Below the pieces are notes generated by a model that searched no databases, had not been told where the DNA came from, and saw only the letters and a program-made list of their open reading frames with translations. Source: a virus (taxonomy: Duplodnaviria; Caudoviricetes). From it: DNA of 59,256 bases. The DNA lies in IMG/VR virus record IMGVR_UViG_3300028025_001698, positions 1-59,256 of that record; one strand, written 5' to 3'. Position numbers and translations under genes: made by a program. Of the stretch, positions 1 through 59,256 are shown in pieces (position 1 is the first letter of the stretch; every line of letters begins with the position of its first letter).

Positions 1-2
1 CT

Positions 3-263
3 GCTCACATGGCAAATACTATCGTCAGCTTTAACGGTTCTTTTGGAGCAGTCCATGATAGCTTCAGTACACATGCGGATGAAGTTGATTTCCTACAAGA
101 AGTAACTAAGATGACATTCATAGCACAGTATGATGTAGAAAACTTCTTTAACATACTTCAAGATAACCTTATGGATAATAAGGATACCTTCACGTTTAAT
201 CAACCTGATCTAGGTAATCTAGAACTTTCTGATATAACTAACTCGGAGTATTTCTTTTGTTAA
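3..263 (+). CDS. T7-family single-subunit RNA polymerase, C-terminal part (5'-partial; continues 57685-59256)
   Basis: AHM...FGAVHDSFSTH matches motif C (T7 FALIHDSFGT). Ends in SEYFFC, the typical C-terminal foot. The frame is open from the window edge. Confidence 0.92.
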   Translation, partial: AHMANTIVSFNGSFGAVHDSFSTHADEVDFLQEVTKMTFIAQYDVENFFNILQDNLMDNKDTFTFNQPDLGNLELSDITNSEYFFC

Positions 264-336
264 CAACAGGATTATTAATACTTTTATTACTATGGCTAAT
301 AGTAATGCAATGAGTCGGTAACGAACCGTCTCGGTG

Positions 337-352
337 AGTCGGTACCTAATAC
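337..352 (+). promoter_or_regulatory. Phage RNAP promoter candidate AGTCGGTACCTAATAc
   Basis: 15/16 match to the recurrent motif. Intergenic, followed by a duplicated ACCTAATA and preceded by a hairpin at 312-332. Confidence 0.7.
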
Positions 353-370
353 CTAATATGAAAGGGAAAA

Positions 371-826
371 ATGAAAATAAAAAATCTTTATTATGTTTAT
401 AAACATATTGACCCTGATAACGGAGAAATCCTTTATGTAGGTATGGGTACTGGTTCTAGAGCATGGGCATCAGGGACTTCTAGCGGAAGCAGTAGGTCTA
501 ATGAACATGCTGCTTGGATTAGTGACAGGTATGAAGAGGGTTACACAATGAGTGATATTACTTTTGTAATGGAAACTTTGTTAACCAAAGAACAAGCTCT
601 TAGTATAGAGCTATCTTTAATTAAAGAATTAAAACCTAGGTTTAATAGGTTATCAAAAGACTTTGTTAATAAAAAATATACTAAAGAACAAGCAAAAGAA
701 GCCTTATCTCTTTTTAAAAGTGGTGTTAGGTATTGTGATATCCCAAGAGAACTCGGTTTAGAATCATCTAACATGAGTGTTCTTGGAAAACGTATGGTAG
801 AATCTGGAGAAAAATTTGAAGACTAA
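371..826 (+). CDS. GIY-YIG family homing endonuclease with probable C-terminal HTH
   Basis: YYVYKH...ILYVGMG...R and E...I...KPRFN signature. AT-rich, free-standing gene. Confidence 0.75.
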   Translation: MKIKNLYYVYKHIDPDNGEILYVGMGTGSRAWASGTSSGSSRSNEHAAWISDRYEEGYTMSDITFVMETLLTKEQALSIELSLIKELKPRFNRLSKDFVNKKYTKEQAKEALSLFKSGVRYCDIPRELGLESSNMSVLGKRMVESGEKFED

Positions 827-2705
827 TATGAACTCTTATCAGCAGCTGATTGCAAAATCGAGGTACGCTCGATACCTACCCGAACAAAAACGTAGGGAGA
901 ACTGGGATGAAACTTCTACTCGATGGGTAGACTTCTTTAAAGAACAGCTTAAAGACAAGATCAATACCCAAGATACTATCTGGGATATCTTAGGGACAAG
1001 CATTAATAACTTGTCAGTACTCCCATCTATGCGTTCTGTTATGACTGCTGGTGAAGCTCTTAAGCGTACACACGTAGCTGCATATAACTGTAGTTATCTT
1101 CCTGTAGATCATAAGCGTTGTTTCGATGAGGCTATGTATATCCTATTGTGTGGTACTGGTGTAGGCTTCTCATGTGAGCAAGTCTATACAAACAAATTAC
1201 CTACTGTACCTACATTAGAAGAATCAGATAAGATCATCACAGTAGAAGACTCTAAAGAAGGCTGGTGTGAGGCATATAAGTTGCTTATCAGTCGTTTATA
1301 TGCTGGCTCTATTCCCAAGTGGGATGTATCCTTAGTACGTCCAGCAGGTGCTCCACTTAAAACCTTTGGTGGTCGTGCCTCTGGTCCAGGACCCTTGATT
1401 GACTTGTTCCAGTATACTGTTAACAAGTTTAAGAATGCACAAGGTCGTCAGTTGAAGCCTATCGAGTGCCATGATATCATGTGTAAGATTGGTGAGGTAG
1501 TCGTTGTAGGTGGTGTACGTAGGTCAGCCATGATTTCCCTTGGTGACTTAGGTGACTATGATCATGCTACAGCTAAAGCAGGTGCATGGTGGGAAAACCA
1601 TGGTGAACGTGCATTGGCTAATAACTCTGCTGTATACAATAGTAAGCCTTCTATTGGTGAATTCATGAAGGAATGGTTAGATATCTATAACAGTCACTCA
1701 GGTGAACGTGGTATCTTTAACCGTGAAGCCTCACAGAAACAAGCTAACAAGTGGGGTCGTAGAGATATCAACACTGACTATGGTACTAATCCATGCTCAG
1801 AGATTATCCTTAAGCCATATCAGTTCTGTAACCTGTCTACAGTAGTTGTGTCTCCTGATGACACCGTTGCTTCCCTTAAAACTAAGGTTCGCTTGGCTAC
1901 TATTATGGGTACAATGCAGTCTACACTGACTGACTTCCCTTATCTTCGTGACATCTGGAAAAAGAATACAGAACAAGAGCGTCTCTTGGGTGTGTCTATG
2001 ACTGGTATCCTTGACAACCATATCCTCCGTGGTAGCAGTACACAGCATAACCTACGTAATGTCCTTGAAGAACTCCGTGATGTAGCCCGTGAAACTAATA
2101 AAGAGTGGGCAACTATCTTAGGTGTACCTGAATCAGCCGCTATTACTTGTGTTAAGCCTGAAGGTACTGTGTCACAACTTACACAGACATCTAGCGGTAT
2201 CCATGCTGGTCACGCACCATACTATATCAGACGTATTCGTCAGGATAAAAAAGACCCATTGACTCAGTTCTTGATTGACCAAGGTGTTCCTCATGAAGAC
2301 TGCGTTATGAAGCCAGACCAGACAGCTGTGTTTAGTTTCCCACAACAGTCACCAGGATTTACCCGTAAGGATATCAATGCTATTGAACACCTTAATATTT
2401 GGTTAGCATACCAACGTTTTTGGTGTGAGCATAAGCCTTCAGTAACTATCTCAGTTAAAGACCACGAGTGGATGGAAGTAGGCGCATGGGTATATGAACA
2501 CTTTGATGAGTGCACTGGAATTTCTTTCCTTCCTGATGATGGGGGTACTTATCGGCAAGCACCATACGAGAACACTGACGTTGAAACTTACCGTAATCTG
2601 CTTAACACCTTACCTGCTATTGAATGGGATCTCTTTATTGAAGACCGTGACAATGTAGAAGGTGTGCAGACTTTAAGTTGTGCCGCTGGCGGGTGTGAAA
2701 TCTAA
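816..2705 (+). CDS. nrdJ: Class II (adenosylcobalamin-dependent) ribonucleotide reductase
   Basis: YNCS, TNPCSEI, FCNL and KPEGTVSQL motifs, C-terminal CAAGGCEI cysteine pair, and no NrdB partner in the window. Confidence 0.92.
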   Translation: MKTNMNSYQQLIAKSRYARYLPEQKRRENWDETSTRWVDFFKEQLKDKINTQDTIWDILGTSINNLSVLPSMRSVMTAGEALKRTHVAAYNCSYLPVDHKRCFDEAMYILLCGTGVGFSCEQVYTNKLPTVPTLEESDKIITVEDSKEGWCEAYKLLISRLYAGSIPKWDVSLVRPAGAPLKTFGGRASGPGPLIDLFQYTVNKFKNAQGRQLKPIECHDIMCKIGEVVVVGGVRRSAMISLGDLGDYDHATAKAGAWWENHGERALANNSAVYNSKPSIGEFMKEWLDIYNSHSGERGIFNREASQKQANKWGRRDINTDYGTNPCSEIILKPYQFCNLSTVVVSPDDTVASLKTKVRLATIMGTMQSTLTDFPYLRDIWKKNTEQERLLGVSMTGILDNHILRGSSTQHNLRNVLEELRDVARETNKEWATILGVPESAAITCVKPEGTVSQLTQTSSGIHAGHAPYYIRRIRQDKKDPLTQFLIDQGVPHEDCVMKPDQTAVFSFPQQSPGFTRKDINAIEHLNIWLAYQRFWCEHKPSVTISVKDHEWMEVGAWVYEHFDECTGISFLPDDGGTYRQAPYENTDVETYRNLLNTLPAIEWDLFIEDRDNVEGVQTLSCAAGGCEI

Positions 2706-2720
2706 ATACAACTACTGGCT

Positions 2721-2736
2721 AGTCGGTACCTAATAG
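2721..2736 (+). promoter_or_regulatory. Phage RNAP promoter candidate AGTCGGTACCTAATAG
   Basis: Consensus copy, intergenic, running into the GGAGG RBS. Confidence 0.8.
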
Positions 2737-2748
2737 GAGGTATCAATT

Positions 2749-3177
2749 ATGATTGGTCAGAAATTTAATAAGTGGACTGTGGTTGAGTTTGATTCTAAAA
2801 CAAAAAACCACAATTCACTTTACAAATGTATATGTGAATGCGGAAAAGAAAGCATTGTAAAGGATTCTAATTTACGAACAGGTAAATCAAAGCAATGTAA
2901 GTCTTGTTCTGCTAAAATTAATGGGCGTAAAGGTTTAGATGCTCAATCTAAACAACATCTGTATTTCATTCGTTGTGGTGATTATATTAAAATTGGATCT
3001 ACAGATGATATAGAAAGAAGAATTAAAAATTTAAAACATGCTAACCCATATCCAATAGAGCTTATAAAAATTATGCTGAATGAAGGTCACTTAGAATCAA
3101 AATACCATGATCAATACAAAGATAAACGAATCCACGGTGAGTGGTTTAACATGAAAGAGTTAAATGAAACTACTTAA
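2749..3177 (+). CDS. T5orf172/GIY-YIG superfamily homing endonuclease with N-terminal Cys-rich domain
   Basis: GQKFNKWTV...CICECG...CKSC, then LYFIR...IKIGSTDDIERRIKNL...GEWF. Confidence 0.75.
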   Translation: MIGQKFNKWTVVEFDSKTKNHNSLYKCICECGKESIVKDSNLRTGKSKQCKSCSAKINGRKGLDAQSKQHLYFIRCGDYIKIGSTDDIERRIKNLKHANPYPIELIKIMLNEGHLESKYHDQYKDKRIHGEWFNMKELNETT

Positions 3178-3418
3178 ATTCTCTGCAGCATGGTGTCAAC
3201 CATGTAAGCAACTAGATGCATTCCTAGCAGAAGCCTTGTTAGAATATCCTGAGATTGAACTTGTGAGTATGCCTATTGAAGACAATAAAGATTCAGTATC
3301 ATACTACGGTATCCGTACAGTACCCACTATGATTATGGTTGATGACAATGATCAGGTACTCAGGACTTCTGTAGGCTTTATACCTACTAAGGTTAAACCT
3401 TTTTTAGCAGGTACCTAA
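3164..3418 (+). CDS. Thioredoxin
   Basis: FSAAWCQPCK active site and IRTVPT cis-Pro loop; lies next to the RNR. Confidence 0.9.
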   Translation: MKLLKFSAAWCQPCKQLDAFLAEALLEYPEIELVSMPIEDNKDSVSYYGIRTVPTMIMVDDNDQVLRTSVGFIPTKVKPFLAGT

Positions 3419-3421
3419 TAG
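3406..3421 (+). promoter_or_regulatory. Phage RNAP promoter candidate AGcaGGTACCTAATAG
   Basis: 14/16 match; ends 3 nt before the tRNA gene. Confidence 0.7.
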
Positions 3422-3424
3422 AAA

Positions 3425-3496
3425 AGCGGGGTAGCTCAGTAGAAGAGCGCTGGACTCATAATCCAGAGGTCAGAGGTGCGACTCCTTTCCCCGCAA
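3425..3496 (+). tRNA. tRNA with CAT anticodon (Met/fMet, or Ile2), atypical
   Basis: Cloverleaf: GCGGGG/CCCCGC acceptor with 1:72 mismatch, GCTC/GAGC D-stem, CTGGA-CTCATAA-TCCAG anticodon arm, AGAGG-TGCGACT-CCTTT T-arm. No encoded CCA. Confidence 0.85.
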
Positions 3497-3540
3497 CCCT
3501 CGGTCCGACTCTACCGATACGGAGTCACAGACAAAATGAC

Positions 3541-3614
3541 AGTGGTATAATTCAACTGGTAGAATCGAGGATGTATAAGCTTCGGGATGTGGCGTTCGAA
3601 CCCCACTACCACTC
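3541..3614 (+). tRNA. Degenerate tRNA or tRNA-like element, nominal anticodon TAT (Ile)
   Basis: AGTGGTA/TACCACT acceptor, ATTC/GAAT D-stem and TTCGAAC T-loop are intact. The anticodon arm is imperfect (G33, 31:39 mismatch) and the T-stem has a bulge. Confidence 0.55.
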
Positions 3615-3632
3615 TCTAATCAAGGACACAAC

Positions 3633-3965
3633 ATGGCTAAAGTAAAACACCCTAAGTATTATTCAAGGAAGTTCCTTAATAAAACTAGTGGTACAGCATT
3701 AATTGAAATTAGGGCAGATATCAGTGCTTATTCTATGGATGGTACTATATGTATATCTGACTGTTATCGTAAGACAGAATTAGATATGCACATATATGAT
3801 AAGAAATCATTAAAAGAAAAGTCTGATAAGCTAGACTTATTAATTAAAGAGTTAAATTTATATAAAGATTTTATAAATAATAATGCCGATTATTATTTTA
3901 AATTAAAAGAAAATAATAAAGATAAAAGCTTATTAGCATTATTAAATGAGGATGAAGATGATTAA
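3633..3965 (+). CDS. Hypothetical protein
   Basis: 110-aa ORF with AAGGA RBS. Confidence 0.7.
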   Translation: MAKVKHPKYYSRKFLNKTSGTALIEIRADISAYSMDGTICISDCYRKTELDMHIYDKKSLKEKSDKLDLLIKELNLYKDFINNNADYYFKLKENNKDKSLLALLNEDEDD

Positions 3966-4155
3966 TGAACATGATATCATGGATTTATGTCCTGATTACT
4001 ATAAAACTCAGGAAGAAATCCTGCATGATGACAGAGCCTATTGGTACGACATTGAGCTACAGGGGCTAAAGCTTCCTGAGGTATGGGGTAAGTATATCTT
4101 AGGTGAAAATGTTAGATCCTACGAGTTTAATATTAGCAAAGGCTATTATGGGTAA
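3958..4155 (+). CDS. Hypothetical protein
   Basis: ORF coupled to neighbours; GAGG RBS before ATG 3958. Confidence 0.55.
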   Translation: MINEHDIMDLCPDYYKTQEEILHDDRAYWYDIELQGLKLPEVWGKYILGENVRSYEFNISKGYYG

Positions 4156-4294
4156 GGGTAGCGGTCGTAGACCAACCGATGAAAACAAGTTCCAAAGTAA
4201 TTATGACCTGATCTTTGGTAAAAAACCACCTGAAGGTCAGGATAAAGAGAAGGAAAAACAAGATGGCAATGACACCACCCCAACCAAAGAATAA
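4148..4294 (+). CDS. Small hypothetical protein (MGKGSGRRP...NYDLIFGK type)
   Basis: AAAGG RBS before ATG 4148; resembles a small-protein pattern common in aquatic phages. Confidence 0.6.
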   Translation: MGKGSGRRPTDENKFQSNYDLIFGKKPPEGQDKEKEKQDGNDTTPTKE

Positions 4295-4739
4295 TAGTTT
4301 GATTACACAGCTTACTGAATTGTATGCTAATAACTTTGTAACATACTATAAGTCACATGGATACCACTTCAATGTTGAAGGTCCAATGTTTGCTCAAGAC
4401 CATGCACTACTAGAAGAGATTTATGATTTTCTTTGGGCGCAACATGATATGCTCGGAGAACAAATCCGTCAAATGGATAAAGGAGTACCATGTTCTCTTA
4501 AAGAAATCCTTGGTATGACTGAGATTGTAGAATGCGATTCAGCAAAGAAACCTAGTAAAGAAATGTTTACGTGGTTGAATGAAGACTTTAATTGCTTGAT
4601 TGAGTATGCACAACAACTATATGATGATGCTGATATGCAGAGTTATGGTGGTCTTGCTACTTTAATTGGTGACTATATTAAAGACTTATCTAAGTTAAAT
4701 TGGAAAGTTAAAGCTACTATTGGAAAGAGTTTTAAATGA
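4263..4739 (+). CDS. dps: Dps/ferritin-like protein
   Basis: HGYHFNVEGPMF...H...EEIY...DMLGEQIR and KLNWK match the Dps ferroxidase signature. Confidence 0.88.
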   Translation: MAMTPPQPKNNSLITQLTELYANNFVTYYKSHGYHFNVEGPMFAQDHALLEEIYDFLWAQHDMLGEQIRQMDKGVPCSLKEILGMTEIVECDSAKKPSKEMFTWLNEDFNCLIEYAQQLYDDADMQSYGGLATLIGDYIKDLSKLNWKVKATIGKSFK

Positions 4740-5017
4740 AATCATATAACGTACAAGCATTAAGAGGTCATGATTATGATGATCATGACTTTCAAATAGA
4801 TATGCGGGATGTTGGTATTAATATCCCTGATAATGTTCTTTATACTAAAGACCTTGGTCCTTATGTAATTAATGAGGTATATAAACAAAGCTCAACAGGC
4901 TTAGTTGATGTTCTTAACGACAAAACAGGTATGCTTTATACCAAGGCAGAAGCTGAAGAAACTGCTAAGAGTAATAAATCACAAGCATTAGATATGTATA
5001 ACCAGCTATTAAGCTAA
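4736..5017 (+). CDS. Hypothetical protein
   Basis: 93-aa ORF with ATGA overlap to dps; ends at the terminator. Confidence 0.7.
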   Translation: MKSYNVQALRGHDYDDHDFQIDMRDVGINIPDNVLYTKDLGPYVINEVYKQSSTGLVDVLNDKTGMLYTKAEAEETAKSNKSQALDMYNQLLS

Positions 5018-5068
5018 AAAAAAAAAATAACCCCTACTAGGATAATTCCTAATAGGGGTTTTTTATTT
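5016..5068. terminator. Bidirectional intrinsic terminator between the convergent arms
   Basis: AACCCCTACTAGGA-TAAT-TCCTAATAGGGGTT stem flanked by an A-tract and a T-tract. Confidence 0.9.
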
Positions 5069-5069
5069 G

Positions 5070-8000
5070 TCAGGTAAAGAAGTAAATCATTCCCTTGTTG
5101 CCTCGTGCTTTAAGTTCTTTTAAGAATGCATCACGTTTGTCTTTATATTTTAAACTATCCCAAGCATATATGCCTGAATATTTTGAATTAAAATTATAAT
5201 ACATATACATATTATCTGCTAAAGATTTTGCCTGTTGTTTTGTAATACGAGTAGATTCAGGTCTATCAGGACCCGGAGGTGTATAACCTGAAGATTTACT
5301 TTCAAGAAATTCTTTCAATTTCTTTTGGTAATCTGCTAACTCATTTGGCTTTTTATCTTTTAGATATTTGTATTCACGATCAATAGTAGTAAACATACCT
5401 TTGTAAGGTGATCCTGGACCAATTACAATCTCATCATTACGCATCATTTCAGGAACAGCTTCCCTGAGTTGCTTCATAAAGTCAGTAGTAAAACCTTTAG
5501 CCATGTTCCACTCAAACACTTTGGGAGCTACAATATTGTTAGCTACATAGTGAACAAAGGGATAACTCATAGAGTCAACAATAAAATTATCAAACACAGG
5601 AATAATAAAGCTAGAGTCTGCTGGTGTTTTATTACCATTAAGTAACCTTGCTGTCTCAGCAATAATAATTGACTCACGGTATTGACCAAATGTAGGACCA
5701 ACTTGGTTAACTGCTCCAGATCCTTCTTCAGGTATAAACAAAGACCCATCGTCTAACCTTAAGCCTTTAGCTTTAGCTGGTGCTAGAGGGTTAAACATTC
5801 TGGCAGTTTCCATTATACGTCTTCGTATACCTTCTGCACCTTTAATCTGAACAATATTTCCTGTAGGTTCAGTACCAAATCTACCAATAGAAATGTTTTC
5901 ATTATAGTAACCAATTGGCTTAGGAACTCGACCAAACATTTGTAGATACCTGACCATCTTTTTAGGTAATACATATTGCCAAGAGTCAGTTGTCTGTTTT
6001 AAAGTTGATTTATAAATTTCATTAATGTCTTTAGCTAAAGCATTAACGTCACCATTATAAAACCTTACTGCTTCATCCCTAAATTCAGGATGACTCTTTA
6101 AGAAAGCTTGGGCTTCTGCAATGTGGTAATTAGCTGGCTTACCATAGTCGGTAGTCATCAAGACTTTCTTTGAGAAGTCTTTATTGAATTGTTTATTACC
6201 AGCAACCCCTGCACCACCATACTTAGCAAGTAGAATTTTAAAGTTTTCAACCTTATCTGGTTGACTATCTCCAAAAGCAGAAGAAATACCTTGATCTAAA
6301 GCTACTGTTGTAAAGTAATATCGTGGATCACCCTTTTCATTAGGTAACGTATCGGTAAATAAATCACCAACTTTGTCAATAAACTTATCCCATACCAAAC
6401 CAACACGGCTTAAGATATCCATGTTACCAACGTCAGAAGCTAAGAAAGAACGACCAGCTGAGTTCATATCAAGAGCTACAGTAACCCTTGGAGTAAAAGG
6501 AGTTCCATTCAACTTAGAGTCTAAGTAATTAGCAGCATCAAGATAAGCTTGAAGCTTGTAACCCCAGTCATCTCTATCTGCTTCTTTAAGGAAATTATCT
6601 AATGCACCCTTTTGAGCAGGAGTAAGCTTTTCAATAAGACCTTCTGGTTTACCTAAGGCATTAACAACTTCACGGGTATTGTTAGGAACAATGCTACGTA
6701 ACAATCTACCTTTTGCAGCAGCCTCAGCAATAAACTCTGGTGTTACTGTTTGTAACAAGTCAGGTAACAAAATAGATTCAGATGACATACCTGCAGACCT
6801 ACTTGAGTCAAGCACACGACCAAGTGTTGTAAGGAAGCTTAATTCTTTTTCATCTGCTGACAAAGTAAAATTATTATTTCTTGCTTTACCTGCAATCCTA
6901 CTAAAGAAACCTTCAGCAGTTGCTTTGTTAACCCCTGTATTATGGAAGTTACTATTAAGCATAATAGGAGCAGACTTACCTACAGTTAATGCACGAGTCC
7001 ACTTATTACGTTGTGGATTAAAGTCAGTTGCATCCTGATACATTCGGTGTGTTGCATAGTCTTCCCAATAAGTAGAGAACTGTGGACCACCATAAGCCAC
7101 ATGCTTTGCCATGTCACCTAACTCAGTCTGAAGGTTGTTTACTTTTTGATCAATAACTTCTGCCGCTGTTTTGTTTCCATTAACAGAAGCATCTTGAATG
7201 TCTTCTTCAGATACCTTTAACAAGCCCATAACATTTAATTGTGCTGGACTAGTTGGATTCATTACATGACCGAGAATAGCTTCATTAAACAAAGCAGCAA
7301 AGTAAGCTTTAACAGGAGAAATAAATAAGGGTACTTTAGCTACAGCACCTTTGGCCTCAGCCATTTCTTTGGTAACAGTATACTCTTGCTTTTTCTTATC
7401 CATTTCACGGACGTCTTGCAACGCACCTTGATAAGCACCTGTCTCTGTTGGAGGAGCCTTTTGAGCTTTTCCTGACAATGCACCAGTAACACTACGTTGC
7501 ATGCCTTTGCTTTTGTATCTCAACTCAGCACCTAAGCCTGGACTTAACCTGAGAATCTCAGTACCTTGTGGATCAACATCCTCAATTAAGTATCCCTTAT
7601 CAACTAGCGCTTGGCTAATAGTTGCACCAGCTGCTTCATTAGAAATGTTTTGATTAATAGCTTGAGAGTTACCAACAAAAGTTTCTTCTCCTGCACCTTT
7701 AGATAACTTTTTAAACAAACGACCTAGGTTCTTCTCAACCATGTCCCGTTTAAGACCACCGTTAACAGCTACTTTACTTAGCGGACCATCACCATCATCC
7801 ATCAACATTTGATCTAAGCCACTGATATCAGAGTTGTCTTCAGCAGACATGATTTCACCGTCTTTTTGATTTGCAGCACCTGACAACATAGGAGCTAACA
7901 AAATAAAAGAAGTAGTAGCTGCATTACCAACTTGTTTAGTATCTAAACCAGTACCTTGTTTAAGGTAAGTAAGACCGTTAAGTTGTGCATTAGAAGTTGT

Positions 8001-8570
8001 TCCTTCTTTATACAAACCTACACTTAAATCGTTTAAACCATTAGCAATGTTCATAGCAGTACGAACAATAGCACCTGCTTCAGTAGCCTGAACTGCACCA
8101 TCACCATAAGCAGTCCTAATTCCTTCTTCATTTTCCCAACGAGAAGGATCAAGGATTTTCCTTGCTTCCATTTGACTGTTACGTTCTTCTTGAAGCTTGC
8201 TATAGTAGTCTTCGTTAGTACTTTCACCAGCAAAAGTATCCATACCAAAGCCACCATCCTCTTGAGGGGCTTCAGTCATCTCTGGCATGTCATCAATAGG
8301 TTGTTGAGTAGGAATTAATTCCTCTGCTGGCATACGAACATCAGTACCCGCTAGTAGCCTTGCATCAGGAGGTAATCCAGATAACCTTCTTGCAGGAACA
8401 AACTCTTCTTCTTCACCAAATATCAATGATGGATTAGGAATTGTTTGTTGTTCAGGTGGTGGAGGAGCATTCATACGAGCATTAGCTTCGTTGATTTGCT
8501 GTTGAAGTAAATCGTCTGCAATACGTGGTATTGTAGGTACGTTAACCTTTGTATTAATATTAATCGCCAT
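5070..8570 (-). CDS. Putative virion-encapsidated single-subunit RNA polymerase (divergent T7/N4 family)
   Basis: YWEDYATHRMY...FNPQ (DxxGR region), VALDMNSAG (motif A, D701), KDFSKKVLMTTDYG (motif B, K801/Y809), GPTFGQYRES (PNFVHS-like), IIPVFDNF (motif C, D994), C-terminal YFFT. Last gene of the ejection module. Confidence 0.82.
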   Translation of the reverse strand: MAININTKVNVPTIPRIADDLLQQQINEANARMNAPPPPEQQTIPNPSLIFGEEEEFVPARRLSGLPPDARLLAGTDVRMPAEELIPTQQPIDDMPEMTEAPQEDGGFGMDTFAGESTNEDYYSKLQEERNSQMEARKILDPSRWENEEGIRTAYGDGAVQATEAGAIVRTAMNIANGLNDLSVGLYKEGTTSNAQLNGLTYLKQGTGLDTKQVGNAATTSFILLAPMLSGAANQKDGEIMSAEDNSDISGLDQMLMDDGDGPLSKVAVNGGLKRDMVEKNLGRLFKKLSKGAGEETFVGNSQAINQNISNEAAGATISQALVDKGYLIEDVDPQGTEILRLSPGLGAELRYKSKGMQRSVTGALSGKAQKAPPTETGAYQGALQDVREMDKKKQEYTVTKEMAEAKGAVAKVPLFISPVKAYFAALFNEAILGHVMNPTSPAQLNVMGLLKVSEEDIQDASVNGNKTAAEVIDQKVNNLQTELGDMAKHVAYGGPQFSTYWEDYATHRMYQDATDFNPQRNKWTRALTVGKSAPIMLNSNFHNTGVNKATAEGFFSRIAGKARNNNFTLSADEKELSFLTTLGRVLDSSRSAGMSSESILLPDLLQTVTPEFIAEAAAKGRLLRSIVPNNTREVVNALGKPEGLIEKLTPAQKGALDNFLKEADRDDWGYKLQAYLDAANYLDSKLNGTPFTPRVTVALDMNSAGRSFLASDVGNMDILSRVGLVWDKFIDKVGDLFTDTLPNEKGDPRYYFTTVALDQGISSAFGDSQPDKVENFKILLAKYGGAGVAGNKQFNKDFSKKVLMTTDYGKPANYHIAEAQAFLKSHPEFRDEAVRFYNGDVNALAKDINEIYKSTLKQTTDSWQYVLPKKMVRYLQMFGRVPKPIGYYNENISIGRFGTEPTGNIVQIKGAEGIRRRIMETARMFNPLAPAKAKGLRLDDGSLFIPEEGSGAVNQVGPTFGQYRESIIIAETARLLNGNKTPADSSFIIPVFDNFIVDSMSYPFVHYVANNIVAPKVFEWNMAKGFTTDFMKQLREAVPEMMRNDEIVIGPGSPYKGMFTTIDREYKYLKDKKPNELADYQKKLKEFLESKSSGYTPPGPDRPESTRITKQQAKSLADNMYMYYNFNSKYSGIYAWDSLKYKDKRDAFLKELKARGNKGMIYFFT

Positions 8571-11500
8571 TTGATTTTCCTAATTCTTTTTGTAAGTATT
8601 TAGCGAAAGCGGGACTTGTTCCAACTATGGGAAGCAGCTTCGCACCCTGTTCAATCTTTTTACCTTCTGGTGCCTCCAAAGCTCGTTTAACCTTACTAAG
8701 GTATGAGAGCTGTGCAGATTGATCGGCAATCCTATCTAAAATATCTTTCTTTTTGTTGTCTTCCATCAACGGGAACATCTGATCAAACACTCTTTGTCCA
8801 GAACCTAGTATACCCATTTGATTAATAACTCTTAAGAATTCTTTGTTTTCTTTAACCCATTTAGGTGGGCTTTCTCCGTACTTGATCATGTCTTTAATGT
8901 ACAAAGCAATCATAGACAAACCAATCATCATAGCAATAACAGCCGCAGAATTCTTTTGGTCTTCTGATCCTGCTTTACGCAAGTCACCTAACAACCGTGG
9001 AAGAATATTAGCAGTAAATGCTGATGTGTATCCTGTAAATTGAGTAAATAATTTTAAATAAGGATCACTATAAAACTTAGGTCTGTTAAGAGTGCTAGGT
9101 AAAACAACAGCTTCGTTAACAAAGTTATAAGTAGCTTGTTGTAAGTTATTAACAACATAATCTTCTTTAGACTTTGTATCAGCATCAATAGCCATCATGT
9201 ATTCATAGTCAACATTTATTCTTCTTAAGTGGTCTTTAGCATCTGTTATTTCTTGCTCTGTACCTGTACCTTGAGTAACAACGTCTAACCAATTCTGAAT
9301 AGCATCAGCTGCAATAGCTAAACGAGCATTACGAGTAATAGCAGTTACAGAAGTAAGACCAGTTATCTTAAAGAAACCATCAGTCCATTTTGAATAGTAA
9401 GAAGTTAATATATCATTACGATGCCCAATACCACCTTCTCTAAGATATCCTGCTTCAGATAATTCTGTTCTTATCCTAGCGTTTTTGATAAGAACTCTAT
9501 CAGAAACCTTATTACCAAGCTCTCGATATATAGCACCCATCTCACTACCCGTACTCTTAAGCAATGCAAGAGTAGCTTTAGCGGCTTGTGGCCTATTTAA
9601 ATTACGATATATCTGAGCAAACTCTACAGTAGAACTAATAGCGGCTAATGGTAATGCAGTAATAGTAGATAAAAAGTTAAGGGTATTTAAACCACCTTTT
9701 AAATAAGGATTAGTAATAGCTTTGTATTCTCCATTGCGTATTGCTAATACGTCTTGAATTTCTTTAGCTATAAACCCTGCTTGTTCAGTATCTATATCAC
9801 CGTTGTCTAACATCTTTTGAACTAATGATGCAAGCTTAGAGCCATTCTCACCAATAAATTCTTTATTAGTATTATATGCAGCTGCAGATGCCGCCAAAGA
9901 GTAAGCATTGTCTAATATATTATGAGACATATATTGACTAAATAAACTTTTAAATCCTGGTTGAGCTATTTTAGCTTCTAATTCTTGTTTACCTTTAATC
10001 TTTTCAGCATTACCGTTAAGCATTGCATCAAGAGAATCTTCAAAGCTGTTTACTTGTTTGTTATCAAGTATTGCGTTAGTTAATTGTGTTGCATCTGCAT
10101 AATTCATATTCAAATGCTGTTGTAAATCTTTAACAAACTTAGCAGAATTTCTTGATACAAGTGCCTTATCTAATGGCTTATGTTCTAAGAATTGTTGGAC
10201 AGATAAATCTTTACCTGTTGCTTCATTATATGCTCGAGTTAAATTACTTATTCTATCTGCATAATCAATAATAGAATCTTTATACTGATCAAATTTACCA
10301 TAATCAATAGCTATCTTATCAGCAATATCTCTGGTAGAATCAGCAAACAAATCCTTTTTAATACGAGCTAATTCTTTTATAGCATTAACAACAGTAGGAT
10401 TAGAAATAATACGAGAGGCTTCTGTAGCAGATACCCCACCAAAAGAAGAAATAAAGTTTTCGCTATTACCAAAGTTCTTAAAGATGTTTGATTCCATCAT
10501 AGCCTGATGGTTCTCAATAGACGTACCATTAACAGCATTAGAACTACCTAACAATGTAGCTAACGTAGCTGAGTAAATGCTTTTGTGGTTAGTATCACCA
10601 GTTATAATGTTAGAGAACTTAGAAAATAAACCACCAATACCTTTATCTTTTATAGCTGAATACGTCTTAGCAACAACACCCTCAGTACCTCTTTTAGAAA
10701 TCTCAGGTTCCGCTAAAACATCTAACGATGTCTTAACATTATTTTTTAATTGTGATGTTTCTGTTTCATTAATAACTTGTTTAGTTGAAGGCATTGTAAC
10801 AAGAGGTTGATCTCCTGCTGCAATACGTTGCTCATTAACATCACTAAGGTATTTCTCTCTGAACTCAACATCTGTTGATGACCTAGGTATTTGGTCACTA
10901 GTAGTTAATGCTGAATAAGTTTTAAGGCCACCAGCTAATCCACCACCTAACACAGCACCACCAGCACCTGCATTCATTAATCTAGACTTTAACTTTGTCA
11001 TTTCTTCTGGTGAAGAAGGTAATTCAAAACCACCTTTCTCACCAAAATAACTAGTTAACTCTTGTCCTGTTTCTGTTAAACCTTCAACAAAAGCTCCTGC
11101 TCCTGTAGCTAAACCAATATCCTTTAGCTTACCCATCTTACTACCAGAGATTGCTTTAAAAGCAGTACTAACTTCTTTAACTGACTCAGTCATAGACTTA
11201 CGAACTAGCTCTTCAGCCGCTTCTTTAGTCATTGTTTTTTGTAATTCTTTTACAACTAAATCTTGAGTAGACTTCTTAGCAATATTTAAACCAGTATTTT
11301 TAAATAAATATCCTAATGATAATTTATCTAATACTGTCATAGTAAAGCCAGCAGCAATAGCAGCTGTTGCATTCTTATTCTTTTGGTCATTGTATACTTG
11401 ACCTGTATACATACTAAAAGGAACTGTTAAAGAAACACCATAAGTTAATGGTGCCGCCATTGTAGCAACAATACTAGTTAACATTTGTGGTGCAGAAGCA

Positions 11501-12369
11501 GCAGCACTTCCTACTGTCCAATCAAAGAATTTACCTAAAGTGTCTAGCTTCCAGTTACCTTTTTCATCAAAAGCTTCTGCGCTTCTTAATTCAGGTATGT
11601 CTGTTAACATTGAGTTTTTAGTATTAATACCTGATTGTGCAAAACTTTTTATTGCTTCACTACCAGTCTTGTCAGCAATTAAATCAAAGGTACCATATAT
11701 GTTTTTAGAGGCTTGAAGTTTACCTTGATCCCAACCACTATCTAAGTTAGATGTAGCCTTACCAAACTTATCTTCACCAGTTCTAATAATAGCTGGACCA
11801 GAAAAATAATCACTGTTGCCTGAATCATCAACAACACTGCCAAACTGACCAGCAGTATCAGTATAACGTTTAGCCATAAAACCAGCGGCATTACGTTCTT
11901 TGTTTAATGTGTCAAGAATATTGTCTGCTAATGTAGGCTTACGATCAACCCTGCGTTGTGCACGTTCTAAACTACCCATATACATAGAAGTATATTGGCC
12001 AGCATCTGTAGAAATAGTTGGATCAACATAACCTAATTCAAGAGCTTTACTAGTAAGACGTCTGCCAGCAGGATCTACTAAATCACCAACCTCACGCTTA
12101 TAAGATTTATCTCCAGTAAAAACAGGGGTAGTATAGTTGCCTTCACTAATTAAATTTTCCATAATTGCTGTTTGGAAATCAGCACCTAATTGAGCACCTT
12201 TAATTTGGTTAGGTTGAAACTTAGCAGTCTCCCTAGCGCTAACACCTTGAAGACGGATGGATTCCCCTGTAGGGGTTACCATAGTGTCGGCATCTTTAAG
12301 TGAGATACCTCCCGGTAAATCTGATTTCCTCGAGAAAATTTGTCGAAGTTCTTCGTCTAATCCATCCAT
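8560..12369 (-). CDS. Large internal virion/ejection protein with N-terminal staphylococcal-nuclease-like domain and hydrophobic segments
   Basis: LKDADT...IRLQGVSARET...DKSYKREVGDL...G resembles SNase DGDT/RLxGIDxPE/DxYGR. Ala/Gly-rich hydrophobic helices follow. Position fits an ejection protein. Confidence 0.7.
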   Translation of the reverse strand: MDGLDEELRQIFSRKSDLPGGISLKDADTMVTPTGESIRLQGVSARETAKFQPNQIKGAQLGADFQTAIMENLISEGNYTTPVFTGDKSYKREVGDLVDPAGRRLTSKALELGYVDPTISTDAGQYTSMYMGSLERAQRRVDRKPTLADNILDTLNKERNAAGFMAKRYTDTAGQFGSVVDDSGNSDYFSGPAIIRTGEDKFGKATSNLDSGWDQGKLQASKNIYGTFDLIADKTGSEAIKSFAQSGINTKNSMLTDIPELRSAEAFDEKGNWKLDTLGKFFDWTVGSAAASAPQMLTSIVATMAAPLTYGVSLTVPFSMYTGQVYNDQKNKNATAAIAAGFTMTVLDKLSLGYLFKNTGLNIAKKSTQDLVVKELQKTMTKEAAEELVRKSMTESVKEVSTAFKAISGSKMGKLKDIGLATGAGAFVEGLTETGQELTSYFGEKGGFELPSSPEEMTKLKSRLMNAGAGGAVLGGGLAGGLKTYSALTTSDQIPRSSTDVEFREKYLSDVNEQRIAAGDQPLVTMPSTKQVINETETSQLKNNVKTSLDVLAEPEISKRGTEGVVAKTYSAIKDKGIGGLFSKFSNIITGDTNHKSIYSATLATLLGSSNAVNGTSIENHQAMMESNIFKNFGNSENFISSFGGVSATEASRIISNPTVVNAIKELARIKKDLFADSTRDIADKIAIDYGKFDQYKDSIIDYADRISNLTRAYNEATGKDLSVQQFLEHKPLDKALVSRNSAKFVKDLQQHLNMNYADATQLTNAILDNKQVNSFEDSLDAMLNGNAEKIKGKQELEAKIAQPGFKSLFSQYMSHNILDNAYSLAASAAAYNTNKEFIGENGSKLASLVQKMLDNGDIDTEQAGFIAKEIQDVLAIRNGEYKAITNPYLKGGLNTLNFLSTITALPLAAISSTVEFAQIYRNLNRPQAAKATLALLKSTGSEMGAIYRELGNKVSDRVLIKNARIRTELSEAGYLREGGIGHRNDILTSYYSKWTDGFFKITGLTSVTAITRNARLAIAADAIQNWLDVVTQGTGTEQEITDAKDHLRRINVDYEYMMAIDADTKSKEDYVVNNLQQATYNFVNEAVVLPSTLNRPKFYSDPYLKLFTQFTGYTSAFTANILPRLLGDLRKAGSEDQKNSAAVIAMMIGLSMIALYIKDMIKYGESPPKWVKENKEFLRVINQMGILGSGQRVFDQMFPLMEDNKKKDILDRIADQSAQLSYLSKVKRALEAPEGKKIEQGAKLLPIVGTSPAFAKYLQKELGKSNGD

Positions 12370-12379
12370 TTGTTTTCCT

Positions 12380-14827
12380 TTATTTTAACTGATTCTGTAA
12401 TCTTGATTTCAAGAATTGTGCAAATGCGGTTTCATTATCTGTACCCTTGAATTCTTCACGATACTTTTTACCATCAGGTGAATTCCATACGGTTGCTAAT
12501 TTATTAACTCCATCAGCTAAGTTTTTCTGATCAATATTACCTTCTTTGTCAGATGCTGCTCGTCTAGCTAATGCATAAATTTCACTAATCTTTTCAGGCG
12601 GCATTGGCTTATTACCAATATTAAACAAATTAGGATCTGTACCTGTAAGACCCATACGATGAGTAACAATATTACGAGCTAAATAAGGTGTTACATCTTT
12701 AATGTCTTTAACTCTTCCAGATTTTTTATCAGCAATCATTTGTTCAGTTGCTTGATTCATAAGTGCAGTAGCTTCTTGGGAAACATCGGCACTTGTAATA
12801 TCAAAACCTGAACGTTTTAAATAAGATAAACTCTGTTGTGTATTTTGTTTAGGTGTTGGTAAACCAGATCTAGAAGGATTTGGTTGATCTTTAACATCTT
12901 CGCTACCAAGCTCACGTTTGTAAATTTCGCTAATAGCACTGGCCGCTTTATCAGTATGTTTTTCCATACGTTCAAGTTTGGCTTGAGGACTATTGTTCTT
13001 TAATTCTTCACGAGCATACATCATAGCCCACTGGTTACCCATTGTAGCTTGAAGTTGATTAAATTGTTTTTGAGATTGGGCAGCAAGCACTCTCATTTCT
13101 TGTTCTCGTTTTGCATAATCTCTTGTGAGCATAAATTCTTGATCAATTTTTCTCATCTTTTCTTGTTGATTAGCAATAAAACGATCATGTTCCCTACGAG
13201 CATCTTCTCTTAGAACTGCTCTTTTCTCAGCAGAAAGAGCATTCTCTTCAGCACGAACATCACGAACTTCTTGACCACGAATCTGAACAGCAGCTGCACG
13301 AATAGCTTTCTTATCTGCTTGTTGTTGTGCATTACGCTTAGATGATTCTTCAAATGCCTGTCTACCAGCAAAAGCAAGAGCACGATTAACACCAAACTTC
13401 CTAGCACCAACAGCAGTTGATATAGCCATACGAATAATATCTTGATTATTTAAACCAAGTTCTTCTTTAAAGCCACTGGCAGTAAACAAATTAGCTAATG
13501 AATCTGTAAAAGATTTTTCTGTCTTTTGTGTTCCAGATAATTCTTCAACAATCTCTGCTACACTACGAATTTTTCTAGATGCTTTAGCAGGATCTGTTTC
13601 ATAATCTTTCTTTAAACCAGAAACAAAAGCAGGATCTGTGCTTTCTTTAGGTGGAACTTCAGATACAGCAACTGTTACAGGAGTATTTTGGATATTGCTC
13701 TTATCACGTTCAGCAAGTTGTTCTACAGTCATTTGTTCTGGAGCAACTGCAAGAGGTGCTACGACAGGAGCTGGAGCTACTTGGGTAGGTGAAACAATAA
13801 CAGGTTGTGTGTCTTCAGGTACTACTTCTAAAGGAGTTTTATATCTATCAGGCATTGCAGGTACAACTGAGACAGTAGAAACTGGTACTACTGTATCTAC
13901 AACTACTGGAGGGACTTCTCTTGAAGTTATAACCGCATTAGATGGAGAAGCTTCAATAACAGGAGTTGATACTGCTTCAGTAGGTGGTCGTTTATCAACT
14001 GCAACCATATTAGCGTATAATTCAGCTTGATCTTTAGGATAGCGCTCATCCCATACAGGAATGTTTTCAACTGTTGGTTGAATAATCATTGGTACTACAT
14101 TTTGACGTTTTCTTTCTTCGTCAATGTCTGCATCAACAGTACCAAATTGGTAACCTGCCGCAGACTGTACTTGTTGGGGTACTACACCATATGTACCGTT
14201 CTTATAGTTAGCTTGGGCAGAAGAGCCACGGCTAAAGTCAGGCACACTCATTGTACCATGCATGAATGATGATCCGGGTACATCTGGATGACGATACGCT
14301 AATGATGGCACACCGCTAGTACCATCTGCATTATACAATGGGGCATCTGAGTTACGTACATCTACTGCACCGTCACGCATATTAGCCTTACGACCTTCTT
14401 GCACCATACGTTTAATAGCTTTTTTATTCTTAGGATTTTGTGCAGCAGCTCTAGGAATAACAGCTTCTCCGGGAGTAAGCATAGCAGGAACTGTATCAGT
14501 GCCTTTTGCTTGGAAGATAGGAGCTTGAGCAAGGCTACGTTGACCTTGTTTGAACATACCAGTGCCAGCTAAAGGATTTTGAGATGGGATACCTAGCTTT
14601 TGTTTGTTCATCCTAGCAGGAGGAATACCCATGTCTTTTAGTCTGGCATTATTAACTTGTTCTTTATGACCTAAACCTTGATTAGCTTTTGCAGCTGCTT
14701 CTTTAAGTTTAAGTTCATGTAATTGTTGTTTACGCATTTCATCAAGTCCCATCTTAGAAACTTCACGAGCTTCTTTATTCTGGAACTTGAGATATTCTCT
14801 CTGTTGTTTACCTGATAAGGGTGCCAT
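12380..14827 (-). CDS. Internal virion/ejection protein
   Basis: GTDTVPAMLTPGEAV motif typical of phage ejection and tape-measure proteins; Pro/Val-rich linker; coiled-coil region. Confidence 0.7.
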   Translation of the reverse strand: MAPLSGKQQREYLKFQNKEAREVSKMGLDEMRKQQLHELKLKEAAAKANQGLGHKEQVNNARLKDMGIPPARMNKQKLGIPSQNPLAGTGMFKQGQRSLAQAPIFQAKGTDTVPAMLTPGEAVIPRAAAQNPKNKKAIKRMVQEGRKANMRDGAVDVRNSDAPLYNADGTSGVPSLAYRHPDVPGSSFMHGTMSVPDFSRGSSAQANYKNGTYGVVPQQVQSAAGYQFGTVDADIDEERKRQNVVPMIIQPTVENIPVWDERYPKDQAELYANMVAVDKRPPTEAVSTPVIEASPSNAVITSREVPPVVVDTVVPVSTVSVVPAMPDRYKTPLEVVPEDTQPVIVSPTQVAPAPVVAPLAVAPEQMTVEQLAERDKSNIQNTPVTVAVSEVPPKESTDPAFVSGLKKDYETDPAKASRKIRSVAEIVEELSGTQKTEKSFTDSLANLFTASGFKEELGLNNQDIIRMAISTAVGARKFGVNRALAFAGRQAFEESSKRNAQQQADKKAIRAAAVQIRGQEVRDVRAEENALSAEKRAVLREDARREHDRFIANQQEKMRKIDQEFMLTRDYAKREQEMRVLAAQSQKQFNQLQATMGNQWAMMYAREELKNNSPQAKLERMEKHTDKAASAISEIYKRELGSEDVKDQPNPSRSGLPTPKQNTQQSLSYLKRSGFDITSADVSQEATALMNQATEQMIADKKSGRVKDIKDVTPYLARNIVTHRMGLTGTDPNLFNIGNKPMPPEKISEIYALARRAASDKEGNIDQKNLADGVNKLATVWNSPDGKKYREEFKGTDNETAFAQFLKSRLQNQLK

Positions 14828-14836
14828 AGTATTTCC

Positions 14837-15832
14837 TTAAAATATTCCTAGCTTCTTAGCTAACAATGCTCCACCAATGACCATGCCTACGGGTCCCATA
14901 GCGGCTAATGCGGCTTCCCCGCCTAAACCTGCGGCAGCACCCATACCAGCTGTAGTTGCACCAGTAGCTGCAGCTCCACCAGTAGCTAATGCAGTACCTT
15001 CAGCGGCTGCAACACCAGTGCTTAATCCTGCTAATGAGCTACCTAATGGAGCGGCAACTTCACCTGCACCAACTACTGTTGGCAACACTGAAGAAGCAAC
15101 AGGAGAAACCCCTTGTACAGCACCACCTATTGATGCAGGGGCATTCAAAGCATACATACCAGTAGAAGCAGGAGATGCTAAAGCACCAGCATTAGTCAAT
15201 GCAACAGGAGCACCACTAGCAGTAGTACCCATAGATGTAATAGCGTTAGTTGTTAATGGTGCATTATAAGCTTTATATGCGGCATCAATTCCTTTTGCAG
15301 CTGCATTGGTACCCATAGCTGTAGCTTGTTGACCTAAATATTGTTCTGTTTGGTCAGGCATAGCTTGAGGCACAACAATCTCTGCGGGTTTAATAGATGC
15401 GGCTAATGGAGCTACTTGTTCTTTTTTAGTCCAATTCCAAGGATCATCTTCTGCACCCATTGTTCCTTGTGCATAACCTGCTACGGATGTGCTACCATAA
15501 GCATACCCAGGAACTGACATAGTACCATTAGCAAGAGTCATACCTGAATTCATTTGGTTTGATGTACCACCCATACCCATTGAAGGAGTACTTGATGGTT
15601 GTGGTAAGTCAGAACCATAACTACTAGGTGCACCTAAGCCTGAGGATTGTGGTTGCATTGCACCAGCACCACCCCCTTTACCACCACTAGCCCCTTGCAT
15701 ATTACTTTGAGTCATGTCTGGTAATTGCATACCACCTTGAGGTATACCTCCGTCACCACCCATTGCACCTAAACCTTGTGATGCACCTTGCGATGGATTT
15801 CCTGTTGCGGGAGTTCCCATATTACCAGCCAT
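14837..15832 (-). CDS. Gly/Ala-rich internal virion protein with C-terminal hydrophobic helices
   Basis: Low-complexity G/A/M/S sequence with a hydrophobic C-terminus; position in the ejection module. Confidence 0.65.
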   Translation of the reverse strand: MAGNMGTPATGNPSQGASQGLGAMGGDGGIPQGGMQLPDMTQSNMQGASGGKGGGAGAMQPQSSGLGAPSSYGSDLPQPSSTPSMGMGGTSNQMNSGMTLANGTMSVPGYAYGSTSVAGYAQGTMGAEDDPWNWTKKEQVAPLAASIKPAEIVVPQAMPDQTEQYLGQQATAMGTNAAAKGIDAAYKAYNAPLTTNAITSMGTTASGAPVALTNAGALASPASTGMYALNAPASIGGAVQGVSPVASSVLPTVVGAGEVAAPLGSSLAGLSTGVAAAEGTALATGGAAATGATTAGMGAAAGLGGEAALAAMGPVGMVIGGALLAKKLGIF

Positions 15833-16518
15833 TATTTACCTCCTGAAGCATTTTGTCGTGCGGGATTACCATAGATAGTCGAAGCATAGCGCTGAAGACC
15901 TTGCCAAGCAGAGTCAAGACCTTGTTGTTCAACTCCACGTTGTTGATTACCAAGATTAGCCGTTCCTGCTACACCTTGATTAGCAATACCTGATGCAGCT
16001 GTAGCACCTGACTGAAGCGATTGTTCAGCTGCAAGACGATTCTTAAACGCTTTGTCTTCGTATTCAGCATCTAGTTTAGCTAATTGACCTGTAGTCTCAG
16101 CGTTCTGAGCGCCTTGCATAACAGCTTGTCGTGCAGAACCTAATGTCCCTGCTTGACCAAAACCTGTGTTAAGTTTTGCAACACCTTTTTGAGCTTCATT
16201 AAGAACACCAGCTTTTTGAGCAGCTAATATTTCAGCGCTAGGTGCAGTTGCCATAGTAGACAACCTTCTATTTTGATCACCTAAAGAACCAACAGCAGTA
16301 GATGTAGTTGCCTCAAGTAAATCTGCTCCAGATCCAAAAGCTTTTTTCTGTAAACTAGATTCACCAGCTACCTTAGACAAGTCACCACTCTCATATTTAC
16401 CTTGAGCCGCAGTACCTACTTTTTCTAAATAAGGTTGCGCCCACTCTGGAATACTACTTGTAGAACCTCCACCGCCCCCGTAGTTCCTTTTAATAGAACC
16501 ATTAATTTTATATTTCAT
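15832..16518 (-). CDS. DNA transfer/ejection protein (P22 gp7-like position)
   Basis: GGGGG...PEWAQPYL start, Ala/Gln-rich body, ends SGGK. Confidence 0.65.
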   Translation of the reverse strand: MKYKINGSIKRNYGGGGGSTSSIPEWAQPYLEKVGTAAQGKYESGDLSKVAGESSLQKKAFGSGADLLEATTSTAVGSLGDQNRRLSTMATAPSAEILAAQKAGVLNEAQKGVAKLNTGFGQAGTLGSARQAVMQGAQNAETTGQLAKLDAEYEDKAFKNRLAAEQSLQSGATAASGIANQGVAGTANLGNQQRGVEQQGLDSAWQGLQRYASTIYGNPARQNASGGK

Positions 16519-16934
16519 TCTAAATCCTTTCGCATTACTACGTAAGCTTCTTTAAATCCAGATACATACTTTGGTAGTACCTTTGCCCATCCTGGACGAC
16601 CCCATTGTTCAATAGCTTTACAGCCAGAATCACGGGCAAATTGTTCCACTGTAGGGAACACCTTAGATTGTTCTTCAAAGTCACTTCCAGAGAAAGCAAT
16701 TATATGAAGTGTTTTGTGTTGAGAGTATTGTAAGTATTGAGTTAAACCAGCACCAATAATATTTAATTCATCATCTACTACCGCCCAACATTGAATGTAC
16801 TCATTAAGAATCTTTTTAAGATAGTCTGTTAATGTAGATTCTCCTTGTCCATGCTCAATTACTTTCTGAAGTAATACAGAGAGTGTTGACCAGTGTTGTA
16901 CTGTTTGATCGGGTGATAACAAAATAATTTTCAT
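16515..16934 (-). CDS. Acetyltransferase-fold virion assembly protein
   Basis: GCKAIEQWGRPGWAKVL pattern and position just before the ejection genes, like T7 gp13 or P22 gp14. Confidence 0.6.
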   Translation of the reverse strand: MKIILLSPDQTVQHWSTLSVLLQKVIEHGQGESTLTDYLKKILNEYIQCWAVVDDELNIIGAGLTQYLQYSQHKTLHIIAFSGSDFEEQSKVFPTVEQFARDSGCKAIEQWGRPGWAKVLPKYVSGFKEAYVVMRKDLE

Positions 16935-16936
16935 AG

Positions 16937-17353
16937 TTAGTTTGGTGGAGTTGGCCACACTATAGTTACAGGATATCCTTGTTGAAAAGTAATATCTCTT
17001 AGTTGTTGTCTATAGGTTTCCCACTCAGTTTGTTTAGCTTGTGTTAATGGGTTGTTAGGTATTTGAGTCCAGTCACATAAGGTTAACAATTCATTTCTTT
17101 GTTGTTTAACTTTATTAGATAAGATAGTAGTATCAAACACCCATTCAGATGTATCAAAGTTGTAATAGTAGTTATCACCGGGAGAATTAGGTATTGGAAC
17201 AATTTCTTTATTAACTACTTTGTATTTTGTATTGTCAATAAAGGAGTCTGTTTGTAAATAATTATCTAAAGAATTTACAACTTCTAATTGTGTTACTCCA
17301 CTACCAATGATCCTACCATTGCTTAAGTTATATTGTACGTAATATGTATTCAT
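16937..17353 (-). CDS. Tail fibre assembly chaperone
   Basis: RNELLTLCDWTQ...WETYRQQLRDIT...WPTPP. Confidence 0.85.
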   Translation of the reverse strand: MNTYYVQYNLSNGRIIGSGVTQLEVVNSLDNYLQTDSFIDNTKYKVVNKEIVPIPNSPGDNYYYNFDTSEWVFDTTILSNKVKQQRNELLTLCDWTQIPNNPLTQAKQTEWETYRQQLRDITFQQGYPVTIVWPTPPN

Positions 17354-18975
17354 CGATAAGTCGCTAATGTTGTTAAGGCTGCGTTACCAACTATAAAAGA
17401 AGGTCCACCTGTTTCTTGTGATATTTGCACCATAAAACTCCTTGCTCCACTTCCAATTCCTGTCATATTAATTGTTAAAGGAAGAATTGTAGAGTTAGTG
17501 TGAGTTATACCATTTGCTAAAGTAGCAATACCACTATTAGTTTCTATAACTCTAACAAAAGATGCGGTTGTTCCCGAGCCAGACATATAAAACAAATTAA
17601 GAGATACAGTAACAAGAACAGCATCAGGTGTACTAGCATAAGTAGTAGATACACCACCTACGTCTTGCCAAACTCCTGGACCATTTTTGTTAACAGCACT
17701 ACCAAGATACGCTGAAATGTTTGCGGGTACTGTAACAGAGTTACTGTTAATATTACCTGTAGAAACAACGTTACCATTAAGGTACATAGCACTACCATTA
17801 TAAGTAATGTTAGTAGATGAATTACCAATAGCAAATGTACCTGTGTTATTTATCTTGGCACCTGAACCAGTCATAGTTGTACCACTAACTGCAGGGCTAG
17901 AGCCTACTGTTAAAGATCCTGCAAATGCAGTTCCCGCAGACAATGTTCCAGCTGTAATAGTACCCATGTTAGCACTAATAGCCGCAAGGTTAGATACGGT
18001 AATCTTATCTGATGTTACAGATCCAGCAAAGATTTTATCTGATGTAATAGCACCAGTTTCAATCTTAACAGAAGTAATAGCTTGAGCTGCAATAGCTTGA
18101 GCACCAATAGTTAATGCCGCAATGTTGTCACCAGTAATAGTATTGGCAAATATCTTATCACCAGTAATTGTACCAGCTTGGATATTACTTGCTACAATAG
18201 CATTAGCCGCAATCTTACCTGCTGTAATAGCATTAGCAGTAATCTTTTGAGATGTAATTGCATTGTCAGTAATCTGTGTGCTACCAACAGAGTTAGCAAC
18301 TAAATTACCTGTTGATGAATCAATAGCCGCAACTGCAGTCTTAGCCGCAGTAACTGCTCCATCAAGAAGCTTTATGTTAGTAACTGCATTAGTAGCAATC
18401 TGTGCGGCAGACACTGTATTAGGTCTAAGGTCACCAAAGGCTTGGTCAAGAGCCGCTACGTTGATCTTAGTAGCAGTTACAGCACTAGCCGCAATCTTAA
18501 GCTCTGTTACTGCTCCATTCATAAGTTCATTAAATGAAACAGTAGATGGAGGTACAATAGTATCTAAGTCAATAGCAGTACCATCATCTACTTTCCAATG
18601 ATAGTCTGGAGGAGAAGTATTAACAGCAAACTTAATCTTACGACCACCTAAGATAAGGTAGTAAAGAAAGTAAGTAGTACCAAAAGGAAATCCTGAAAGA
18701 TACCAAGTGTAGTCTGCTGGGTTAGTTGACTCTGTACTTGAGTCACTATTATAAATACCAAAGTAAGTCTTGTTAGTAGGTGTATTAGAAAACCCTGTAC
18801 CTACATTATCTGTAGCATACTTAACATGAATGTATTGGTATGTATAAGAACCGGGATCTCCACCAGGAATATCAGGGTTAGACTCTGTAGCACCAGTACT
18901 GCCATCTAAATTTAAACTTAAATCATACAGATAAGCATCAAGATCTTTATTACCTGTTATGGGAGGATTAAACAT
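17350..18975 (-). CDS. Tail protein/fibre with 10-residue repeats
   Basis: YIHVKYATD and STNPADYTW motifs, multiple (A/T)IT(S/G/A)xKIxAx decapeptides, LAAISANMGTITAG. Confidence 0.75.
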   Translation of the reverse strand: MFNPPITGNKDLDAYLYDLSLNLDGSTGATESNPDIPGGDPGSYTYQYIHVKYATDNVGTGFSNTPTNKTYFGIYNSDSSTESTNPADYTWYLSGFPFGTTYFLYYLILGGRKIKFAVNTSPPDYHWKVDDGTAIDLDTIVPPSTVSFNELMNGAVTELKIAASAVTATKINVAALDQAFGDLRPNTVSAAQIATNAVTNIKLLDGAVTAAKTAVAAIDSSTGNLVANSVGSTQITDNAITSQKITANAITAGKIAANAIVASNIQAGTITGDKIFANTITGDNIAALTIGAQAIAAQAITSVKIETGAITSDKIFAGSVTSDKITVSNLAAISANMGTITAGTLSAGTAFAGSLTVGSSPAVSGTTMTGSGAKINNTGTFAIGNSSTNITYNGSAMYLNGNVVSTGNINSNSVTVPANISAYLGSAVNKNGPGVWQDVGGVSTTYASTPDAVLVTVSLNLFYMSGSGTTASFVRVIETNSGIATLANGITHTNSTILPLTINMTGIGSGARSFMVQISQETGGPSFIVGNAALTTLATYR

Positions 18976-18978
18976 ATA

Positions 18979-20502
18979 TTACCTCCGATCAGCTGGTCGT
19001 ACATCAAATGCAAGAGTAGGAAGTCTCCAATAGTCTGTTGATGTAATATATAAATTCATTACACGACCATTAACTCGAGGATCTACTTTATAGCCTTGAG
19101 ACTTTTGATTGTTAGGGAGAAATGTAAATACATCCGCAGACGTATATGTAGGGTTATCTATATAATTATTTTGTCCAAGTACTTTAATACTAATACTAGC
19201 TGAGCCAGATACTTTATCAAATATAGGGTATATAGAGTTAATAATAGAACTACCAGTTAAGTCGCCTGTATTAATCTTTTTAGACACATAAGAATCATAC
19301 GCTACAAATGTTGTACCATTGTACATGAGATAAGCATCATTTGTAATCAATGTTTGTGTTGAGTTAGTTGTAAACAATAACTCTTGTTTAGCATAATTAA
19401 AAGTATTACTTACATTTTGCGGAGCATTAAATGTATAAGTAACATTAGCTAATGTTCTCTTTGTCCATGTATTATTTTTATAATTAAATATAAGGGCTTC
19501 AGTACAAGTTGTTGCATTTCCTTTAGGATAATTAATCCAGATTTCTTTATAGAAAGGATTACGTACAACATGAACTTTGTTAGTGTAACTCTTATTAAGG
19601 TTACTAAAGAAATACTTTTTAATACGGAAGTCAGCAATAGACTCAATACTACCTGAACCATTATGAACATAGATATCATTACGGTCTACTACAAAGTGAC
19701 TACCATCAAACTCGCATACACAATCTGTATTGAGAATACCATAAGACTTTGAGTATGGGGTTACTTTAGTTACATTACCAATAGACAATATATTAATACT
19801 GTCTTCAGAATAAATAAACATGCTACCTCTAAGGTCTAGCATATCGAGTACTTGTGATGTTGAGCTTAATTCAAACTCATCTGCTGTGTCTGTTGTAACT
19901 CCGGGTGCCCATACTTGTGGGATGTTACCTGTAGGAGCCTGAACAGAAACACGTACAGTTCCTGGGGCATATGTTACAATGCCACTCTCGGTTAAAGTAA
20001 GGTTAGCCGCAACAAGAGAATAGTTAAGTGAACGGATTACTTTAGCAGTCACTGTAAGACCAGCTAAGTAATTCCATCCGGGTAAAGGTTGAAAGGTAGA
20101 TCCTGCTGAAGCACTACCATATAAACAATACAATGGGGTTGTCTGACCGTTGTTTACTACAACAGCAAATCCACCGTTAAAAAGAGTACCTTGCCAGTCG
20201 CTATTGTTGTACAGTACATCAGCAGAAGAAAACATATTAGATGAATTCCCTGCCGCATCTACTCGAACAATAGCTCCATTTTTAGCAAAGATATTATAGC
20301 CTTGGTCTGGTCTTTTCCAGTGAATACCATAATCAGGGGTAATAGCCACAGTCCTGTATGCTCCTTCACCCGTAATTGTTTGTACTGCATTGTCGTCAAA
20401 ACGAACATTGAGTACATCTGAGAAAACGTTAGGAGGAACAATCAAGGGTGATAAGTCTGTGTTGAGACCTCCCTTGCCTAGGTCTGTAATTGGTGTTGCC
20501 AT
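18979..20502 (-). CDS. Tail nozzle/DNA stabilisation protein (P22 gp10-like)
   Basis: Beta-rich 507-aa protein with GLNTDLSP, EIWINYP, ALIFNYKNNTWT and RVNGR; podovirus gene order. Confidence 0.7.
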   Translation of the reverse strand: MATPITDLGKGGLNTDLSPLIVPPNVFSDVLNVRFDDNAVQTITGEGAYRTVAITPDYGIHWKRPDQGYNIFAKNGAIVRVDAAGNSSNMFSSADVLYNNSDWQGTLFNGGFAVVVNNGQTTPLYCLYGSASAGSTFQPLPGWNYLAGLTVTAKVIRSLNYSLVAANLTLTESGIVTYAPGTVRVSVQAPTGNIPQVWAPGVTTDTADEFELSSTSQVLDMLDLRGSMFIYSEDSINILSIGNVTKVTPYSKSYGILNTDCVCEFDGSHFVVDRNDIYVHNGSGSIESIADFRIKKYFFSNLNKSYTNKVHVVRNPFYKEIWINYPKGNATTCTEALIFNYKNNTWTKRTLANVTYTFNAPQNVSNTFNYAKQELLFTTNSTQTLITNDAYLMYNGTTFVAYDSYVSKKINTGDLTGSSIINSIYPIFDKVSGSASISIKVLGQNNYIDNPTYTSADVFTFLPNNQKSQGYKVDPRVNGRVMNLYITSTDYWRLPTLAFDVRPADRR

Positions 20503-20520
20503 GAGATATCCTTTTTATTA

Positions 20521-20536
20521 CTATTAGGTACCAAGT
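20521..20536 (-). promoter_or_regulatory. Phage RNAP promoter candidate acttGGTACCTAATAG
   Basis: Perfect 12-nt core, 18 nt upstream of the nozzle/ejection operon. Confidence 0.65.
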
Positions 20537-20970
20537 AAAGCGCATTCAGCTTTGCGTCTTTTGTTAAGACCAGCCAACACTTTACCTCCACCTTTATTCC
20601 ATTTCATTAACTCTACCTTAGCGGCTTCCCAGTCTTGTTCATTAATCTTTCGTCTTAATGTACTTGTCTGTAGTCTACCTACACCTAAGTTGTAACAGAA
20701 GTCAACAATAGCATTTAATTTTTTTTCATCTGTAGCTAGTACAGGACAGTACCTAAGTGTTCCGGGCAAATAGGTATGATGTAATTCTTTAAGTAAAAGA
20801 TCATAAGCCTCAGGCTCACTCATAGGAGGATCTTGAAGCGTTACTTTTCTACCGTCAGCATAGTATGTACTGCCGTAGCCAATAGTAGCTACATTAGCAG
20901 GACACATGTAAGGCTTAGAACTAAAGCCTTCAAAATGTTTACACAAGTCTGCGGCTATAGTTAAGTTCAT
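20524..20970 (-). CDS. Endolysin, GH24 phage lysozyme
   Basis: FEG...C...TIGYG catalytic triad (E-x8-C-x5-T), FCYNLG, GLNKRRKAE. Confidence 0.92.
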   Translation of the reverse strand: MNLTIAADLCKHFEGFSSKPYMCPANVATIGYGSTYYADGRKVTLQDPPMSEPEAYDLLLKELHHTYLPGTLRYCPVLATDEKKLNAIVDFCYNLGVGRLQTSTLRRKINEQDWEAAKVELMKWNKGGGKVLAGLNKRRKAECALLGT

Positions 20971-21464
20971 AGTCCACGCTTGCTGAGTGTACGATCAAGG
21001 AACCAGTAGTTAAGAGTACCAGAGACAAGAGCCGCAAAGTCTGCTGACATCATTACCTTAAATACTTCTACTGGAGGCATACCATTTTGCCATGAGTTAT
21101 AAGCTAACCATACATGGACAAATGACCACAGTGCTAAGATCCAATATGTTACTACGGGTCGTACTGAAGCTGATAGAGCAGCTACAAAGCCGCCTCCTGC
21201 TGCCTTAACCATTTCTGTTTGTTGTTCAATAGCAGACTGGAAAGCACCCATAACACCGACATCAATAGCGGCTTCACGTTGAGCACCAATCTCAGCTAAC
21301 TTCTGTTGACCACGTTGAGCTTCTAAGTCACATTGAAACTTAAACATATTAAGCTCATGTACACGCTCATCTTTCTTATCTAACCACTTGAGTACTTCAG
21401 GGGCTAATCGAAATAGACCGCCAAACACTGATCCCAGAATACCACCACTTAAAATATCTAACAT
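20967..21464 (-). CDS. Holin-like membrane protein (3TM/GTA-type)
   Basis: SVRPVVTY...YWFLDRTL pattern, hydrophobic segments, coupled to the endolysin. Confidence 0.7.
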   Translation of the reverse strand: MLDILSGGILGSVFGGLFRLAPEVLKWLDKKDERVHELNMFKFQCDLEAQRGQQKLAEIGAQREAAIDVGVMGAFQSAIEQQTEMVKAAGGGFVAALSASVRPVVTYWILALWSFVHVWLAYNSWQNGMPPVEVFKVMMSADFAALVSGTLNYWFLDRTLSKRGL

Positions 21465-21467
21465 ATA

Positions 21468-21716
21468 TTAATCCTTACATTTATGACACTTTTTATCTTC
21501 ATCATGAGATAATTTAACACCAGCTAATAGACCAATGAATCCACCAACAATAGTTTGAAACGCTGGTGAGAGGAGTTTAAAGATCTCTGCGTTATCTACT
21601 TCTTTAGCCCATAAGCCAAGAACAAATGCAACCATCATACCTAGTACTGATAAACACAGAGTAGATGCAACCATAAAAGTAACATTATACGTTAGCTTTG
21701 CTTTAATATCTTCCAT
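21468..21716 (-). CDS. Small two-TM membrane protein
   Basis: Start at ATG 21716 after AAGGA RBS; two hydrophobic helices. Confidence 0.65.
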   Translation of the reverse strand: MEDIKAKLTYNVTFMVASTLCLSVLGMMVAFVLGLWAKEVDNAEIFKLLSPAFQTIVGGFIGLLAGVKLSHDEDKKCHKCKD

Positions 21717-21726
21717 TGGTTTTTCC

Positions 21727-21966
21727 TTATGCGTAGATGTCGAGGGTTGGGTTGTTGATTTGTCTCTCGACAGTAAGCTCTTTATTTTTACGCTCATACA
21801 ACTCAAGCTCATAGTCTTGGAATGCTTTAGTAACTCTTTTAATCTCTCTAAGAATTTCTCTTTCAACATTTAATAGTTCCATTTTCTTGTTGTATAGCTT
21901 TAATTGAATGTCTGAATAAGTAGGGTGTACTACAGGATAATATTTATCATAGCTGTGTAACTTCAT
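21727..21966 (-). CDS. Hypothetical protein
   Basis: 79-aa ORF with ATGA overlap. Confidence 0.6.
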   Translation of the reverse strand: MKLHSYDKYYPVVHPTYSDIQLKLYNKKMELLNVEREILREIKRVTKAFQDYELELYERKNKELTVERQINNPTLDIYA

Positions 21967-22250
21967 TTCTTCTCCCTCTTAATTGCTTCTTTATAAGCAT
22001 AAACAATCTTATGTCTAAGCTCTGCGCTATCAGATGCTCCTGCCCATTCAGATATATTATTCCATATAACAACCATATCTTTACTTGAGCATAAATCTTT
22101 GTGATTAGTTAACCATTGAGACATCTGCATATGTCGTTCTGTAGGGTTGTGTATAGTATAAGCTATACCATAAAATTCTCTTACGCTACACTTGTCCTCA
22201 GCAGATGATGTTAAGGTTAATAGAAGTATAGCTAAGAGAATCCACTTCAT
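21963..22250 (-). CDS. Hypothetical secreted protein
   Basis: N-terminal signal-peptide-like sequence MKWILLAILLLTLTSSA; two Cys. Confidence 0.6.
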   Translation of the reverse strand: MKWILLAILLLTLTSSAEDKCSVREFYGIAYTIHNPTERHMQMSQWLTNHKDLCSSKDMVVIWNNISEWAGASDSAELRHKIVYAYKEAIKREKK

Positions 22251-22492
22251 TTTAGATGAAGCTTATTATCTATTGCTAACCATAATGCACCAAAGAAAGC
22301 ACCAACAATAATAATTGGTTTTACTGCTCTGGCAAGCCATTCAAGGACAGTAAATGCCCCTTGAGCAGCATTAAAAGCTTTGACTACTTCTTCAGTGCTT
22401 TTATCTAGTTTATCTACTTTGGCTTCTACTGCCAGAAGTCGTTCATATATTTGTTTGTGACTTACTTCATTATCTTGAGTGGTTTCTTGCAT
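22247..22492 (-). CDS. Small coiled-coil membrane protein
   Basis: Heptad region followed by a C-terminal hydrophobic helix. Confidence 0.65.
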   Translation of the reverse strand: MQETTQDNEVSHKQIYERLLAVEAKVDKLDKSTEEVVKAFNAAQGAFTVLEWLARAVKPIIIVGAFFGALWLAIDNKLHLK

Positions 22493-22493
22493 C

Positions 22494-22730
22494 TTATTCC
22501 TTAATTACGGCATCCTGAATGTCGTCAGGTTTCTTTTCTAGTTCTGTTTTAAGCAAACCAAAGAATGCTTCACGACCAACTTGGAGTTGATCAACGTTGA
22601 ATCGTGCTGACTCAAGTTTACGATCTAAGTCTGCTACATGATTCAACAACAGTTGTTGCTGAGTAGTCATGTCTTCAAACTTATATTCAATACCATCAAT
22701 AGTTACGGGGGTCTTTTCATTTTTTCCCAT
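22494..22730 (-). CDS. Hypothetical protein
   Basis: 78-aa ORF with AAGGA RBS and a coiled-coil. Confidence 0.7.
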   Translation of the reverse strand: MGKNEKTPVTIDGIEYKFEDMTTQQQLLLNHVADLDRKLESARFNVDQLQVGREAFFGLLKTELEKKPDDIQDAVIKE

Positions 22731-22748
22731 GATTATTTTCCTTTTAAA

Positions 22749-23075
22749 TTATTCACCTGCCCATACACGGACACGGTTAGTTGGGGTTACACTATACGGT
22801 TGGAGTACGCTTGTATCTTCATCCTGCATTACATAAACGTTACAATGCCAACCGTTTAAAGCTTGCATTATAGGAGACTCTCTACCGTCAATAGTTTGAG
22901 TCTCACCTGTTGGTTTATAAATGATACCTATTGTATCAATGTTTTTAAAATTAGCTACTATGTAGCCTTCCTCTGCTTCTATATTCATTTCAGGGTTAGC
23001 TTCTACAGCACCTTCAATACGATATAAAATTGACTTAGCCTCTTCTTCAGACTCAAATTTTAAACAAATGTTCAT
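22749..23075 (-). CDS. Small tail-fibre-associated protein
   Basis: IDTIG...GWHCNV...VTP..RVRVW pattern; follows a fibre gene. Confidence 0.65.
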   Translation of the reverse strand: MNICLKFESEEEAKSILYRIEGAVEANPEMNIEAEEGYIVANFKNIDTIGIIYKPTGETQTIDGRESPIMQALNGWHCNVYVMQDEDTSVLQPYSVTPTNRVRVWAGE

Positions 23076-23084
23076 GTTGATTCC

Positions 23085-24782
23085 TTATGAGGTTAAAGCA
23101 TTAAGCTGTGATTGTGTTACAGCAATTGGATAGTAAGCAGCTTTTTTAATTCTTACAGGGAAAGGGTAATAAATACGACCAACACCAAACACTAATTGCG
23201 TAAGACCGCTAATTGATAATCCGCTATCTATATATGGTCCTAATGTAGAACCATTCCGTGAAATAAGCGCAGTTGTTGAATTAGCATTAAGAGATGATGC
23301 ATTTTTAGTAAATACGTTTGCTGTATTACTTGCGTATGTGTAAGGACCTGATTGAAAGAATTTATTTTGTGTTCCATCATTCATTTCAACTGATCCAGTA
23401 ACTGTTGAAGCACCTGTATCTTGCATATGTGCGTATTCAGCGTATAAAGTCCCAGCACTTTGAGCATACCAACTTGTAAAATTTACACCTGTCATACTTG
23501 CTATATCCGCAATCCTGGTAACCCCAGCACCATCTGTTTTTATATAAGAAGTAGGAAAAGCACCACTCTCGATTTGAATACCCCAAATCATTGTTGAATT
23601 ATTAGCAGTATCAAAAGAACCAATACCAAGGGTAGAACCTGCAATAGTTACAGTAATCCAAACTCTTGCCATAGTATCTGATAAACGTTGGCATCCATAG
23701 CTAACAGGAGCACCAGCTGCAAGACTAACAGTACCTGTTCCAAAATTATAATCTATTGAAACAGAAGGGCTAAACATATTTACACGACCTACGTTTAACG
23801 TATTAAAAACTGTTTTCTTAATATATACACTGTATGTCCATGTTCCTGCTGAAATACCTGTACCATACGTCAAATAAGCATATCCAGCATTTTTAGTCAT
23901 CCAACCACCAGCTCTTCCTGCTGGATTAATTGTTCCTGAATCAACAACAACTGCACCAGTACCGTCTACTGACCAACTAGTTAAGCCTTCACTTATGCTA
24001 AATACATTTGTTCTTTGTTCTTCAATTAACAACCCCAATGATTCTCTAGTAATAGGATCACAATCAAACCTTGCTTGGTTATTTCCTGCTGTTAAAAGAA
24101 CAGGAACGTAATTTGTAATAGCTGCAGTTGTTGTAGGTGTGTATGTTGTTACAGTAGAACGCTGTTCTAATTGTGCACCCCAAACAAACAACCCTGAAGT
24201 TCCATTACCAGCATAAGTTGTTACGTTGTTGCCAGTAGCAAGCCATAATTCAAAGAAGGTAGTTGAACCCCCAGTTGTAGTTACTGAACACCTATACCAA
24301 CCACTTCCGACAGATGTAATTGTTGCAGTACAACCTGCTGCAACTGTTCCAACAACACCATTAGTTAAATCAAACCATGTGTTTCTAACACCTGCAATAT
24401 AAGTGTTTAAATTTAACCAACTCCTTGTATCTGCTTTTGCATAGACACTAAATGTGCATGGCCCACTTGTTGTGCCAAGTGCTTGATAAATTGCATGGGC
24501 AGAATTTGCACTATCTTCAATAATTTTATCAGCAGTACTTGTTCCATCAGGTGCTGTTGTTGCATTTGCTGTTACTGTTGTGTTTGATAATGCCCAAGGT
24601 GAAACATTAAATGTTTGACTTTGTAAAACTAAATTCTGTTCAGCAACTGCAGCAGTATCATTATCATAAAACGTTGCAGTAGACGCACGATTAAATGTAA
24701 CTCTGTTATCTAATTGCCTTGTGTTAGCAAAGTCAAGCAAGAGAGAAGGTTTCAAATTAGGAAAGTTTGATTGTATACTCAT
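23085..24782 (-). CDS. Fibre/spike protein with carbohydrate-binding-like domains
   Basis: PSLLLDFA, TFNRASTAT, GWYRCS, WGAQLE, GLLIEEQRTN, FPTSYIKT. Confidence 0.75.
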   Translation of the reverse strand: MSIQSNFPNLKPSLLLDFANTRQLDNRVTFNRASTATFYDNDTAAVAEQNLVLQSQTFNVSPWALSNTTVTANATTAPDGTSTADKIIEDSANSAHAIYQALGTTSGPCTFSVYAKADTRSWLNLNTYIAGVRNTWFDLTNGVVGTVAAGCTATITSVGSGWYRCSVTTTGGSTTFFELWLATGNNVTTYAGNGTSGLFVWGAQLEQRSTVTTYTPTTTAAITNYVPVLLTAGNNQARFDCDPITRESLGLLIEEQRTNVFSISEGLTSWSVDGTGAVVVDSGTINPAGRAGGWMTKNAGYAYLTYGTGISAGTWTYSVYIKKTVFNTLNVGRVNMFSPSVSIDYNFGTGTVSLAAGAPVSYGCQRLSDTMARVWITVTIAGSTLGIGSFDTANNSTMIWGIQIESGAFPTSYIKTDGAGVTRIADIASMTGVNFTSWYAQSAGTLYAEYAHMQDTGASTVTGSVEMNDGTQNKFFQSGPYTYASNTANVFTKNASSLNANSTTALISRNGSTLGPYIDSGLSISGLTQLVFGVGRIYYPFPVRIKKAAYYPIAVTQSQLNALTS

Positions 24783-24961
24783 GCTTGTTCTCCATCTGCG
24801 GGTGTCGGTGTATTGCCTTCAGCAAGCCACTTAAGATATTCTTGGTAGTCGGTGTTGTCTAATGCAAATGGGATACTTATATACATTCCTGACTCTGTAG
24901 TTGTACTTACAGAATCTGCAACACCTTCTGAATTTTTATGTAGTTTATATTGCATAATCAA
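24779..24961 (-). CDS. Small tail-fibre-associated protein
   Basis: IP...NTDYQEYLKWLAEGNTP.PAD pattern. Confidence 0.7.
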   Translation of the reverse strand: MIMQYKLHKNSEGVADSVSTTTESGMYISIPFALDNTDYQEYLKWLAEGNTPTPADGEQA

Positions 24962-26448
24962 AGCTCCGCAGTTACACCAAAATAGCCAGTAGTACTATCT
25001 CGGTTAGTTATCCATCCACTTGTATTTGCTACTAATGTTGTAAAACCCGAATTAAAATTTAACCTAAAACTTGTAGGCGTAGACCCTGAAATAACAGGGT
25101 TTACATCAGAGTTGTCATTTACAGTACCTAAGTTAGCACGATACTTTGTAGTGCCTCCGGCAAGAGTGATTGACAATGATGGTGCGGTTCTCATAGGCAC
25201 AGGTAAAAAGACAACACCAAAACCAGTGCTTGTGCTATCTGCAACAAATCCTGATATGTATGCGCCAGTACCAGTTGACACTGCTAAGGTTTGAAAGTAA
25301 CGCTGACACAATCGAAATTCAGTTTCATAAGATCTCACATCAAACGATGTTGCTATACTTCCTTTTTCAACTTGAATACCCGTGATGTACCAAGTTGCTC
25401 CATTAGTGCTAATAAGGCTAACGCATCCATCTGCTGAAAACTGGTCGCCACCACCCCAAAGATTTGCTGGCTCGGTAAAACTTGTGCCAACTCCCAAACC
25501 GAAACTTATCCACAATCCTGTGCCGTTTGTACCGCCAACCCAAGTGCCTGTCGTATCACCACCAATAACTAAAGTTTTTTGTTCCCAAGTATTTGCATTA
25601 TTGATTGTGTAAGTAAATGGGTATGCTCTATTTCTAGCACTATTTTTTAATGCACCACCAAATGTTCCAGTTATAGAACTACGAACCCAAAAAGACAATG
25701 TTAATGTTTGTGCATTTGAAGTTCCGTACATAAAATCTGCAAAATTAAATCCTTCAATTTTTTGTTCAATATTGTAAATATCTGATGTAGTTGTAGCAGA
25801 TGCCGATAATGACGTAACTAACAAAGAATTTGAAAATCCTGTTGGTGCTGTGCCTGATTGACCAACACTAAATTTACCAGTAGCTGCACCTCCGTTATAA
25901 GAATTTCCAGACCATCTATCAAGATTAAATGCACCATTAATTTGGTTAACAGTTGTTCCCGCATTACGCTGATCAATTCTCATGTCACCATTAATAATAC
26001 GATTCCTAAACCCAGTAGTCATCCCTGTATTATAATACGCAGAACTATCCTGATAAGCCATTGATCCAAGATATTGATTCAATGGGATTTCATTAGGTGC
26101 TGTGCCAATGTCTGATTGGTCAACTAGTTGGTATTGAGTACCACTAACAGTCTGACTTATAGTTCCATTAACGACTAACTTAGATGAGTTAGTGTTAGTA
26201 GTTGTGCCAATCTGTAGGTTAGTCCCATCAAAATTAAGTGCACTACCACTGCTAAGAACCTTTGATCCATTAGCGTACAACACACCATTAACTGTTGCGT
26301 TAGTCATTGTCAGATTTAAATCTGTTCCTACAGATAACGCAGTAACACCGTTAGATTGTAAAGCTAAAACACCTGTGGAGTCTGCATTACTTTTTAAGCC
26401 AGCACTTCCGCTGACTACGCCATTATCGGCATTTAAAATACTTGCCAT
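24958..26448 (-). CDS. Tail fibre protein
   Basis: FRNRIINGDMRIDQR, DRW, TLSFWV, GIQVEKG..AT.F, CQRYF. Confidence 0.78.
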   Translation of the reverse strand: MASILNADNGVVSGSAGLKSNADSTGVLALQSNGVTALSVGTDLNLTMTNATVNGVLYANGSKVLSSGSALNFDGTNLQIGTTTNTNSSKLVVNGTISQTVSGTQYQLVDQSDIGTAPNEIPLNQYLGSMAYQDSSAYYNTGMTTGFRNRIINGDMRIDQRNAGTTVNQINGAFNLDRWSGNSYNGGAATGKFSVGQSGTAPTGFSNSLLVTSLSASATTTSDIYNIEQKIEGFNFADFMYGTSNAQTLTLSFWVRSSITGTFGGALKNSARNRAYPFTYTINNANTWEQKTLVIGGDTTGTWVGGTNGTGLWISFGLGVGTSFTEPANLWGGGDQFSADGCVSLISTNGATWYITGIQVEKGSIATSFDVRSYETEFRLCQRYFQTLAVSTGTGAYISGFVADSTSTGFGVVFLPVPMRTAPSLSITLAGGTTKYRANLGTVNDNSDVNPVISGSTPTSFRLNFNSGFTTLVANTSGWITNRDSTTGYFGVTAEL

Positions 26449-26449
26449 A

Positions 26450-26701
26450 TTAGGCTCCTTGTTGTGCTACCTGTTGAGCTTGATAAGCCGCAATAATTTC
26501 AGAAGTCCAAGCTGTATTGCAGATTGCAACAACATTAGCAGGGATGCCTGTCAGGTCTTGTGCAGGTGTGAGGCTTGTGCGGTGAAAGGTTTGGCTAATC
26601 TGATTGCCATTTTCCATGATGCGTGTAGCTTCACGATATAGAACGATGCCGTTCTCTGTTACTGTAATTTGGTCAACAGTTGTGGTTTTGGTTAAAGACA
26701 T
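26450..26701 (-). CDS. Small tail-fibre-associated chaperone
   Basis: SLTK...DQITV...FHR...V.AICN.AWT pattern; AAGGA RBS. Confidence 0.7.
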   Translation of the reverse strand: MSLTKTTTVDQITVTENGIVLYREATRIMENGNQISQTFHRTSLTPAQDLTGIPANVVAICNTAWTSEIIAAYQAQQVAQQGA

Positions 26702-26720
26702 TTTTATTTCCTTTTCAGTT

Positions 26721-26747
26721 GTGTCCGACTAAGCCATCCGACTTAGT
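26721..26747 (-). promoter_or_regulatory. Intergenic hairpin with GGAU loop followed by CGGAC, upstream of the chaperone RBS
   Basis: ACTAAGTC-GGAT-GGCTTAGT-CGGACAC on the - strand. Confidence 0.45.
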
Positions 26748-27859
26748 TAAGTTGATGTGAAATATGTAATAGTGCAAATTATGGGATCGGTAGCACTAAC
26801 ATCGCTAACAATGACATCGTAGTCTGTAACATTAGAGCCGCTGGTAAGTAAACGAAGATACGTGTTACCGCCAGCAGGGGTATAAACTGTACATTGAGTT
26901 TTTGTACTCCAATTTACCCCTGATGTATAAACTGCACCTGTTCCAGCAACAGAAGATGTGAAAGGCAATCCCTTTAGGTATAAATTACCGCTACCGCCAG
27001 AATATGATGATGCGTTTAGGTTAATTGTTGCAGTTACAACTCTACCAACTTTTGTATATGTCCCAATTTGAGTTGAATAACTAACTGTTGGGTCAGAAAC
27101 AGAACCTCCAAAAGTAGGAGTAAATGTCCCCTCCTCATAGTCATCTAGCGTATTAGCGTTTGATGATGCTGATTGAGTTGCGGGGAATGTGATGCCTGTG
27201 CCTGATGATGGAATTGCGCCTCCAACACCAACGCCGTATGGGTTTATCGTAGTACCCGCATCCCATGTAATAGCGTTCCCTGCCGTTCCAGTTGCAGTAG
27301 TTGCGTTAAATGTGTGTGCGCCATCGTATTGATAATACAGAGTTGCCTTGTCGCCGCTGGTTAAATATTTCCAACCACTGTTTAAATAAGCGTTAGAAGT
27401 TACCTCTGCGGTTTTTGCACCTGTTTGTCCACTAAATGTTGCAGCCAAACCAATTTGAATTGCTTTGCTTGAAGCCCAAGAACTTGGAATAATACCTAAA
27501 CCTTGATTACCATCACGAGTAATTATAAAACGAGGCGTAGTTAAATTATTATCATCCCAAACTTGCAATGCCCCTGCTGGTCCTCCACCAGAACCAACCA
27601 TTACATCTAAACCACCTAAAGTCAATGCTCCAGTAAATGCGGAACCAGAAGCAGAACCAAGTCTTGAAGGACCTGCTACTTGCAATCTAACATTTGGAGA
27701 ACTTGTATTAATACCTAAATTAGCGCCATCAAACACCAACCCAGCAGACCCCGTAAGATTCCCACTAGCACCCGCATAGACAACCCGACCGGATGTCAAT
27801 GAAGAATCAATTAAGTCAGGAGTTGTTATACCTGCTGTGCCATCTAAAATAATTGCCAT
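26747..27859 (-). CDS. Tail fibre protein
   Basis: GITFPATQ...LDDYEEGTFTPT...YTKVGRVV...GLPF C-terminal domain. Confidence 0.78.
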   Translation of the reverse strand: MAIILDGTAGITTPDLIDSSLTSGRVVYAGASGNLTGSAGLVFDGANLGINTSSPNVRLQVAGPSRLGSASGSAFTGALTLGGLDVMVGSGGGPAGALQVWDDNNLTTPRFIITRDGNQGLGIIPSSWASSKAIQIGLAATFSGQTGAKTAEVTSNAYLNSGWKYLTSGDKATLYYQYDGAHTFNATTATGTAGNAITWDAGTTINPYGVGVGGAIPSSGTGITFPATQSASSNANTLDDYEEGTFTPTFGGSVSDPTVSYSTQIGTYTKVGRVVTATINLNASSYSGGSGNLYLKGLPFTSSVAGTGAVYTSGVNWSTKTQCTVYTPAGGNTYLRLLTSGSNVTDYDVIVSDVSATDPIICTITYFTST

Positions 27860-27878
27860 GTTAATTCCTTAAAAAAGA

Positions 27879-28169
27879 TTACCATGGAACACCCACGGCT
27901 TGTACGGGATTCTTTTGCGCTTCAATCTGAGCATCCAGAGCATCTTCTGTAGCTTGCTTATCAACACCATTAGCCCACACCCATCCAAGCACTGTGGCTT
28001 GTGTCAGGTCTGCATAAGGCGTATTGACTGTGCCATCTGCCCATGAGCAAGTTGAATAGATGGATGCTGTGTGTTCACCATCTACTGCTGTAGCTTGCCA
28101 ATGTGCTGTGGTTACAAAACCATCTGCTGTTTTGCGGTCAAGTTGTGAGATTGTCCAAGTGGTAGTCAT
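27879..28169 (-). CDS. Small tail-fibre-associated protein
   Basis: TWTI..LDR...AHW...YADLT...VLGWV...GVPW pattern. Confidence 0.7.
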   Translation of the reverse strand: MTTTWTISQLDRKTADGFVTTAHWQATAVDGEHTASIYSTCSWADGTVNTPYADLTQATVLGWVWANGVDKQATEDALDAQIEAQKNPVQAVGVPW

Positions 28170-28177
28170 GTTAGTCC

Positions 28178-29686
28178 TTAAAGATTAGCGGCATCAAGTC
28201 GTGCCTTGAGTGATTCAATGATTGCTTGTTGTTCTTGGATGCACTTCATCAGCGCATATTGCAAATCTGTTTGGTAGATTGACAAACGCATCTTGGGGGT
28301 TTCATCTTTGCTTGCCCAATTACTTTCCATGACCAACTCAGGTGCAACAGATTGCACATCTTGAGCAATAACACCTAATGTCAGGCCATCATCTTCTTCC
28401 ATGTTTTGGTCAATGTAATTAAATGTCTGAACAGGAATTGCACAAATCTTGTCAAGGTAAGAAGTTGCAGGGGCAAAGTTTGTTTTTTCTCTGCGGTCAG
28501 ACAGGTTAACATTGTTTGCTGAATAGTTAGCAATACCGCCATTAGAACGAACTTCAAATCTTACTGCTGTTGCATCACTTGCAGAATGAAAGAAAAAATC
28601 AGTATTATTAGGTGTTACTGCGCTGTAATTAATTCGCAAACCATAAGGCGTTGAGTTTGTATTTCTAATGTAAGCAACATTGTTTGCAACATTACCTACA
28701 AGTGTAAATGCTGCGCTTGAAATAGTGCTTGTAGTCCCCACCAGAAAGTTACCGCTAGAGTCTATTCTCATGCGTTCTGCCCAAGCAGTGTTGGGGTACT
28801 GCAAGAAGATAATTTCCGAACTTGCCCCCATCTGCATTGTCGCAGCCCATGCGTTCGGGCCAGTGACGCTCTGCATGTAGAAGTTTGGCCCTTGACCAAT
28901 CGTTGAACTTCCATCTGCCCACACAGATATACGAGAACCAGTTGAACCAGTGCTTTGCACACGAAGGCCATTGCTAGTTGCGCTACCAGAGTCAAGCGTC
29001 ATTCGGTAAGTAGTGTCTGTCGTCGTACCGAGCAACAGATTGTTGCTGGCGTTCAGAGTCATCGCCTGAGTAAAGGTGATAGCGTTTCCTGCTGTGCCTG
29101 ATGGGGCTGTGCGCCAAAAGTGACCACCATTTAATTGGTAATAATTAGTTGCTGGAGTTGAAGTTGATTTAATATATTTCCATCCACTAACATACTGAGC
29201 ATTTAGTGATAACTGTAAAGACAACTCATCAGTTGTCATCAGTGATGCAAAATTTGTAATTTGTAAACCAGCAGAAAAAGGAGTTGTCCAAGCACTCGGA
29301 ATAACTCCCAAGCCTAGATTGCCTGAAGTGTCGAGGCGCATACGCTCTGTGCCGTTTGTGCTAAACACCATTGGATGGTTTGTGTCAGTTCTGAGAACTA
29401 CCTCTGTGTCTGTGCAAAGCGCATCAAACTGAACAGGCGTTGTTGTATCAATAATAGTAAGTCGTGGGTTGGCTGACCCACTAATACGAATACCATCTTG
29501 AGAAGTGTTAGAAAGTATGTCTAATTTTTTAGTAGGCGATGCAGTACCAATACCAACATTCTGAGAAGCGTTAATTGTTACCGCAGTAGTATCCGAAGCA
29601 CCAGTTTTTAAAACAAGTGCTCCAGTAGTATCCGAGCTAACAACATAACCAGTTGTTGTGGTTGTTCCTGAAGATATAGAACTCAT
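28178..29686 (-). CDS. Tail fibre with C-terminal intramolecular chaperone (peptidase S74-like)
   Basis: NVGIGT and ERMRxDxSGN repeats; SDRREKTN...GVIAQDV...PELV followed by a coiled coil. Confidence 0.85.
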   Translation of the reverse strand: MSSISSGTTTTTGYVVSSDTTGALVLKTGASDTTAVTINASQNVGIGTASPTKKLDILSNTSQDGIRISGSANPRLTIIDTTTPVQFDALCTDTEVVLRTDTNHPMVFSTNGTERMRLDTSGNLGLGVIPSAWTTPFSAGLQITNFASLMTTDELSLQLSLNAQYVSGWKYIKSTSTPATNYYQLNGGHFWRTAPSGTAGNAITFTQAMTLNASNNLLLGTTTDTTYRMTLDSGSATSNGLRVQSTGSTGSRISVWADGSSTIGQGPNFYMQSVTGPNAWAATMQMGASSEIIFLQYPNTAWAERMRIDSSGNFLVGTTSTISSAAFTLVGNVANNVAYIRNTNSTPYGLRINYSAVTPNNTDFFFHSASDATAVRFEVRSNGGIANYSANNVNLSDRREKTNFAPATSYLDKICAIPVQTFNYIDQNMEEDDGLTLGVIAQDVQSVAPELVMESNWASKDETPKMRLSIYQTDLQYALMKCIQEQQAIIESLKARLDAANL

Positions 29687-29695
29687 ATTTTCTCC

Positions 29696-32059
29696 TTAAA
29701 TAACAACCCAGCGTTGTCCACTAGCTATGTTCACAGAGTATCCACTCTGAATAGTCATTGGTCCAACAGAGAATCCGTTAGAGCCAGCTGCAATAGTTTG
29801 ATTAGTTGATACAGAATCTGCGTTCTGTGTGATAGGACCACCACCAGTAACTACAGTTTCCCATGTTGCTGTTGTACCGTCTGTCTTAAGATATTTATTA
29901 GCATTACCTGTTTGAGAGGGTAGTGCATCTACTGTAGCCCATGATGTTGATGTACCGTCTGTTGTAAGATATTTACCTGTATTACTTGTTTGACTAGGTG
30001 CAAGAGCATTAAACGCAGTATTAGCAGTTGTCTGCCCTGTACCACCATTAGCAATAGCTACTGTGCCTGATACATTACCTGCTGTTAAAGCCGATTGAGC
30101 TGTTTTAGTCCACAAGCTTGTTGAGCTATTATATACAAGAGTATCACCGTTTGTAGGTGACTGAGCTGACACATCATGTAGCTCATCCATCTCATAACCG
30201 TTTTGAATCTTAACTTCAATAGTGCCTTGATTAACGTGGCTATAAGTTACAATACCTACATATACTAAGTGAATAGGTGCGTAAGGTTTAGTGCTTGTAT
30301 AGGTACCTGCAGTAGTTCCGCTAAGATACAACTGAGTACCGTTAGCAAAAGCAGAAGTATTAAGACCACTAACTACACCTGTAACAACTACATAACCGTT
30401 ATTGTTATTAGATATATCTGCTTGTATAACACCAAATGTTTGTGCTGATGTAGCGTCTGCATTAGCTATTGCTTTAGATACAAGAGCTTTGTTGCTTGCA
30501 GCTCCGCTAACATATACAACAGTACCTTTAGTAAGTGTTGCACCAGTTTCATTACGTACTTGAGCAATTAAAGTAGCAGTATTAAGAGCAGTACCTACAG
30601 ACAAGTCTCGTACAGTACCTGTAGGACTAATCACTACACTACCGTCTGCTGATGTAATAGAACTGATAGCATTATCTGCTAATATACCTTGTGCGGCAGT
30701 AGCAAACGCTGTACTGTTTTGAGTAGCCGCAGTACCTAATCCAGAAATGTCTGTGTTAGATAAAGTAATTGCACCTGTACGACCAGCTACGGAAGTAACT
30801 AAGTTAGTCTGATCAATTTTTTGCCATGCTGTACCGTTAAATATAGCCCAGTCACCAATGACCCAGTCTGTGACTCCATCAAGGTTAGTACTACCTGAAA
30901 CAGATACTACATAGTATGTTCCTTGAGTACCTACACCAGATGCAAGTGTTGGTGTATTAGTAGATGCATTCCATGTACCACCATATATAAGACCACCAGT
31001 GAGACTCACCCATTGTGTATCATAATTAGTGCTACTTAATTTAGCAAGAACTTGTCCTGCAGAACCGCCTGTAGCAATTCCTGGGGTGTTCATCCATGCT
31101 GAACCAGTATATACCTTCATGATACTACTGGTTGAATTAAAATACATAGCTCCTGTTATCAGAGCATTACCATCATTGTCTACTGTTGGATCACTGGTCT
31201 TAGCACCAAGATAACGGTCATCAAATGAATCATATGAAGCAGCCGCAGCTGTTGCACTTGCAGATGCACTTGTAGCACTATTGCTTGCGTTTGTAGCCTG
31301 TGTTGTTGCAGTGCTTGCACTTGCCGCAGAGTTAGTTGCTGATGTTGCACTTGCAGATGCACTATTGCTTGCATTAGTTGCATATGTAGATGCATTAGTT
31401 GCTTGGGTAGTAGCTATCCCTGCTTGCGTAGTAGCAATACCCGCTTGTGTAGTTGCTGTTGTTGCGGATGTACTAGCAGACGTAGCTGAGTTAGACGCAT
31501 TAGTTGCCTGTGTTGTAGCAATACCAGCTTGAGTACTAGCAGTAGATGCGCTATTAGCGGCATTAGATGCTTGTGTTGTTGCAATACCTGCTTGAGTAGT
31601 TGCTATACCCGCTTGAGTCGTAGCAGTAGAAGCACTGGTAGCCGCATTAGTAGCCTGTGTAGTGGCTATTCCTGCTTGTGTAGTTGCGGTAGATGCACTG
31701 GTAGCGGCATTAGTAGCTTGCGTAGTAGCAATACCAGCCTGAGTTGTAGCAACTCCCGCCTGTGTTGTAGCCGTAGCCGCACTAGCAGAAGCATTAGAGG
31801 CTTGTGTAGTAGCAATACCCGCTTGTGTAGTCGCTATACCTGCTTGAGTAGTTGCAGTAGTAGCCGCATTTGAAGCGGTAGTAGCAGAACCAGCCGCAGC
31901 TGTTGCTGAGTTTGCAGCCGCAGTTGCACTTGCCGCAGCCGCATCTGCTTGAGCTGCCGCTAGGTTTTCATAACTTGCTGCACTTGTTTCGTCAGTATTG
32001 TCATATTCTCCACCTTTTGAGGCATTAGTAGTAGCTCCTGCTGTTGTAGTATAAGCCAT
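29696..32059 (-). CDS. Long fibre protein with Ala/Thr heptad-repeat stalk
   Basis: ATTQAGI/ATNAATS repeats, YDSFDDRYLGAK, GTWNASTNTPTL, GKYLTTDG. Confidence 0.8.
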   Translation of the reverse strand: MAYTTTAGATTNASKGGEYDNTDETSAASYENLAAAQADAAAASATAAANSATAAAGSATTASNAATTATTQAGIATTQAGIATTQASNASASAATATTQAGVATTQAGIATTQATNAATSASTATTQAGIATTQATNAATSASTATTQAGIATTQAGIATTQASNAANSASTASTQAGIATTQATNASNSATSASTSATTATTQAGIATTQAGIATTQATNASTYATNASNSASASATSATNSAASASTATTQATNASNSATSASASATAAAASYDSFDDRYLGAKTSDPTVDNDGNALITGAMYFNSTSSIMKVYTGSAWMNTPGIATGGSAGQVLAKLSSTNYDTQWVSLTGGLIYGGTWNASTNTPTLASGVGTQGTYYVVSVSGSTNLDGVTDWVIGDWAIFNGTAWQKIDQTNLVTSVAGRTGAITLSNTDISGLGTAATQNSTAFATAAQGILADNAISSITSADGSVVISPTGTVRDLSVGTALNTATLIAQVRNETGATLTKGTVVYVSGAASNKALVSKAIANADATSAQTFGVIQADISNNNNGYVVVTGVVSGLNTSAFANGTQLYLSGTTAGTYTSTKPYAPIHLVYVGIVTYSHVNQGTIEVKIQNGYEMDELHDVSAQSPTNGDTLVYNSSTSLWTKTAQSALTAGNVSGTVAIANGGTGQTTANTAFNALAPSQTSNTGKYLTTDGTSTSWATVDALPSQTGNANKYLKTDGTTATWETVVTGGGPITQNADSVSTNQTIAAGSNGFSVGPMTIQSGYSVNIASGQRWVVI
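31240..31960 (-). repeat. Imperfect 21-nt (7-aa) tandem coding repeats
   Basis: Repeated ATTQAGI, ATTQATN and ASNSATS units inside the fibre gene. Confidence 0.85.
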
Positions 32060-32069
32060 TTATACCTCC

Positions 32070-32984
32070 TTAAATAAGTCCACCTGTGTTAAAATTAACC
32101 TGTACGTTACCGCCAGAAGCCCTACGCCACTTTTCTTCTTTATTCAATGAGAATACATTCTCAGCAAATTTCTTTTCATAACGCTGTTCCATCTTTTCAT
32201 CAAATAGATAAGAACCTAAATTGTATAATGCTCCCCATATAAGGAGTCTTTCGTTTTCGTCTCGTAGCCAGTTAGATACTTCTTTACCAACATAATACTT
32301 TGTAGTAACAGGAGTAGCATAAGCAGTTGCTGATGCAGATGTTGCAAAACATTTTGTTACAGAATTTAATGTAGAAAAGTATAGTGGTGTATCTGTGTTA
32401 ACACCTGTAAGAGTCAAGTAAGGTTGGTTAGCATCAAGCAAACCAATAAGATAGTTAACAGGAATAACTGCATATGTAGCGTCTAAAGCAGGAAGTCTAC
32501 GATAGTAGCTGATCTCTACTTCAGCACCAACAGCTAATTGTGGGTGAATAAAGATCTTACCGTCTTTCCACATCCAGTTATATACTGAATACTTTTCACT
32601 ATACAAGTCAAAGAATGTACGTGAGTCTGTTACTTCATTAAATACTTTACTTACATTTGAAGGAAAAGTAGAGTAAGGAGTTTCAAAATTACTCATTGCC
32701 AGAGTACGCACATAAATAAACTGTATCAAATCTTCTGGAATATCAAAAGATGTGTAGGCATTTCCATAAGGAAGTCCTGCGCTGTTGTCACCTGTATTAT
32801 CACCTGCTTCAACAACGTATGTAACAGTTGCTTCAAGTGGAGGGATTCTTAGTGTACGATAGCACTCATCAGCAGAATAACCTAGGCAATCTTGAATGAC
32901 GCTATCTGGAATAGTATTTACTTCGGGTTTGTTTGACCAGTCACGTACTTTGTCTACGAGTGCGTCATATCGGGGGGTTGCCAT
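32070..32984 (-). CDS. Head-tail adaptor/tail tubular protein
   Basis: Position after the capsid genes; RTLRIPPLE, YYRRLPAL, NWL...LLIWGAL pattern. Confidence 0.65.
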   Translation of the reverse strand: MATPRYDALVDKVRDWSNKPEVNTIPDSVIQDCLGYSADECYRTLRIPPLEATVTYVVEAGDNTGDNSAGLPYGNAYTSFDIPEDLIQFIYVRTLAMSNFETPYSTFPSNVSKVFNEVTDSRTFFDLYSEKYSVYNWMWKDGKIFIHPQLAVGAEVEISYYRRLPALDATYAVIPVNYLIGLLDANQPYLTLTGVNTDTPLYFSTLNSVTKCFATSASATAYATPVTTKYYVGKEVSNWLRDENERLLIWGALYNLGSYLFDEKMEQRYEKKFAENVFSLNKEEKWRRASGGNVQVNFNTGGLI

Positions 32985-33003
32985 AGATTATTCTCCTGTA
33001 AAA

Positions 33004-33327
33004 TCAGAGAGCCTTCACGTTACTTGTTTTAAGCAAAGGATAGTCTGTTTCAATAATTTGTTTTAATCGTCTTACATTTGTGGGTTCCTGCATGAATGTA
33101 TCTGAATGAATATCAAGACCATATTTGGTCAAGATATCAATAGCTACAATATCAGGGATAATTGCAAATGAACGGTATGTCCGACCGTTGGCGGCAAATG
33201 AATCTAATTCTCTTTGTTGTGCTGCATAATCTTTGTATGCACTTACATCTTGTACTAGTTGAAAATTCTCTTCATCAGTTTTAACTTGGAAACTATTTTT
33301 GTTTCCGTCTTGTGATAGAAAGCCCAT
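33004..33327 (-). CDS. Hypothetical head-module protein
   Basis: 107-aa ORF with GAGGA RBS. Confidence 0.7.
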   Translation of the reverse strand: MGFLSQDGNKNSFQVKTDEENFQLVQDVSAYKDYAAQQRELDSFAANGRTYRSFAIIPDIVAIDILTKYGLDIHSDTFMQEPTNVRRLKQIIETDYPLLKTSNVKAL

Positions 33328-33344
33328 GTGTCCTCTTGTATAGT

Positions 33345-33632
33345 TTAGTTAGTCATTGCGGCACTAAAAGCACCGTCAATGGTAAAACAACCGTATTCAT
33401 ATTTTGTGTTAGAGCCGTTGAAAGCTGTAACAGCCGCAACAACAATAGCTCCCGCAGTAGTGTCAGCACCATCATAATATTTTACCTGAGTAATTTTTCC
33501 ACGAATAACATTAGGTGCTCGATAGTCTGAACCAGCGTCCAGAGTATCAGCAGATGTACTAACATTAACTACGTAATTATCAGGAATATATGTTCGAGTA
33601 CCGTTTGTTGCAGTAATTCGTAGAAATTCCAT
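33345..33632 (-). CDS. Hypothetical head-module protein
   Basis: 95-aa beta-rich ORF with AAGGA RBS. Confidence 0.7.
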   Translation of the reverse strand: MEFLRITATNGTRTYIPDNYVVNVSTSADTLDAGSDYRAPNVIRGKITQVKYYDGADTTAGAIVVAAVTAFNGSNTKYEYGCFTIDGAFSAAMTN

Positions 33633-33643
33633 TTGTGTTCCTT

Positions 33644-34027
33644 TTATATTAGGTCTGAAAAGTGTCTGATCCTATGACAATTAGCACATAGTAAAACACA
33701 TTTATCAAGTTCTTGTTTAGCTTTTTCATTTAGGGAAATAGTATCCCGTAGGAAATGAGCAGGTTCTTTGTTTGCTTTTGTAGACGGGTCTGTGTGATGA
33801 AATTCAAATGCAGCCTGATGTACTACTGCTAAACAGTCATTACATTTACCGCCTTTATAAGCAATAGCTTCAGCTTTTAAACTTCTAGATTTTTCTTTTC
33901 GAAAAATAGACCTACATTCTTTACAATCACAATTGTATTTAATACCACTCTTTTTAAGTTTTGTTAGCACAGAAAATTCTGATACCGCTTTGACTTGATT
34001 ACAAGTCCTACAAGTTTTTGTTTCCAT
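33644..34027 (-). CDS. HNH homing endonuclease
   Basis: CxxC pairs, GGKCNDC...FEFHH.DP...KCVLLCANCHRIRH. Confidence 0.88.
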   Translation of the reverse strand: METKTCRTCNQVKAVSEFSVLTKLKKSGIKYNCDCKECRSIFRKEKSRSLKAEAIAYKGGKCNDCLAVVHQAAFEFHHTDPSTKANKEPAHFLRDTISLNEKAKQELDKCVLLCANCHRIRHFSDLI

Positions 34028-34042
34028 AAATTCCTTATCAAT

Positions 34043-34078
34043 AAAAAAGGGGATATGAACTTGTCATACCCCCTTTTT
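34043..34078 (-). terminator. Intrinsic terminator after the capsid gene
   Basis: GGGGTATGA-CAAGT-TCATATCCCC followed by T6 on the - strand. Confidence 0.8.
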
Positions 34079-34134
34079 AAGGTTGTTGAGGTTATTGCTC
34101 CTCAAGAGTAAGTGATCAGCTTACTCTACCTAAA

Positions 34135-35250
34135 TTAGGCACCCGACAGACCGAAAATCATTCCGCATCCTTTTGGATTCCTACATTCCAAAGTACCCTC
34201 TTCAACGATCTGACCGATGATAGAGTCACCAAGCTGACCGAGGTCAACTTCTTGCAGAGGACGCAAGCTAGCGTAGCTGAACCACATTGGGTCATATACG
34301 AATGCTGTAAAGTTAGCCACATCGTTCACACCAGCAACGTTTGTATTAGAAATACCCATTACGTAGTTAGGAACAACCATGATGTCACCGAAGTCAGACA
34401 TGTAGATTTCAACTGACTGACGGAGCTTGCCATCAGCGTCAATATTTCGACGAACGTTAGAATCACCAGTAGAACCTGTAACGGAACCTGCAGACTGAGC
34501 CTTAGCAGAGAACACACGACGGTTAGCAGGAGACAACATCAATTTAGTAGCTTTACCACCGTTTTCATAGATGCCTTGCATAACTGTGTCAACGTGTGAC
34601 AGAGCCAAAGATACCTTGTCACCAGCGATAACGTTAGCGAATGTACCGCAGACACCGCCACCAGGATTAGTAGGAGCAGTATAGTCACCGGGAACAGCCA
34701 ACACGTTTAGTGCTGTAGCAGGAGTTGTAGTAGCAGCAGTGTAGTTAATCCAAGACTGATAGCCACCAAAAGTACGTGTGCCAGAGCCGTTAGAAGATTT
34801 CCAACTGTTCACCAAGTCAAACTCAACGTCACGACGAAGTTCGGTACCACGCTTTTTGAGCTGGTATGCGTATTCATCAGCAACACCTGCTTGGTCAACA
34901 GCACGCTTAGTGCCAGTAACTGTAACAGTCTTGGAGTTGATTTGTGTGTAGTTACCCAAACGTGTACGGAAGGGTTCTGCAGCTTGAGCCGCATTTTGTG
35001 TATTATATGATACACCCTCGGCTACAGGAGCAGAAGTTGGGGGTGCCAACTCGTCTGTTTGCCATTCGTGAAACACAGCCGTAGCTTTAGTCTTGCCAAT
35101 AGACGACAAGAAAGGTGTCTCATCACGAGAGATCATTGAAATAAAATTCGCTAAGTCTTCACGCTCACCAGCGTTGACAGCGTTACCCGTAGCAGCTGCG
35201 CTACGTGCGGCAGCCTTAGGGCCACCTGTTGCAAAAGTTTGTCCAGCCAT
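34135..35250 (-). CDS. Major capsid protein (DUF5309-like)
   Basis: REDLANFI...ETPF...HEWQTDEL...NYTQI...ELRRDVE...YMSDFG; follows the scaffold gene. Confidence 0.9.
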   Translation of the reverse strand: MAGQTFATGGPKAAARSAAATGNAVNAGEREDLANFISMISRDETPFLSSIGKTKATAVFHEWQTDELAPPTSAPVAEGVSYNTQNAAQAAEPFRTRLGNYTQINSKTVTVTGTKRAVDQAGVADEYAYQLKKRGTELRRDVEFDLVNSWKSSNGSGTRTFGGYQSWINYTAATTTPATALNVLAVPGDYTAPTNPGGGVCGTFANVIAGDKVSLALSHVDTVMQGIYENGGKATKLMLSPANRRVFSAKAQSAGSVTGSTGDSNVRRNIDADGKLRQSVEIYMSDFGDIMVVPNYVMGISNTNVAGVNDVANFTAFVYDPMWFSYASLRPLQEVDLGQLGDSIIGQIVEEGTLECRNPKGCGMIFGLSGA

Positions 35251-35275
35251 TTGTTATTTTCCTTTTAGTGAGAAA

Positions 35276-36415
35276 TTAAAGTTTTTTGCTCACTGAAGAA
35301 ATACGTTTTAGAAAATCTAATTCGTCTTGTTTAGATCCTTGACCTGTTAGAACTTTAGTCCGGTTATTATTAACGGCTTGCTTCTCTTTTTGAGAACTCG
35401 AAGTTCCCTTCTTTGAGGGTATCGATTTCACGTTTGGAGATGCCTTTCGTTTTACTTCACCTGTTTCTTTAGCAGTTTTAAGTTTACGATAATCATTGAT
35501 GAACTTAACTACGTTAGGGTCATAGACCGCTTCCAATAGTTGTTCAGGGATACCTTCTTTAATAGCGAACTCACGAATATTCTTAGCAACTTTTTCTGAA
35601 TAGTCAGGAATGAGGTTAACAATGTTTTCCTCATACTGTCTCAGTAACACTTGTTGTTGTTCTATTTGTTGAGCTTGAATCTTTTCAACTACAGCTTTAG
35701 TTTGTTGTTCACGTTTATTGCGTGCATTCCAATACTTTTCCTGTACTTCTTCAAGTTGCTCTTTGAGTTCCCTAGCCGTGTAGGAATCACCTTCTTCTCG
35801 GGCTTTTTCAATTTCGCCTCTGACTTTATGATATTGTTGTGCAAGATTAGATTCAACAGCGGTCAGTTCTTCATTAATAACTGATCCAAGTTGAATAATC
35901 TCTTGTAACTTTTCTGCTCGTTCTTGGTCGATCTGTTTCTTCAGTTCGCCTAGTTCACGCCCCTTTTGAGATAGATGTTGGTCAGTAGAATAACCCTTAC
36001 GGATTTCTTCTAGGGTAACATACTCAGTTTTACCGTCAACTGTGACAGGTACTTTGTATTCCCAATCGATATCATCTTCAGAAGGCAAGTCAGCATTTTG
36101 GGTAGACGTATCATCCTCAGCTGTATTATCTTCTTCTGAATCATTCGATTCTTCTTCTTCATCTAGGTCATTTTCAGACTCGGTATCGTTCTCTTTTTGG
36201 GCTTCTTCTTCCGATACTTCATCTGGACTTGGGACGTCATCGCCTTCTTCTGGTAGAGATTCTTTATTAAGACCCAACAGTTCTGCTGCTGGAGAATTAC
36301 GTAGAATGTCATCAAAGCTCTTCACTTCCAAGTCTGCACTATTCGATCCGTCATCAAAACTCTGGCTACTGATTTCAGAAGCAGGAGTGTTGGTAGAGAG
36401 ATGTGGTAGATTCAT
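35276..36415 (-). CDS. Capsid scaffolding protein
   Basis: Acidic N-terminus, VTVDG...VTLEEIRKGY, coiled coils; between portal and MCP. Confidence 0.85.
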   Translation of the reverse strand: MNLPHLSTNTPASEISSQSFDDGSNSADLEVKSFDDILRNSPAAELLGLNKESLPEEGDDVPSPDEVSEEEAQKENDTESENDLDEEEESNDSEEDNTAEDDTSTQNADLPSEDDIDWEYKVPVTVDGKTEYVTLEEIRKGYSTDQHLSQKGRELGELKKQIDQERAEKLQEIIQLGSVINEELTAVESNLAQQYHKVRGEIEKAREEGDSYTARELKEQLEEVQEKYWNARNKREQQTKAVVEKIQAQQIEQQQVLLRQYEENIVNLIPDYSEKVAKNIREFAIKEGIPEQLLEAVYDPNVVKFINDYRKLKTAKETGEVKRKASPNVKSIPSKKGTSSSQKEKQAVNNNRTKVLTGQGSKQDELDFLKRISSVSKKL

Positions 36416-36436
36416 ATTCTTTTACCTTTGTGTCCG

Positions 36437-36697
36437 TTAGGGAGCAGTGTCTGCGACCCTGTATTGTTTGGCTTCAGCTTTAGCTTTTTTAGCTACAGCC
36501 ATACGTTCAGCGAAGTCACCTTTAGATGGTTCCATCATTCGGTTAACTGCATCAATAGCATTTGTTAAATTAACAAAGGTTGGTGCATAATTCCCTGCTC
36601 GACCTACACCGCCATTTGACCCGCATTGGACCAATTCACGTAGGATTTCTTCTCGTGCTTTCTCAAGCACATCTTTCGCTTTATTTAAATCACTCAT
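36437..36697 (-). CDS. Hypothetical protein
   Basis: ATG 36697 after GAGG RBS. Confidence 0.6.
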   Translation of the reverse strand: MSDLNKAKDVLEKAREEILRELVQCGSNGGVGRAGNYAPTFVNLTNAIDAVNRMMEPSKGDFAERMAVAKKAKAEAKQYRVADTAP

Positions 36698-37055
36698 TAT
36701 TTTCCTCAGACCCCTCTTGGGTATTTTTGTTTTGTTGTTGGATGAACTTGACGTTATTACCGTACATTTCAATACCAACTAACTTCTCTTTAACACTGCC
36801 TAATGCCATAGCGGTATGATACAGGTACTCTCGTTCCTTAGAACAATGAGGCTCTGTCTTTAACCACGTAACAAAAAGGTCAGCTAAAATTTCGCTATAT
36901 GCGTCACCAAAGAATTGTTCACGTTCACGGTGTACAAATTCAGCACGACCTAAAGCTACTTGGGCTTCCCTAAAGGGTTCCACCTTGTACTCATTGGTCT
37001 CATGATTCATCTTAGGCTTAATCTTCGCTTCAAAGCCTTTTCGATATTTATCCAT
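36690..37055 (-). CDS. Hypothetical protein downstream of portal
   Basis: 121-aa helical ORF with EREYLY motif. Confidence 0.7.
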   Translation of the reverse strand: MDKYRKGFEAKIKPKMNHETNEYKVEPFREAQVALGRAEFVHREREQFFGDAYSEILADLFVTWLKTEPHCSKEREYLYHTAMALGSVKEKLVGIEMYGNNVKFIQQQNKNTQEGSEENNE

Positions 37056-37066
37056 AAATTATTTCT

Positions 37067-37093
37067 AGAAAGACTCCCCCATCTCTGAGGGAG
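37067..37093 (-). terminator. GNRA-loop hairpin after portal (weak terminator or processing site)
   Basis: CTCCCTCA-GAGA-TGGGGGAG followed by TCTTTCT on the - strand. Confidence 0.5.
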
Positions 37094-37101
37094 GGTTATT
37101 A

Positions 37102-39357
37102 TTACATTATTGGGTTTTCACCAGCAGCCGCAGGACCAGCCTGTGGTTGTGGGGGTTGACTACCTTGAGGCGCACTTGCATCGTTATGCGAGTCAGCATC
37201 AATGAAAGACTTAGCCATTGCAAGGAGTTCTTTAATATCAGGCTTAGGAGGCATTTCAACCCCTTCTTTAGCCGCCTGAATATATAGCTTACCCCACTCT
37301 TGATAACTCTTATCCAACGCAACCATAAGTTGTTTGGTGTTATCTTGCATGGCATTTTTAGCTTGTACATTAGTGAGGTCAAGGGTTGCTTGCCTCTGTG
37401 CTATGTCAATCATTTTAACTTGTTCTTCAAGTTGTTTCTGCTTTTCACCAGCCTGCATCTCACCTTCTCTTGACTTCATAGCCTGTTCAATGAACTTAGG
37501 GTCTGTATAATCAACAAGGTAGTCTAAAGGATCAAGATCCATAGACTCAAGAGCTTTGCATGCAATAGTTACTGCAGCTTGTGGACTTACAGCTCCACCA
37601 GCTCCTGCTTGTTGCAGTGCTGGAATAATCTGTTGTCCAATTACATTCATCTTTTTCATGATATTGCTGTTACTGTTTTCACCAACATCAACATCAACAT
37701 AAAGCATCAAGTTACTTGGCAATGTACCAGGATCGACTGTCTTAAACAGATCATTTTGATCATAGTAACCAACTTCTTGACCACGGAGTTTATCCCGCAT
37801 TGTCTTGTAGATACCTTCACACAGACGTTTAAAGCCTGTTTCAGCAAACCTACGTGCCATAAACTGGATACGTACTTGTGCTGCAGACATAGCTCTCTGC
37901 ATCTTTTCTTCTGAATTACCAGAAACATAGAGTGTATCATTCAAACCCTGAGCAGCCTTAGACAAACCTGTAGCCTGTTCTTTGTGCATTTGTAATAGCT
38001 CAAGAATAGGTACTGTACCTGTACTGATAGTATCAGGTGTCATTGAAGCAACCGCATTGTTAGGGTTACCATTGGTAGCAATAATCTGCTTAGGCTTCAT
38101 GTTCTGTAGCGCACTGAAGTCTACAACGTTAGGATCAGCAAGCTTAGGTGAGTAGTTAGTTAAGTAGACATTCTCAATAAATCCACGCATGATAGCTGTT
38201 GAGGCTAATGTCATGGGTCGAATCATATCTGCTACTGACAAACCAAAGAATTCATGTGGTACTTCAAAGGGACAAAGAGTCGCCAATGGAATCATATCAC
38301 AGTCTTCTTCAAGAAGAATTGTTGAACCAGCAATAATAAAATGCTTTAGTTCAGCAATACCGTCACCATCACGGTCTACACGTAACCAACACTCAATAAC
38401 AGTGAGTTGTCGATTAGCTTCTGACGGGAATAGCTCCCGTGAATTTCCCCCAAGCCAGTACTCTTCACCAACTAGACGCTTACGAGCAGCCTGCTCTTCG
38501 GTGTACTTGGTAGCCCAATCATAGCTACCGTCTCCAATGGCGTCCCAGTCAATATTCTCTGCTATGTCAGGGAAAAACTTTCTAACTTCAGATCGAGTCA
38601 TGTCAATCTGGATACCCACAAATGCCGCATCATCAAGTGAGTGCGCATCCCGTGTAATACGGAAACATTCTGGGTGTACATTCTTAATTAAAATTCTTGT
38701 CTTGTTCTTTTTCTTTTTAAGGCGAACATCCTTGTATACCATTTTGTATACAGCATTACCTTCTTCATCGGTGTCTAACTCTTGATCATATTTAAGATCT
38801 CCGATAATTTCTGTGTCATCTTCTGATAACAAGAGATCAAGGTTTTCTTGACTGATAGAATCAAACTCTTCAAATTTATAATCAAAGTCTTCAATATATT
38901 CCCATCTAACAATACTATTTTTCCATAACAAGGCAGACTTAACCCATGTATTTAGGACTTCCCAACCAGGATTCTGCTTAAAGATTCCATAGTTAACAAG
39001 GTCAGAAGCTACTTTAGCTTCATGGAAAGCCTTAGGAGAACTTCCTGCCGGAATAAACCTTGCGATCTTATTGTTGTTAAACATAAGTTCAGCAAGAATA
39101 GCTGTATAACCCTCGATAGCCTCTACAGTGTCTGAAGAGACAATCTGTGAAGCACCCTGAGGAGTCAGGTGAAATTGCGGCATCATGCCGTATTCATAGG
39201 TAGCCTTCTGACGTTCACGAGCTAAGTCGGAACTATTCAAGAAGTCACCAACAGAGTTCATTACACCCTGTTCGATCATAGCTAGGAGTTCATTATCTCC
39301 TACTGGATCTTTATATCTATCCACAAAGCGGATGATATCTCTACTTGTATCACTCAT
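37102..39357 (-). CDS. Portal protein (P22-like)
   Basis: About 750 aa after terL; VSSDTVEAIE, ECWLRVDRDGDGIAEL, PHEFFGLSVAD, ARRFAETG. Start set at 39357 from the GAAAGG RBS. Confidence 0.9.
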   Translation of the reverse strand: MSDTSRDIIRFVDRYKDPVGDNELLAMIEQGVMNSVGDFLNSSDLARERQKATYEYGMMPQFHLTPQGASQIVSSDTVEAIEGYTAILAELMFNNNKIARFIPAGSSPKAFHEAKVASDLVNYGIFKQNPGWEVLNTWVKSALLWKNSIVRWEYIEDFDYKFEEFDSISQENLDLLLSEDDTEIIGDLKYDQELDTDEEGNAVYKMVYKDVRLKKKKNKTRILIKNVHPECFRITRDAHSLDDAAFVGIQIDMTRSEVRKFFPDIAENIDWDAIGDGSYDWATKYTEEQAARKRLVGEEYWLGGNSRELFPSEANRQLTVIECWLRVDRDGDGIAELKHFIIAGSTILLEEDCDMIPLATLCPFEVPHEFFGLSVADMIRPMTLASTAIMRGFIENVYLTNYSPKLADPNVVDFSALQNMKPKQIIATNGNPNNAVASMTPDTISTGTVPILELLQMHKEQATGLSKAAQGLNDTLYVSGNSEEKMQRAMSAAQVRIQFMARRFAETGFKRLCEGIYKTMRDKLRGQEVGYYDQNDLFKTVDPGTLPSNLMLYVDVDVGENSNSNIMKKMNVIGQQIIPALQQAGAGGAVSPQAAVTIACKALESMDLDPLDYLVDYTDPKFIEQAMKSREGEMQAGEKQKQLEEQVKMIDIAQRQATLDLTNVQAKNAMQDNTKQLMVALDKSYQEWGKLYIQAAKEGVEMPPKPDIKELLAMAKSFIDADSHNDASAPQGSQPPQPQAGPAAAGENPIM

Positions 39358-39514
39358 TGTAAACCTTTCTGGGTTGTACATTCAATCAATCAAAGTCTAC
39401 AACAAGACTTGTATGTGCTACTAATTCTTTAATCACCCTGCTAGTAGCCAACAAAGTAGAAGTTACCTTCTCTTAGGACACAAGGACTAACTCTTAATGA
39501 TAGTATAACTATCG

Positions 39515-39661
39515 TTATCCTTTTCGGGGATTAAAATCTTTGGGGATTTTATTACCGATTTTTTCCTGTGGATTTAAAAGCTTACCAGCCTGTTTAGGCT
39601 TGATCATACTTTTAAATTGTTCTTTTTCTTTCCCTGTTAGGGGTACATTCATTTGTGCCAT
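39515..39661 (-). CDS. Small basic hypothetical protein
   Basis: 48 aa starting MAQMNVPL, just after the upstream stop. Confidence 0.55.
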   Translation of the reverse strand: MAQMNVPLTGKEKEQFKSMIKPKQAGKLLNPQEKIGNKIPKDFNPRKG

Positions 39662-39665
39662 ATAT

Positions 39666-39929
39666 TTACCATTTAACCTTATTAGCCCAGTATGCCGCAG
39701 ACAATGGTCCTTTGGCAATATTAGATGCATGACGAGCTTTAAAAGCTTCATTACGTTTGGAACCGTCAGGACTACCTACAGCACCCTGAGCACCAAAGTG
39801 AATAGTCTTAACTTTATCACCAACTTTAGCTACAACAACGTGACTCTTAGTTTTGTGATTAGGTGTTCTCTTAGGTTTATTATAACCAGAGACACCAGCT
39901 CTCTCTAGTCTTGAATCTTTTTCAGCCAT
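39666..39929 (-). CDS. Small basic protein (DUF5754-like)
   Basis: KTIHFG...FKARH...SAAYWA..VKW. Confidence 0.75.
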   Translation of the reverse strand: MAEKDSRLERAGVSGYNKPKRTPNHKTKSHVVVAKVGDKVKTIHFGAQGAVGSPDGSKRNEAFKARHASNIAKGPLSAAYWANKVKW

Positions 39930-39930
39930 A

Positions 39931-40086
39931 CTATTTCCCCTTCTTAGCAGTCTTAGCAGACTCTTTAAAGCTTTTATCTGTAGGCGCACCTTTAGTACCT
40001 ACCTTACGCATCTTCTCTCCGGAACCTTCAGCTATTCGTTTTCGTTTAGCATGGATATTGTCATATAATCCTTGTTTAGTTGCCAT
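39931..40086 (-). CDS. Small basic protein, 51 aa (not in ORF track)
   Basis: MATKQGLYDNIHAKRKRIAEGSGEKMRKVGTKGAPTDKSFKESAKTAKKGK; GGAG RBS; fills the gap after terL. Confidence 0.75.
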   Translation of the reverse strand: MATKQGLYDNIHAKRKRIAEGSGEKMRKVGTKGAPTDKSFKESAKTAKKGK

Positions 40087-40095
40087 AATATTCTC

Positions 40096-41736
40096 CTAAA
40101 TCCATGTTGTTTCTATTTGCTGAAAGTTACCCATACGCTGTGAAAAGGGTACTGTTGTGTTTGTTAATCTGTCTCCATGTGTCCTGATAACCTCAAGAGC
40201 AATAGCTAAGGCAATAACTGTATCATCATTCTGACCTATGATAGCATTTGTCTTTCCAGACTCATCTGCTACATAATTCATCAATTCACCAATAATAACC
40301 CTAGAAGGTATCCATATATCTTCTTGTTCAATAGCATTCTTTAAGAATCCAATGATAGCTGGCTTAGAAGCTGATGTTGTTCTCCAGCCAATTCTACTAC
40401 CCTCTTCTTTGGATACATTTGCCATCTTAGTCTGATAGTACATATTCATGTAACCCATTTGAGTTAACCTGTTTAATGTTGCTATACCCATAGAGTTAGA
40501 CTCTACTGCTAACAAAGCATTATTGTAGTACCTACCTAGATAAAATAATAAATCACCAAACTGACTAGGATCAATCGTATTACTGCGATAAACTGCGCAC
40601 ACTTCCCTCTGGGCATTAATGACCACTGCTGTAGAATAATCCTTGCCAACACCCAGAGCAACGTCAGCACCGATAGCAAAGGCATCTTCAAAAGTAGGAT
40701 ACTTAAATATCTCGATAGACCCATCTCTTAAATCCTCCATCATAGAGGATTCAAAGTTAAACTCTCTCTTGGCTAATATTGGTTGAGGTATAAGTTTACT
40801 TAACTTCTCAATGTTAAATACATTAGAGCCAGAAACAATAAATGCTTCTTCAGGTGTCGCAGGGTATTCTTGTCTGAACTTATTCTCACCACCCTCTGCA
40901 ATCTTTAACCTTCTCCAGTATAATTGGTCATCACTAAGGTTGTACCTAGTAACTAATACTTCTTCTTCTGTTGTTCTCTCAAATCCTTCAGGGACTTTCC
41001 TCTGGTACTCCGTCATCAGGTACCATGGAACAAAGATAGCGATATAGTCATTCTCACCTTTTACAGCTCCCTGCCATAACCTGTGAAATGAATTACCCAC
41101 ACCATTAGCAGTACTCTCAAGGATTACTTCGGTACCTTCCGCTTGGGAGATTCCCTGAAACAATCCTGCTAGGATCTTTTCATCATGCCCCCAAAAGGCT
41201 ACCTCTGAAAGGTGAGCAATCGTAGGAGTCGTTCCCCTACCAGCCTCAGGAGCACCAGCCGTATATAACCGATATCCTGAATCATTATGCTCAAACATAA
41301 TCTCTTTTGCATTTGATTTCTTTAACACTGGTCTGAATGTATCAGACATGTTATAGATAGTATTCCTGGACATACTAAATAATGCATCACTAGTAGCCGC
41401 ATCATGCGCCATAACTACTGACTTATTATAAGCATTAAAGTAACTCTTCCAGAATACCCTACCTGTCGTGTATGTACTTAAACCCATCTGTCGAGCTTTT
41501 AAAATAATGGCTCTGACTCTCCCCGTCTCTTTTAATTGTTTATCAAGAGCTTCATTTACAATCTTCTGAGCTTCATTAAACTCGAAAAATTGGAATCCCT
41601 TGGAGGAGTCCTTGGGTAAGATTTTAATTTGTTCTTTGGCGAATAACTCAAAGTTATTCTTGTATGAAGCTAATTTTTCTCGCTTCTTTAATTCCCTCAG
41701 AGCCTCTAGCTTATCAGAATTGTTTTGTGTGGTCAT
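40096..41736 (-). CDS. terL: Terminase large subunit
   Basis: ILKARQMGLST Walker A, HLSEVAFW Walker B, ESTANG, IGADVA...DYS nuclease motif, DDTVIA. Confidence 0.95.
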   Translation of the reverse strand: MTTQNNSDKLEALRELKKREKLASYKNNFELFAKEQIKILPKDSSKGFQFFEFNEAQKIVNEALDKQLKETGRVRAIILKARQMGLSTYTTGRVFWKSYFNAYNKSVVMAHDAATSDALFSMSRNTIYNMSDTFRPVLKKSNAKEIMFEHNDSGYRLYTAGAPEAGRGTTPTIAHLSEVAFWGHDEKILAGLFQGISQAEGTEVILESTANGVGNSFHRLWQGAVKGENDYIAIFVPWYLMTEYQRKVPEGFERTTEEEVLVTRYNLSDDQLYWRRLKIAEGGENKFRQEYPATPEEAFIVSGSNVFNIEKLSKLIPQPILAKREFNFESSMMEDLRDGSIEIFKYPTFEDAFAIGADVALGVGKDYSTAVVINAQREVCAVYRSNTIDPSQFGDLLFYLGRYYNNALLAVESNSMGIATLNRLTQMGYMNMYYQTKMANVSKEEGSRIGWRTTSASKPAIIGFLKNAIEQEDIWIPSRVIIGELMNYVADESGKTNAIIGQNDDTVIALAIALEVIRTHGDRLTNTTVPFSQRMGNFQQIETTWI

Positions 41737-41763
41737 AAATTTGTATGTAATAAAAAGGTTTCT

Positions 41764-41779
41764 CTATTATGTACCGACT
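41764..41779 (-). promoter_or_regulatory. Phage RNAP promoter candidate AGTCGGTACaTAATAG heading the structural arm
   Basis: 15/16 match, 27 nt upstream of terL. Confidence 0.8.
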
Positions 41780-41840
41780 AACCTATTGATTTACTTATAA
41801 AAATAATTCTGATATTTTTTGGAAATGTAATCTTTTGTAT

Positions 41841-41912
41841 ACGTCTTTGGGGTACCCCTACTTTTATATATGGGATGTCGCTGGGGAATGTCGTGGGTAG
41901 ATGTCTTTGTGT
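41841..41912 (-). repeat. Four short imperfect repeats (CC/AC-x-A-x-x-GACAT type)
   Basis: ATGTC at 41875, 41888 and 41901 (13-nt period), plus ACGTCTTTGGGGT at 41841. Confidence 0.55.
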
Positions 41913-41964
41913 GTGTTTAAAAGAATCAATGTTTGTTTATGTGTACCCTAGCTGGGTTTGTATG

Positions 41965-42200
41965 CCCCCCTAGTTTCTCTCTGTTGTTTCGGTGCGTTGC
42001 GCTGCCCGTCTCAGCTTCCTTTGTCTGCGCTGCTTGGAGCTATCATGCCTTCTGTTGTTGCTGGTTTTCTTGTTTTCTTTTCTTGCCTTGGTCTATTGAC
42101 TTGTTGTGCTGCTGCTTTGCTAGGTGCTCCCCTGTTTCCTTTGTACCTTGCTTTGTTTACCTTTGTTGGGACATTAGTCTGGGCTATTGTTTCTTCTATC
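41965..42200. other. Non-coding A-depleted tract, probable genome terminus region
   Basis: 9 A in 198 nt (41973-42170) on the + strand; lies between the divergent arms. Confidence 0.6.
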
Positions 42201-42280
42201 TGAGGTTTAGATCTCTGCCACATACTTGCGGGTATGTGAGAGCGATCTTGCTCTGTATGTCATAGCTCAAGGAGATTAAT

Positions 42281-42472
42281 ATGACTAAGTTAATGCACAT
42301 TGTTCTTATATTCTTGTGGTCACATCTAATGTTGTGGTGTGTTGATAAGATACAGTATGAAGTTATGTATGGATGGATGCATGTCATCGGTCTTATCATT
42401 TCAGGTGTAGTAGCAGGGATTCAGTTCGCTATTCTTATTATTGAAATCAACGAAGCAACAGAAGAGGCTTAA
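42281..42472 (+). CDS. First early gene, small membrane protein
   Basis: AAGGAG RBS; two hydrophobic helices. Confidence 0.7.
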   Translation: MTKLMHIVLIFLWSHLMLWCVDKIQYEVMYGWMHVIGLIISGVVAGIQFAILIIEINEATEEA

Positions 42473-42473
42473 T

Positions 42474-42587
42474 ATGTACTTAGTATACTGTAACAAGACA
42501 AACAAATTAATTGACAGAGTATTGTCAGCTAAAGATTTAATCAAATATAAATCAGAAGATGTAACAGTTCACATCGTTCACATCTAA
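42474..42587 (+). CDS. Small early protein, 37 aa (not in ORF track)
   Basis: MYLVYCNKTNK...; GAGG RBS. Confidence 0.5.
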   Translation: MYLVYCNKTNKLIDRVLSAKDLIKYKSEDVTVHIVHI

Positions 42588-42669
42588 TCACAGCTCTTCT
42601 CGGGCTTACGGAGAGACCACTTGGGGTAAGTACCAAGATTTCATTAACAGTCATTACCAAAGGAATAAT

Positions 42670-42954
42670 ATGACTATCTTAACATTCGGATTTGCCACTA
42701 AAGGCGACACAACAACTGCTTCATTCACAATGGAGTCATCTACATTGATGGCAGTCTATACAGACTCATCAAACAGATACCTGTATGCAGTAGATAGTAA
42801 CGATATTGTTCGTAAACTGTCTATTACTCGTGATGTTGAACACGCACGTAAGCAGTATAAGGTCGCTCGTAGCTTAATCGGCAAACAAGTTAAGTTCGGT
42901 GTAACCTCAGGATGGTCTTCATCTAACTGGTTCAATGAAATCGTAGAAGCTTAA
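42670..42954 (+). CDS. Early hypothetical protein
   Basis: AAGGA RBS, 94 aa. Confidence 0.75.
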   Translation: MTILTFGFATKGDTTTASFTMESSTLMAVYTDSSNRYLYAVDSNDIVRKLSITRDVEHARKQYKVARSLIGKQVKFGVTSGWSSSNWFNEIVEA

Positions 42955-42964
42955 GGAGAAACCT

Positions 42965-43216
42965 ATGAAAGCACGTTATTTACTCTTAAACCCACTCAAG
43001 GCAAGAGACTTTGGGTGTACAACAGAAGAAGTCGTAGAGTCAGTACATGAATTCGGCTGTAAAGTAGTCATGTCACCAGACACAACAGGAGAAACACTGC
43101 TGTATGCGGTGTCAGACAACAGAAGTGTGCTGGAAAACATGGTAAATGAGGTAGAACTCAATGGCATCATCATAGAATACACAGCAATCTATGATCAAAT
43201 ACTGGAAGGACAGTAA
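42965..43216 (+). CDS. Early hypothetical protein
   Basis: AAGGAG RBS, 83 aa. Confidence 0.75.
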   Translation: MKARYLLLNPLKARDFGCTTEEVVESVHEFGCKVVMSPDTTGETLLYAVSDNRSVLENMVNEVELNGIIIEYTAIYDQILEGQ

Positions 43217-43217
43217 A

Positions 43218-43427
43218 ATGGCATACCTAAGACAGTCCTATGGTAGATATTACCTAGATATGTCACCTGAAGAGCTAAATGCACTAGTAGACGTCATGGA
43301 TGAACTACCTTCTATGACAAAAATAGAGACAGGCATACACTACCAGATAACAAAACACAGGGAATACATACAACAGGAGGAGAAATGGCACAGACAGATA
43401 GATATTGACAGGGGGATTGTAACCTAA
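43218..43427 (+). CDS. Early hypothetical protein
   Basis: ATG 43218 after AAGGA RBS. Confidence 0.65.
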   Translation: MAYLRQSYGRYYLDMSPEELNALVDVMDELPSMTKIETGIHYQITKHREYIQQEEKWHRQIDIDRGIVT

Positions 43428-43431
43428 AGAC

Positions 43432-43478
43432 ATTCTCTCAGGACATTTCGCTGTGAAAAAGGCGAGACCTGAGGGAAT
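43432..43478 (+). other. Long interrupted stem-loop (RNase III-like site or regulatory hairpin)
   Basis: ATTCTCTCAGG...CCTGAGGGAAT outer stem with inner TCGC/GCGA stem. Confidence 0.5.
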
Positions 43479-43567
43479 TCTTGAAGGATTTTCGTGTGTA
43501 GAAAACCTGAACGTTGTTTTTAAACGTTTTTTGTCACTTTTTGAGCTTTTTAAACAAAGGAGTCTAA

Positions 43568-43735
43568 ATGTACAAACACCTGTACTTTGTAAAATGTGAA
43601 GAATGTCTTATTGAATACAACTCAGAAGACGTTAATATATTAAAAATAACCCACACCGCTTTAGGTCATAAAATTGCAGAATTCGTCTGCACACTCTGCC
43701 AAGAAACAACTGAATCACTAGTAACTGAGGTATAA
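43568..43735 (+). CDS. Small zinc-ribbon protein, 55 aa (not in ORF track)
   Basis: CEEC...CTLC; AAGGAG RBS. Confidence 0.7.
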   Translation: MYKHLYFVKCEECLIEYNSEDVNILKITHTALGHKIAEFVCTLCQETTESLVTEV

Positions 43736-43736
43736 C

Positions 43737-43958
43737 ATGAAGACCATAACCAGACGACATAAACCAATCGCCTTCCAGCCATTCGAGTTAACGATGTCCA
43801 TAGAAACCCAAGAACAGTTCTATGATATGATGTCGCTATTCTCATTCTACACCAACCTAGCAGACGTCACCAATACAAACAACCCAGACGTACATAAACG
43901 TATGACTCACATATGTATGTCTATCTATGACGCACTTGAAGCAGAGGATCAGTACTAA
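43737..43958 (+). CDS. Early hypothetical protein
   Basis: GAGGT RBS. Confidence 0.7.
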   Translation: MKTITRRHKPIAFQPFELTMSIETQEQFYDMMSLFSFYTNLADVTNTNNPDVHKRMTHICMSIYDALEAEDQY

Positions 43959-43959
43959 T

Positions 43960-44169
43960 ATGCAAATCTCCAAACAAACCCAAGTTGAATACACAATCGT
44001 CATGTCTGAAGAAGACGCATTAGTACTTTTGAACGGCTTAGGCAAGCTTGACTACCATGAGCTATCCAGACTAACAGACAACCTTGAATTTGGCTCTGTG
44101 ATGCATAAACTATATGACGTCCTTGTAAGTAAGATCAAACGAGGTTCAATCCTTAAAGATGAATCGTAA
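43960..44169 (+). CDS. Early hypothetical protein
   Basis: ATG 43960 right after the upstream stop. Confidence 0.6.
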   Translation: MQISKQTQVEYTIVMSEEDALVLLNGLGKLDYHELSRLTDNLEFGSVMHKLYDVLVSKIKRGSILKDES

Positions 44170-44344
44170 AAGAAAGATCATGTCCATGTCAAATGCAAGA
44201 GAAATCTATGACGACCTTATCCTGAGAATCAAATCAAAGGTAAAGTCTGAAATATCCGTAGTCTTTGATGATACAACAGGTATCCAAAAGGCATTCCTTA
44301 AAGGCAAACTATTGTGGGTCAAAAAAGTGAGGTTAGATAAATGA
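44159..44344 (+). CDS. Early hypothetical protein
   Basis: Coupled ORF. Confidence 0.55.
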   Translation: MNRKRKIMSMSNAREIYDDLILRIKSKVKSEISVVFDDTTGIQKAFLKGKLLWVKKVRLDK

Positions 44345-44556
44345 AACTGCAAGAACTATTAAATCCTCGTTGGATATGTGTTGATGAACACTTTTGTACT
44401 GAGTTTGGTGAAACTGTAGCTGACTGTATTGAAAGATACAAAAAGTCTATGGATGAAGGTGTTGATGTATCTAAACTGACCTTCTACACACTTGAAACAC
44501 CGTATGTAGTTGAAGTATTTTACGCACTAAAGGAGAAAAACCCAATAGAATCATAA
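44341..44556 (+). CDS. Early hypothetical protein
   Basis: ATGA overlap; GAGG RBS. Confidence 0.65.
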   Translation: MKLQELLNPRWICVDEHFCTEFGETVADCIERYKKSMDEGVDVSKLTFYTLETPYVVEVFYALKEKNPIES

Positions 44557-44564
44557 ACTTATTT

Positions 44565-44580
44565 AGCTGGAACCTAATAG
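44565..44580 (+). promoter_or_regulatory. Phage RNAP promoter variant AGctGGaACCTAATAG
   Basis: 13/16 match; points into an AT-rich non-coding tract. Confidence 0.55.
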
Positions 44581-44691
44581 GATACTGTCCCTTAAATGGT
44601 TATTAATATATTTATTAAAAGTATATTATTAAGAGTAAATAAAAAAGAGAACATCAATAGGTAATATACCTAAAGACATTCTCTTAATTAC

Positions 44692-45081
44692 TTACTTATC
44701 AAGACCTTCTTCTGAGATAATTCTCTGAAGTTCTTCATCTGAGAGGTCTGCTGTACGTGTAGTAGTAGTCTGATCAATCCTCTGTAGTTTAGGTTGTTCA
44801 TACTCTGCTACCATGTTAGCATACCTAGCAGCATCTTCGAAGTTATCTTGTTGAAGTGCTTGATGCATAGCCATTCTTAGGACATCGAGTGAAGATAGTT
44901 GAGGTAAGTCTTTCATTACTTCTTGAAAGTTCTTAGCATTCAACTTAAATTCTTCTCTGATCTGCTTATTCAACATTCTTGACTGAGTAGCTTTCTTCTG
45001 ATTCTCTCGAGCTGTCTCTGAAGTAATTAGCTTTAGGTTAGCAAGAGAGTTAATGTTACGGGTTTTACCACCTGATGACAT
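44692..45081 (-). CDS. terS: Putative terminase small subunit
   Basis: NSLANLK...ARE..KK, EYEQPKL, DLSDEEL pattern. Has its own late-type promoter, and no other TerS candidate sits next to terL. Confidence 0.6.
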   Translation of the reverse strand: MSSGGKTRNINSLANLKLITSETARENQKKATQSRMLNKQIREEFKLNAKNFQEVMKDLPQLSSLDVLRMAMHQALQQDNFEDAARYANMVAEYEQPKLQRIDQTTTTRTADLSDEELQRIISEEGLDK

Positions 45082-45112
45082 TCCATTCTCCTTATTGTTT
45101 CTGATAAATTAT

Positions 45113-45128
45113 CTATTAGGAACCGACT
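45113..45128 (-). promoter_or_regulatory. Phage RNAP promoter candidate AGTCGGTtCCTAATAG
   Basis: 15/16 match, 31 nt upstream of the terS candidate. Confidence 0.78.
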
Positions 45129-45180
45129 AGCGAGAAGTATACTTGAAACATAAATTAAACGTAAATCCATAGGAAATATC

Positions 45181-45684
45181 ATGACACAAGCAACAAACAC
45201 ACCTAACATCATCATCAAAGATGTAGCCTTATTCTGGGCTAAGTTAGATAAACCTGTATCACCTTTCGGTGTTGATCAGTATGAGTTACAGATCCAAGGT
45301 GACAAGAAGCGTGAGAAAGAGTTCTCTCAGTTCGGTAAAGTTAAAGTAATTGAAGGCGGTAAAATCTCTGTTAATCTTAAAAAGAAAGCTTTTAAGAAAG
45401 ATGGTACAGATGCCGCTAAAGTGCGTGTAGTAGACGCAGGTAAGAAAGAACTTGATCCAAAGTTGATTGGTAATGGTTCTATCGGTAATGTCATGGTGTA
45501 TTGCTCACCTTATGAAATTAAGCTTCCTAATGGTAAAATTAGTAAGTCTGGTATCTCTACCATGTTAGTAGCTGTTCAGGTTACTGATCTTGTTCGTTAT
45601 GAACGTAAATCTGAAAACTTTGTTGACTTTGATGTTGAAGGTGCTTCAGTTGATACAGATCAATCTGAAGAAGCAATGTTCTAA
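45181..45684 (+). CDS. Single-stranded DNA-binding protein (T7 gp2.5-like)
   Basis: FWAKL, VVDA...IGNGS, AVQVTDLV; acidic tail ending in F. Confidence 0.85.
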   Translation: MTQATNTPNIIIKDVALFWAKLDKPVSPFGVDQYELQIQGDKKREKEFSQFGKVKVIEGGKISVNLKKKAFKKDGTDAAKVRVVDAGKKELDPKLIGNGSIGNVMVYCSPYEIKLPNGKISKSGISTMLVAVQVTDLVRYERKSENFVDFDVEGASVDTDQSEEAMF

Positions 45685-45692
45685 ATAAATTA

Positions 45693-45740
45693 ATCCCTTG
45701 TGATAGTCCTTAACAGGTCTGTCATGAGGGATTTTTATTT
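45693..45740 (+). terminator. Long hairpin plus T-tract after SSB
   Basis: ATCCCTTGTGATAG.CCT-TAAC-AGG.CTGTCATGAGGGAT followed by TTTTATTT. Confidence 0.7.
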
Positions 45741-45776
45741 CTCTCTGTTCTTTTCTTTAAACTTAATGGATATAAA

Positions 45777-46148
45777 ATGAAACTCAATAAAACACAACGT
45801 GACTATGCTGTATCTCGTCTTGCTGATAAACTCTCTCAAAAACGTAATGCAGAAACTCCAGACTTTGTTCCGTCTAAGAAAACTGATATTAAAGAAATCT
45901 ATAATTTGCTAATTAGTGCAGGTGTTAAGATAACATCTGAATCTGACTTCGTTAATCGTAGCTGGAGGCTAACTGATCTTGGTGAAGTAATCATCTTCCC
46001 TGTTGGCTTTGATAAAGCACATGAAGAAAACCAACGTGTTCGTGATGAAATCCGTGTTAAATATGAAACTATCCAACAAGAATTAACAGATAAACTGTAT
46101 CTCTGTGATGAAGCACAAGAAGCTCTCGACTTAATCAACTCAATCTAA
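45777..46148 (+). CDS. Hypothetical protein
   Basis: 123-aa ORF in the + operon. Confidence 0.75.
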   Translation: MKLNKTQRDYAVSRLADKLSQKRNAETPDFVPSKKTDIKEIYNLLISAGVKITSESDFVNRSWRLTDLGEVIIFPVGFDKAHEENQRVRDEIRVKYETIQQELTDKLYLCDEAQEALDLINSI

Positions 46149-46158
46149 AGGAAATATC

Positions 46159-46446
46159 ATGTTAGAACTCAATCCATTCTTCTCCACAACTCTGCAATTT
46201 GAAGTAAATCAAATTGAAAAAGTACCTGAGAACGCATATGATGTAAGCACTTGGGAACAAGGTAAAGGTGTGTATTACTGCAAAGAAAATGACAACCTGT
46301 ATTTCGTAGGTAAATACTCTGTAGATAACATCTATAGTGTAAGTGATAAAGGTTTCTTTACTGTTGTTGAGAACACCTTTGAAACACCTAAAGTTGATGA
46401 GCATCTAATGCTTAAAATCGTAGCTGCAACTCACGGACACCTATGA
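46159..46446 (+). CDS. Hypothetical protein
   Basis: AAGGA RBS. Confidence 0.75.
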   Translation: MLELNPFFSTTLQFEVNQIEKVPENAYDVSTWEQGKGVYYCKENDNLYFVGKYSVDNIYSVSDKGFFTVVENTFETPKVDEHLMLKIVAATHGHL

Positions 46447-46670
46447 AACCTGATGCTTTCTCATTAGAGCAAGCTATCATGGAATGTTGGCAAGTATGCG
46501 ATGATCTCAAAGAAGAAATGGATCGTCAAGTACTTGCCAAATACTACCAAATGAAGTTTGAAAAACTCTGGAATATCTTTGAGGAATTAACACATGACAG
46601 ATACTTTAATCCTGCTACCAGAAAAACACCGACACCTAATCCGTTCAACGATGAAACATCTTCTTCATGA
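46443..46670 (+). CDS. Hypothetical protein
   Basis: FSLEQAIMECWQVCDDL...KFEKLW; ATGA overlap. Confidence 0.7.
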   Translation: MKPDAFSLEQAIMECWQVCDDLKEEMDRQVLAKYYQMKFEKLWNIFEELTHDRYFNPATRKTPTPNPFNDETSSS

Positions 46671-46848
46671 ACGTGAAGGTGATCTCGACTTCTGTAATGA
46701 TATGATAACAATGCACTGGAATTGTTCTAACAAAGACAAGCCCGAAAGTGCAAGAGCATTCAAAAACCTTAACCACTACAAGGATTACAAACGTAAACTT
46801 CGTAAAGAACTAACCACAATCCGTTCAATTCTACAGGTAATGAAATGA
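46651..46848 (+). CDS. Hypothetical protein
   Basis: Coupled ORF; start uncertain (46594 or 46651). Confidence 0.55.
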   Translation: MKHLLHEREGDLDFCNDMITMHWNCSNKDKPESARAFKNLNHYKDYKRKLRKELTTIRSILQVMK

Positions 46849-47081
46849 AATATAACCACTGGTATTATACTGATAATGCAGACTTTGAATGCACTATTGA
46901 AGCTGAGAAAGGTAGTTTATGTCAAATCCGTGATGAAAAAGGAGGCTATGAACCAGACTATGCAGATGAAATCTATGTTACTGAAGTTAAGCACAAAGAT
47001 ACTGATATCATTGATGTTATCCATCCAGATGTACTACGTGATATCGTATCTCAATTCGTTGAAGTAAATTCCTCACTCTGA
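46845..47081 (+). CDS. Hypothetical protein
   Basis: ATGA overlap. Confidence 0.7.
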   Translation: MKYNHWYYTDNADFECTIEAEKGSLCQIRDEKGGYEPDYADEIYVTEVKHKDTDIIDVIHPDVLRDIVSQFVEVNSSL

Positions 47082-47090
47082 AAGACTAAA

Positions 47091-47534
47091 ATGCAAAATC
47101 CATTATCCGAGTATCGTAGTAATCTCTTTGCTACACATGATAGCCTTGATGAATCCTTCTCATACTTAAACAGTGTGATGGCAGGTGTCTCAAATAATGA
47201 TCGTGCAGGTGTTGATGTAGCTGTTCGTTGTATGATTAACACAATTGCAAAACAAATTGATAATGTATATCATCCAGACAAATACCAGTCTATCGAGTCT
47301 GTTGTTACTAAATACCTTGATGATGTCCTTGCAGTACGTGTTGAAGAAATCGTCAATGAACGTATCAGCACTGCTCTAGATCAATACATGGAAGATGTGT
47401 TTGATATCACTGACTATGATCATGAAATCGATTGGGAGGATCGTATCAGTTCTAACCTTGATAGAAGTGTTATCGCTGACCTTGTTGAAGAAGCAATTAA
47501 AGACAACATAACATTCGAGGTAACTGTATCGTGA
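47091..47534 (+). CDS. Acidic hypothetical protein
   Basis: 147-aa ORF. Confidence 0.75.
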   Translation: MQNPLSEYRSNLFATHDSLDESFSYLNSVMAGVSNNDRAGVDVAVRCMINTIAKQIDNVYHPDKYQSIESVVTKYLDDVLAVRVEEIVNERISTALDQYMEDVFDITDYDHEIDWEDRISSNLDRSVIADLVEEAIKDNITFEVTVS

Positions 47535-47764
47535 ACCAACCAGAGTCTAACGGCTACTTTGTCTTCGTAAAGCAAGGTTATGATCGAGCCTACTATTGTG
47601 TAGCAGGTCGTGATATCAAACTTCAAGACGCTGTATGCTATCTATTCCCAAATGAAGCAGCTAATGTATGTACAACAATGAACATGAGATTTAATGATGA
47701 ACACCGTCAAAAAGAAACGCTCAATGAATCCAGAAGTACTAGCCAAGGGCAAAGCAGCTCTTGA
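47531..47764 (+). CDS. Hypothetical protein
   Basis: GTGA overlap; GAGG RBS. Confidence 0.6.
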   Translation: MNQPESNGYFVFVKQGYDRAYYCVAGRDIKLQDAVCYLFPNEAANVCTTMNMRFNDEHRQKETLNESRSTSQGQSSS

Positions 47765-47999
47765 ACAGTGGCGTAAAGAAAAAGCTTATGCTGTAAAAAA
47801 AGGTGGTAAGTTCCTTGAAGCATGGAATGAAGAACAAGAGTTAAAGAAAGCTCAAAAACGTACTTCACCCATGCAAGCAATCAAAAACTTTTGTAATGAC
47901 TGTGTAGGAGGTATTCGTACAGACATAACCAACTGTACTGCTAAACAATGTTCTCTGTATATCTATCGACCATACAAAAAAGGTGATGACAATGAATGA
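47724..47999 (+). CDS. Basic protein with C-terminal Cys4 zinc-binding motif
   Basis: AIKNFCNDC...C....CSLY.YRP. Start uncertain. Confidence 0.7.
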   Translation: MNPEVLAKGKAALEQWRKEKAYAVKKGGKFLEAWNEEQELKKAQKRTSPMQAIKNFCNDCVGGIRTDITNCTAKQCSLYIYRPYKKGDDNE

Positions 48000-48138
48000 A
48001 TACTGCTTTCAAATCAGTGCTACCCGTACAATCTGGGTATGCGCTATTGATGAAGAAGAAGCTGAATCCAAAGTCTATGAAGAAGTCGGCTATGATCCCG
48101 GTGAAATGGAACTTGTTGACGTTAACTTTGATATATGA
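47992..48138 (+). CDS. Small acidic protein, 48 aa (not in ORF track)
   Basis: MNEYCFQISATRTIWVCAIDEEEAE...; overlaps both neighbours. Confidence 0.6.
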   Translation: MNEYCFQISATRTIWVCAIDEEEAESKVYEEVGYDPGEMELVDVNFDI

Positions 48139-48401
48139 AACTCTACGACCTACCCAGAGGATCATACTTCACTTTAATCGGTGATACACAAATACCACCT
48201 AAAGCAAGACATCCTAATCTTGATAAAACCTATAAACTAGGTAACATAGATGGTATGTACTCACACTGTTCTGATAACACAGGTAACATATACCATTTTG
48301 CCGCATGGTCTGAAATTAATGAGGTAACTGATAATGATAGCATACAAACTTTTCAGGAAACGTACAGACAATACCTACGGACCACTCTTTATCAATCGTA
48401 A
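48135..48401 (+). CDS. Hypothetical protein
   Basis: MKLYDLPRGS...IDGMYSHC; ATGA overlap. Confidence 0.65.
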   Translation: MKLYDLPRGSYFTLIGDTQIPPKARHPNLDKTYKLGNIDGMYSHCSDNTGNIYHFAAWSEINEVTDNDSIQTFQETYRQYLRTTLYQS

Positions 48402-48633
48402 ACAACGACTAGAAAAAGATGTATGGTACTTCGCTGAAGATCATAAGACAAAAGGTTATGCACATCGTCCAGGATGGCATGCATGTGCTGAACCTATTGC
48501 ACCACACCTATCTAAGAAAGGTCGTGTATGGTGTAAAGTAAAAATCAATGATCTTGTACGTCACCAAAGACCTGAGTCTCAAGGCGGTCTCTGGTTTACT
48601 GCTAATGTACTTAAAATAATCGAGGAACTATGA
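48334..48633 (+). CDS. Conserved-type phage hypothetical protein
   Basis: YKLFR...PLFI...RPGWH...APHL...SQGG.W pattern. Confidence 0.75.
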   Translation: MIAYKLFRKRTDNTYGPLFINRKQRLEKDVWYFAEDHKTKGYAHRPGWHACAEPIAPHLSKKGRVWCKVKINDLVRHQRPESQGGLWFTANVLKIIEEL

Positions 48634-48779
48634 GTTCAACACTAATCGCAATCATCGGCATAGTCTATCTAGGTGTATGTATTGACCTGTTCCTTAAAGG
48701 AAGTCTAGGTCTAAGCATTGCATTCTTAGGTTATGCTATCGGCAATGTAGGTTTATACTTGGAGACAATGACTAAATGA
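48630..48779 (+). CDS. Small membrane protein, 49 aa (not in ORF track)
   Basis: MSSTLIAIIGIVYLGV...FLGYAIGNVGL; ATGA overlaps on both sides. Confidence 0.7.
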   Translation: MSSTLIAIIGIVYLGVCIDLFLKGSLGLSIAFLGYAIGNVGLYLETMTK

Positions 48780-49183
48780 ATCGTAGAACAATCTACCTTG
48801 CGGGTCCAATGGAACACGTATCTACTGAAGAAGCTAAAGGTTGGCGATCAACAGCGACCCACCTGTTAGCTCACTCTTCAAACATACTTAACCCATGCAG
48901 ACGTATTCATGCATTTCAACCTAAATATATGAAACGTATATTTGAGCTTGATCTTCGTGATATCCGTGAATCTGACTTAATATTAGCAAACTTGAATGAT
49001 CCAACTGTTCCTAAACACGGTACAGCTATGGAAGTATTCTATGCTGCTTATGTATTAAAAATCCCTGTTGTAGCGTTTAAAGAAGACAATACAACAATTC
49101 ATCCTTTCTTTGAATCCCTTGTAACTGAATGGAGGTCTACTGTCGATAAAGCTTGTGATACAATCTTAGCGGAGTACTTATAA
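48776..49183 (+). CDS. Nucleoside 2-deoxyribosyltransferase / NMP N-glycosidase family protein
   Basis: IYLAGPM...LNP...DLRDIRESD...GTAMEV...IPVV. Confidence 0.85.
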   Translation: MNRRTIYLAGPMEHVSTEEAKGWRSTATHLLAHSSNILNPCRRIHAFQPKYMKRIFELDLRDIRESDLILANLNDPTVPKHGTAMEVFYAAYVLKIPVVAFKEDNTTIHPFFESLVTEWRSTVDKACDTILAEYL

Positions 49184-49249
49184 TGTGGGGTGTATTGCTT
49201 ATCATAGTAATCTACTACATCTGGTACTGCGTTGCATTTAAGGAATAAT

Positions 49250-49492
49250 ATGCCATACATAACTGAAAAAGCCCGTCAATCACCACACATGCTCAACTAT
49301 GAGCCACACTGTGCAGGTGAATTAAACTTCCTGATCACAACATTCATTCGTGACTACTACAACAAAAGCCCATCATATCAATCTGTAAATGATGTTGTTG
49401 GCGCACTTGAAGGAGCTAAACTAGAATTCTATCGTAGAATTGCCGCCCCTTATGAAGATACTAAAATCATTATGAACGGAGATGTATACTAA
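49250..49492 (+). CDS. Conserved-type phage hypothetical protein
   Basis: MPYI...GELNF...GALEGAKLEFYRR..APYED.KI..NGDV; AAGGA RBS. Confidence 0.75.
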   Translation: MPYITEKARQSPHMLNYEPHCAGELNFLITTFIRDYYNKSPSYQSVNDVVGALEGAKLEFYRRIAAPYEDTKIIMNGDVY

Positions 49493-49920
49493 TGGAAATC
49501 ACAATGAAACCAAAACCAGTGCCACAGTCACGTATCGACAAAATCCTATCACATTGGGATGAAGAAGATTTCTTTGATATTCAATCTAAAAAGTTGCTTG
49601 AAAAAGAACGTATAGAAATGGAAAAAGGTTGGTCTGAAGCATTCGGTATAGAATACAACAAGGAAATTGATATGGAATCTGCTAAATTAGATGCTATTAA
49701 CCCTCCACACTACAAAAACGTAGCCGCAGGTAAACAATACATGGAACTCATGGTTGACATGCTTGAAGGTAAGTCAGGTGTTGAAGCTCACTTGTTCGGT
49801 CAAGTGTATAAGTACCTGATGCGTTGTGGTAATAAAGACCAAGAAGTACAAGAGTTGAACAAAGCTCTGTGGTATCTTCAGGCACTCATCAAGTACAAGT
49901 CTGAAGGTAAAGTACTGTGA
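49492..49920 (+). CDS. DUF3310 domain protein (T7 gp1.7 nucleotide kinase-like)
   Basis: DAINPPHY...KYLMR.G.K...ELNKALWYL. Confidence 0.8.
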   Translation: MEITMKPKPVPQSRIDKILSHWDEEDFFDIQSKKLLEKERIEMEKGWSEAFGIEYNKEIDMESAKLDAINPPHYKNVAAGKQYMELMVDMLEGKSGVEAHLFGQVYKYLMRCGNKDQEVQELNKALWYLQALIKYKSEGKVL

Positions 49921-50153
49921 GTGAACACAAAGTAGTCCATTACTTTGGAACTCCAACATTCCATAAAGTTGACTTCAATGATATTACATTAACATTCGCA
50001 TCTATTCCACTAGTATTAGATCATCCTAAACTAGGTAGATGCTTTGATGTAAGATCTTCTGTAGTCTGTTCAGGAATAGACGATGAAGGGTCATTCTATA
50101 CAATGAATACTTATTACAAAAAAGCAACTAATGAACCACATCAAGACGATTAA
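49917..50153 (+). CDS. Hypothetical protein
   Basis: DHPKLG...VRSS...F.TMNT.Y pattern; GTGA overlap. Confidence 0.7.
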   Translation: MSEHKVVHYFGTPTFHKVDFNDITLTFASIPLVLDHPKLGRCFDVRSSVVCSGIDDEGSFYTMNTYYKKATNEPHQDD

Positions 50154-50745
50154 ACGTTTTGTCGCTGGAAGTATTAAGTTCTTCGACATCTATGAATGCA
50201 CTGTAGATGAAGTTGATACTTATACTTCTAGCACTGGCAAATCTATGGTTAAAGTGTCTATTGAAGGCAAAGAGTATAATGGTCTCCATAACAAATGGGT
50301 CTATGAATATCTCTGCGCCAACGAAGGACAGCCATCTTTTGTAGTCTTCTGGAAAGCCCCTAAAGGTGATCCTATGGTAGCCTACGTTAAAGAGATATGG
50401 CAGAATCACATTGATGGTACTCCACAAGAAACTGTCTATCTAGCAGATGATGCTGAAGCACATAAACAAGAGGGTGACTCTTTCCTGTATATGTGGGTTA
50501 ACAAAGATACCGATAAGAAATACATTGGTAAACACAGAGGTAAACCTGATGATGGTTATGTGTGTTCGTCTGAAAGCTTTATGGCTGAATACAATGAATG
50601 TCCATCGAGATTCATCAGAACAATCCTTGAATATGGTTCTGATCAAGAAATGCTTGAGTTAGAAACCATTATGCTTCTGCAGTTAAAGACTCGTATGAGT
50701 CCACTGTACTATAACCTTTCAAACAATCTTAATAAGGATAATTGA
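50131..50745 (+). CDS. Two-domain protein: unknown beta-rich N-terminus plus Seg-like GIY-YIG nuclease
   Basis: FLYMWVN...KKYIGKH...DDGYVCSS...R.IL...E...YYNL. Confidence 0.7.
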   Translation: MNHIKTIKRFVAGSIKFFDIYECTVDEVDTYTSSTGKSMVKVSIEGKEYNGLHNKWVYEYLCANEGQPSFVVFWKAPKGDPMVAYVKEIWQNHIDGTPQETVYLADDAEAHKQEGDSFLYMWVNKDTDKKYIGKHRGKPDDGYVCSSESFMAEYNECPSRFIRTILEYGSDQEMLELETIMLLQLKTRMSPLYYNLSNNLNKDN

Positions 50746-50746
50746 T

Positions 50747-51004
50747 ATGGCAAAATCACATGATGTTAAACATGACTTCACTATTAAATTAGGTGGTCAA
50801 AACTATGAGATTCAAATTAGCCCTAGCACTAACTATGGATGGTTTGAACATAAAGAACTTGGTGACGAATCAGGTGGAGGTCTCTGGTTTGATCGTGGAA
50901 TGTTCCTGATTGACTATGATGGGGTATATGAGTTACCCTCAGAAGTTAAAGATAGCCTAATCAGGTTTGGTTATATTGATCCACTAGAGGTTGAACAATG
51001 GTAA
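50747..51004 (+). CDS. Hypothetical protein
   Basis: GWFEH...GGLWF...DYDGVYELP; AAGGA RBS. Confidence 0.75.
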   Translation: MAKSHDVKHDFTIKLGGQNYEIQISPSTNYGWFEHKELGDESGGGLWFDRGMFLIDYDGVYELPSEVKDSLIRFGYIDPLEVEQW

Positions 51005-51198
51005 TTGATATTGATGATGAAGTAGTTGACAAGTTAGTGTCTGCAAATATTAAAAAGTCATATGAGCTTTTATCTGATCCTAGATTCCAAAAAGGAATGT
51101 ATAGCATGGATGAATATGAAAACTTAGTCATGATAAATCTTTTGCGCAGAGCTATGGAAAGAGTATACGAGTACTATAGCTCAGACAAACTCGATTAA
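50998..51198 (+). CDS. Hypothetical protein
   Basis: GAGG RBS; coupled ORF. Confidence 0.65.
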   Translation: MVIDIDDEVVDKLVSANIKKSYELLSDPRFQKGMYSMDEYENLVMINLLRRAMERVYEYYSSDKLD

Positions 51199-51213
51199 AA
51201 TCAACACAACCAC

Positions 51214-51229
51214 AGTCGGTACCTTATAG
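51214..51229 (+). promoter_or_regulatory. Phage RNAP promoter candidate AGTCGGTACCTtATAG
   Basis: 15/16 match, intergenic, heading the replication operon. Confidence 0.78.
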
Positions 51230-51246
51230 ATACACACGGAGAACCT

Positions 51247-51414
51247 ATGAAAAAGTATGTTGTAACTTGCTGTTTTGAAATCAACTATGAGCCAGAAACA
51301 ATGGCTGATATTGATACTATCATCCATGAGATGGTCAAGGAAGACTATCTAGACATCTATAACGGTGAAATGTTTTATGTAGTACAAGCAGAGGAAATTA
51401 ATGAACAGAGATAA
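51247..51414 (+). CDS. Small protein, 55 aa (not in ORF track)
   Basis: GGAG RBS; MKKYVVTCCFE... Confidence 0.65.
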   Translation: MKKYVVTCCFEINYEPETMADIDTIIHEMVKEDYLDIYNGEMFYVVQAEEINEQR

Positions 51415-51679
51415 GGCGTATACACTGTATACAACAGCTGAAGAATGTAATGAGGTCTCTCAAAACATTATGAAGGTACTGAGGTTTGGTCTTGATACAA
51501 TCTATCCTAAAGATGGTAAAGAAAGTAATCGAGATAAACTTGAGGAAGAAATGGGTCAATTAATGTTTTGTCTTAATCACTTGATATCCGATCTGGATTT
51601 AAGTGAAGACAATATCATGAATGCCTATAACGAGAAAGCTAATACATGGTTAAAATGGAAAGCCTATTATGTTAATTGA
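51401..51679 (+). CDS. MazG-like NTP pyrophosphohydrolase
   Basis: AEECNEVSQ..MK.LRFG...LEEEMGQL. Confidence 0.75.
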   Translation: MNRDKAYTLYTTAEECNEVSQNIMKVLRFGLDTIYPKDGKESNRDKLEEEMGQLMFCLNHLISDLDLSEDNIMNAYNEKANTWLKWKAYYVN

Positions 51680-51830
51680 TACAGCACAAGAAGGTGTAGT
51701 ACGGGTTACTATTGACTTCTTTACACCACTAACAGATGAACTTGAGTATAAGCTACACTATATTCTGGATAGTATAGCTGAACTTGAGTATGACTATGAC
51801 AGAGAGGTAGAACTTGAAATCGCAAAGTGA
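51669..51830 (+). CDS. Small acidic protein, 53 aa (not in ORF track)
   Basis: Fills the gap and overlaps both neighbours. Confidence 0.55.
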   Translation: MLIDTAQEGVVRVTIDFFTPLTDELEYKLHYILDSIAELEYDYDREVELEIAK

Positions 51831-52269
51831 CTGGGATCTGTTCTATATGCGTATTGCTAACCTGATTTCTCAACAGTCATACGCAGAAGATCGTAAGGTT
51901 GGTGCTATCATTGTCAAAGATGATAACATCATTTCATTCTCATACAACGGTACACCACGAGGGACTAACAATGATACCCAAGTACATGAGGTTCTCCATG
52001 CAGAGGCTCAAGCAATTGCCAAAGTTTCCCGTTCTAATCAATCTACTGTGGGTGCTACTCTCTATAGCACTCTTGCCCCTTGCATTGATTGTGCTAAGCT
52101 TGTATACGCTGTTGGGATTCATCGAGTGGTTTTTAGAGACCCTTATAAGTGCTCTAGAGGGCTTGAATTCCTAACTAATCAAGGTGTTATCATCAATAAC
52201 ACACAACTCCACGAAGCATTCATTGATCCAATGTTGCTGATTAACACAGGACTATACAACAATGACTGA
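51814..52269 (+). CDS. dCMP deaminase
   Basis: KVGA...YNG.P...HAE...PCIDC zinc-deaminase motifs. Confidence 0.9.
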   Translation: MKSQSDWDLFYMRIANLISQQSYAEDRKVGAIIVKDDNIISFSYNGTPRGTNNDTQVHEVLHAEAQAIAKVSRSNQSTVGATLYSTLAPCIDCAKLVYAVGIHRVVFRDPYKCSRGLEFLTNQGVIINNTQLHEAFIDPMLLINTGLYNND

Positions 52270-52462
52270 AACAACAGCACTACTTGCAATTAGTTTAGTA
52301 GCGTTAGGCGCATACAACTGGCATCTCCATACAATTATTCAAGGGCTTAACGATCAACTCGATAACTTCCTTGAGATGGTCATGGAGATGGCTAAAGAAC
52401 TACAAGAACTTGGGTCACCTAATGTAAAGGTAGTTGATGATAAAATCAAAGAAAACCTATGA
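52262..52462 (+). CDS. Small membrane-anchored protein
   Basis: N-terminal hydrophobic helix plus coiled coil. Confidence 0.6.
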   Translation: MTETTALLAISLVALGAYNWHLHTIIQGLNDQLDNFLEMVMEMAKELQELGSPNVKVVDDKIKENL

Positions 52463-52934
52463 TAGACCTAAGAATATCCGTGTGACAGTAGCTTGTCTAC
52501 CTGATGCTGAGAAAGACGTAAGGCAAATGTTCTTTGATTGTCTTAATGATTACAGCAAACGTTTCAAGGTACCTATCACGGATAAAAAGTTTGTAGTGCA
52601 TATTTGCTTAATTGAATATGAAGAAAACTGTAATGAACAGGGATTAACCATATACAACGATGTAGATAGGCGTATTCTTATTCAGTTAAGAGACCCACTA
52701 TTAAACGAGTGGGGTCCAAACCACTATGTCATGGATAAGTTTATTAACATTCTTGCCCATGAAATTGTACATGCATGTCAGTACCTATGCAATCGTAAGA
52801 TACCTAAGTTTAATAAACTAAATTACGATAAAAAAGATTTAAGAGAGCAATACTTCTTTGATCCCTCAGAAATGGAGGCTCGAATGTTAGAGGCTCCATA
52901 CACATCATTCTACGGGAGTATACTCAATGAGTAA
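52434..52934 (+). CDS. Zincin-like metallopeptidase (HEXXH)
   Basis: ILAHEIVHACQY...Y...P.E.EAR. Confidence 0.8.
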   Translation: MMIKSKKTYDRPKNIRVTVACLPDAEKDVRQMFFDCLNDYSKRFKVPITDKKFVVHICLIEYEENCNEQGLTIYNDVDRRILIQLRDPLLNEWGPNHYVMDKFINILAHEIVHACQYLCNRKIPKFNKLNYDKKDLREQYFFDPSEMEARMLEAPYTSFYGSILNE

Positions 52935-54774
52935 ATTAAGGCTATGTGTAGACATCGAGACCAATGGTTTCATTCCAGATGTAAATAAGATCTGGTGTCT
53001 TGTTGCTGTTGATTCAGACAACGGAAATGTCTACTCATTCTCAGACTATGACGATGAGCTACCAAGCTTATCTGAAGGTCTTGACTTCATATCCAAGGCT
53101 GATATCGTCTTTGGTCATAACATTATTGGCTATGACCTTGTAGTACTAGACTATATCCTTGGATTCAAACTACCTGAGACAGTTAAGGTAGTAGACACAT
53201 GGGTCTTATCCCAACTAAACCAGTATAAGCGTGAGCATAAGCATGGTCTAGAGGGATGGGGTGCTAAACTAAACTATCCTAAGCTTGAGTTTACTGAGTT
53301 CGATAAGTACAGTAAAGAAATGCTTACATACTGTATTCGAGATGTTGAACTCAACGTTAAGGTATACAAAGTATTAGCTGAAGAAGCTACTAACTTGATT
53401 CGTAAATACCCATTGTACAGGAAAGGTATCGAGATTGAAACAGAGTTTGCCAAGATCGAAGCAGACATCAGGTCTAAGGGCTGGATGTTTGATATGGCTA
53501 AAGCTCAGACCCTCTTAACAGAGATCAACAACAAGTTAGATGCTATTGAGATGGTACTTGAACCTAAGATTGGAATGAGGTGTATCAAGACAGATGGAAA
53601 AGACGAATTCAAAGAACCCGCATGGCGAAAAGACGGGTGCTATACAGTCGCCACTGTTAAACACTTTAATCTACCGCAAGAGTCGGGAAGAACTGAAAGA
53701 CCTATTGAAGGAGCCTACTGTAGAATCTCCTTTGAACAAGGTAAAGTCGGATCAATCGAAGTAGTTAAAGACTGGTTGTACTCTATTGGATGGGTACCTG
53801 ACGAATGGAACGTGGAGAAAATCAATGGTAAGTTTGTTAACAAGTCACCTAAGATTACCGAATCTTCTCTTGAGAAGCTTGGTCCTGATGCTATGCTTGT
53901 CAGTGAATACTATACTATTAGGAGCCGTAAAGGTATTCTTGAGGGTTGGATCAATGAAGTTAAAAACAGTAAAGACAATCGTTTACATGGTCGCATGTGG
54001 ACTATTGGTACACCTACTTTTAGGTGTCGCCATGAAGTCGTTGCTAATCTCCCTTCTGTTGACTCTGTATATGGGAAAGAGATGCGAGGACTTCTTATAT
54101 CCGAAACAGGAACAACCATTGTCGGTGCTGACTCGGCTGGAAATCAGATGCGTGGTCTTTGCCATTACATACGTAACGATGAATTCACTAATGAGGTAAT
54201 CAATGGAGATGTTCACCAACGAAATGCAGATGCTCTTGGAACTAGCCGCAAGCTTGCTAAGCCTTTTCTTTATGCTTTCCTGTTCGGGGGTGGTGATGGT
54301 AAGCTTGGTCTCATACTTACGGGTAAGACGGATGCGAAGACGGGTAGAACTGCTAAAGAAAAGTTTGAGAACTCAATCCCAGGATTAAAGGAACTCAAAG
54401 ATAACCTGTCAAGTCTATTTGATAAGACAGCTAATACATTCGGTAAAGATAAAGCCTTCATCAGAGGTATCGATGGTCGTATGGTATTTGTAAGCTCTCA
54501 GCACCAAGTACTTAACTACCTATTACAGACTGCTGAAGGTGTCAGCTGCAAAGCGGCAGCAGTATATCTAAGAGACAAACTAAAAGAACGTAACATCCCA
54601 CACTACTTTGTTCTACATTATCATGATGAAGTTGCTGTTGTAACTAAAGATGAGTATGCAGAAGAAGTAGCAGAACTATCTATCGAAGCATTCACTGAAG
54701 CACCTAAGTGGTTTGGTATCGAGTGCATGGGTGGTGATGCACATACAGGTAAAACATATGCAGAGGTACACTGA
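52927..54774 (+). CDS. Family A DNA polymerase with 3'-5' exonuclease (T7-like)
   Basis: DIETNG, GHNIIGYD and YC.RDV exonuclease motifs; DSAGNQMR (A), RKLAKPFLYAFLFG (B), YHDE (C). Confidence 0.95.
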   Translation: MSKLRLCVDIETNGFIPDVNKIWCLVAVDSDNGNVYSFSDYDDELPSLSEGLDFISKADIVFGHNIIGYDLVVLDYILGFKLPETVKVVDTWVLSQLNQYKREHKHGLEGWGAKLNYPKLEFTEFDKYSKEMLTYCIRDVELNVKVYKVLAEEATNLIRKYPLYRKGIEIETEFAKIEADIRSKGWMFDMAKAQTLLTEINNKLDAIEMVLEPKIGMRCIKTDGKDEFKEPAWRKDGCYTVATVKHFNLPQESGRTERPIEGAYCRISFEQGKVGSIEVVKDWLYSIGWVPDEWNVEKINGKFVNKSPKITESSLEKLGPDAMLVSEYYTIRSRKGILEGWINEVKNSKDNRLHGRMWTIGTPTFRCRHEVVANLPSVDSVYGKEMRGLLISETGTTIVGADSAGNQMRGLCHYIRNDEFTNEVINGDVHQRNADALGTSRKLAKPFLYAFLFGGGDGKLGLILTGKTDAKTGRTAKEKFENSIPGLKELKDNLSSLFDKTANTFGKDKAFIRGIDGRMVFVSSQHQVLNYLLQTAEGVSCKAAAVYLRDKLKERNIPHYFVLHYHDEVAVVTKDEYAEEVAELSIEAFTEAPKWFGIECMGGDAHTGKTYAEVH

Positions 54775-55622
54775 TGATTGAATCAGATGATCAATTCGAC
54801 ATTGCAATTATAGATGCAGATAGTATTCTGTATCAGATTGCTTACATGCAACCATCTCCAGCGTTATGCCGTAAAGCTCTTGACGATAAGTTAAAAGAGA
54901 TTATGACTAACACTGGAGCTATTGCTGGTGCTGTATTTATTAAAGGTAAAGACAACTTTAGGTATCAGGTAGATGCCGCCTATAAAGGTAATAGGAAAGA
55001 CAATATAGAACCTGAGGTTAAGGATCGTATTGAAGACCTATACGAGTACTGTAAAGAGTTTAGTATACAGTCAGATGGTGGTGAAGCAGATGATTACTGT
55101 GGTATTGCCGCTGACTTAGCAATAGGTGACAACAAACGTTATATTGTATGCCATATAGATAAAGACCTTGACTGTATTCCTGGGTGGCACTATAACTTCC
55201 GCAAGGATACGTTATACTATGTTGAACCAGAAGACGGATATAGGTTTCTTATGATGCAGATCTTAACAGGAGATGCAACAGATAATATCCAAGGCTTAAG
55301 AGGTGTTGGACCAAAGACAGCTGAAAAGCTTATCAATGGTGTACCTAATACCCACTTGTGGTCAAGGGTTATTGACATCTGGAAAGAAAAATGTGGTGAT
55401 AATTGGGAACCTTTCTTCTTGAAATGTGCTAACTGCATATACATCAGAGAGAGTGATGAAGACCTTAAGCCACTATCATTTGAAGAACTAAAGGAAAGAT
55501 TATCATGGAAGATTACGGACACTGGATTGCCCTCACAGAGCGACCAGCCAACGCCTTCGGATTCATCTATGCAGTCTTTGGACCAACTGGAAGACAATAC
55601 ATCGGAAGAAAGCAACTCATAA
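54774..55622 (+). CDS. 5'-3' exonuclease (T7 gp6-like)
   Basis: DADS, NFRY...YKGNR, EADD, DKDL, GDATDNIQGLRGVGPKTA. Confidence 0.92.
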   Translation: MIESDDQFDIAIIDADSILYQIAYMQPSPALCRKALDDKLKEIMTNTGAIAGAVFIKGKDNFRYQVDAAYKGNRKDNIEPEVKDRIEDLYEYCKEFSIQSDGGEADDYCGIAADLAIGDNKRYIVCHIDKDLDCIPGWHYNFRKDTLYYVEPEDGYRFLMMQILTGDATDNIQGLRGVGPKTAEKLINGVPNTHLWSRVIDIWKEKCGDNWEPFFLKCANCIYIRESDEDLKPLSFEELKERLSWKITDTGLPSQSDQPTPSDSSMQSLDQLEDNTSEESNS

Positions 55623-55921
55623 GTGAAACATCTAGACTACCAGCAGGAGCTAAGCGCAGAATTAAGACTCGAAGAGAGTCTGATTGGCGAACTTACACAT
55701 CCTCATGCAGAGAATTACTTGATGATATTGAGCTATACGGACTTGAAGTTTTTACTTTTGTTATCTATGACTGGGTATACGGAAGAGGAATGCTTACATA
55801 TCGGGAAGTGCAGGAGCAATGGCAATGTGAAGTCCTTTCAAGAGATGAAACAGCTGATGGAGAACGTCTCTGGTACAATGGAAACATCGGTGCAGTAAAG
55901 TTTTTAAAACCTAAATCATGA
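55505..55921 (+). CDS. Seg-like GIY-YIG endonuclease
   Basis: FGFIY...GRQYIGRK...ESDWRTYTSS...YNGNI. Confidence 0.8.
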   Translation: MEDYGHWIALTERPANAFGFIYAVFGPTGRQYIGRKQLISETSRLPAGAKRRIKTRRESDWRTYTSSCRELLDDIELYGLEVFTFVIYDWVYGRGMLTYREVQEQWQCEVLSRDETADGERLWYNGNIGAVKFLKPKS

Positions 55922-56076
55922 AGAAGAATAAACCTATTAAACCACTTGAGAAAGAAATCCCTTCACTGAAAGATGATTTCAAGAATCAATTCAAACGTAA
56001 GAAAGAAACCCAACAAGAAGCTAAAGATCGAAGAGAACGTATTAGAGAGTACAAAGACAACAGAGACTGGAACTAA
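55918..56076 (+). CDS. Small charged protein, 52 aa (not in ORF track)
   Basis: MKKNKPIKPLE...; ATGA overlap; stops 3 nt before the primase. Confidence 0.55.
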   Translation: MKKNKPIKPLEKEIPSLKDDFKNQFKRKKETQQEAKDRRERIREYKDNRDWN

Positions 56077-56079
56077 TAT

Positions 56080-57684
56080 ATGTCAAGGTGGATTCATACC
56101 GCTTGCCCTAAGTGCAGCTCATCAGATGCCTTTTCTTATAAAGAAGATGATGAGTTTGGATACTGCTTTTCATGCTGTAAATCAGCACCAACAGACCCTA
56201 ACTTTAAACCAACAGTTTATCACAAAGAAAACTACGATATGCACACAATAGAGGAGATCAAAGAGTATGACACAAGAGGCTTCCAAGAAAGAGGTATCAC
56301 CAAACCCGTATCAGCTCACTACGGTGTTAAGGTTTCGTATGCTGAGGATGGTACTATCAGTAGCCATTTTTATCCATATACTAAAGACAATAGTGTTGTT
56401 GCCTATAAAGAGCGTAAACTACCTAAGACCTTTATTATTCACGGTGAGTTTAAAGGTGTACAGTTATTCGGTCAGAATGTTTCAACGGGTGGTAAGCGCA
56501 TTATCATCACGGAAGGAGAGCTAGACGCATTAGCTGTAGCTCAGGCTCAACATGATAAATATGGTAGGTTCTACCCAGTAGTAGCCTTACCATCAGCGTC
56601 TGCTACATCAATGATCCTTGAACAACGTGAATGGTTACGTAACTTCGATGAAGTCGTATTGATGTTCGATCAAGATGATGCAGGAAAGAAAGCTACAGAT
56701 CAAGCCGCTAAGATCATTGGCTATGATAAGGTTAAGGTAGCATCACTACCTGAGAAAGACCCTTGTGATGTACTTATTAAGCATGGTTCAGCTATGCTAA
56801 TGAACTGTATCTTTGATGCACGTACATTCAGTCCAGCAGGTGTTGTTAAAGGTGAGGCTATCTGGGAACAATTCATGCGTAAGAAAGAAACTAATTCTTT
56901 GCCTTACCCTGAATGCTTGAAGACCCTAAACGACAAACTGCATGGTCTTCGCTTAGGTGAGATTGTGTTGTTCACATCAGGCACAGGCTCAGGTAAGAGT
57001 ACAGTCATTAAAGAGATTGTACTTGAAATCCTAGCTAAGACAACTGATATGATCGGTATGGTGTCACTCGAAGAATCCATTGGTGACTCTGCTGAGAAGT
57101 TTATTGGTATGCAGTTACGTAAGAACCTTACTACAAACAAAGTAACTGAGGAAGAAATGTATGCAGCTCACCAACAAGTCTTTGGTGATGAACGCTTGGT
57201 ACTGCTTGATCACCAAGGTTCTGTAGGTGATGAGTCACTTATAGATAAGCTTGAACACTTAGCCTTGATGGGTTGTAAGTATATCATCCTTGACCACATC
57301 ACTATTGCTGTGTCTGAAGGTGCTAAGGGTCGTACAGGTAATGAGGCAGTTGACTCAGTTATGAGTGATCTACTTAAGATCTGTAAGAAACATAACGTCT
57401 GGCTAGGCGTTGTGTCTCACCTACGTAAAGGTGAAAAGCCTTTTGAAGAGGGTCACTTGCCAACCATTGATGATATCAAAGGCTCAGGCTCTATTAAACA
57501 AATCTCATTTGACATCATTGCTTTCTCACGCAACATGATTGCTGAGACAGAACAGATGCGTAACACAATTAAGCTTCGTGTATTGAAGTCTCGATTCACG
57601 GGTATGACAGGTGACTGCGGTAATACTAGGTATGACGCTGACACTGGTCGCTTAATGCAAACAACTTTTGTTGACTTTGAATAA
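56080..57684 (+). CDS. Primase-helicase (T7 gp4-like)
   Basis: CPKC...CFSC zinc finger, ITEGELDA and FDQDDAG TOPRIM motifs, SGTGSGKS Walker A, LDH, VSHL, GSGSIKQ, KSRFTG. Confidence 0.95.
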   Translation: MSRWIHTACPKCSSSDAFSYKEDDEFGYCFSCCKSAPTDPNFKPTVYHKENYDMHTIEEIKEYDTRGFQERGITKPVSAHYGVKVSYAEDGTISSHFYPYTKDNSVVAYKERKLPKTFIIHGEFKGVQLFGQNVSTGGKRIIITEGELDALAVAQAQHDKYGRFYPVVALPSASATSMILEQREWLRNFDEVVLMFDQDDAGKKATDQAAKIIGYDKVKVASLPEKDPCDVLIKHGSAMLMNCIFDARTFSPAGVVKGEAIWEQFMRKKETNSLPYPECLKTLNDKLHGLRLGEIVLFTSGTGSGKSTVIKEIVLEILAKTTDMIGMVSLEESIGDSAEKFIGMQLRKNLTTNKVTEEEMYAAHQQVFGDERLVLLDHQGSVGDESLIDKLEHLALMGCKYIILDHITIAVSEGAKGRTGNEAVDSVMSDLLKICKKHNVWLGVVSHLRKGEKPFEEGHLPTIDDIKGSGSIKQISFDIIAFSRNMIAETEQMRNTIKLRVLKSRFTGMTGDCGNTRYDADTGRLMQTTFVDFE

Positions 57685-59256
57685 ATGAATCCATTAAATT
57701 ATCTTACTGAACGTGTATCGAAGGTTGTCCCCAACTCAGATAAGATCTACAATGAGGGTGCTCGCCTTCTAGCACACTACCCAACATGGGAATATGAACT
57801 TGAAAGATTTATCAACGAGTCTTGGGATACCCTCCTTAGATACTGCATTCGTAACAAGAACGCAACGCATAGCGCCTCTGTTAAACTCACCTTTGCTTCT
57901 GACCTTATCGGAAAAAGAATTGCAAGAGCTATTGGAGCTGACGAACTTGATATCAAGTCAACTCTATCGCTTGGAGATCTTCTTCTCGAAACGTTCCTTC
58001 AAGATGGACTGATTGACATCTTCAGGGAATATGCAGGATACAAAGCTCCCTACATGGTACGCATTGTTAACCAAGCAGATGATATTAAGCCAACATTAAT
58101 TGGTACATCATTCGAACCTTTGTTACCTATCATGGGTCTATATAGCCCATTAACTAAAGAACCCTTTATTAAGGGCTGGACTAACTCTAAGCTTTTCCAT
58201 GATAACCTTAATAAAACCTTTGTAAGATCCCTTGAGACCCTTCGTCAGCAGTCTTGGAAGCTTAACATACCAGTGTTAAATGCTATGCAAGCACAGACTC
58301 CTAAGGAAATCCTTGAGTTGATCGATGAAGATGGTGTTGTAAGAGAATACAATATACACCATGAAAACCTAGAGTTACCTAAGAAACTATCTCATACAGA
58401 TGGTACTAAGTTCCTTGGTAAGAAGGATCCTAAGCTACAACGTATGATGAGTAAATACTTTGAGTACATGCAAGTGCTTAAGAAAGCTGAGATGATCGGT
58501 GAAAGAACTTTCTTTCAGGAAGTCTCTTGTGACTACCGAGGTAGAGTATATTATGCAGAATCATTCTTAGAGTTTCAAGGTAGTGATCTAGCTCGTAGCT
58601 TGTTTATGTTTGCCAACAAAAAGAAAGTTACTGAGAGAGGTTTATTCTGGATCAAAGTGCATACAGCAGCTTGCTTTAATAAATCATTTATCATCAGTGA
58701 TATACCTAAGTACTTTAAGACAGACTATAAAGCCTATCTTGAGGGCGAAGGTCTTGATACTATATCAGTAGACAAGATGACTCTTGAAGATAGAGTTGCA
58801 TGGGTAGATAATAACATTGAGTTTATCTATGATGTAGCTCGTACTAAGACTATTCATCCTGATGCTGAAAAGTCTTATAGCTTTTTAGCTTGTTGTAATG
58901 AATTACTAGGATACAAGAGAGCTAAGATGGAAGGCAAGGAGTTCATGTCTGGACTACCTATACCTATTGATGGTAGTAATAACGGATGGCAACACTTAGC
59001 GGCTATGTCTAAAGACAAACAAGCTGGTACGCTGGTGTCACTTGTTCCTACACCTATCCAGAAAGACTTCTACGTAGCTGTCGCTAAAGAACTTATTGGT
59101 ATTATGCCTGAGTACTTTGAGATTAAAGGTATGCCTATGAAACATATCAGAAAAGGTATAGCTAAACGAGGCTCAATGACTCGTGCATACAGTGCAGGTA
59201 AAATGCGTATAGCAAAAAACATGTACGAAGACTGTCACGTAGAAGGTTATACTGTT
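57685..59256 (+). CDS. T7-family single-subunit RNA polymerase, N-terminal 524 aa (3'-partial; not in ORF track)
   Basis: Open frame from ATG 57685 to the window end with CDYRGRVY...FQG.DL, PIDGSNNGWQH (motif A) and RKGIAKRGSMTRAYS (motif B). Confidence 0.93.
   Translation, partial: MNPLNYLTERVSKVVPNSDKIYNEGARLLAHYPTWEYELERFINESWDTLLRYCIRNKNATHSASVKLTFASDLIGKRIARAIGADELDIKSTLSLGDLLLETFLQDGLIDIFREYAGYKAPYMVRIVNQADDIKPTLIGTSFEPLLPIMGLYSPLTKEPFIKGWTNSKLFHDNLNKTFVRSLETLRQQSWKLNIPVLNAMQAQTPKEILELIDEDGVVREYNIHHENLELPKKLSHTDGTKFLGKKDPKLQRMMSKYFEYMQVLKKAEMIGERTFFQEVSCDYRGRVYYAESFLEFQGSDLARSLFMFANKKKVTERGLFWIKVHTAACFNKSFIISDIPKYFKTDYKAYLEGEGLDTISVDKMTLEDRVAWVDNNIEFIYDVARTKTIHPDAEKSYSFLACCNELLGYKRAKMEGKEFMSGLPIPIDGSNNGWQHLAAMSKDKQAGTLVSLVPTPIQKDFYVAVAKELIGIMPEYFEIKGMPMKHIRKGIAKRGSMTRAYSAGKMRIAKNMYEDCHVEGYTV

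What the first reader, a model, noticed from the sequence alone, without database searches (positions are those of the whole stretch)
5070..8570. Hidden compact virion RNA polymerase at the end of the ejection-protein module
Seen, in order, against T7 RNAP: YWEDYATHRMYQDATDFNPQRNKWTRAL (T7 YNMDWRGRVY...FNPQGNDMTKGL; R509); VALDMNSAG (motif A, D701); KDFSKKVLMTTDYG (motif B, K801/Y809; T7 RSVTKRSVMTLAYG); GPTFGQYRES (T7 APNFVHSQDG); IIPVFDNF (motif C, D994, FD as in N4 vRNAP); C-terminal YFFT (the other RNAP here ends YFFC). The A-to-B spacing is 100 aa and B-to-C is 185 aa, versus 94 and 173 in T7. The first ~130 aa are Pro/Glu/Gln-rich. Known: N4 packages a ~3500-aa vRNAP with a ~1100-aa core. 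Inference: a stand-alone 1166-aa packaged and injected RNAP in a non-N4 genome plan, easily missed as a hypothetical protein. I do not know whether this clade has been described.
Basis: partly seen in the sequence, partly recalled or inferred. Interest (0 to 1): 0.95.

Follow-up and report, generated by a model that had tools for sequence, protein, structure and literature searches.

The report
Compact N4-type virion RNA polymerase
A marine short-tailed phage carries, unannotated at the end of its particle-protein genes, a one-third-size relative of the giant RNA polymerase that phage N4 packs into its particle and injects, so this infection strategy probably reaches beyond the N4 family.

Summary

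HMMER-level searches find nothing: Pfam, PHROGs, PDB and tblastn of phages. A 63-sequence family profile does find it:
- N4 mini-vRNAP family: hhalign 98.4%, E 7e-15, 699 columns.
- T7-like RNAPs: 96.4%, E 1e-9.
- Controls: reversed decoys and family-A DNA polymerases score E 0.4-0.9.

R509, D701, K801, Y809/G810 and D994 align with N4 R424, D559, K670, Y678/G679, D951 and T7 R425, D537, K631, Y639/G640, D812. R509, D701, Y809 and D994 are invariant.

Packaging is inferred, not shown:
- It is the last gene of the late operon, the position of N4 gp50.
- It has no cysteine, like 53 of 63 relatives and 6 of 6 N4-like vRNAPs.
- It closes a 3809-residue cysteine-free block.

A T7-like RNAP lies on the opposite strand in 24 of 33 related loci; the other nine are truncated. 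Cultured roseophage CRP-7 gp33, annotated "hypothetical", is a member. I found no published description. Verdict: a new compact variant of a known kind.

The parts
5070..8570 (-). Gene for the compact N4-type RNA polymerase (P0001, 1166 aa, no cysteine).
   Evidence: ORF. Family of 87 cluster representatives. hhalign to the N4 mini-vRNAP family E 7e-15 and to T7-like RNAPs E 1e-9. AF2 model pLDDT 78.2, pTM 0.76. 0 Cys in 1166 residues.
8223..8570 (-). Residues 1-116: a conserved N-terminal peptide followed by a disordered Pro/Glu/Gln-rich linker.
   Evidence: pLDDT below 50 for residues 1-22 and 29-116. 31% P+E+Q in the first 130 residues. M1, P15 and P38 are invariant and L22 nearly invariant in A1.
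6987..7070 (-). Residues 501-528: T/DxxGR-type motif and the following NPQ...R segment (R509, Y511, Q520, R526).
   Evidence: R509 aligns with N4 mini R424 and T7 R425; Q520 with Q434 and Q435. R509 and R526 are invariant in 63 sequences.
6453..6479 (-). Residues 698-706: motif A (D701, G706).
   Evidence: D701 aligns with N4 D559 and T7 D537; G706 with G564 and G542. Both are invariant. They lie on strand 697-702 of the model.
6141..6182 (-). Residues 797-810: motif B (K797, K801, Y809, G810).
   Evidence: These align with N4 R666, K670, Y678, G679 and T7 R627, K631, Y639, G640. Y809 is invariant; K801 and G810 are conserved at 90% or more. The motif follows helix 792-807.
5790..5882 (-). Residues 897-927: long beta-hairpin at the position of the T7 specificity loop.
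   Evidence: Strands 897-910 and 916-927 in the model. hhalign pairs P0001 889-952 with T7 711-773 (printout).
5670..5699 (-). Residues 958-967: GPTFGQYRES, counterpart of T7 APNFVHSQDG.
   Evidence: Q963 aligns with T7 H784. Q963 is conserved at 90% or more.
5583..5606 (-). Residues 989-996: motif C (F993, D994).
   Evidence: F993-D994 align with N4 F950-D951; D994 aligns with T7 D812. D994 is invariant. It sits at the turn between strands 989-992 and 995-999.
5073..5084 (-). Residues 1163-1166: the C-terminal YFFT.
   Evidence: 24 of 63 family members end in aromatic-x-aromatic/Met-small. The phage's own T7-like RNAP ends in YFFC. T7 RNAP ends in FAFA.
5029..5060 (.). Hairpin with a 14-bp stem, an A-run on one side and a T-run on the other, between the two convergent operons: a likely two-way terminator.
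8560..12369 (-). Upstream 1269-aa cysteine-free virion protein. Its stop codon overlaps the polymerase start by 11 nt.
   Evidence: phrog_6958 'virion structural protein', E 1.8e-17. 0 Cys. Weak, unproven likeness to N4 gp50 NTD residues 324-399 (Prob 24%). Language-model leads to large polyvalent or lysozyme-bearing proteins score only 0.81-0.89.
12380..16518 (-). Three further cysteine-free genes (815, 331 and 228 aa). With the two genes above they complete a 3809-residue cysteine-free block.
   Evidence: No family match.
57685..59256 (+). N-terminal 524 aa of the phage's second polymerase, a T7-like RNAP with 6 Cys. The gene is cut by the record's end.
   Evidence: 33% identical to CRP-7 gp30. 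A T7-like RNAP ORF lies opposite the compact polymerase in 24 of 33 related loci.
3..263 (+). C-terminal 86 aa of the same T7-like RNAP, ending in YFFC.

Best explanation
The ORF encodes an active right-hand, single-subunit, DNA-dependent RNA polymerase. It is homologous to the central polymerase domain of phage N4 gp50 (mini-vRNAP) and, more distantly, to T7 RNAP.

Proposed course of events:
1. The protein is made late, as the last gene of the structural operon.
2. It is packed into the capsid together with the cysteine-free giant proteins encoded just upstream.
3. It is ejected through the tail at infection.
4. It transcribes the first genes of the incoming DNA.
5. The phage's cytoplasmic T7-like RNAP then takes over from the AGTCGGTACCTAATAG-type promoters.

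Shown here: homology, the intact catalytic set, the compact stand-alone form, gene position, absence of cysteine, and the constant pairing with a T7-like RNAP.

Inferred, not shown: RNA synthesis, packaging, ejection, and early-gene specificity.

My odds are about 0.9 that it is a catalytically competent RNAP homologue and about 0.65 that it is packaged and acts early.
For: Family and conservation:
- The family has 87 cluster representatives; the full-length ones are 1010-1413 aa.
- In the 63-sequence alignment A2, R509, R526, D701, G706, Y809 and D994 are invariant. K801, G810 and Q963 are conserved at 90% or more.

Profile-profile comparison (hhalign):
- A2 against 8 N4-like mini-vRNAP regions: Prob 98.4%, E 7.1e-15, 699 columns.
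- A2 against 10 T7-like RNAPs: Prob 96.4%, E 1e-9, 590 columns.
- Yardstick: the T7 family against the N4 family with the same alignments gives E 1.1e-8 over 306 columns.
- Controls: reversed T7 E 0.4, reversed N4 E 0.59, family-A DNA polymerases E 0.89.
- Catalytic residues pair exactly: R509 = R424 (N4) = R425 (T7); D701 = D559 = D537; K801 = K670 = K631; Y809/G810 = Y678/G679 = Y639/G640; D994 = D951 = D812.

Other protein-level evidence:
- The AF2 model is confident (pLDDT 78.2, pTM 0.76). Motif A lies on a strand, motif C at a beta-turn, motif B after a long helix, and a long hairpin sits where T7 has its specificity loop.
- The language-model search of residues 480-1166 puts PF00940-bearing clusters first: score 0.94, and 17 of 30 hits carry that family set.

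Evidence for virion association:
- The gene overlaps the upstream virion-protein gene by 11 nt and is followed by a 14-bp-stem terminator.
- It occupies the same position as N4 gp50.
- It has 0 Cys in 1166 residues. 53 of 63 relatives also have none (15 Cys in 76,306 residues).
- The last five genes of the operon have 0 Cys in 3809 residues, against 114 in 10,311 (1.1%) in the other 29 ORFs examined. At that background rate, P(0 Cys in 1166 residues) is 2e-6.
- 6 of 6 full-length N4-like vRNAPs have 0 Cys, while T7-like RNAPs have 4-16 each.
- The published reading of cysteine-free N4 vRNAP as a requirement for passage into the cell is quoted in PMC3821669 (passages read).

Two-polymerase layout, as in N4:
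- A T7-like RNAP ORF lies on the opposite strand 3066-5536 bp past the stop codon in 24 of 33 loci.
- The nine loci without one have only 2-4138 bp of downstream sequence.
Against: - No experiment of any kind exists. There is no virion proteomics for CRP-7 in the passages I read, and the supplements were not seen.
- HMMER-level methods see nothing: Pfam, PHROGs, PDB by sequence and by A1 profile, and tblastn of 50,697 phage records.
- The close-family profile A1 fails against T7 (Prob 0.4%) and reaches only 93.4% against N4.
- The counterpart of T7 R627 / N4 R666 is Lys in P0001, and that column is not conserved in the family.
- Absence of cysteine marks virion or extracytoplasmic proteins generally. 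The 787-aa tail-fibre-like protein, the 379-aa ORF beside the capsid gene and a 541-aa protein here also have none. Ten of 63 family members have 1-2 Cys.
- The upstream giants show no significant match to N4 gp50 NTD or CTD, or to the ten N4 structural-module proteins tested, gp51-gp53 among them.
- No N4-style hairpin promoter was identified.
- Sigma-70-like sites are not enriched (43 against 42.5 expected), but host RNAP transcription of the early genes is not excluded.
Confidence: 0.65

Rival explanations
1. It is an active RNAP that is not packaged. It would be made in the infected cell and used for a later class of genes, alongside the T7-like RNAP.
For: Homology and an intact active site say nothing about location. 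No proteomics exists. No early hairpin promoters were found.
Against: - The gene closes the late structural operon, with an 11-nt overlap with the gene before it. A polymerase made last cannot start its own class of transcripts.
- It has zero Cys in 1166 residues, and so do 53 of 63 relatives. The phage's cytoplasmic enzymes carry 1-2% Cys.
- Its nearest relative is the packaged N4 enzyme.
Confidence: 0.13
2. It is a packaged ejection protein derived from an RNAP. Its main present role would be structural or in DNA translocation (a T7 gp16-like function), with little or no role in gene expression.
For: It sits with giant cysteine-free proteins. N4 gp50 is described as the analogue of T7 gp16 in the ejectosome (PMC13434306, Introduction and the first of two parts of the Discussion read). 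The T7-like RNAP could in principle do the transcription.
Against: D701, D994, Y809 and R509 are invariant, and K801 and G810 nearly so, across 63 sequences that are down to 17% identical to P0001. That implies selection on catalysis. Translocation by transcription would itself need activity.
Confidence: 0.12
3. It is a right-hand polymerase of another kind, such as a DNA polymerase or a primase-polymerase, rather than an RNAP.
For: Motifs A, B and C are shared with family-A DNA polymerases.
Against: - The profile scores E 0.89 against family-A DNA polymerases but 1e-9 to 7e-15 against RNAPs.
- It has the RNAP-specific T/DxxGR arginine, a hairpin at the specificity-loop position, Tyr at the T7 Y639 position and Gly at the T7 G542 position. 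The roles of Y639 and G542 in ribose selection are recalled, not tested here.
- The phage already encodes a family-A DNA polymerase.
Confidence: 0.05
4. The motif matches are chance and the protein is an unrelated virion protein.
For: No HMMER-level hit to any RNAP.
Against: hhalign E 7e-15 over 699 columns with exact pairing of five catalytic positions. Decoys score E 0.4-0.9. The language-model search independently points to PF00940.
Confidence: 0.02

Closest known systems
Phage N4 gp50 virion RNA polymerase, central 'mini-vRNAP' domain (Schitoviridae)
   Same: - Homologous over about 700 columns (E 7e-15), with R424, D559, K670, Y678/G679 and F950-D951 matched.
- Cysteine-free.
- Last gene of the leftward structural operon, facing the replication genes.
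- The genome also holds a second, T7-type RNAP (for N4 this is taken from PMC13434306, Introduction).
   Different: - 1166 aa against about 3000-3500 aa. It lacks the roughly 1000-aa NTD and the roughly 1400-aa autoinhibitory CTD.
- It ends in a conserved free C-terminus.
- About 13% identity, and invisible to HMMER.
- The host genome is about 60 kb, is not a schitovirus, and its second RNAP is a single full-length chain rather than the N4 gp15/gp16 heterodimer.
T7 RNA polymerase and the RNAPs of Autographiviridae (Pfam PF00940)
   Same: T/DxxGR and motifs A, B and C align (R425, D537, K631, Y639/G640, D812), and Q963 falls at H784. Similar overall size. An aromatic-rich extreme C-terminus.
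   Different: - Below the Pfam threshold.
- E 1e-9 only with the broad profile; the close-family profile fails.
- Encoded in the late structural operon, not among early or middle genes.
- Cysteine-free, against 4-16 Cys in the T7-like RNAPs.
Split vRNAP of Alteromonas phages AltAD45-P1 to P4 (ORF126/ORF127; PMC3821669, passages read)
   Same: A precedent that N4-type vRNAP need not be one giant chain. In those phages the polymerase part is on a separate polypeptide from the C-terminal part.
   Different: Per the paper, the pieces there are still 1404 and 2481 aa and are detectable by BLASTP against N4-like gp50. The polymerase-bearing piece has two cysteines, and those phages lack a second RNAP. 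Here the protein is a bare core of 1166 aa, is cysteine-free, and is paired with a T7-like RNAP.
crAss-like phage phi14:2 gp66 virion RNAP
   Same: A functional analogue: a polymerase carried in the virion and ejected (as described in PMC13434306, first part of the Discussion).
   Different: An unrelated fold, related to RNAi-type and two-barrel polymerases according to that paper. No homology was tested or expected here.
T7 gp14/gp15/gp16 and N4 gp52/gp51 ejection proteins
   Same: The genes just upstream of the polymerase form a tight run of large cysteine-free proteins at the end of the structural operon, as ejection proteins do.
   Different: No significant sequence or profile match to N4 gp51, gp52 or gp53. 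T7 gp14-16 were not fetched or tested.

Membership tests
Single-subunit right-hand RNAP superfamily (T7 / mitochondrial / N4 type) | Detectable homology of the polymerase core | tested here: met
   hhalign of A2 against N4-like gives 98.4%, E 7e-15, and against T7-like gives 96.4%, E 1e-9. Decoys and family-A DNA polymerases score E 0.4-0.9.
Single-subunit right-hand RNAP superfamily (T7 / mitochondrial / N4 type) | The two catalytic aspartates of motifs A and C | tested here: met
   D701 and D994 align with T7 D537/D812 and N4 D559/D951, and are invariant in 63 sequences.
Single-subunit right-hand RNAP superfamily (T7 / mitochondrial / N4 type) | Motif B, R/KxxxK(x7)YG | tested here: met
   K801, Y809 and G810 align with K631, Y639 and G640. 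The first basic residue is Lys797 instead of Arg, and that column varies in the family.
Single-subunit right-hand RNAP superfamily (T7 / mitochondrial / N4 type) | RNAP-specific T/DxxGR motif | tested here: met
   R509 aligns with T7 R425 and N4 R424 and is invariant. D504 aligns with T7 D421.
Single-subunit right-hand RNAP superfamily (T7 / mitochondrial / N4 type) | Three-dimensional palm/fingers/thumb fold with the two aspartates adjacent | not testable with these tools
   The AF2 model is confident and its secondary structure fits.
Single-subunit right-hand RNAP superfamily (T7 / mitochondrial / N4 type) | Template-dependent RNA synthesis | not testable with these tools
   Needs biochemistry.
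Pfam PF00940 (RNA_pol) | Score above the gathering threshold | tested here: not met
   No Pfam family at E up to 0.01. There is only a language-model lead to PF00940-bearing clusters.
N4-type virion RNAP (Schitoviridae gp50, phrog_2206) | Giant three-domain chain of about 3000-3500 aa (NTD, RNAP, CTD) | tested here: not met
   1166 aa. Full-length family members are 1010-1413 aa. N4 gp50 matches phrog_2206 over its whole length, whereas P0001 matches no PHROG.
N4-type virion RNAP (Schitoviridae gp50, phrog_2206) | Polymerase core closest to mini-vRNAP | tested here: met
   Better score and longer alignment against N4 than against T7.
N4-type virion RNAP (Schitoviridae gp50, phrog_2206) | No cysteine | tested here: met
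   0 of 1166 residues. 53 of 63 relatives have none, as do 6 of 6 N4-like gp50.
N4-type virion RNAP (Schitoviridae gp50, phrog_2206) | Last gene of the ejection-protein / structural operon | tested here: met
N4-type virion RNAP (Schitoviridae gp50, phrog_2206) | Presence in the virion and ejection into the host | not testable with these tools
   Needs virion mass spectrometry and infection assays.
N4-type virion RNAP (Schitoviridae gp50, phrog_2206) | Early promoters that are DNA hairpins | tested here: inconclusive
   No repeated hairpin was found in 41700-52950. One conserved palindrome, GGGGTACCCC at 41849-41858 within the element 41846-41861, occurs once exactly.

The most novel reading that the evidence does not exclude
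CRP-7-type marine podophages carry the minimal, unfused form of the ejected N4-type polymerase: a natural 'mini-vRNAP' with its own free, T7-like C-terminus. It would travel with separately encoded giant ejection proteins. N4's 3500-residue gp50 would then be a later fusion of such a core with ejection and regulatory domains. Virion-delivered transcription would be a widespread strategy of abundant ocean phages rather than a peculiarity of Schitoviridae. The enzyme would also be an evolutionary bridge between T7-type and N4-type RNAPs.
Probability: 0.3. Interest if true: 0.85.

Novelty: new variant of a known kind. Interest (0 to 1): 0.72.

Why it matters
A 2026 structural paper on N4 still calls the vRNAP 'unique to this family' (Schitoviridae) and treats its giant size as integral to ejection (PMC13434306, Introduction and the first of two parts of the Discussion read).

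A cysteine-free core polymerase of 1166 aa in an unrelated group of roughly 60-kb phages would matter in several ways:
- It suggests that the polymerase core alone, without the N- and C-terminal domains, can be the delivered unit.
- It offers a small, tractable enzyme for asking how a folded polymerase passes a tail channel about 30-35 Å wide (widths as given in the two N4 papers).
- It gives a handle on how N4 gp50 was assembled in evolution.
- It assigns a function to a large 'hypothetical protein' in a phage group reported as ubiquitous in marine viromes (PMC6918029, passages read).

One member, CRP-7, is in culture, so the prediction can be tested directly.

Tried and rejected
Searches that found nothing:
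- Pfam and PHROGs on P0001 gave 0 families.
- phmmer of P0001 against PDB gave 0 hits. The A1 profile against PDB gave only 4 irrelevant hits at E 0.69-1.9.
- tblastn of P0001 against 50,697 phage records gave no match at 1e-3.
- BLASTP against CRP-7 gp33 gave only a motif-B hit at E 0.003. BLASTP against CRP-7 gp30 gave nothing.

Upstream genes:
- I tested whether they correspond to the N- or C-terminal domains of N4 gp50. The 8560-12369 family against 6 full-length gp50 reached only Prob 24%, E 8e-4 (gp50 residues 324-399). The other four neighbour families gave E 0.16-0.67.
- The five neighbour families against ten N4 structural-module proteins taken as single sequences (gp51-55, gp57, gp64-67) gave a best result of E 0.016, Prob 2.8%.
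- I therefore do not claim a fission or fusion relationship.
- PHROGs on N4 gp50, gp51, gp53 and CRP-7 gp33-35 share no family with the window's proteins.
- The language-model search of the 1269-aa neighbour gave only leads of 0.81-0.89 to LPD3, LPD38, MuF_C and lysozyme-bearing clusters.

Promoters:
- The repeat search of 41700-52950 showed no repeated hairpin.
- Sigma-70-like sites are at the chance level, 43 against 42.5.

C-terminus:
- The idea that YFFT equals the T7 FAFA 'foot' remains open. The C-terminus is conserved, but hhalign ends the T7 alignment at residue 1056, and only 24 of 63 members fit a strict aromatic-x-aromatic-small pattern.

Literature:
- Searches for a prior description and passages read found none.
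- Supplements were closed, so the CRP-7 ORF tables in the supplements of PMC6918029 were not seen.

Full report
**The sequence**

The window is a virus record of 59,256 bp. It is a marine podophage whose nearest named relative is Roseobacter phage CRP-7:
- The two genomes are collinear.
- tblastn identities are 51% for the capsid protein, 48% for the primase, 31% for the DNA polymerase and 33% for the T7-like RNAP.

The finding's ORF is 5070..8570 on the minus strand, 1166 aa. The first 130 residues are 31% Pro+Glu+Gln, against 14% in the rest.

**What ordinary searches say**

Ordinary searches say nothing:
- Pfam and PHROGs: no family.
- PDB by sequence: no hit.
- 50,697 phage records by tblastn: no match.
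- A 28-sequence family profile (A1) against PDB: four irrelevant hits at E 0.69-1.9.

So 'easily missed' is correct.

**The family**

- A word-indexed search found 42 relatives at 37-100% identity, none with a functional name; sources call them 'hypothetical protein' or nothing.
- An exhaustive phmmer search found 87 cluster representatives at E up to 1e-3. The full-length ones are 1010-1413 aa, none is giant, and the best-conserved part is roughly residues 465-1100.
- In a 63-sequence alignment (A2, down to 17% identity to P0001) the invariant columns are R509, R526, G621, D701, G706, G724, R750, Y809 and D994. K801, G810, K870, N955, Q963 and N1011 are conserved at 90% or more.
- CRP-7 gp33, annotated 'hypothetical protein', is a full-length member (A2 HMM E 2e-40).

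**Homology**

I built two reference alignments from named GenBank records. One holds 10 T7-like RNAPs and the other 8 N4-like mini-vRNAP regions. I compared profiles with hhalign:

| Query | Target | Prob | E-value | Columns | Regions aligned |
|---|---|---|---|---|---|
| A2 | N4-like | 98.4% | 7.1e-15 | 699 | P0001 265-1070 with mini-vRNAP 193-1036 |
| A2 | T7-like | 96.4% | 1e-9 | 590 | P0001 309-1056 with T7 207-880 |
| A1 (narrow) | N4-like | 93.4% | 2.5e-7 | 471 | P0001 251-811 with mini-vRNAP 177-680 |
| A1 (narrow) | T7-like | 0.4% | 0.15 | 228 | fails |
| T7-like (yardstick) | N4-like | 95.6% | 1.1e-8 | 306 | known homologues |
| A2 | reversed T7 (control) | 0.1% | 0.4 | 16 | |
| A2 | reversed N4 (control) | 0.1% | 0.59 | 24 | |
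| A2 | three family-A DNA polymerases (control) | 0.0% | 0.89 | 28 | |

The residue map is exact:

| P0001 | N4 mini-vRNAP | T7 RNAP |
|---|---|---|
| R509 | R424 | R425 |
| D701 | D559 | D537 |
| K797 | R666 | R627 |
| K801 | K670 | K631 |
| Y809/G810 | Y678/G679 | Y639/G640 |
| F993-D994 | F950-D951 | D812 (D994) |
| Q963 | not aligned to a like residue | H784 |

The N4 numbers that the alignment returns are those I recall as the published catalytic residues of mini-vRNAP. That recollection comes from no call.

A protein-language-model search of residues 480-1166 also ranks PF00940-bearing clusters first: score 0.94, and 17 of 30 hits carry that family set.

**Structure**

The AlphaFold2 model built with A1 has mean pLDDT 78.2 and pTM 0.76. 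Residues 1-22 and 29-116 are disordered. Its secondary structure fits a polymerase palm and fingers:
- a strand at 697-702 ending at D701;
- a helix at 792-807 followed by Y809;
- strands at 989-992 and 995-999 with D994 at the turn;
- a long hairpin at 897-927, where hhalign places the T7 specificity-loop region.

**Is it a virion protein?**

This is inferred, from four observations.

1. Position. The gene is the last of a tight leftward operon running from the terminase gene to the polymerase. Its start overlaps the stop of the 1269-aa gene upstream by 11 nt. It is followed by a hairpin with a 14-bp stem flanked by A and T runs, facing the convergent rightward operon.
2. Parallel with N4. 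N4 gp50 has the same position: last gene of the leftward structural operon, facing the replication genes. Both portals belong to Pfam PF23899, at E 2e-126 and 1e-153. The capsid proteins fall in different Pfam families, and BLASTP finds almost nothing else shared with N4.
3. Cysteine.
   - P0001 has none in 1166 residues.
   - 53 of 63 family members have none, a total of 15 Cys in 76,306 residues.
   - The last five genes of the operon (5070-16518) have none in 3809 residues.
   - The other 29 ORFs examined have 114 in 10,311 (1.1%).
   - At that rate, P(0 in 1166 residues) is 2e-6.
   - All 6 full-length N4-like vRNAPs examined also have none, while the 10 T7-like RNAPs have 4-16 each.
   - The literature reads the absence of cysteine in N4 vRNAP as a requirement for passage into the cell (quoted in PMC3821669, passages read).
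   - Caveat: the 787-aa tail-fibre-like protein, the 379-aa ORF beside the capsid gene and a 541-aa protein here are also cysteine-free. The signature therefore marks virion proteins in general, not ejection in particular.
4. The upstream 1269-aa protein matches a PHROG of 'virion structural protein' at E 1.8e-17.

**A two-polymerase genome**

The phage also has a T7-like RNAP, cut by the record's ends at 57685-59256 and 3-263. It contains cysteines and ends in YFFC.

Among 33 related viral-contig loci:
- 24 have a T7-like RNAP ORF on the opposite strand, 3066-5536 bp beyond the compact polymerase's stop codon;
- the nine without one have only 2-4138 bp of downstream sequence.

N4 likewise combines a vRNAP with a T7-type RNAPII (PMC13434306, Introduction).

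A 16-nt motif, AGTCGGTACCTAATAG, occurs 8 times against 0.39 expected. Every site is intergenic and points at the downstream gene, including the site upstream of the terminase gene. It recurs at matching positions in relatives.

None lies on the plus strand between about 41,800 and 44,560. That stretch holds the first small rightward ORFs and follows a conserved, unique palindromic element at 41846-41861.

This fits, but does not prove, a relay. In it the delivered polymerase reads the first block, and the T7-like enzyme reads the motif-bearing units. Which polymerase uses the motif is not known.

**Comparison with what is known**

- The core is a member of the single-subunit RNAP superfamily and is closest to N4 mini-vRNAP.
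- It is not a member of the schitovirus gp50 family as that is defined: a giant three-domain chain, phrog_2206. It fails on size and domains.
- A split vRNAP is known in Alteromonas phages AltAD45. Per the paper, its pieces are 1404 and 2481 aa, they are BLAST-detectable, the polymerase piece has two cysteines, and no second RNAP is present (PMC3821669, passages read).
- A 2026 paper still describes the vRNAP as unique to Schitoviridae. It says only two virion RNAPs, N4 and crAss-like phi14:2, are structurally characterised (PMC13434306, Introduction and the first of two parts of the Discussion read).
- For PMC13492108 I saw only the outline and abstract.
- Six full-text searches and term look-ups in PMC6918029, PMC11934525, PMC3821669 and PMC8528129 found no description of a compact N4-type polymerase or of a second RNAP in CRP-7-type phages.
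- Supplements were closed, so the CRP-7 ORF tables were not seen.

**What did not work**

- The upstream giants could not be tied to N4 gp50 NTD or CTD (best Prob 24%, E 8e-4), nor to the ten N4 structural-module proteins tested, gp51-gp53 among them (best E 0.016). The fusion/fission idea stays a hypothesis.
- No N4-style hairpin promoters were found.
- The extreme C-terminus is conserved in the family (YFFT, YFMT... YQYN) and resembles T7-type ends. But hhalign ends the T7 alignment near residue 1056, and only 24 of 63 members fit a strict pattern.

**Verdict**

This is a compact, stand-alone, cysteine-free, N4-type RNA polymerase with an intact active site. It closes the late operon of a CRP-7-type marine podophage that also encodes a T7-like RNAP.

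- Homology and catalytic competence: about 0.9.
- Packaging and early action: about 0.65, awaiting virion proteomics and enzymology.
- Novelty: a new variant of a known kind.
- Interest: 0.72.

Noticed in passing
window 337-352(+), 2721-2736(+), 3406-3421(+), 20521-20536(-), 41764-41779(-), 44565-44580(+), 45113-45128(-), 51214-51229(+): A phage-specific promoter-like motif, AGTCGGTACCTAATAG, has 8 sites at up to 3 mismatches against 0.39 expected. All sites are intergenic and point at the downstream gene, including the one upstream of the terminase gene. It recurs at matching places in related contigs, with clade-specific variants. It is probably the promoter of one of the two phage RNAPs.
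   Followed up: partly
window 41737-42280: About 540 bp without a convincing gene lies between the terminase gene and the first rightward ORFs. It holds a palindromic element, TTTGGGGTACCCCTAC (41846-41861). That element is identical in two of five relatives examined and similar in the others, and it occurs exactly once in the window. A long pyrimidine-rich tract follows. This is a candidate early control region.
   Followed up: partly
L039 15805-16561 (and the same split in L048): In two relatives the T7-like RNAP gene is interrupted inside motif A, after ...PIDGSNNG. In L039 the insert is a group I intron (Rfam RF00028, 71.8 bits, E 6e-18), beside a 163-aa ORF at 15805-16296 that looks to me like a homing endonuclease, by eye and without a search. 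The L048 insert was not searched.
   Followed up: partly
window 5029-5060: A hairpin with a 14-bp stem, an A-run before it and a T-run after it, sits between the convergent late and rightward operons. It is a likely two-way terminator.
   Followed up: yes
window 57685-59256 and 3-263: The record begins and ends inside the T7-like RNAP gene. The two pieces give 524 + 86 aa, against open frames of about 731-784 aa in the relatives that hold the whole gene. Roughly 120 residues of the gene are therefore missing from the record.
   Followed up: no
window 28178-29686(-): This 502-aa protein ends in a Peptidase_S74 'chaperone of endosialidase' domain (E 1.9e-14). It is probably a tail fibre or spike with a self-cleaving C-terminal chaperone.
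   Followed up: no
window 33644-34027(-): A 127-aa ORF in the structural module has 10 cysteines (7.9%). This contrasts with the cysteine-free block further along the operon.
   Followed up: no
L001 (CRP-7) 35552-38170: The CRP-7 ribonucleotide reductase is annotated as two CDSs (gp44 and gp46) with another ORF between them. In the window it is one 629-aa gene (816-2705). CRP-7 may carry an intervening element there.
   Followed up: no
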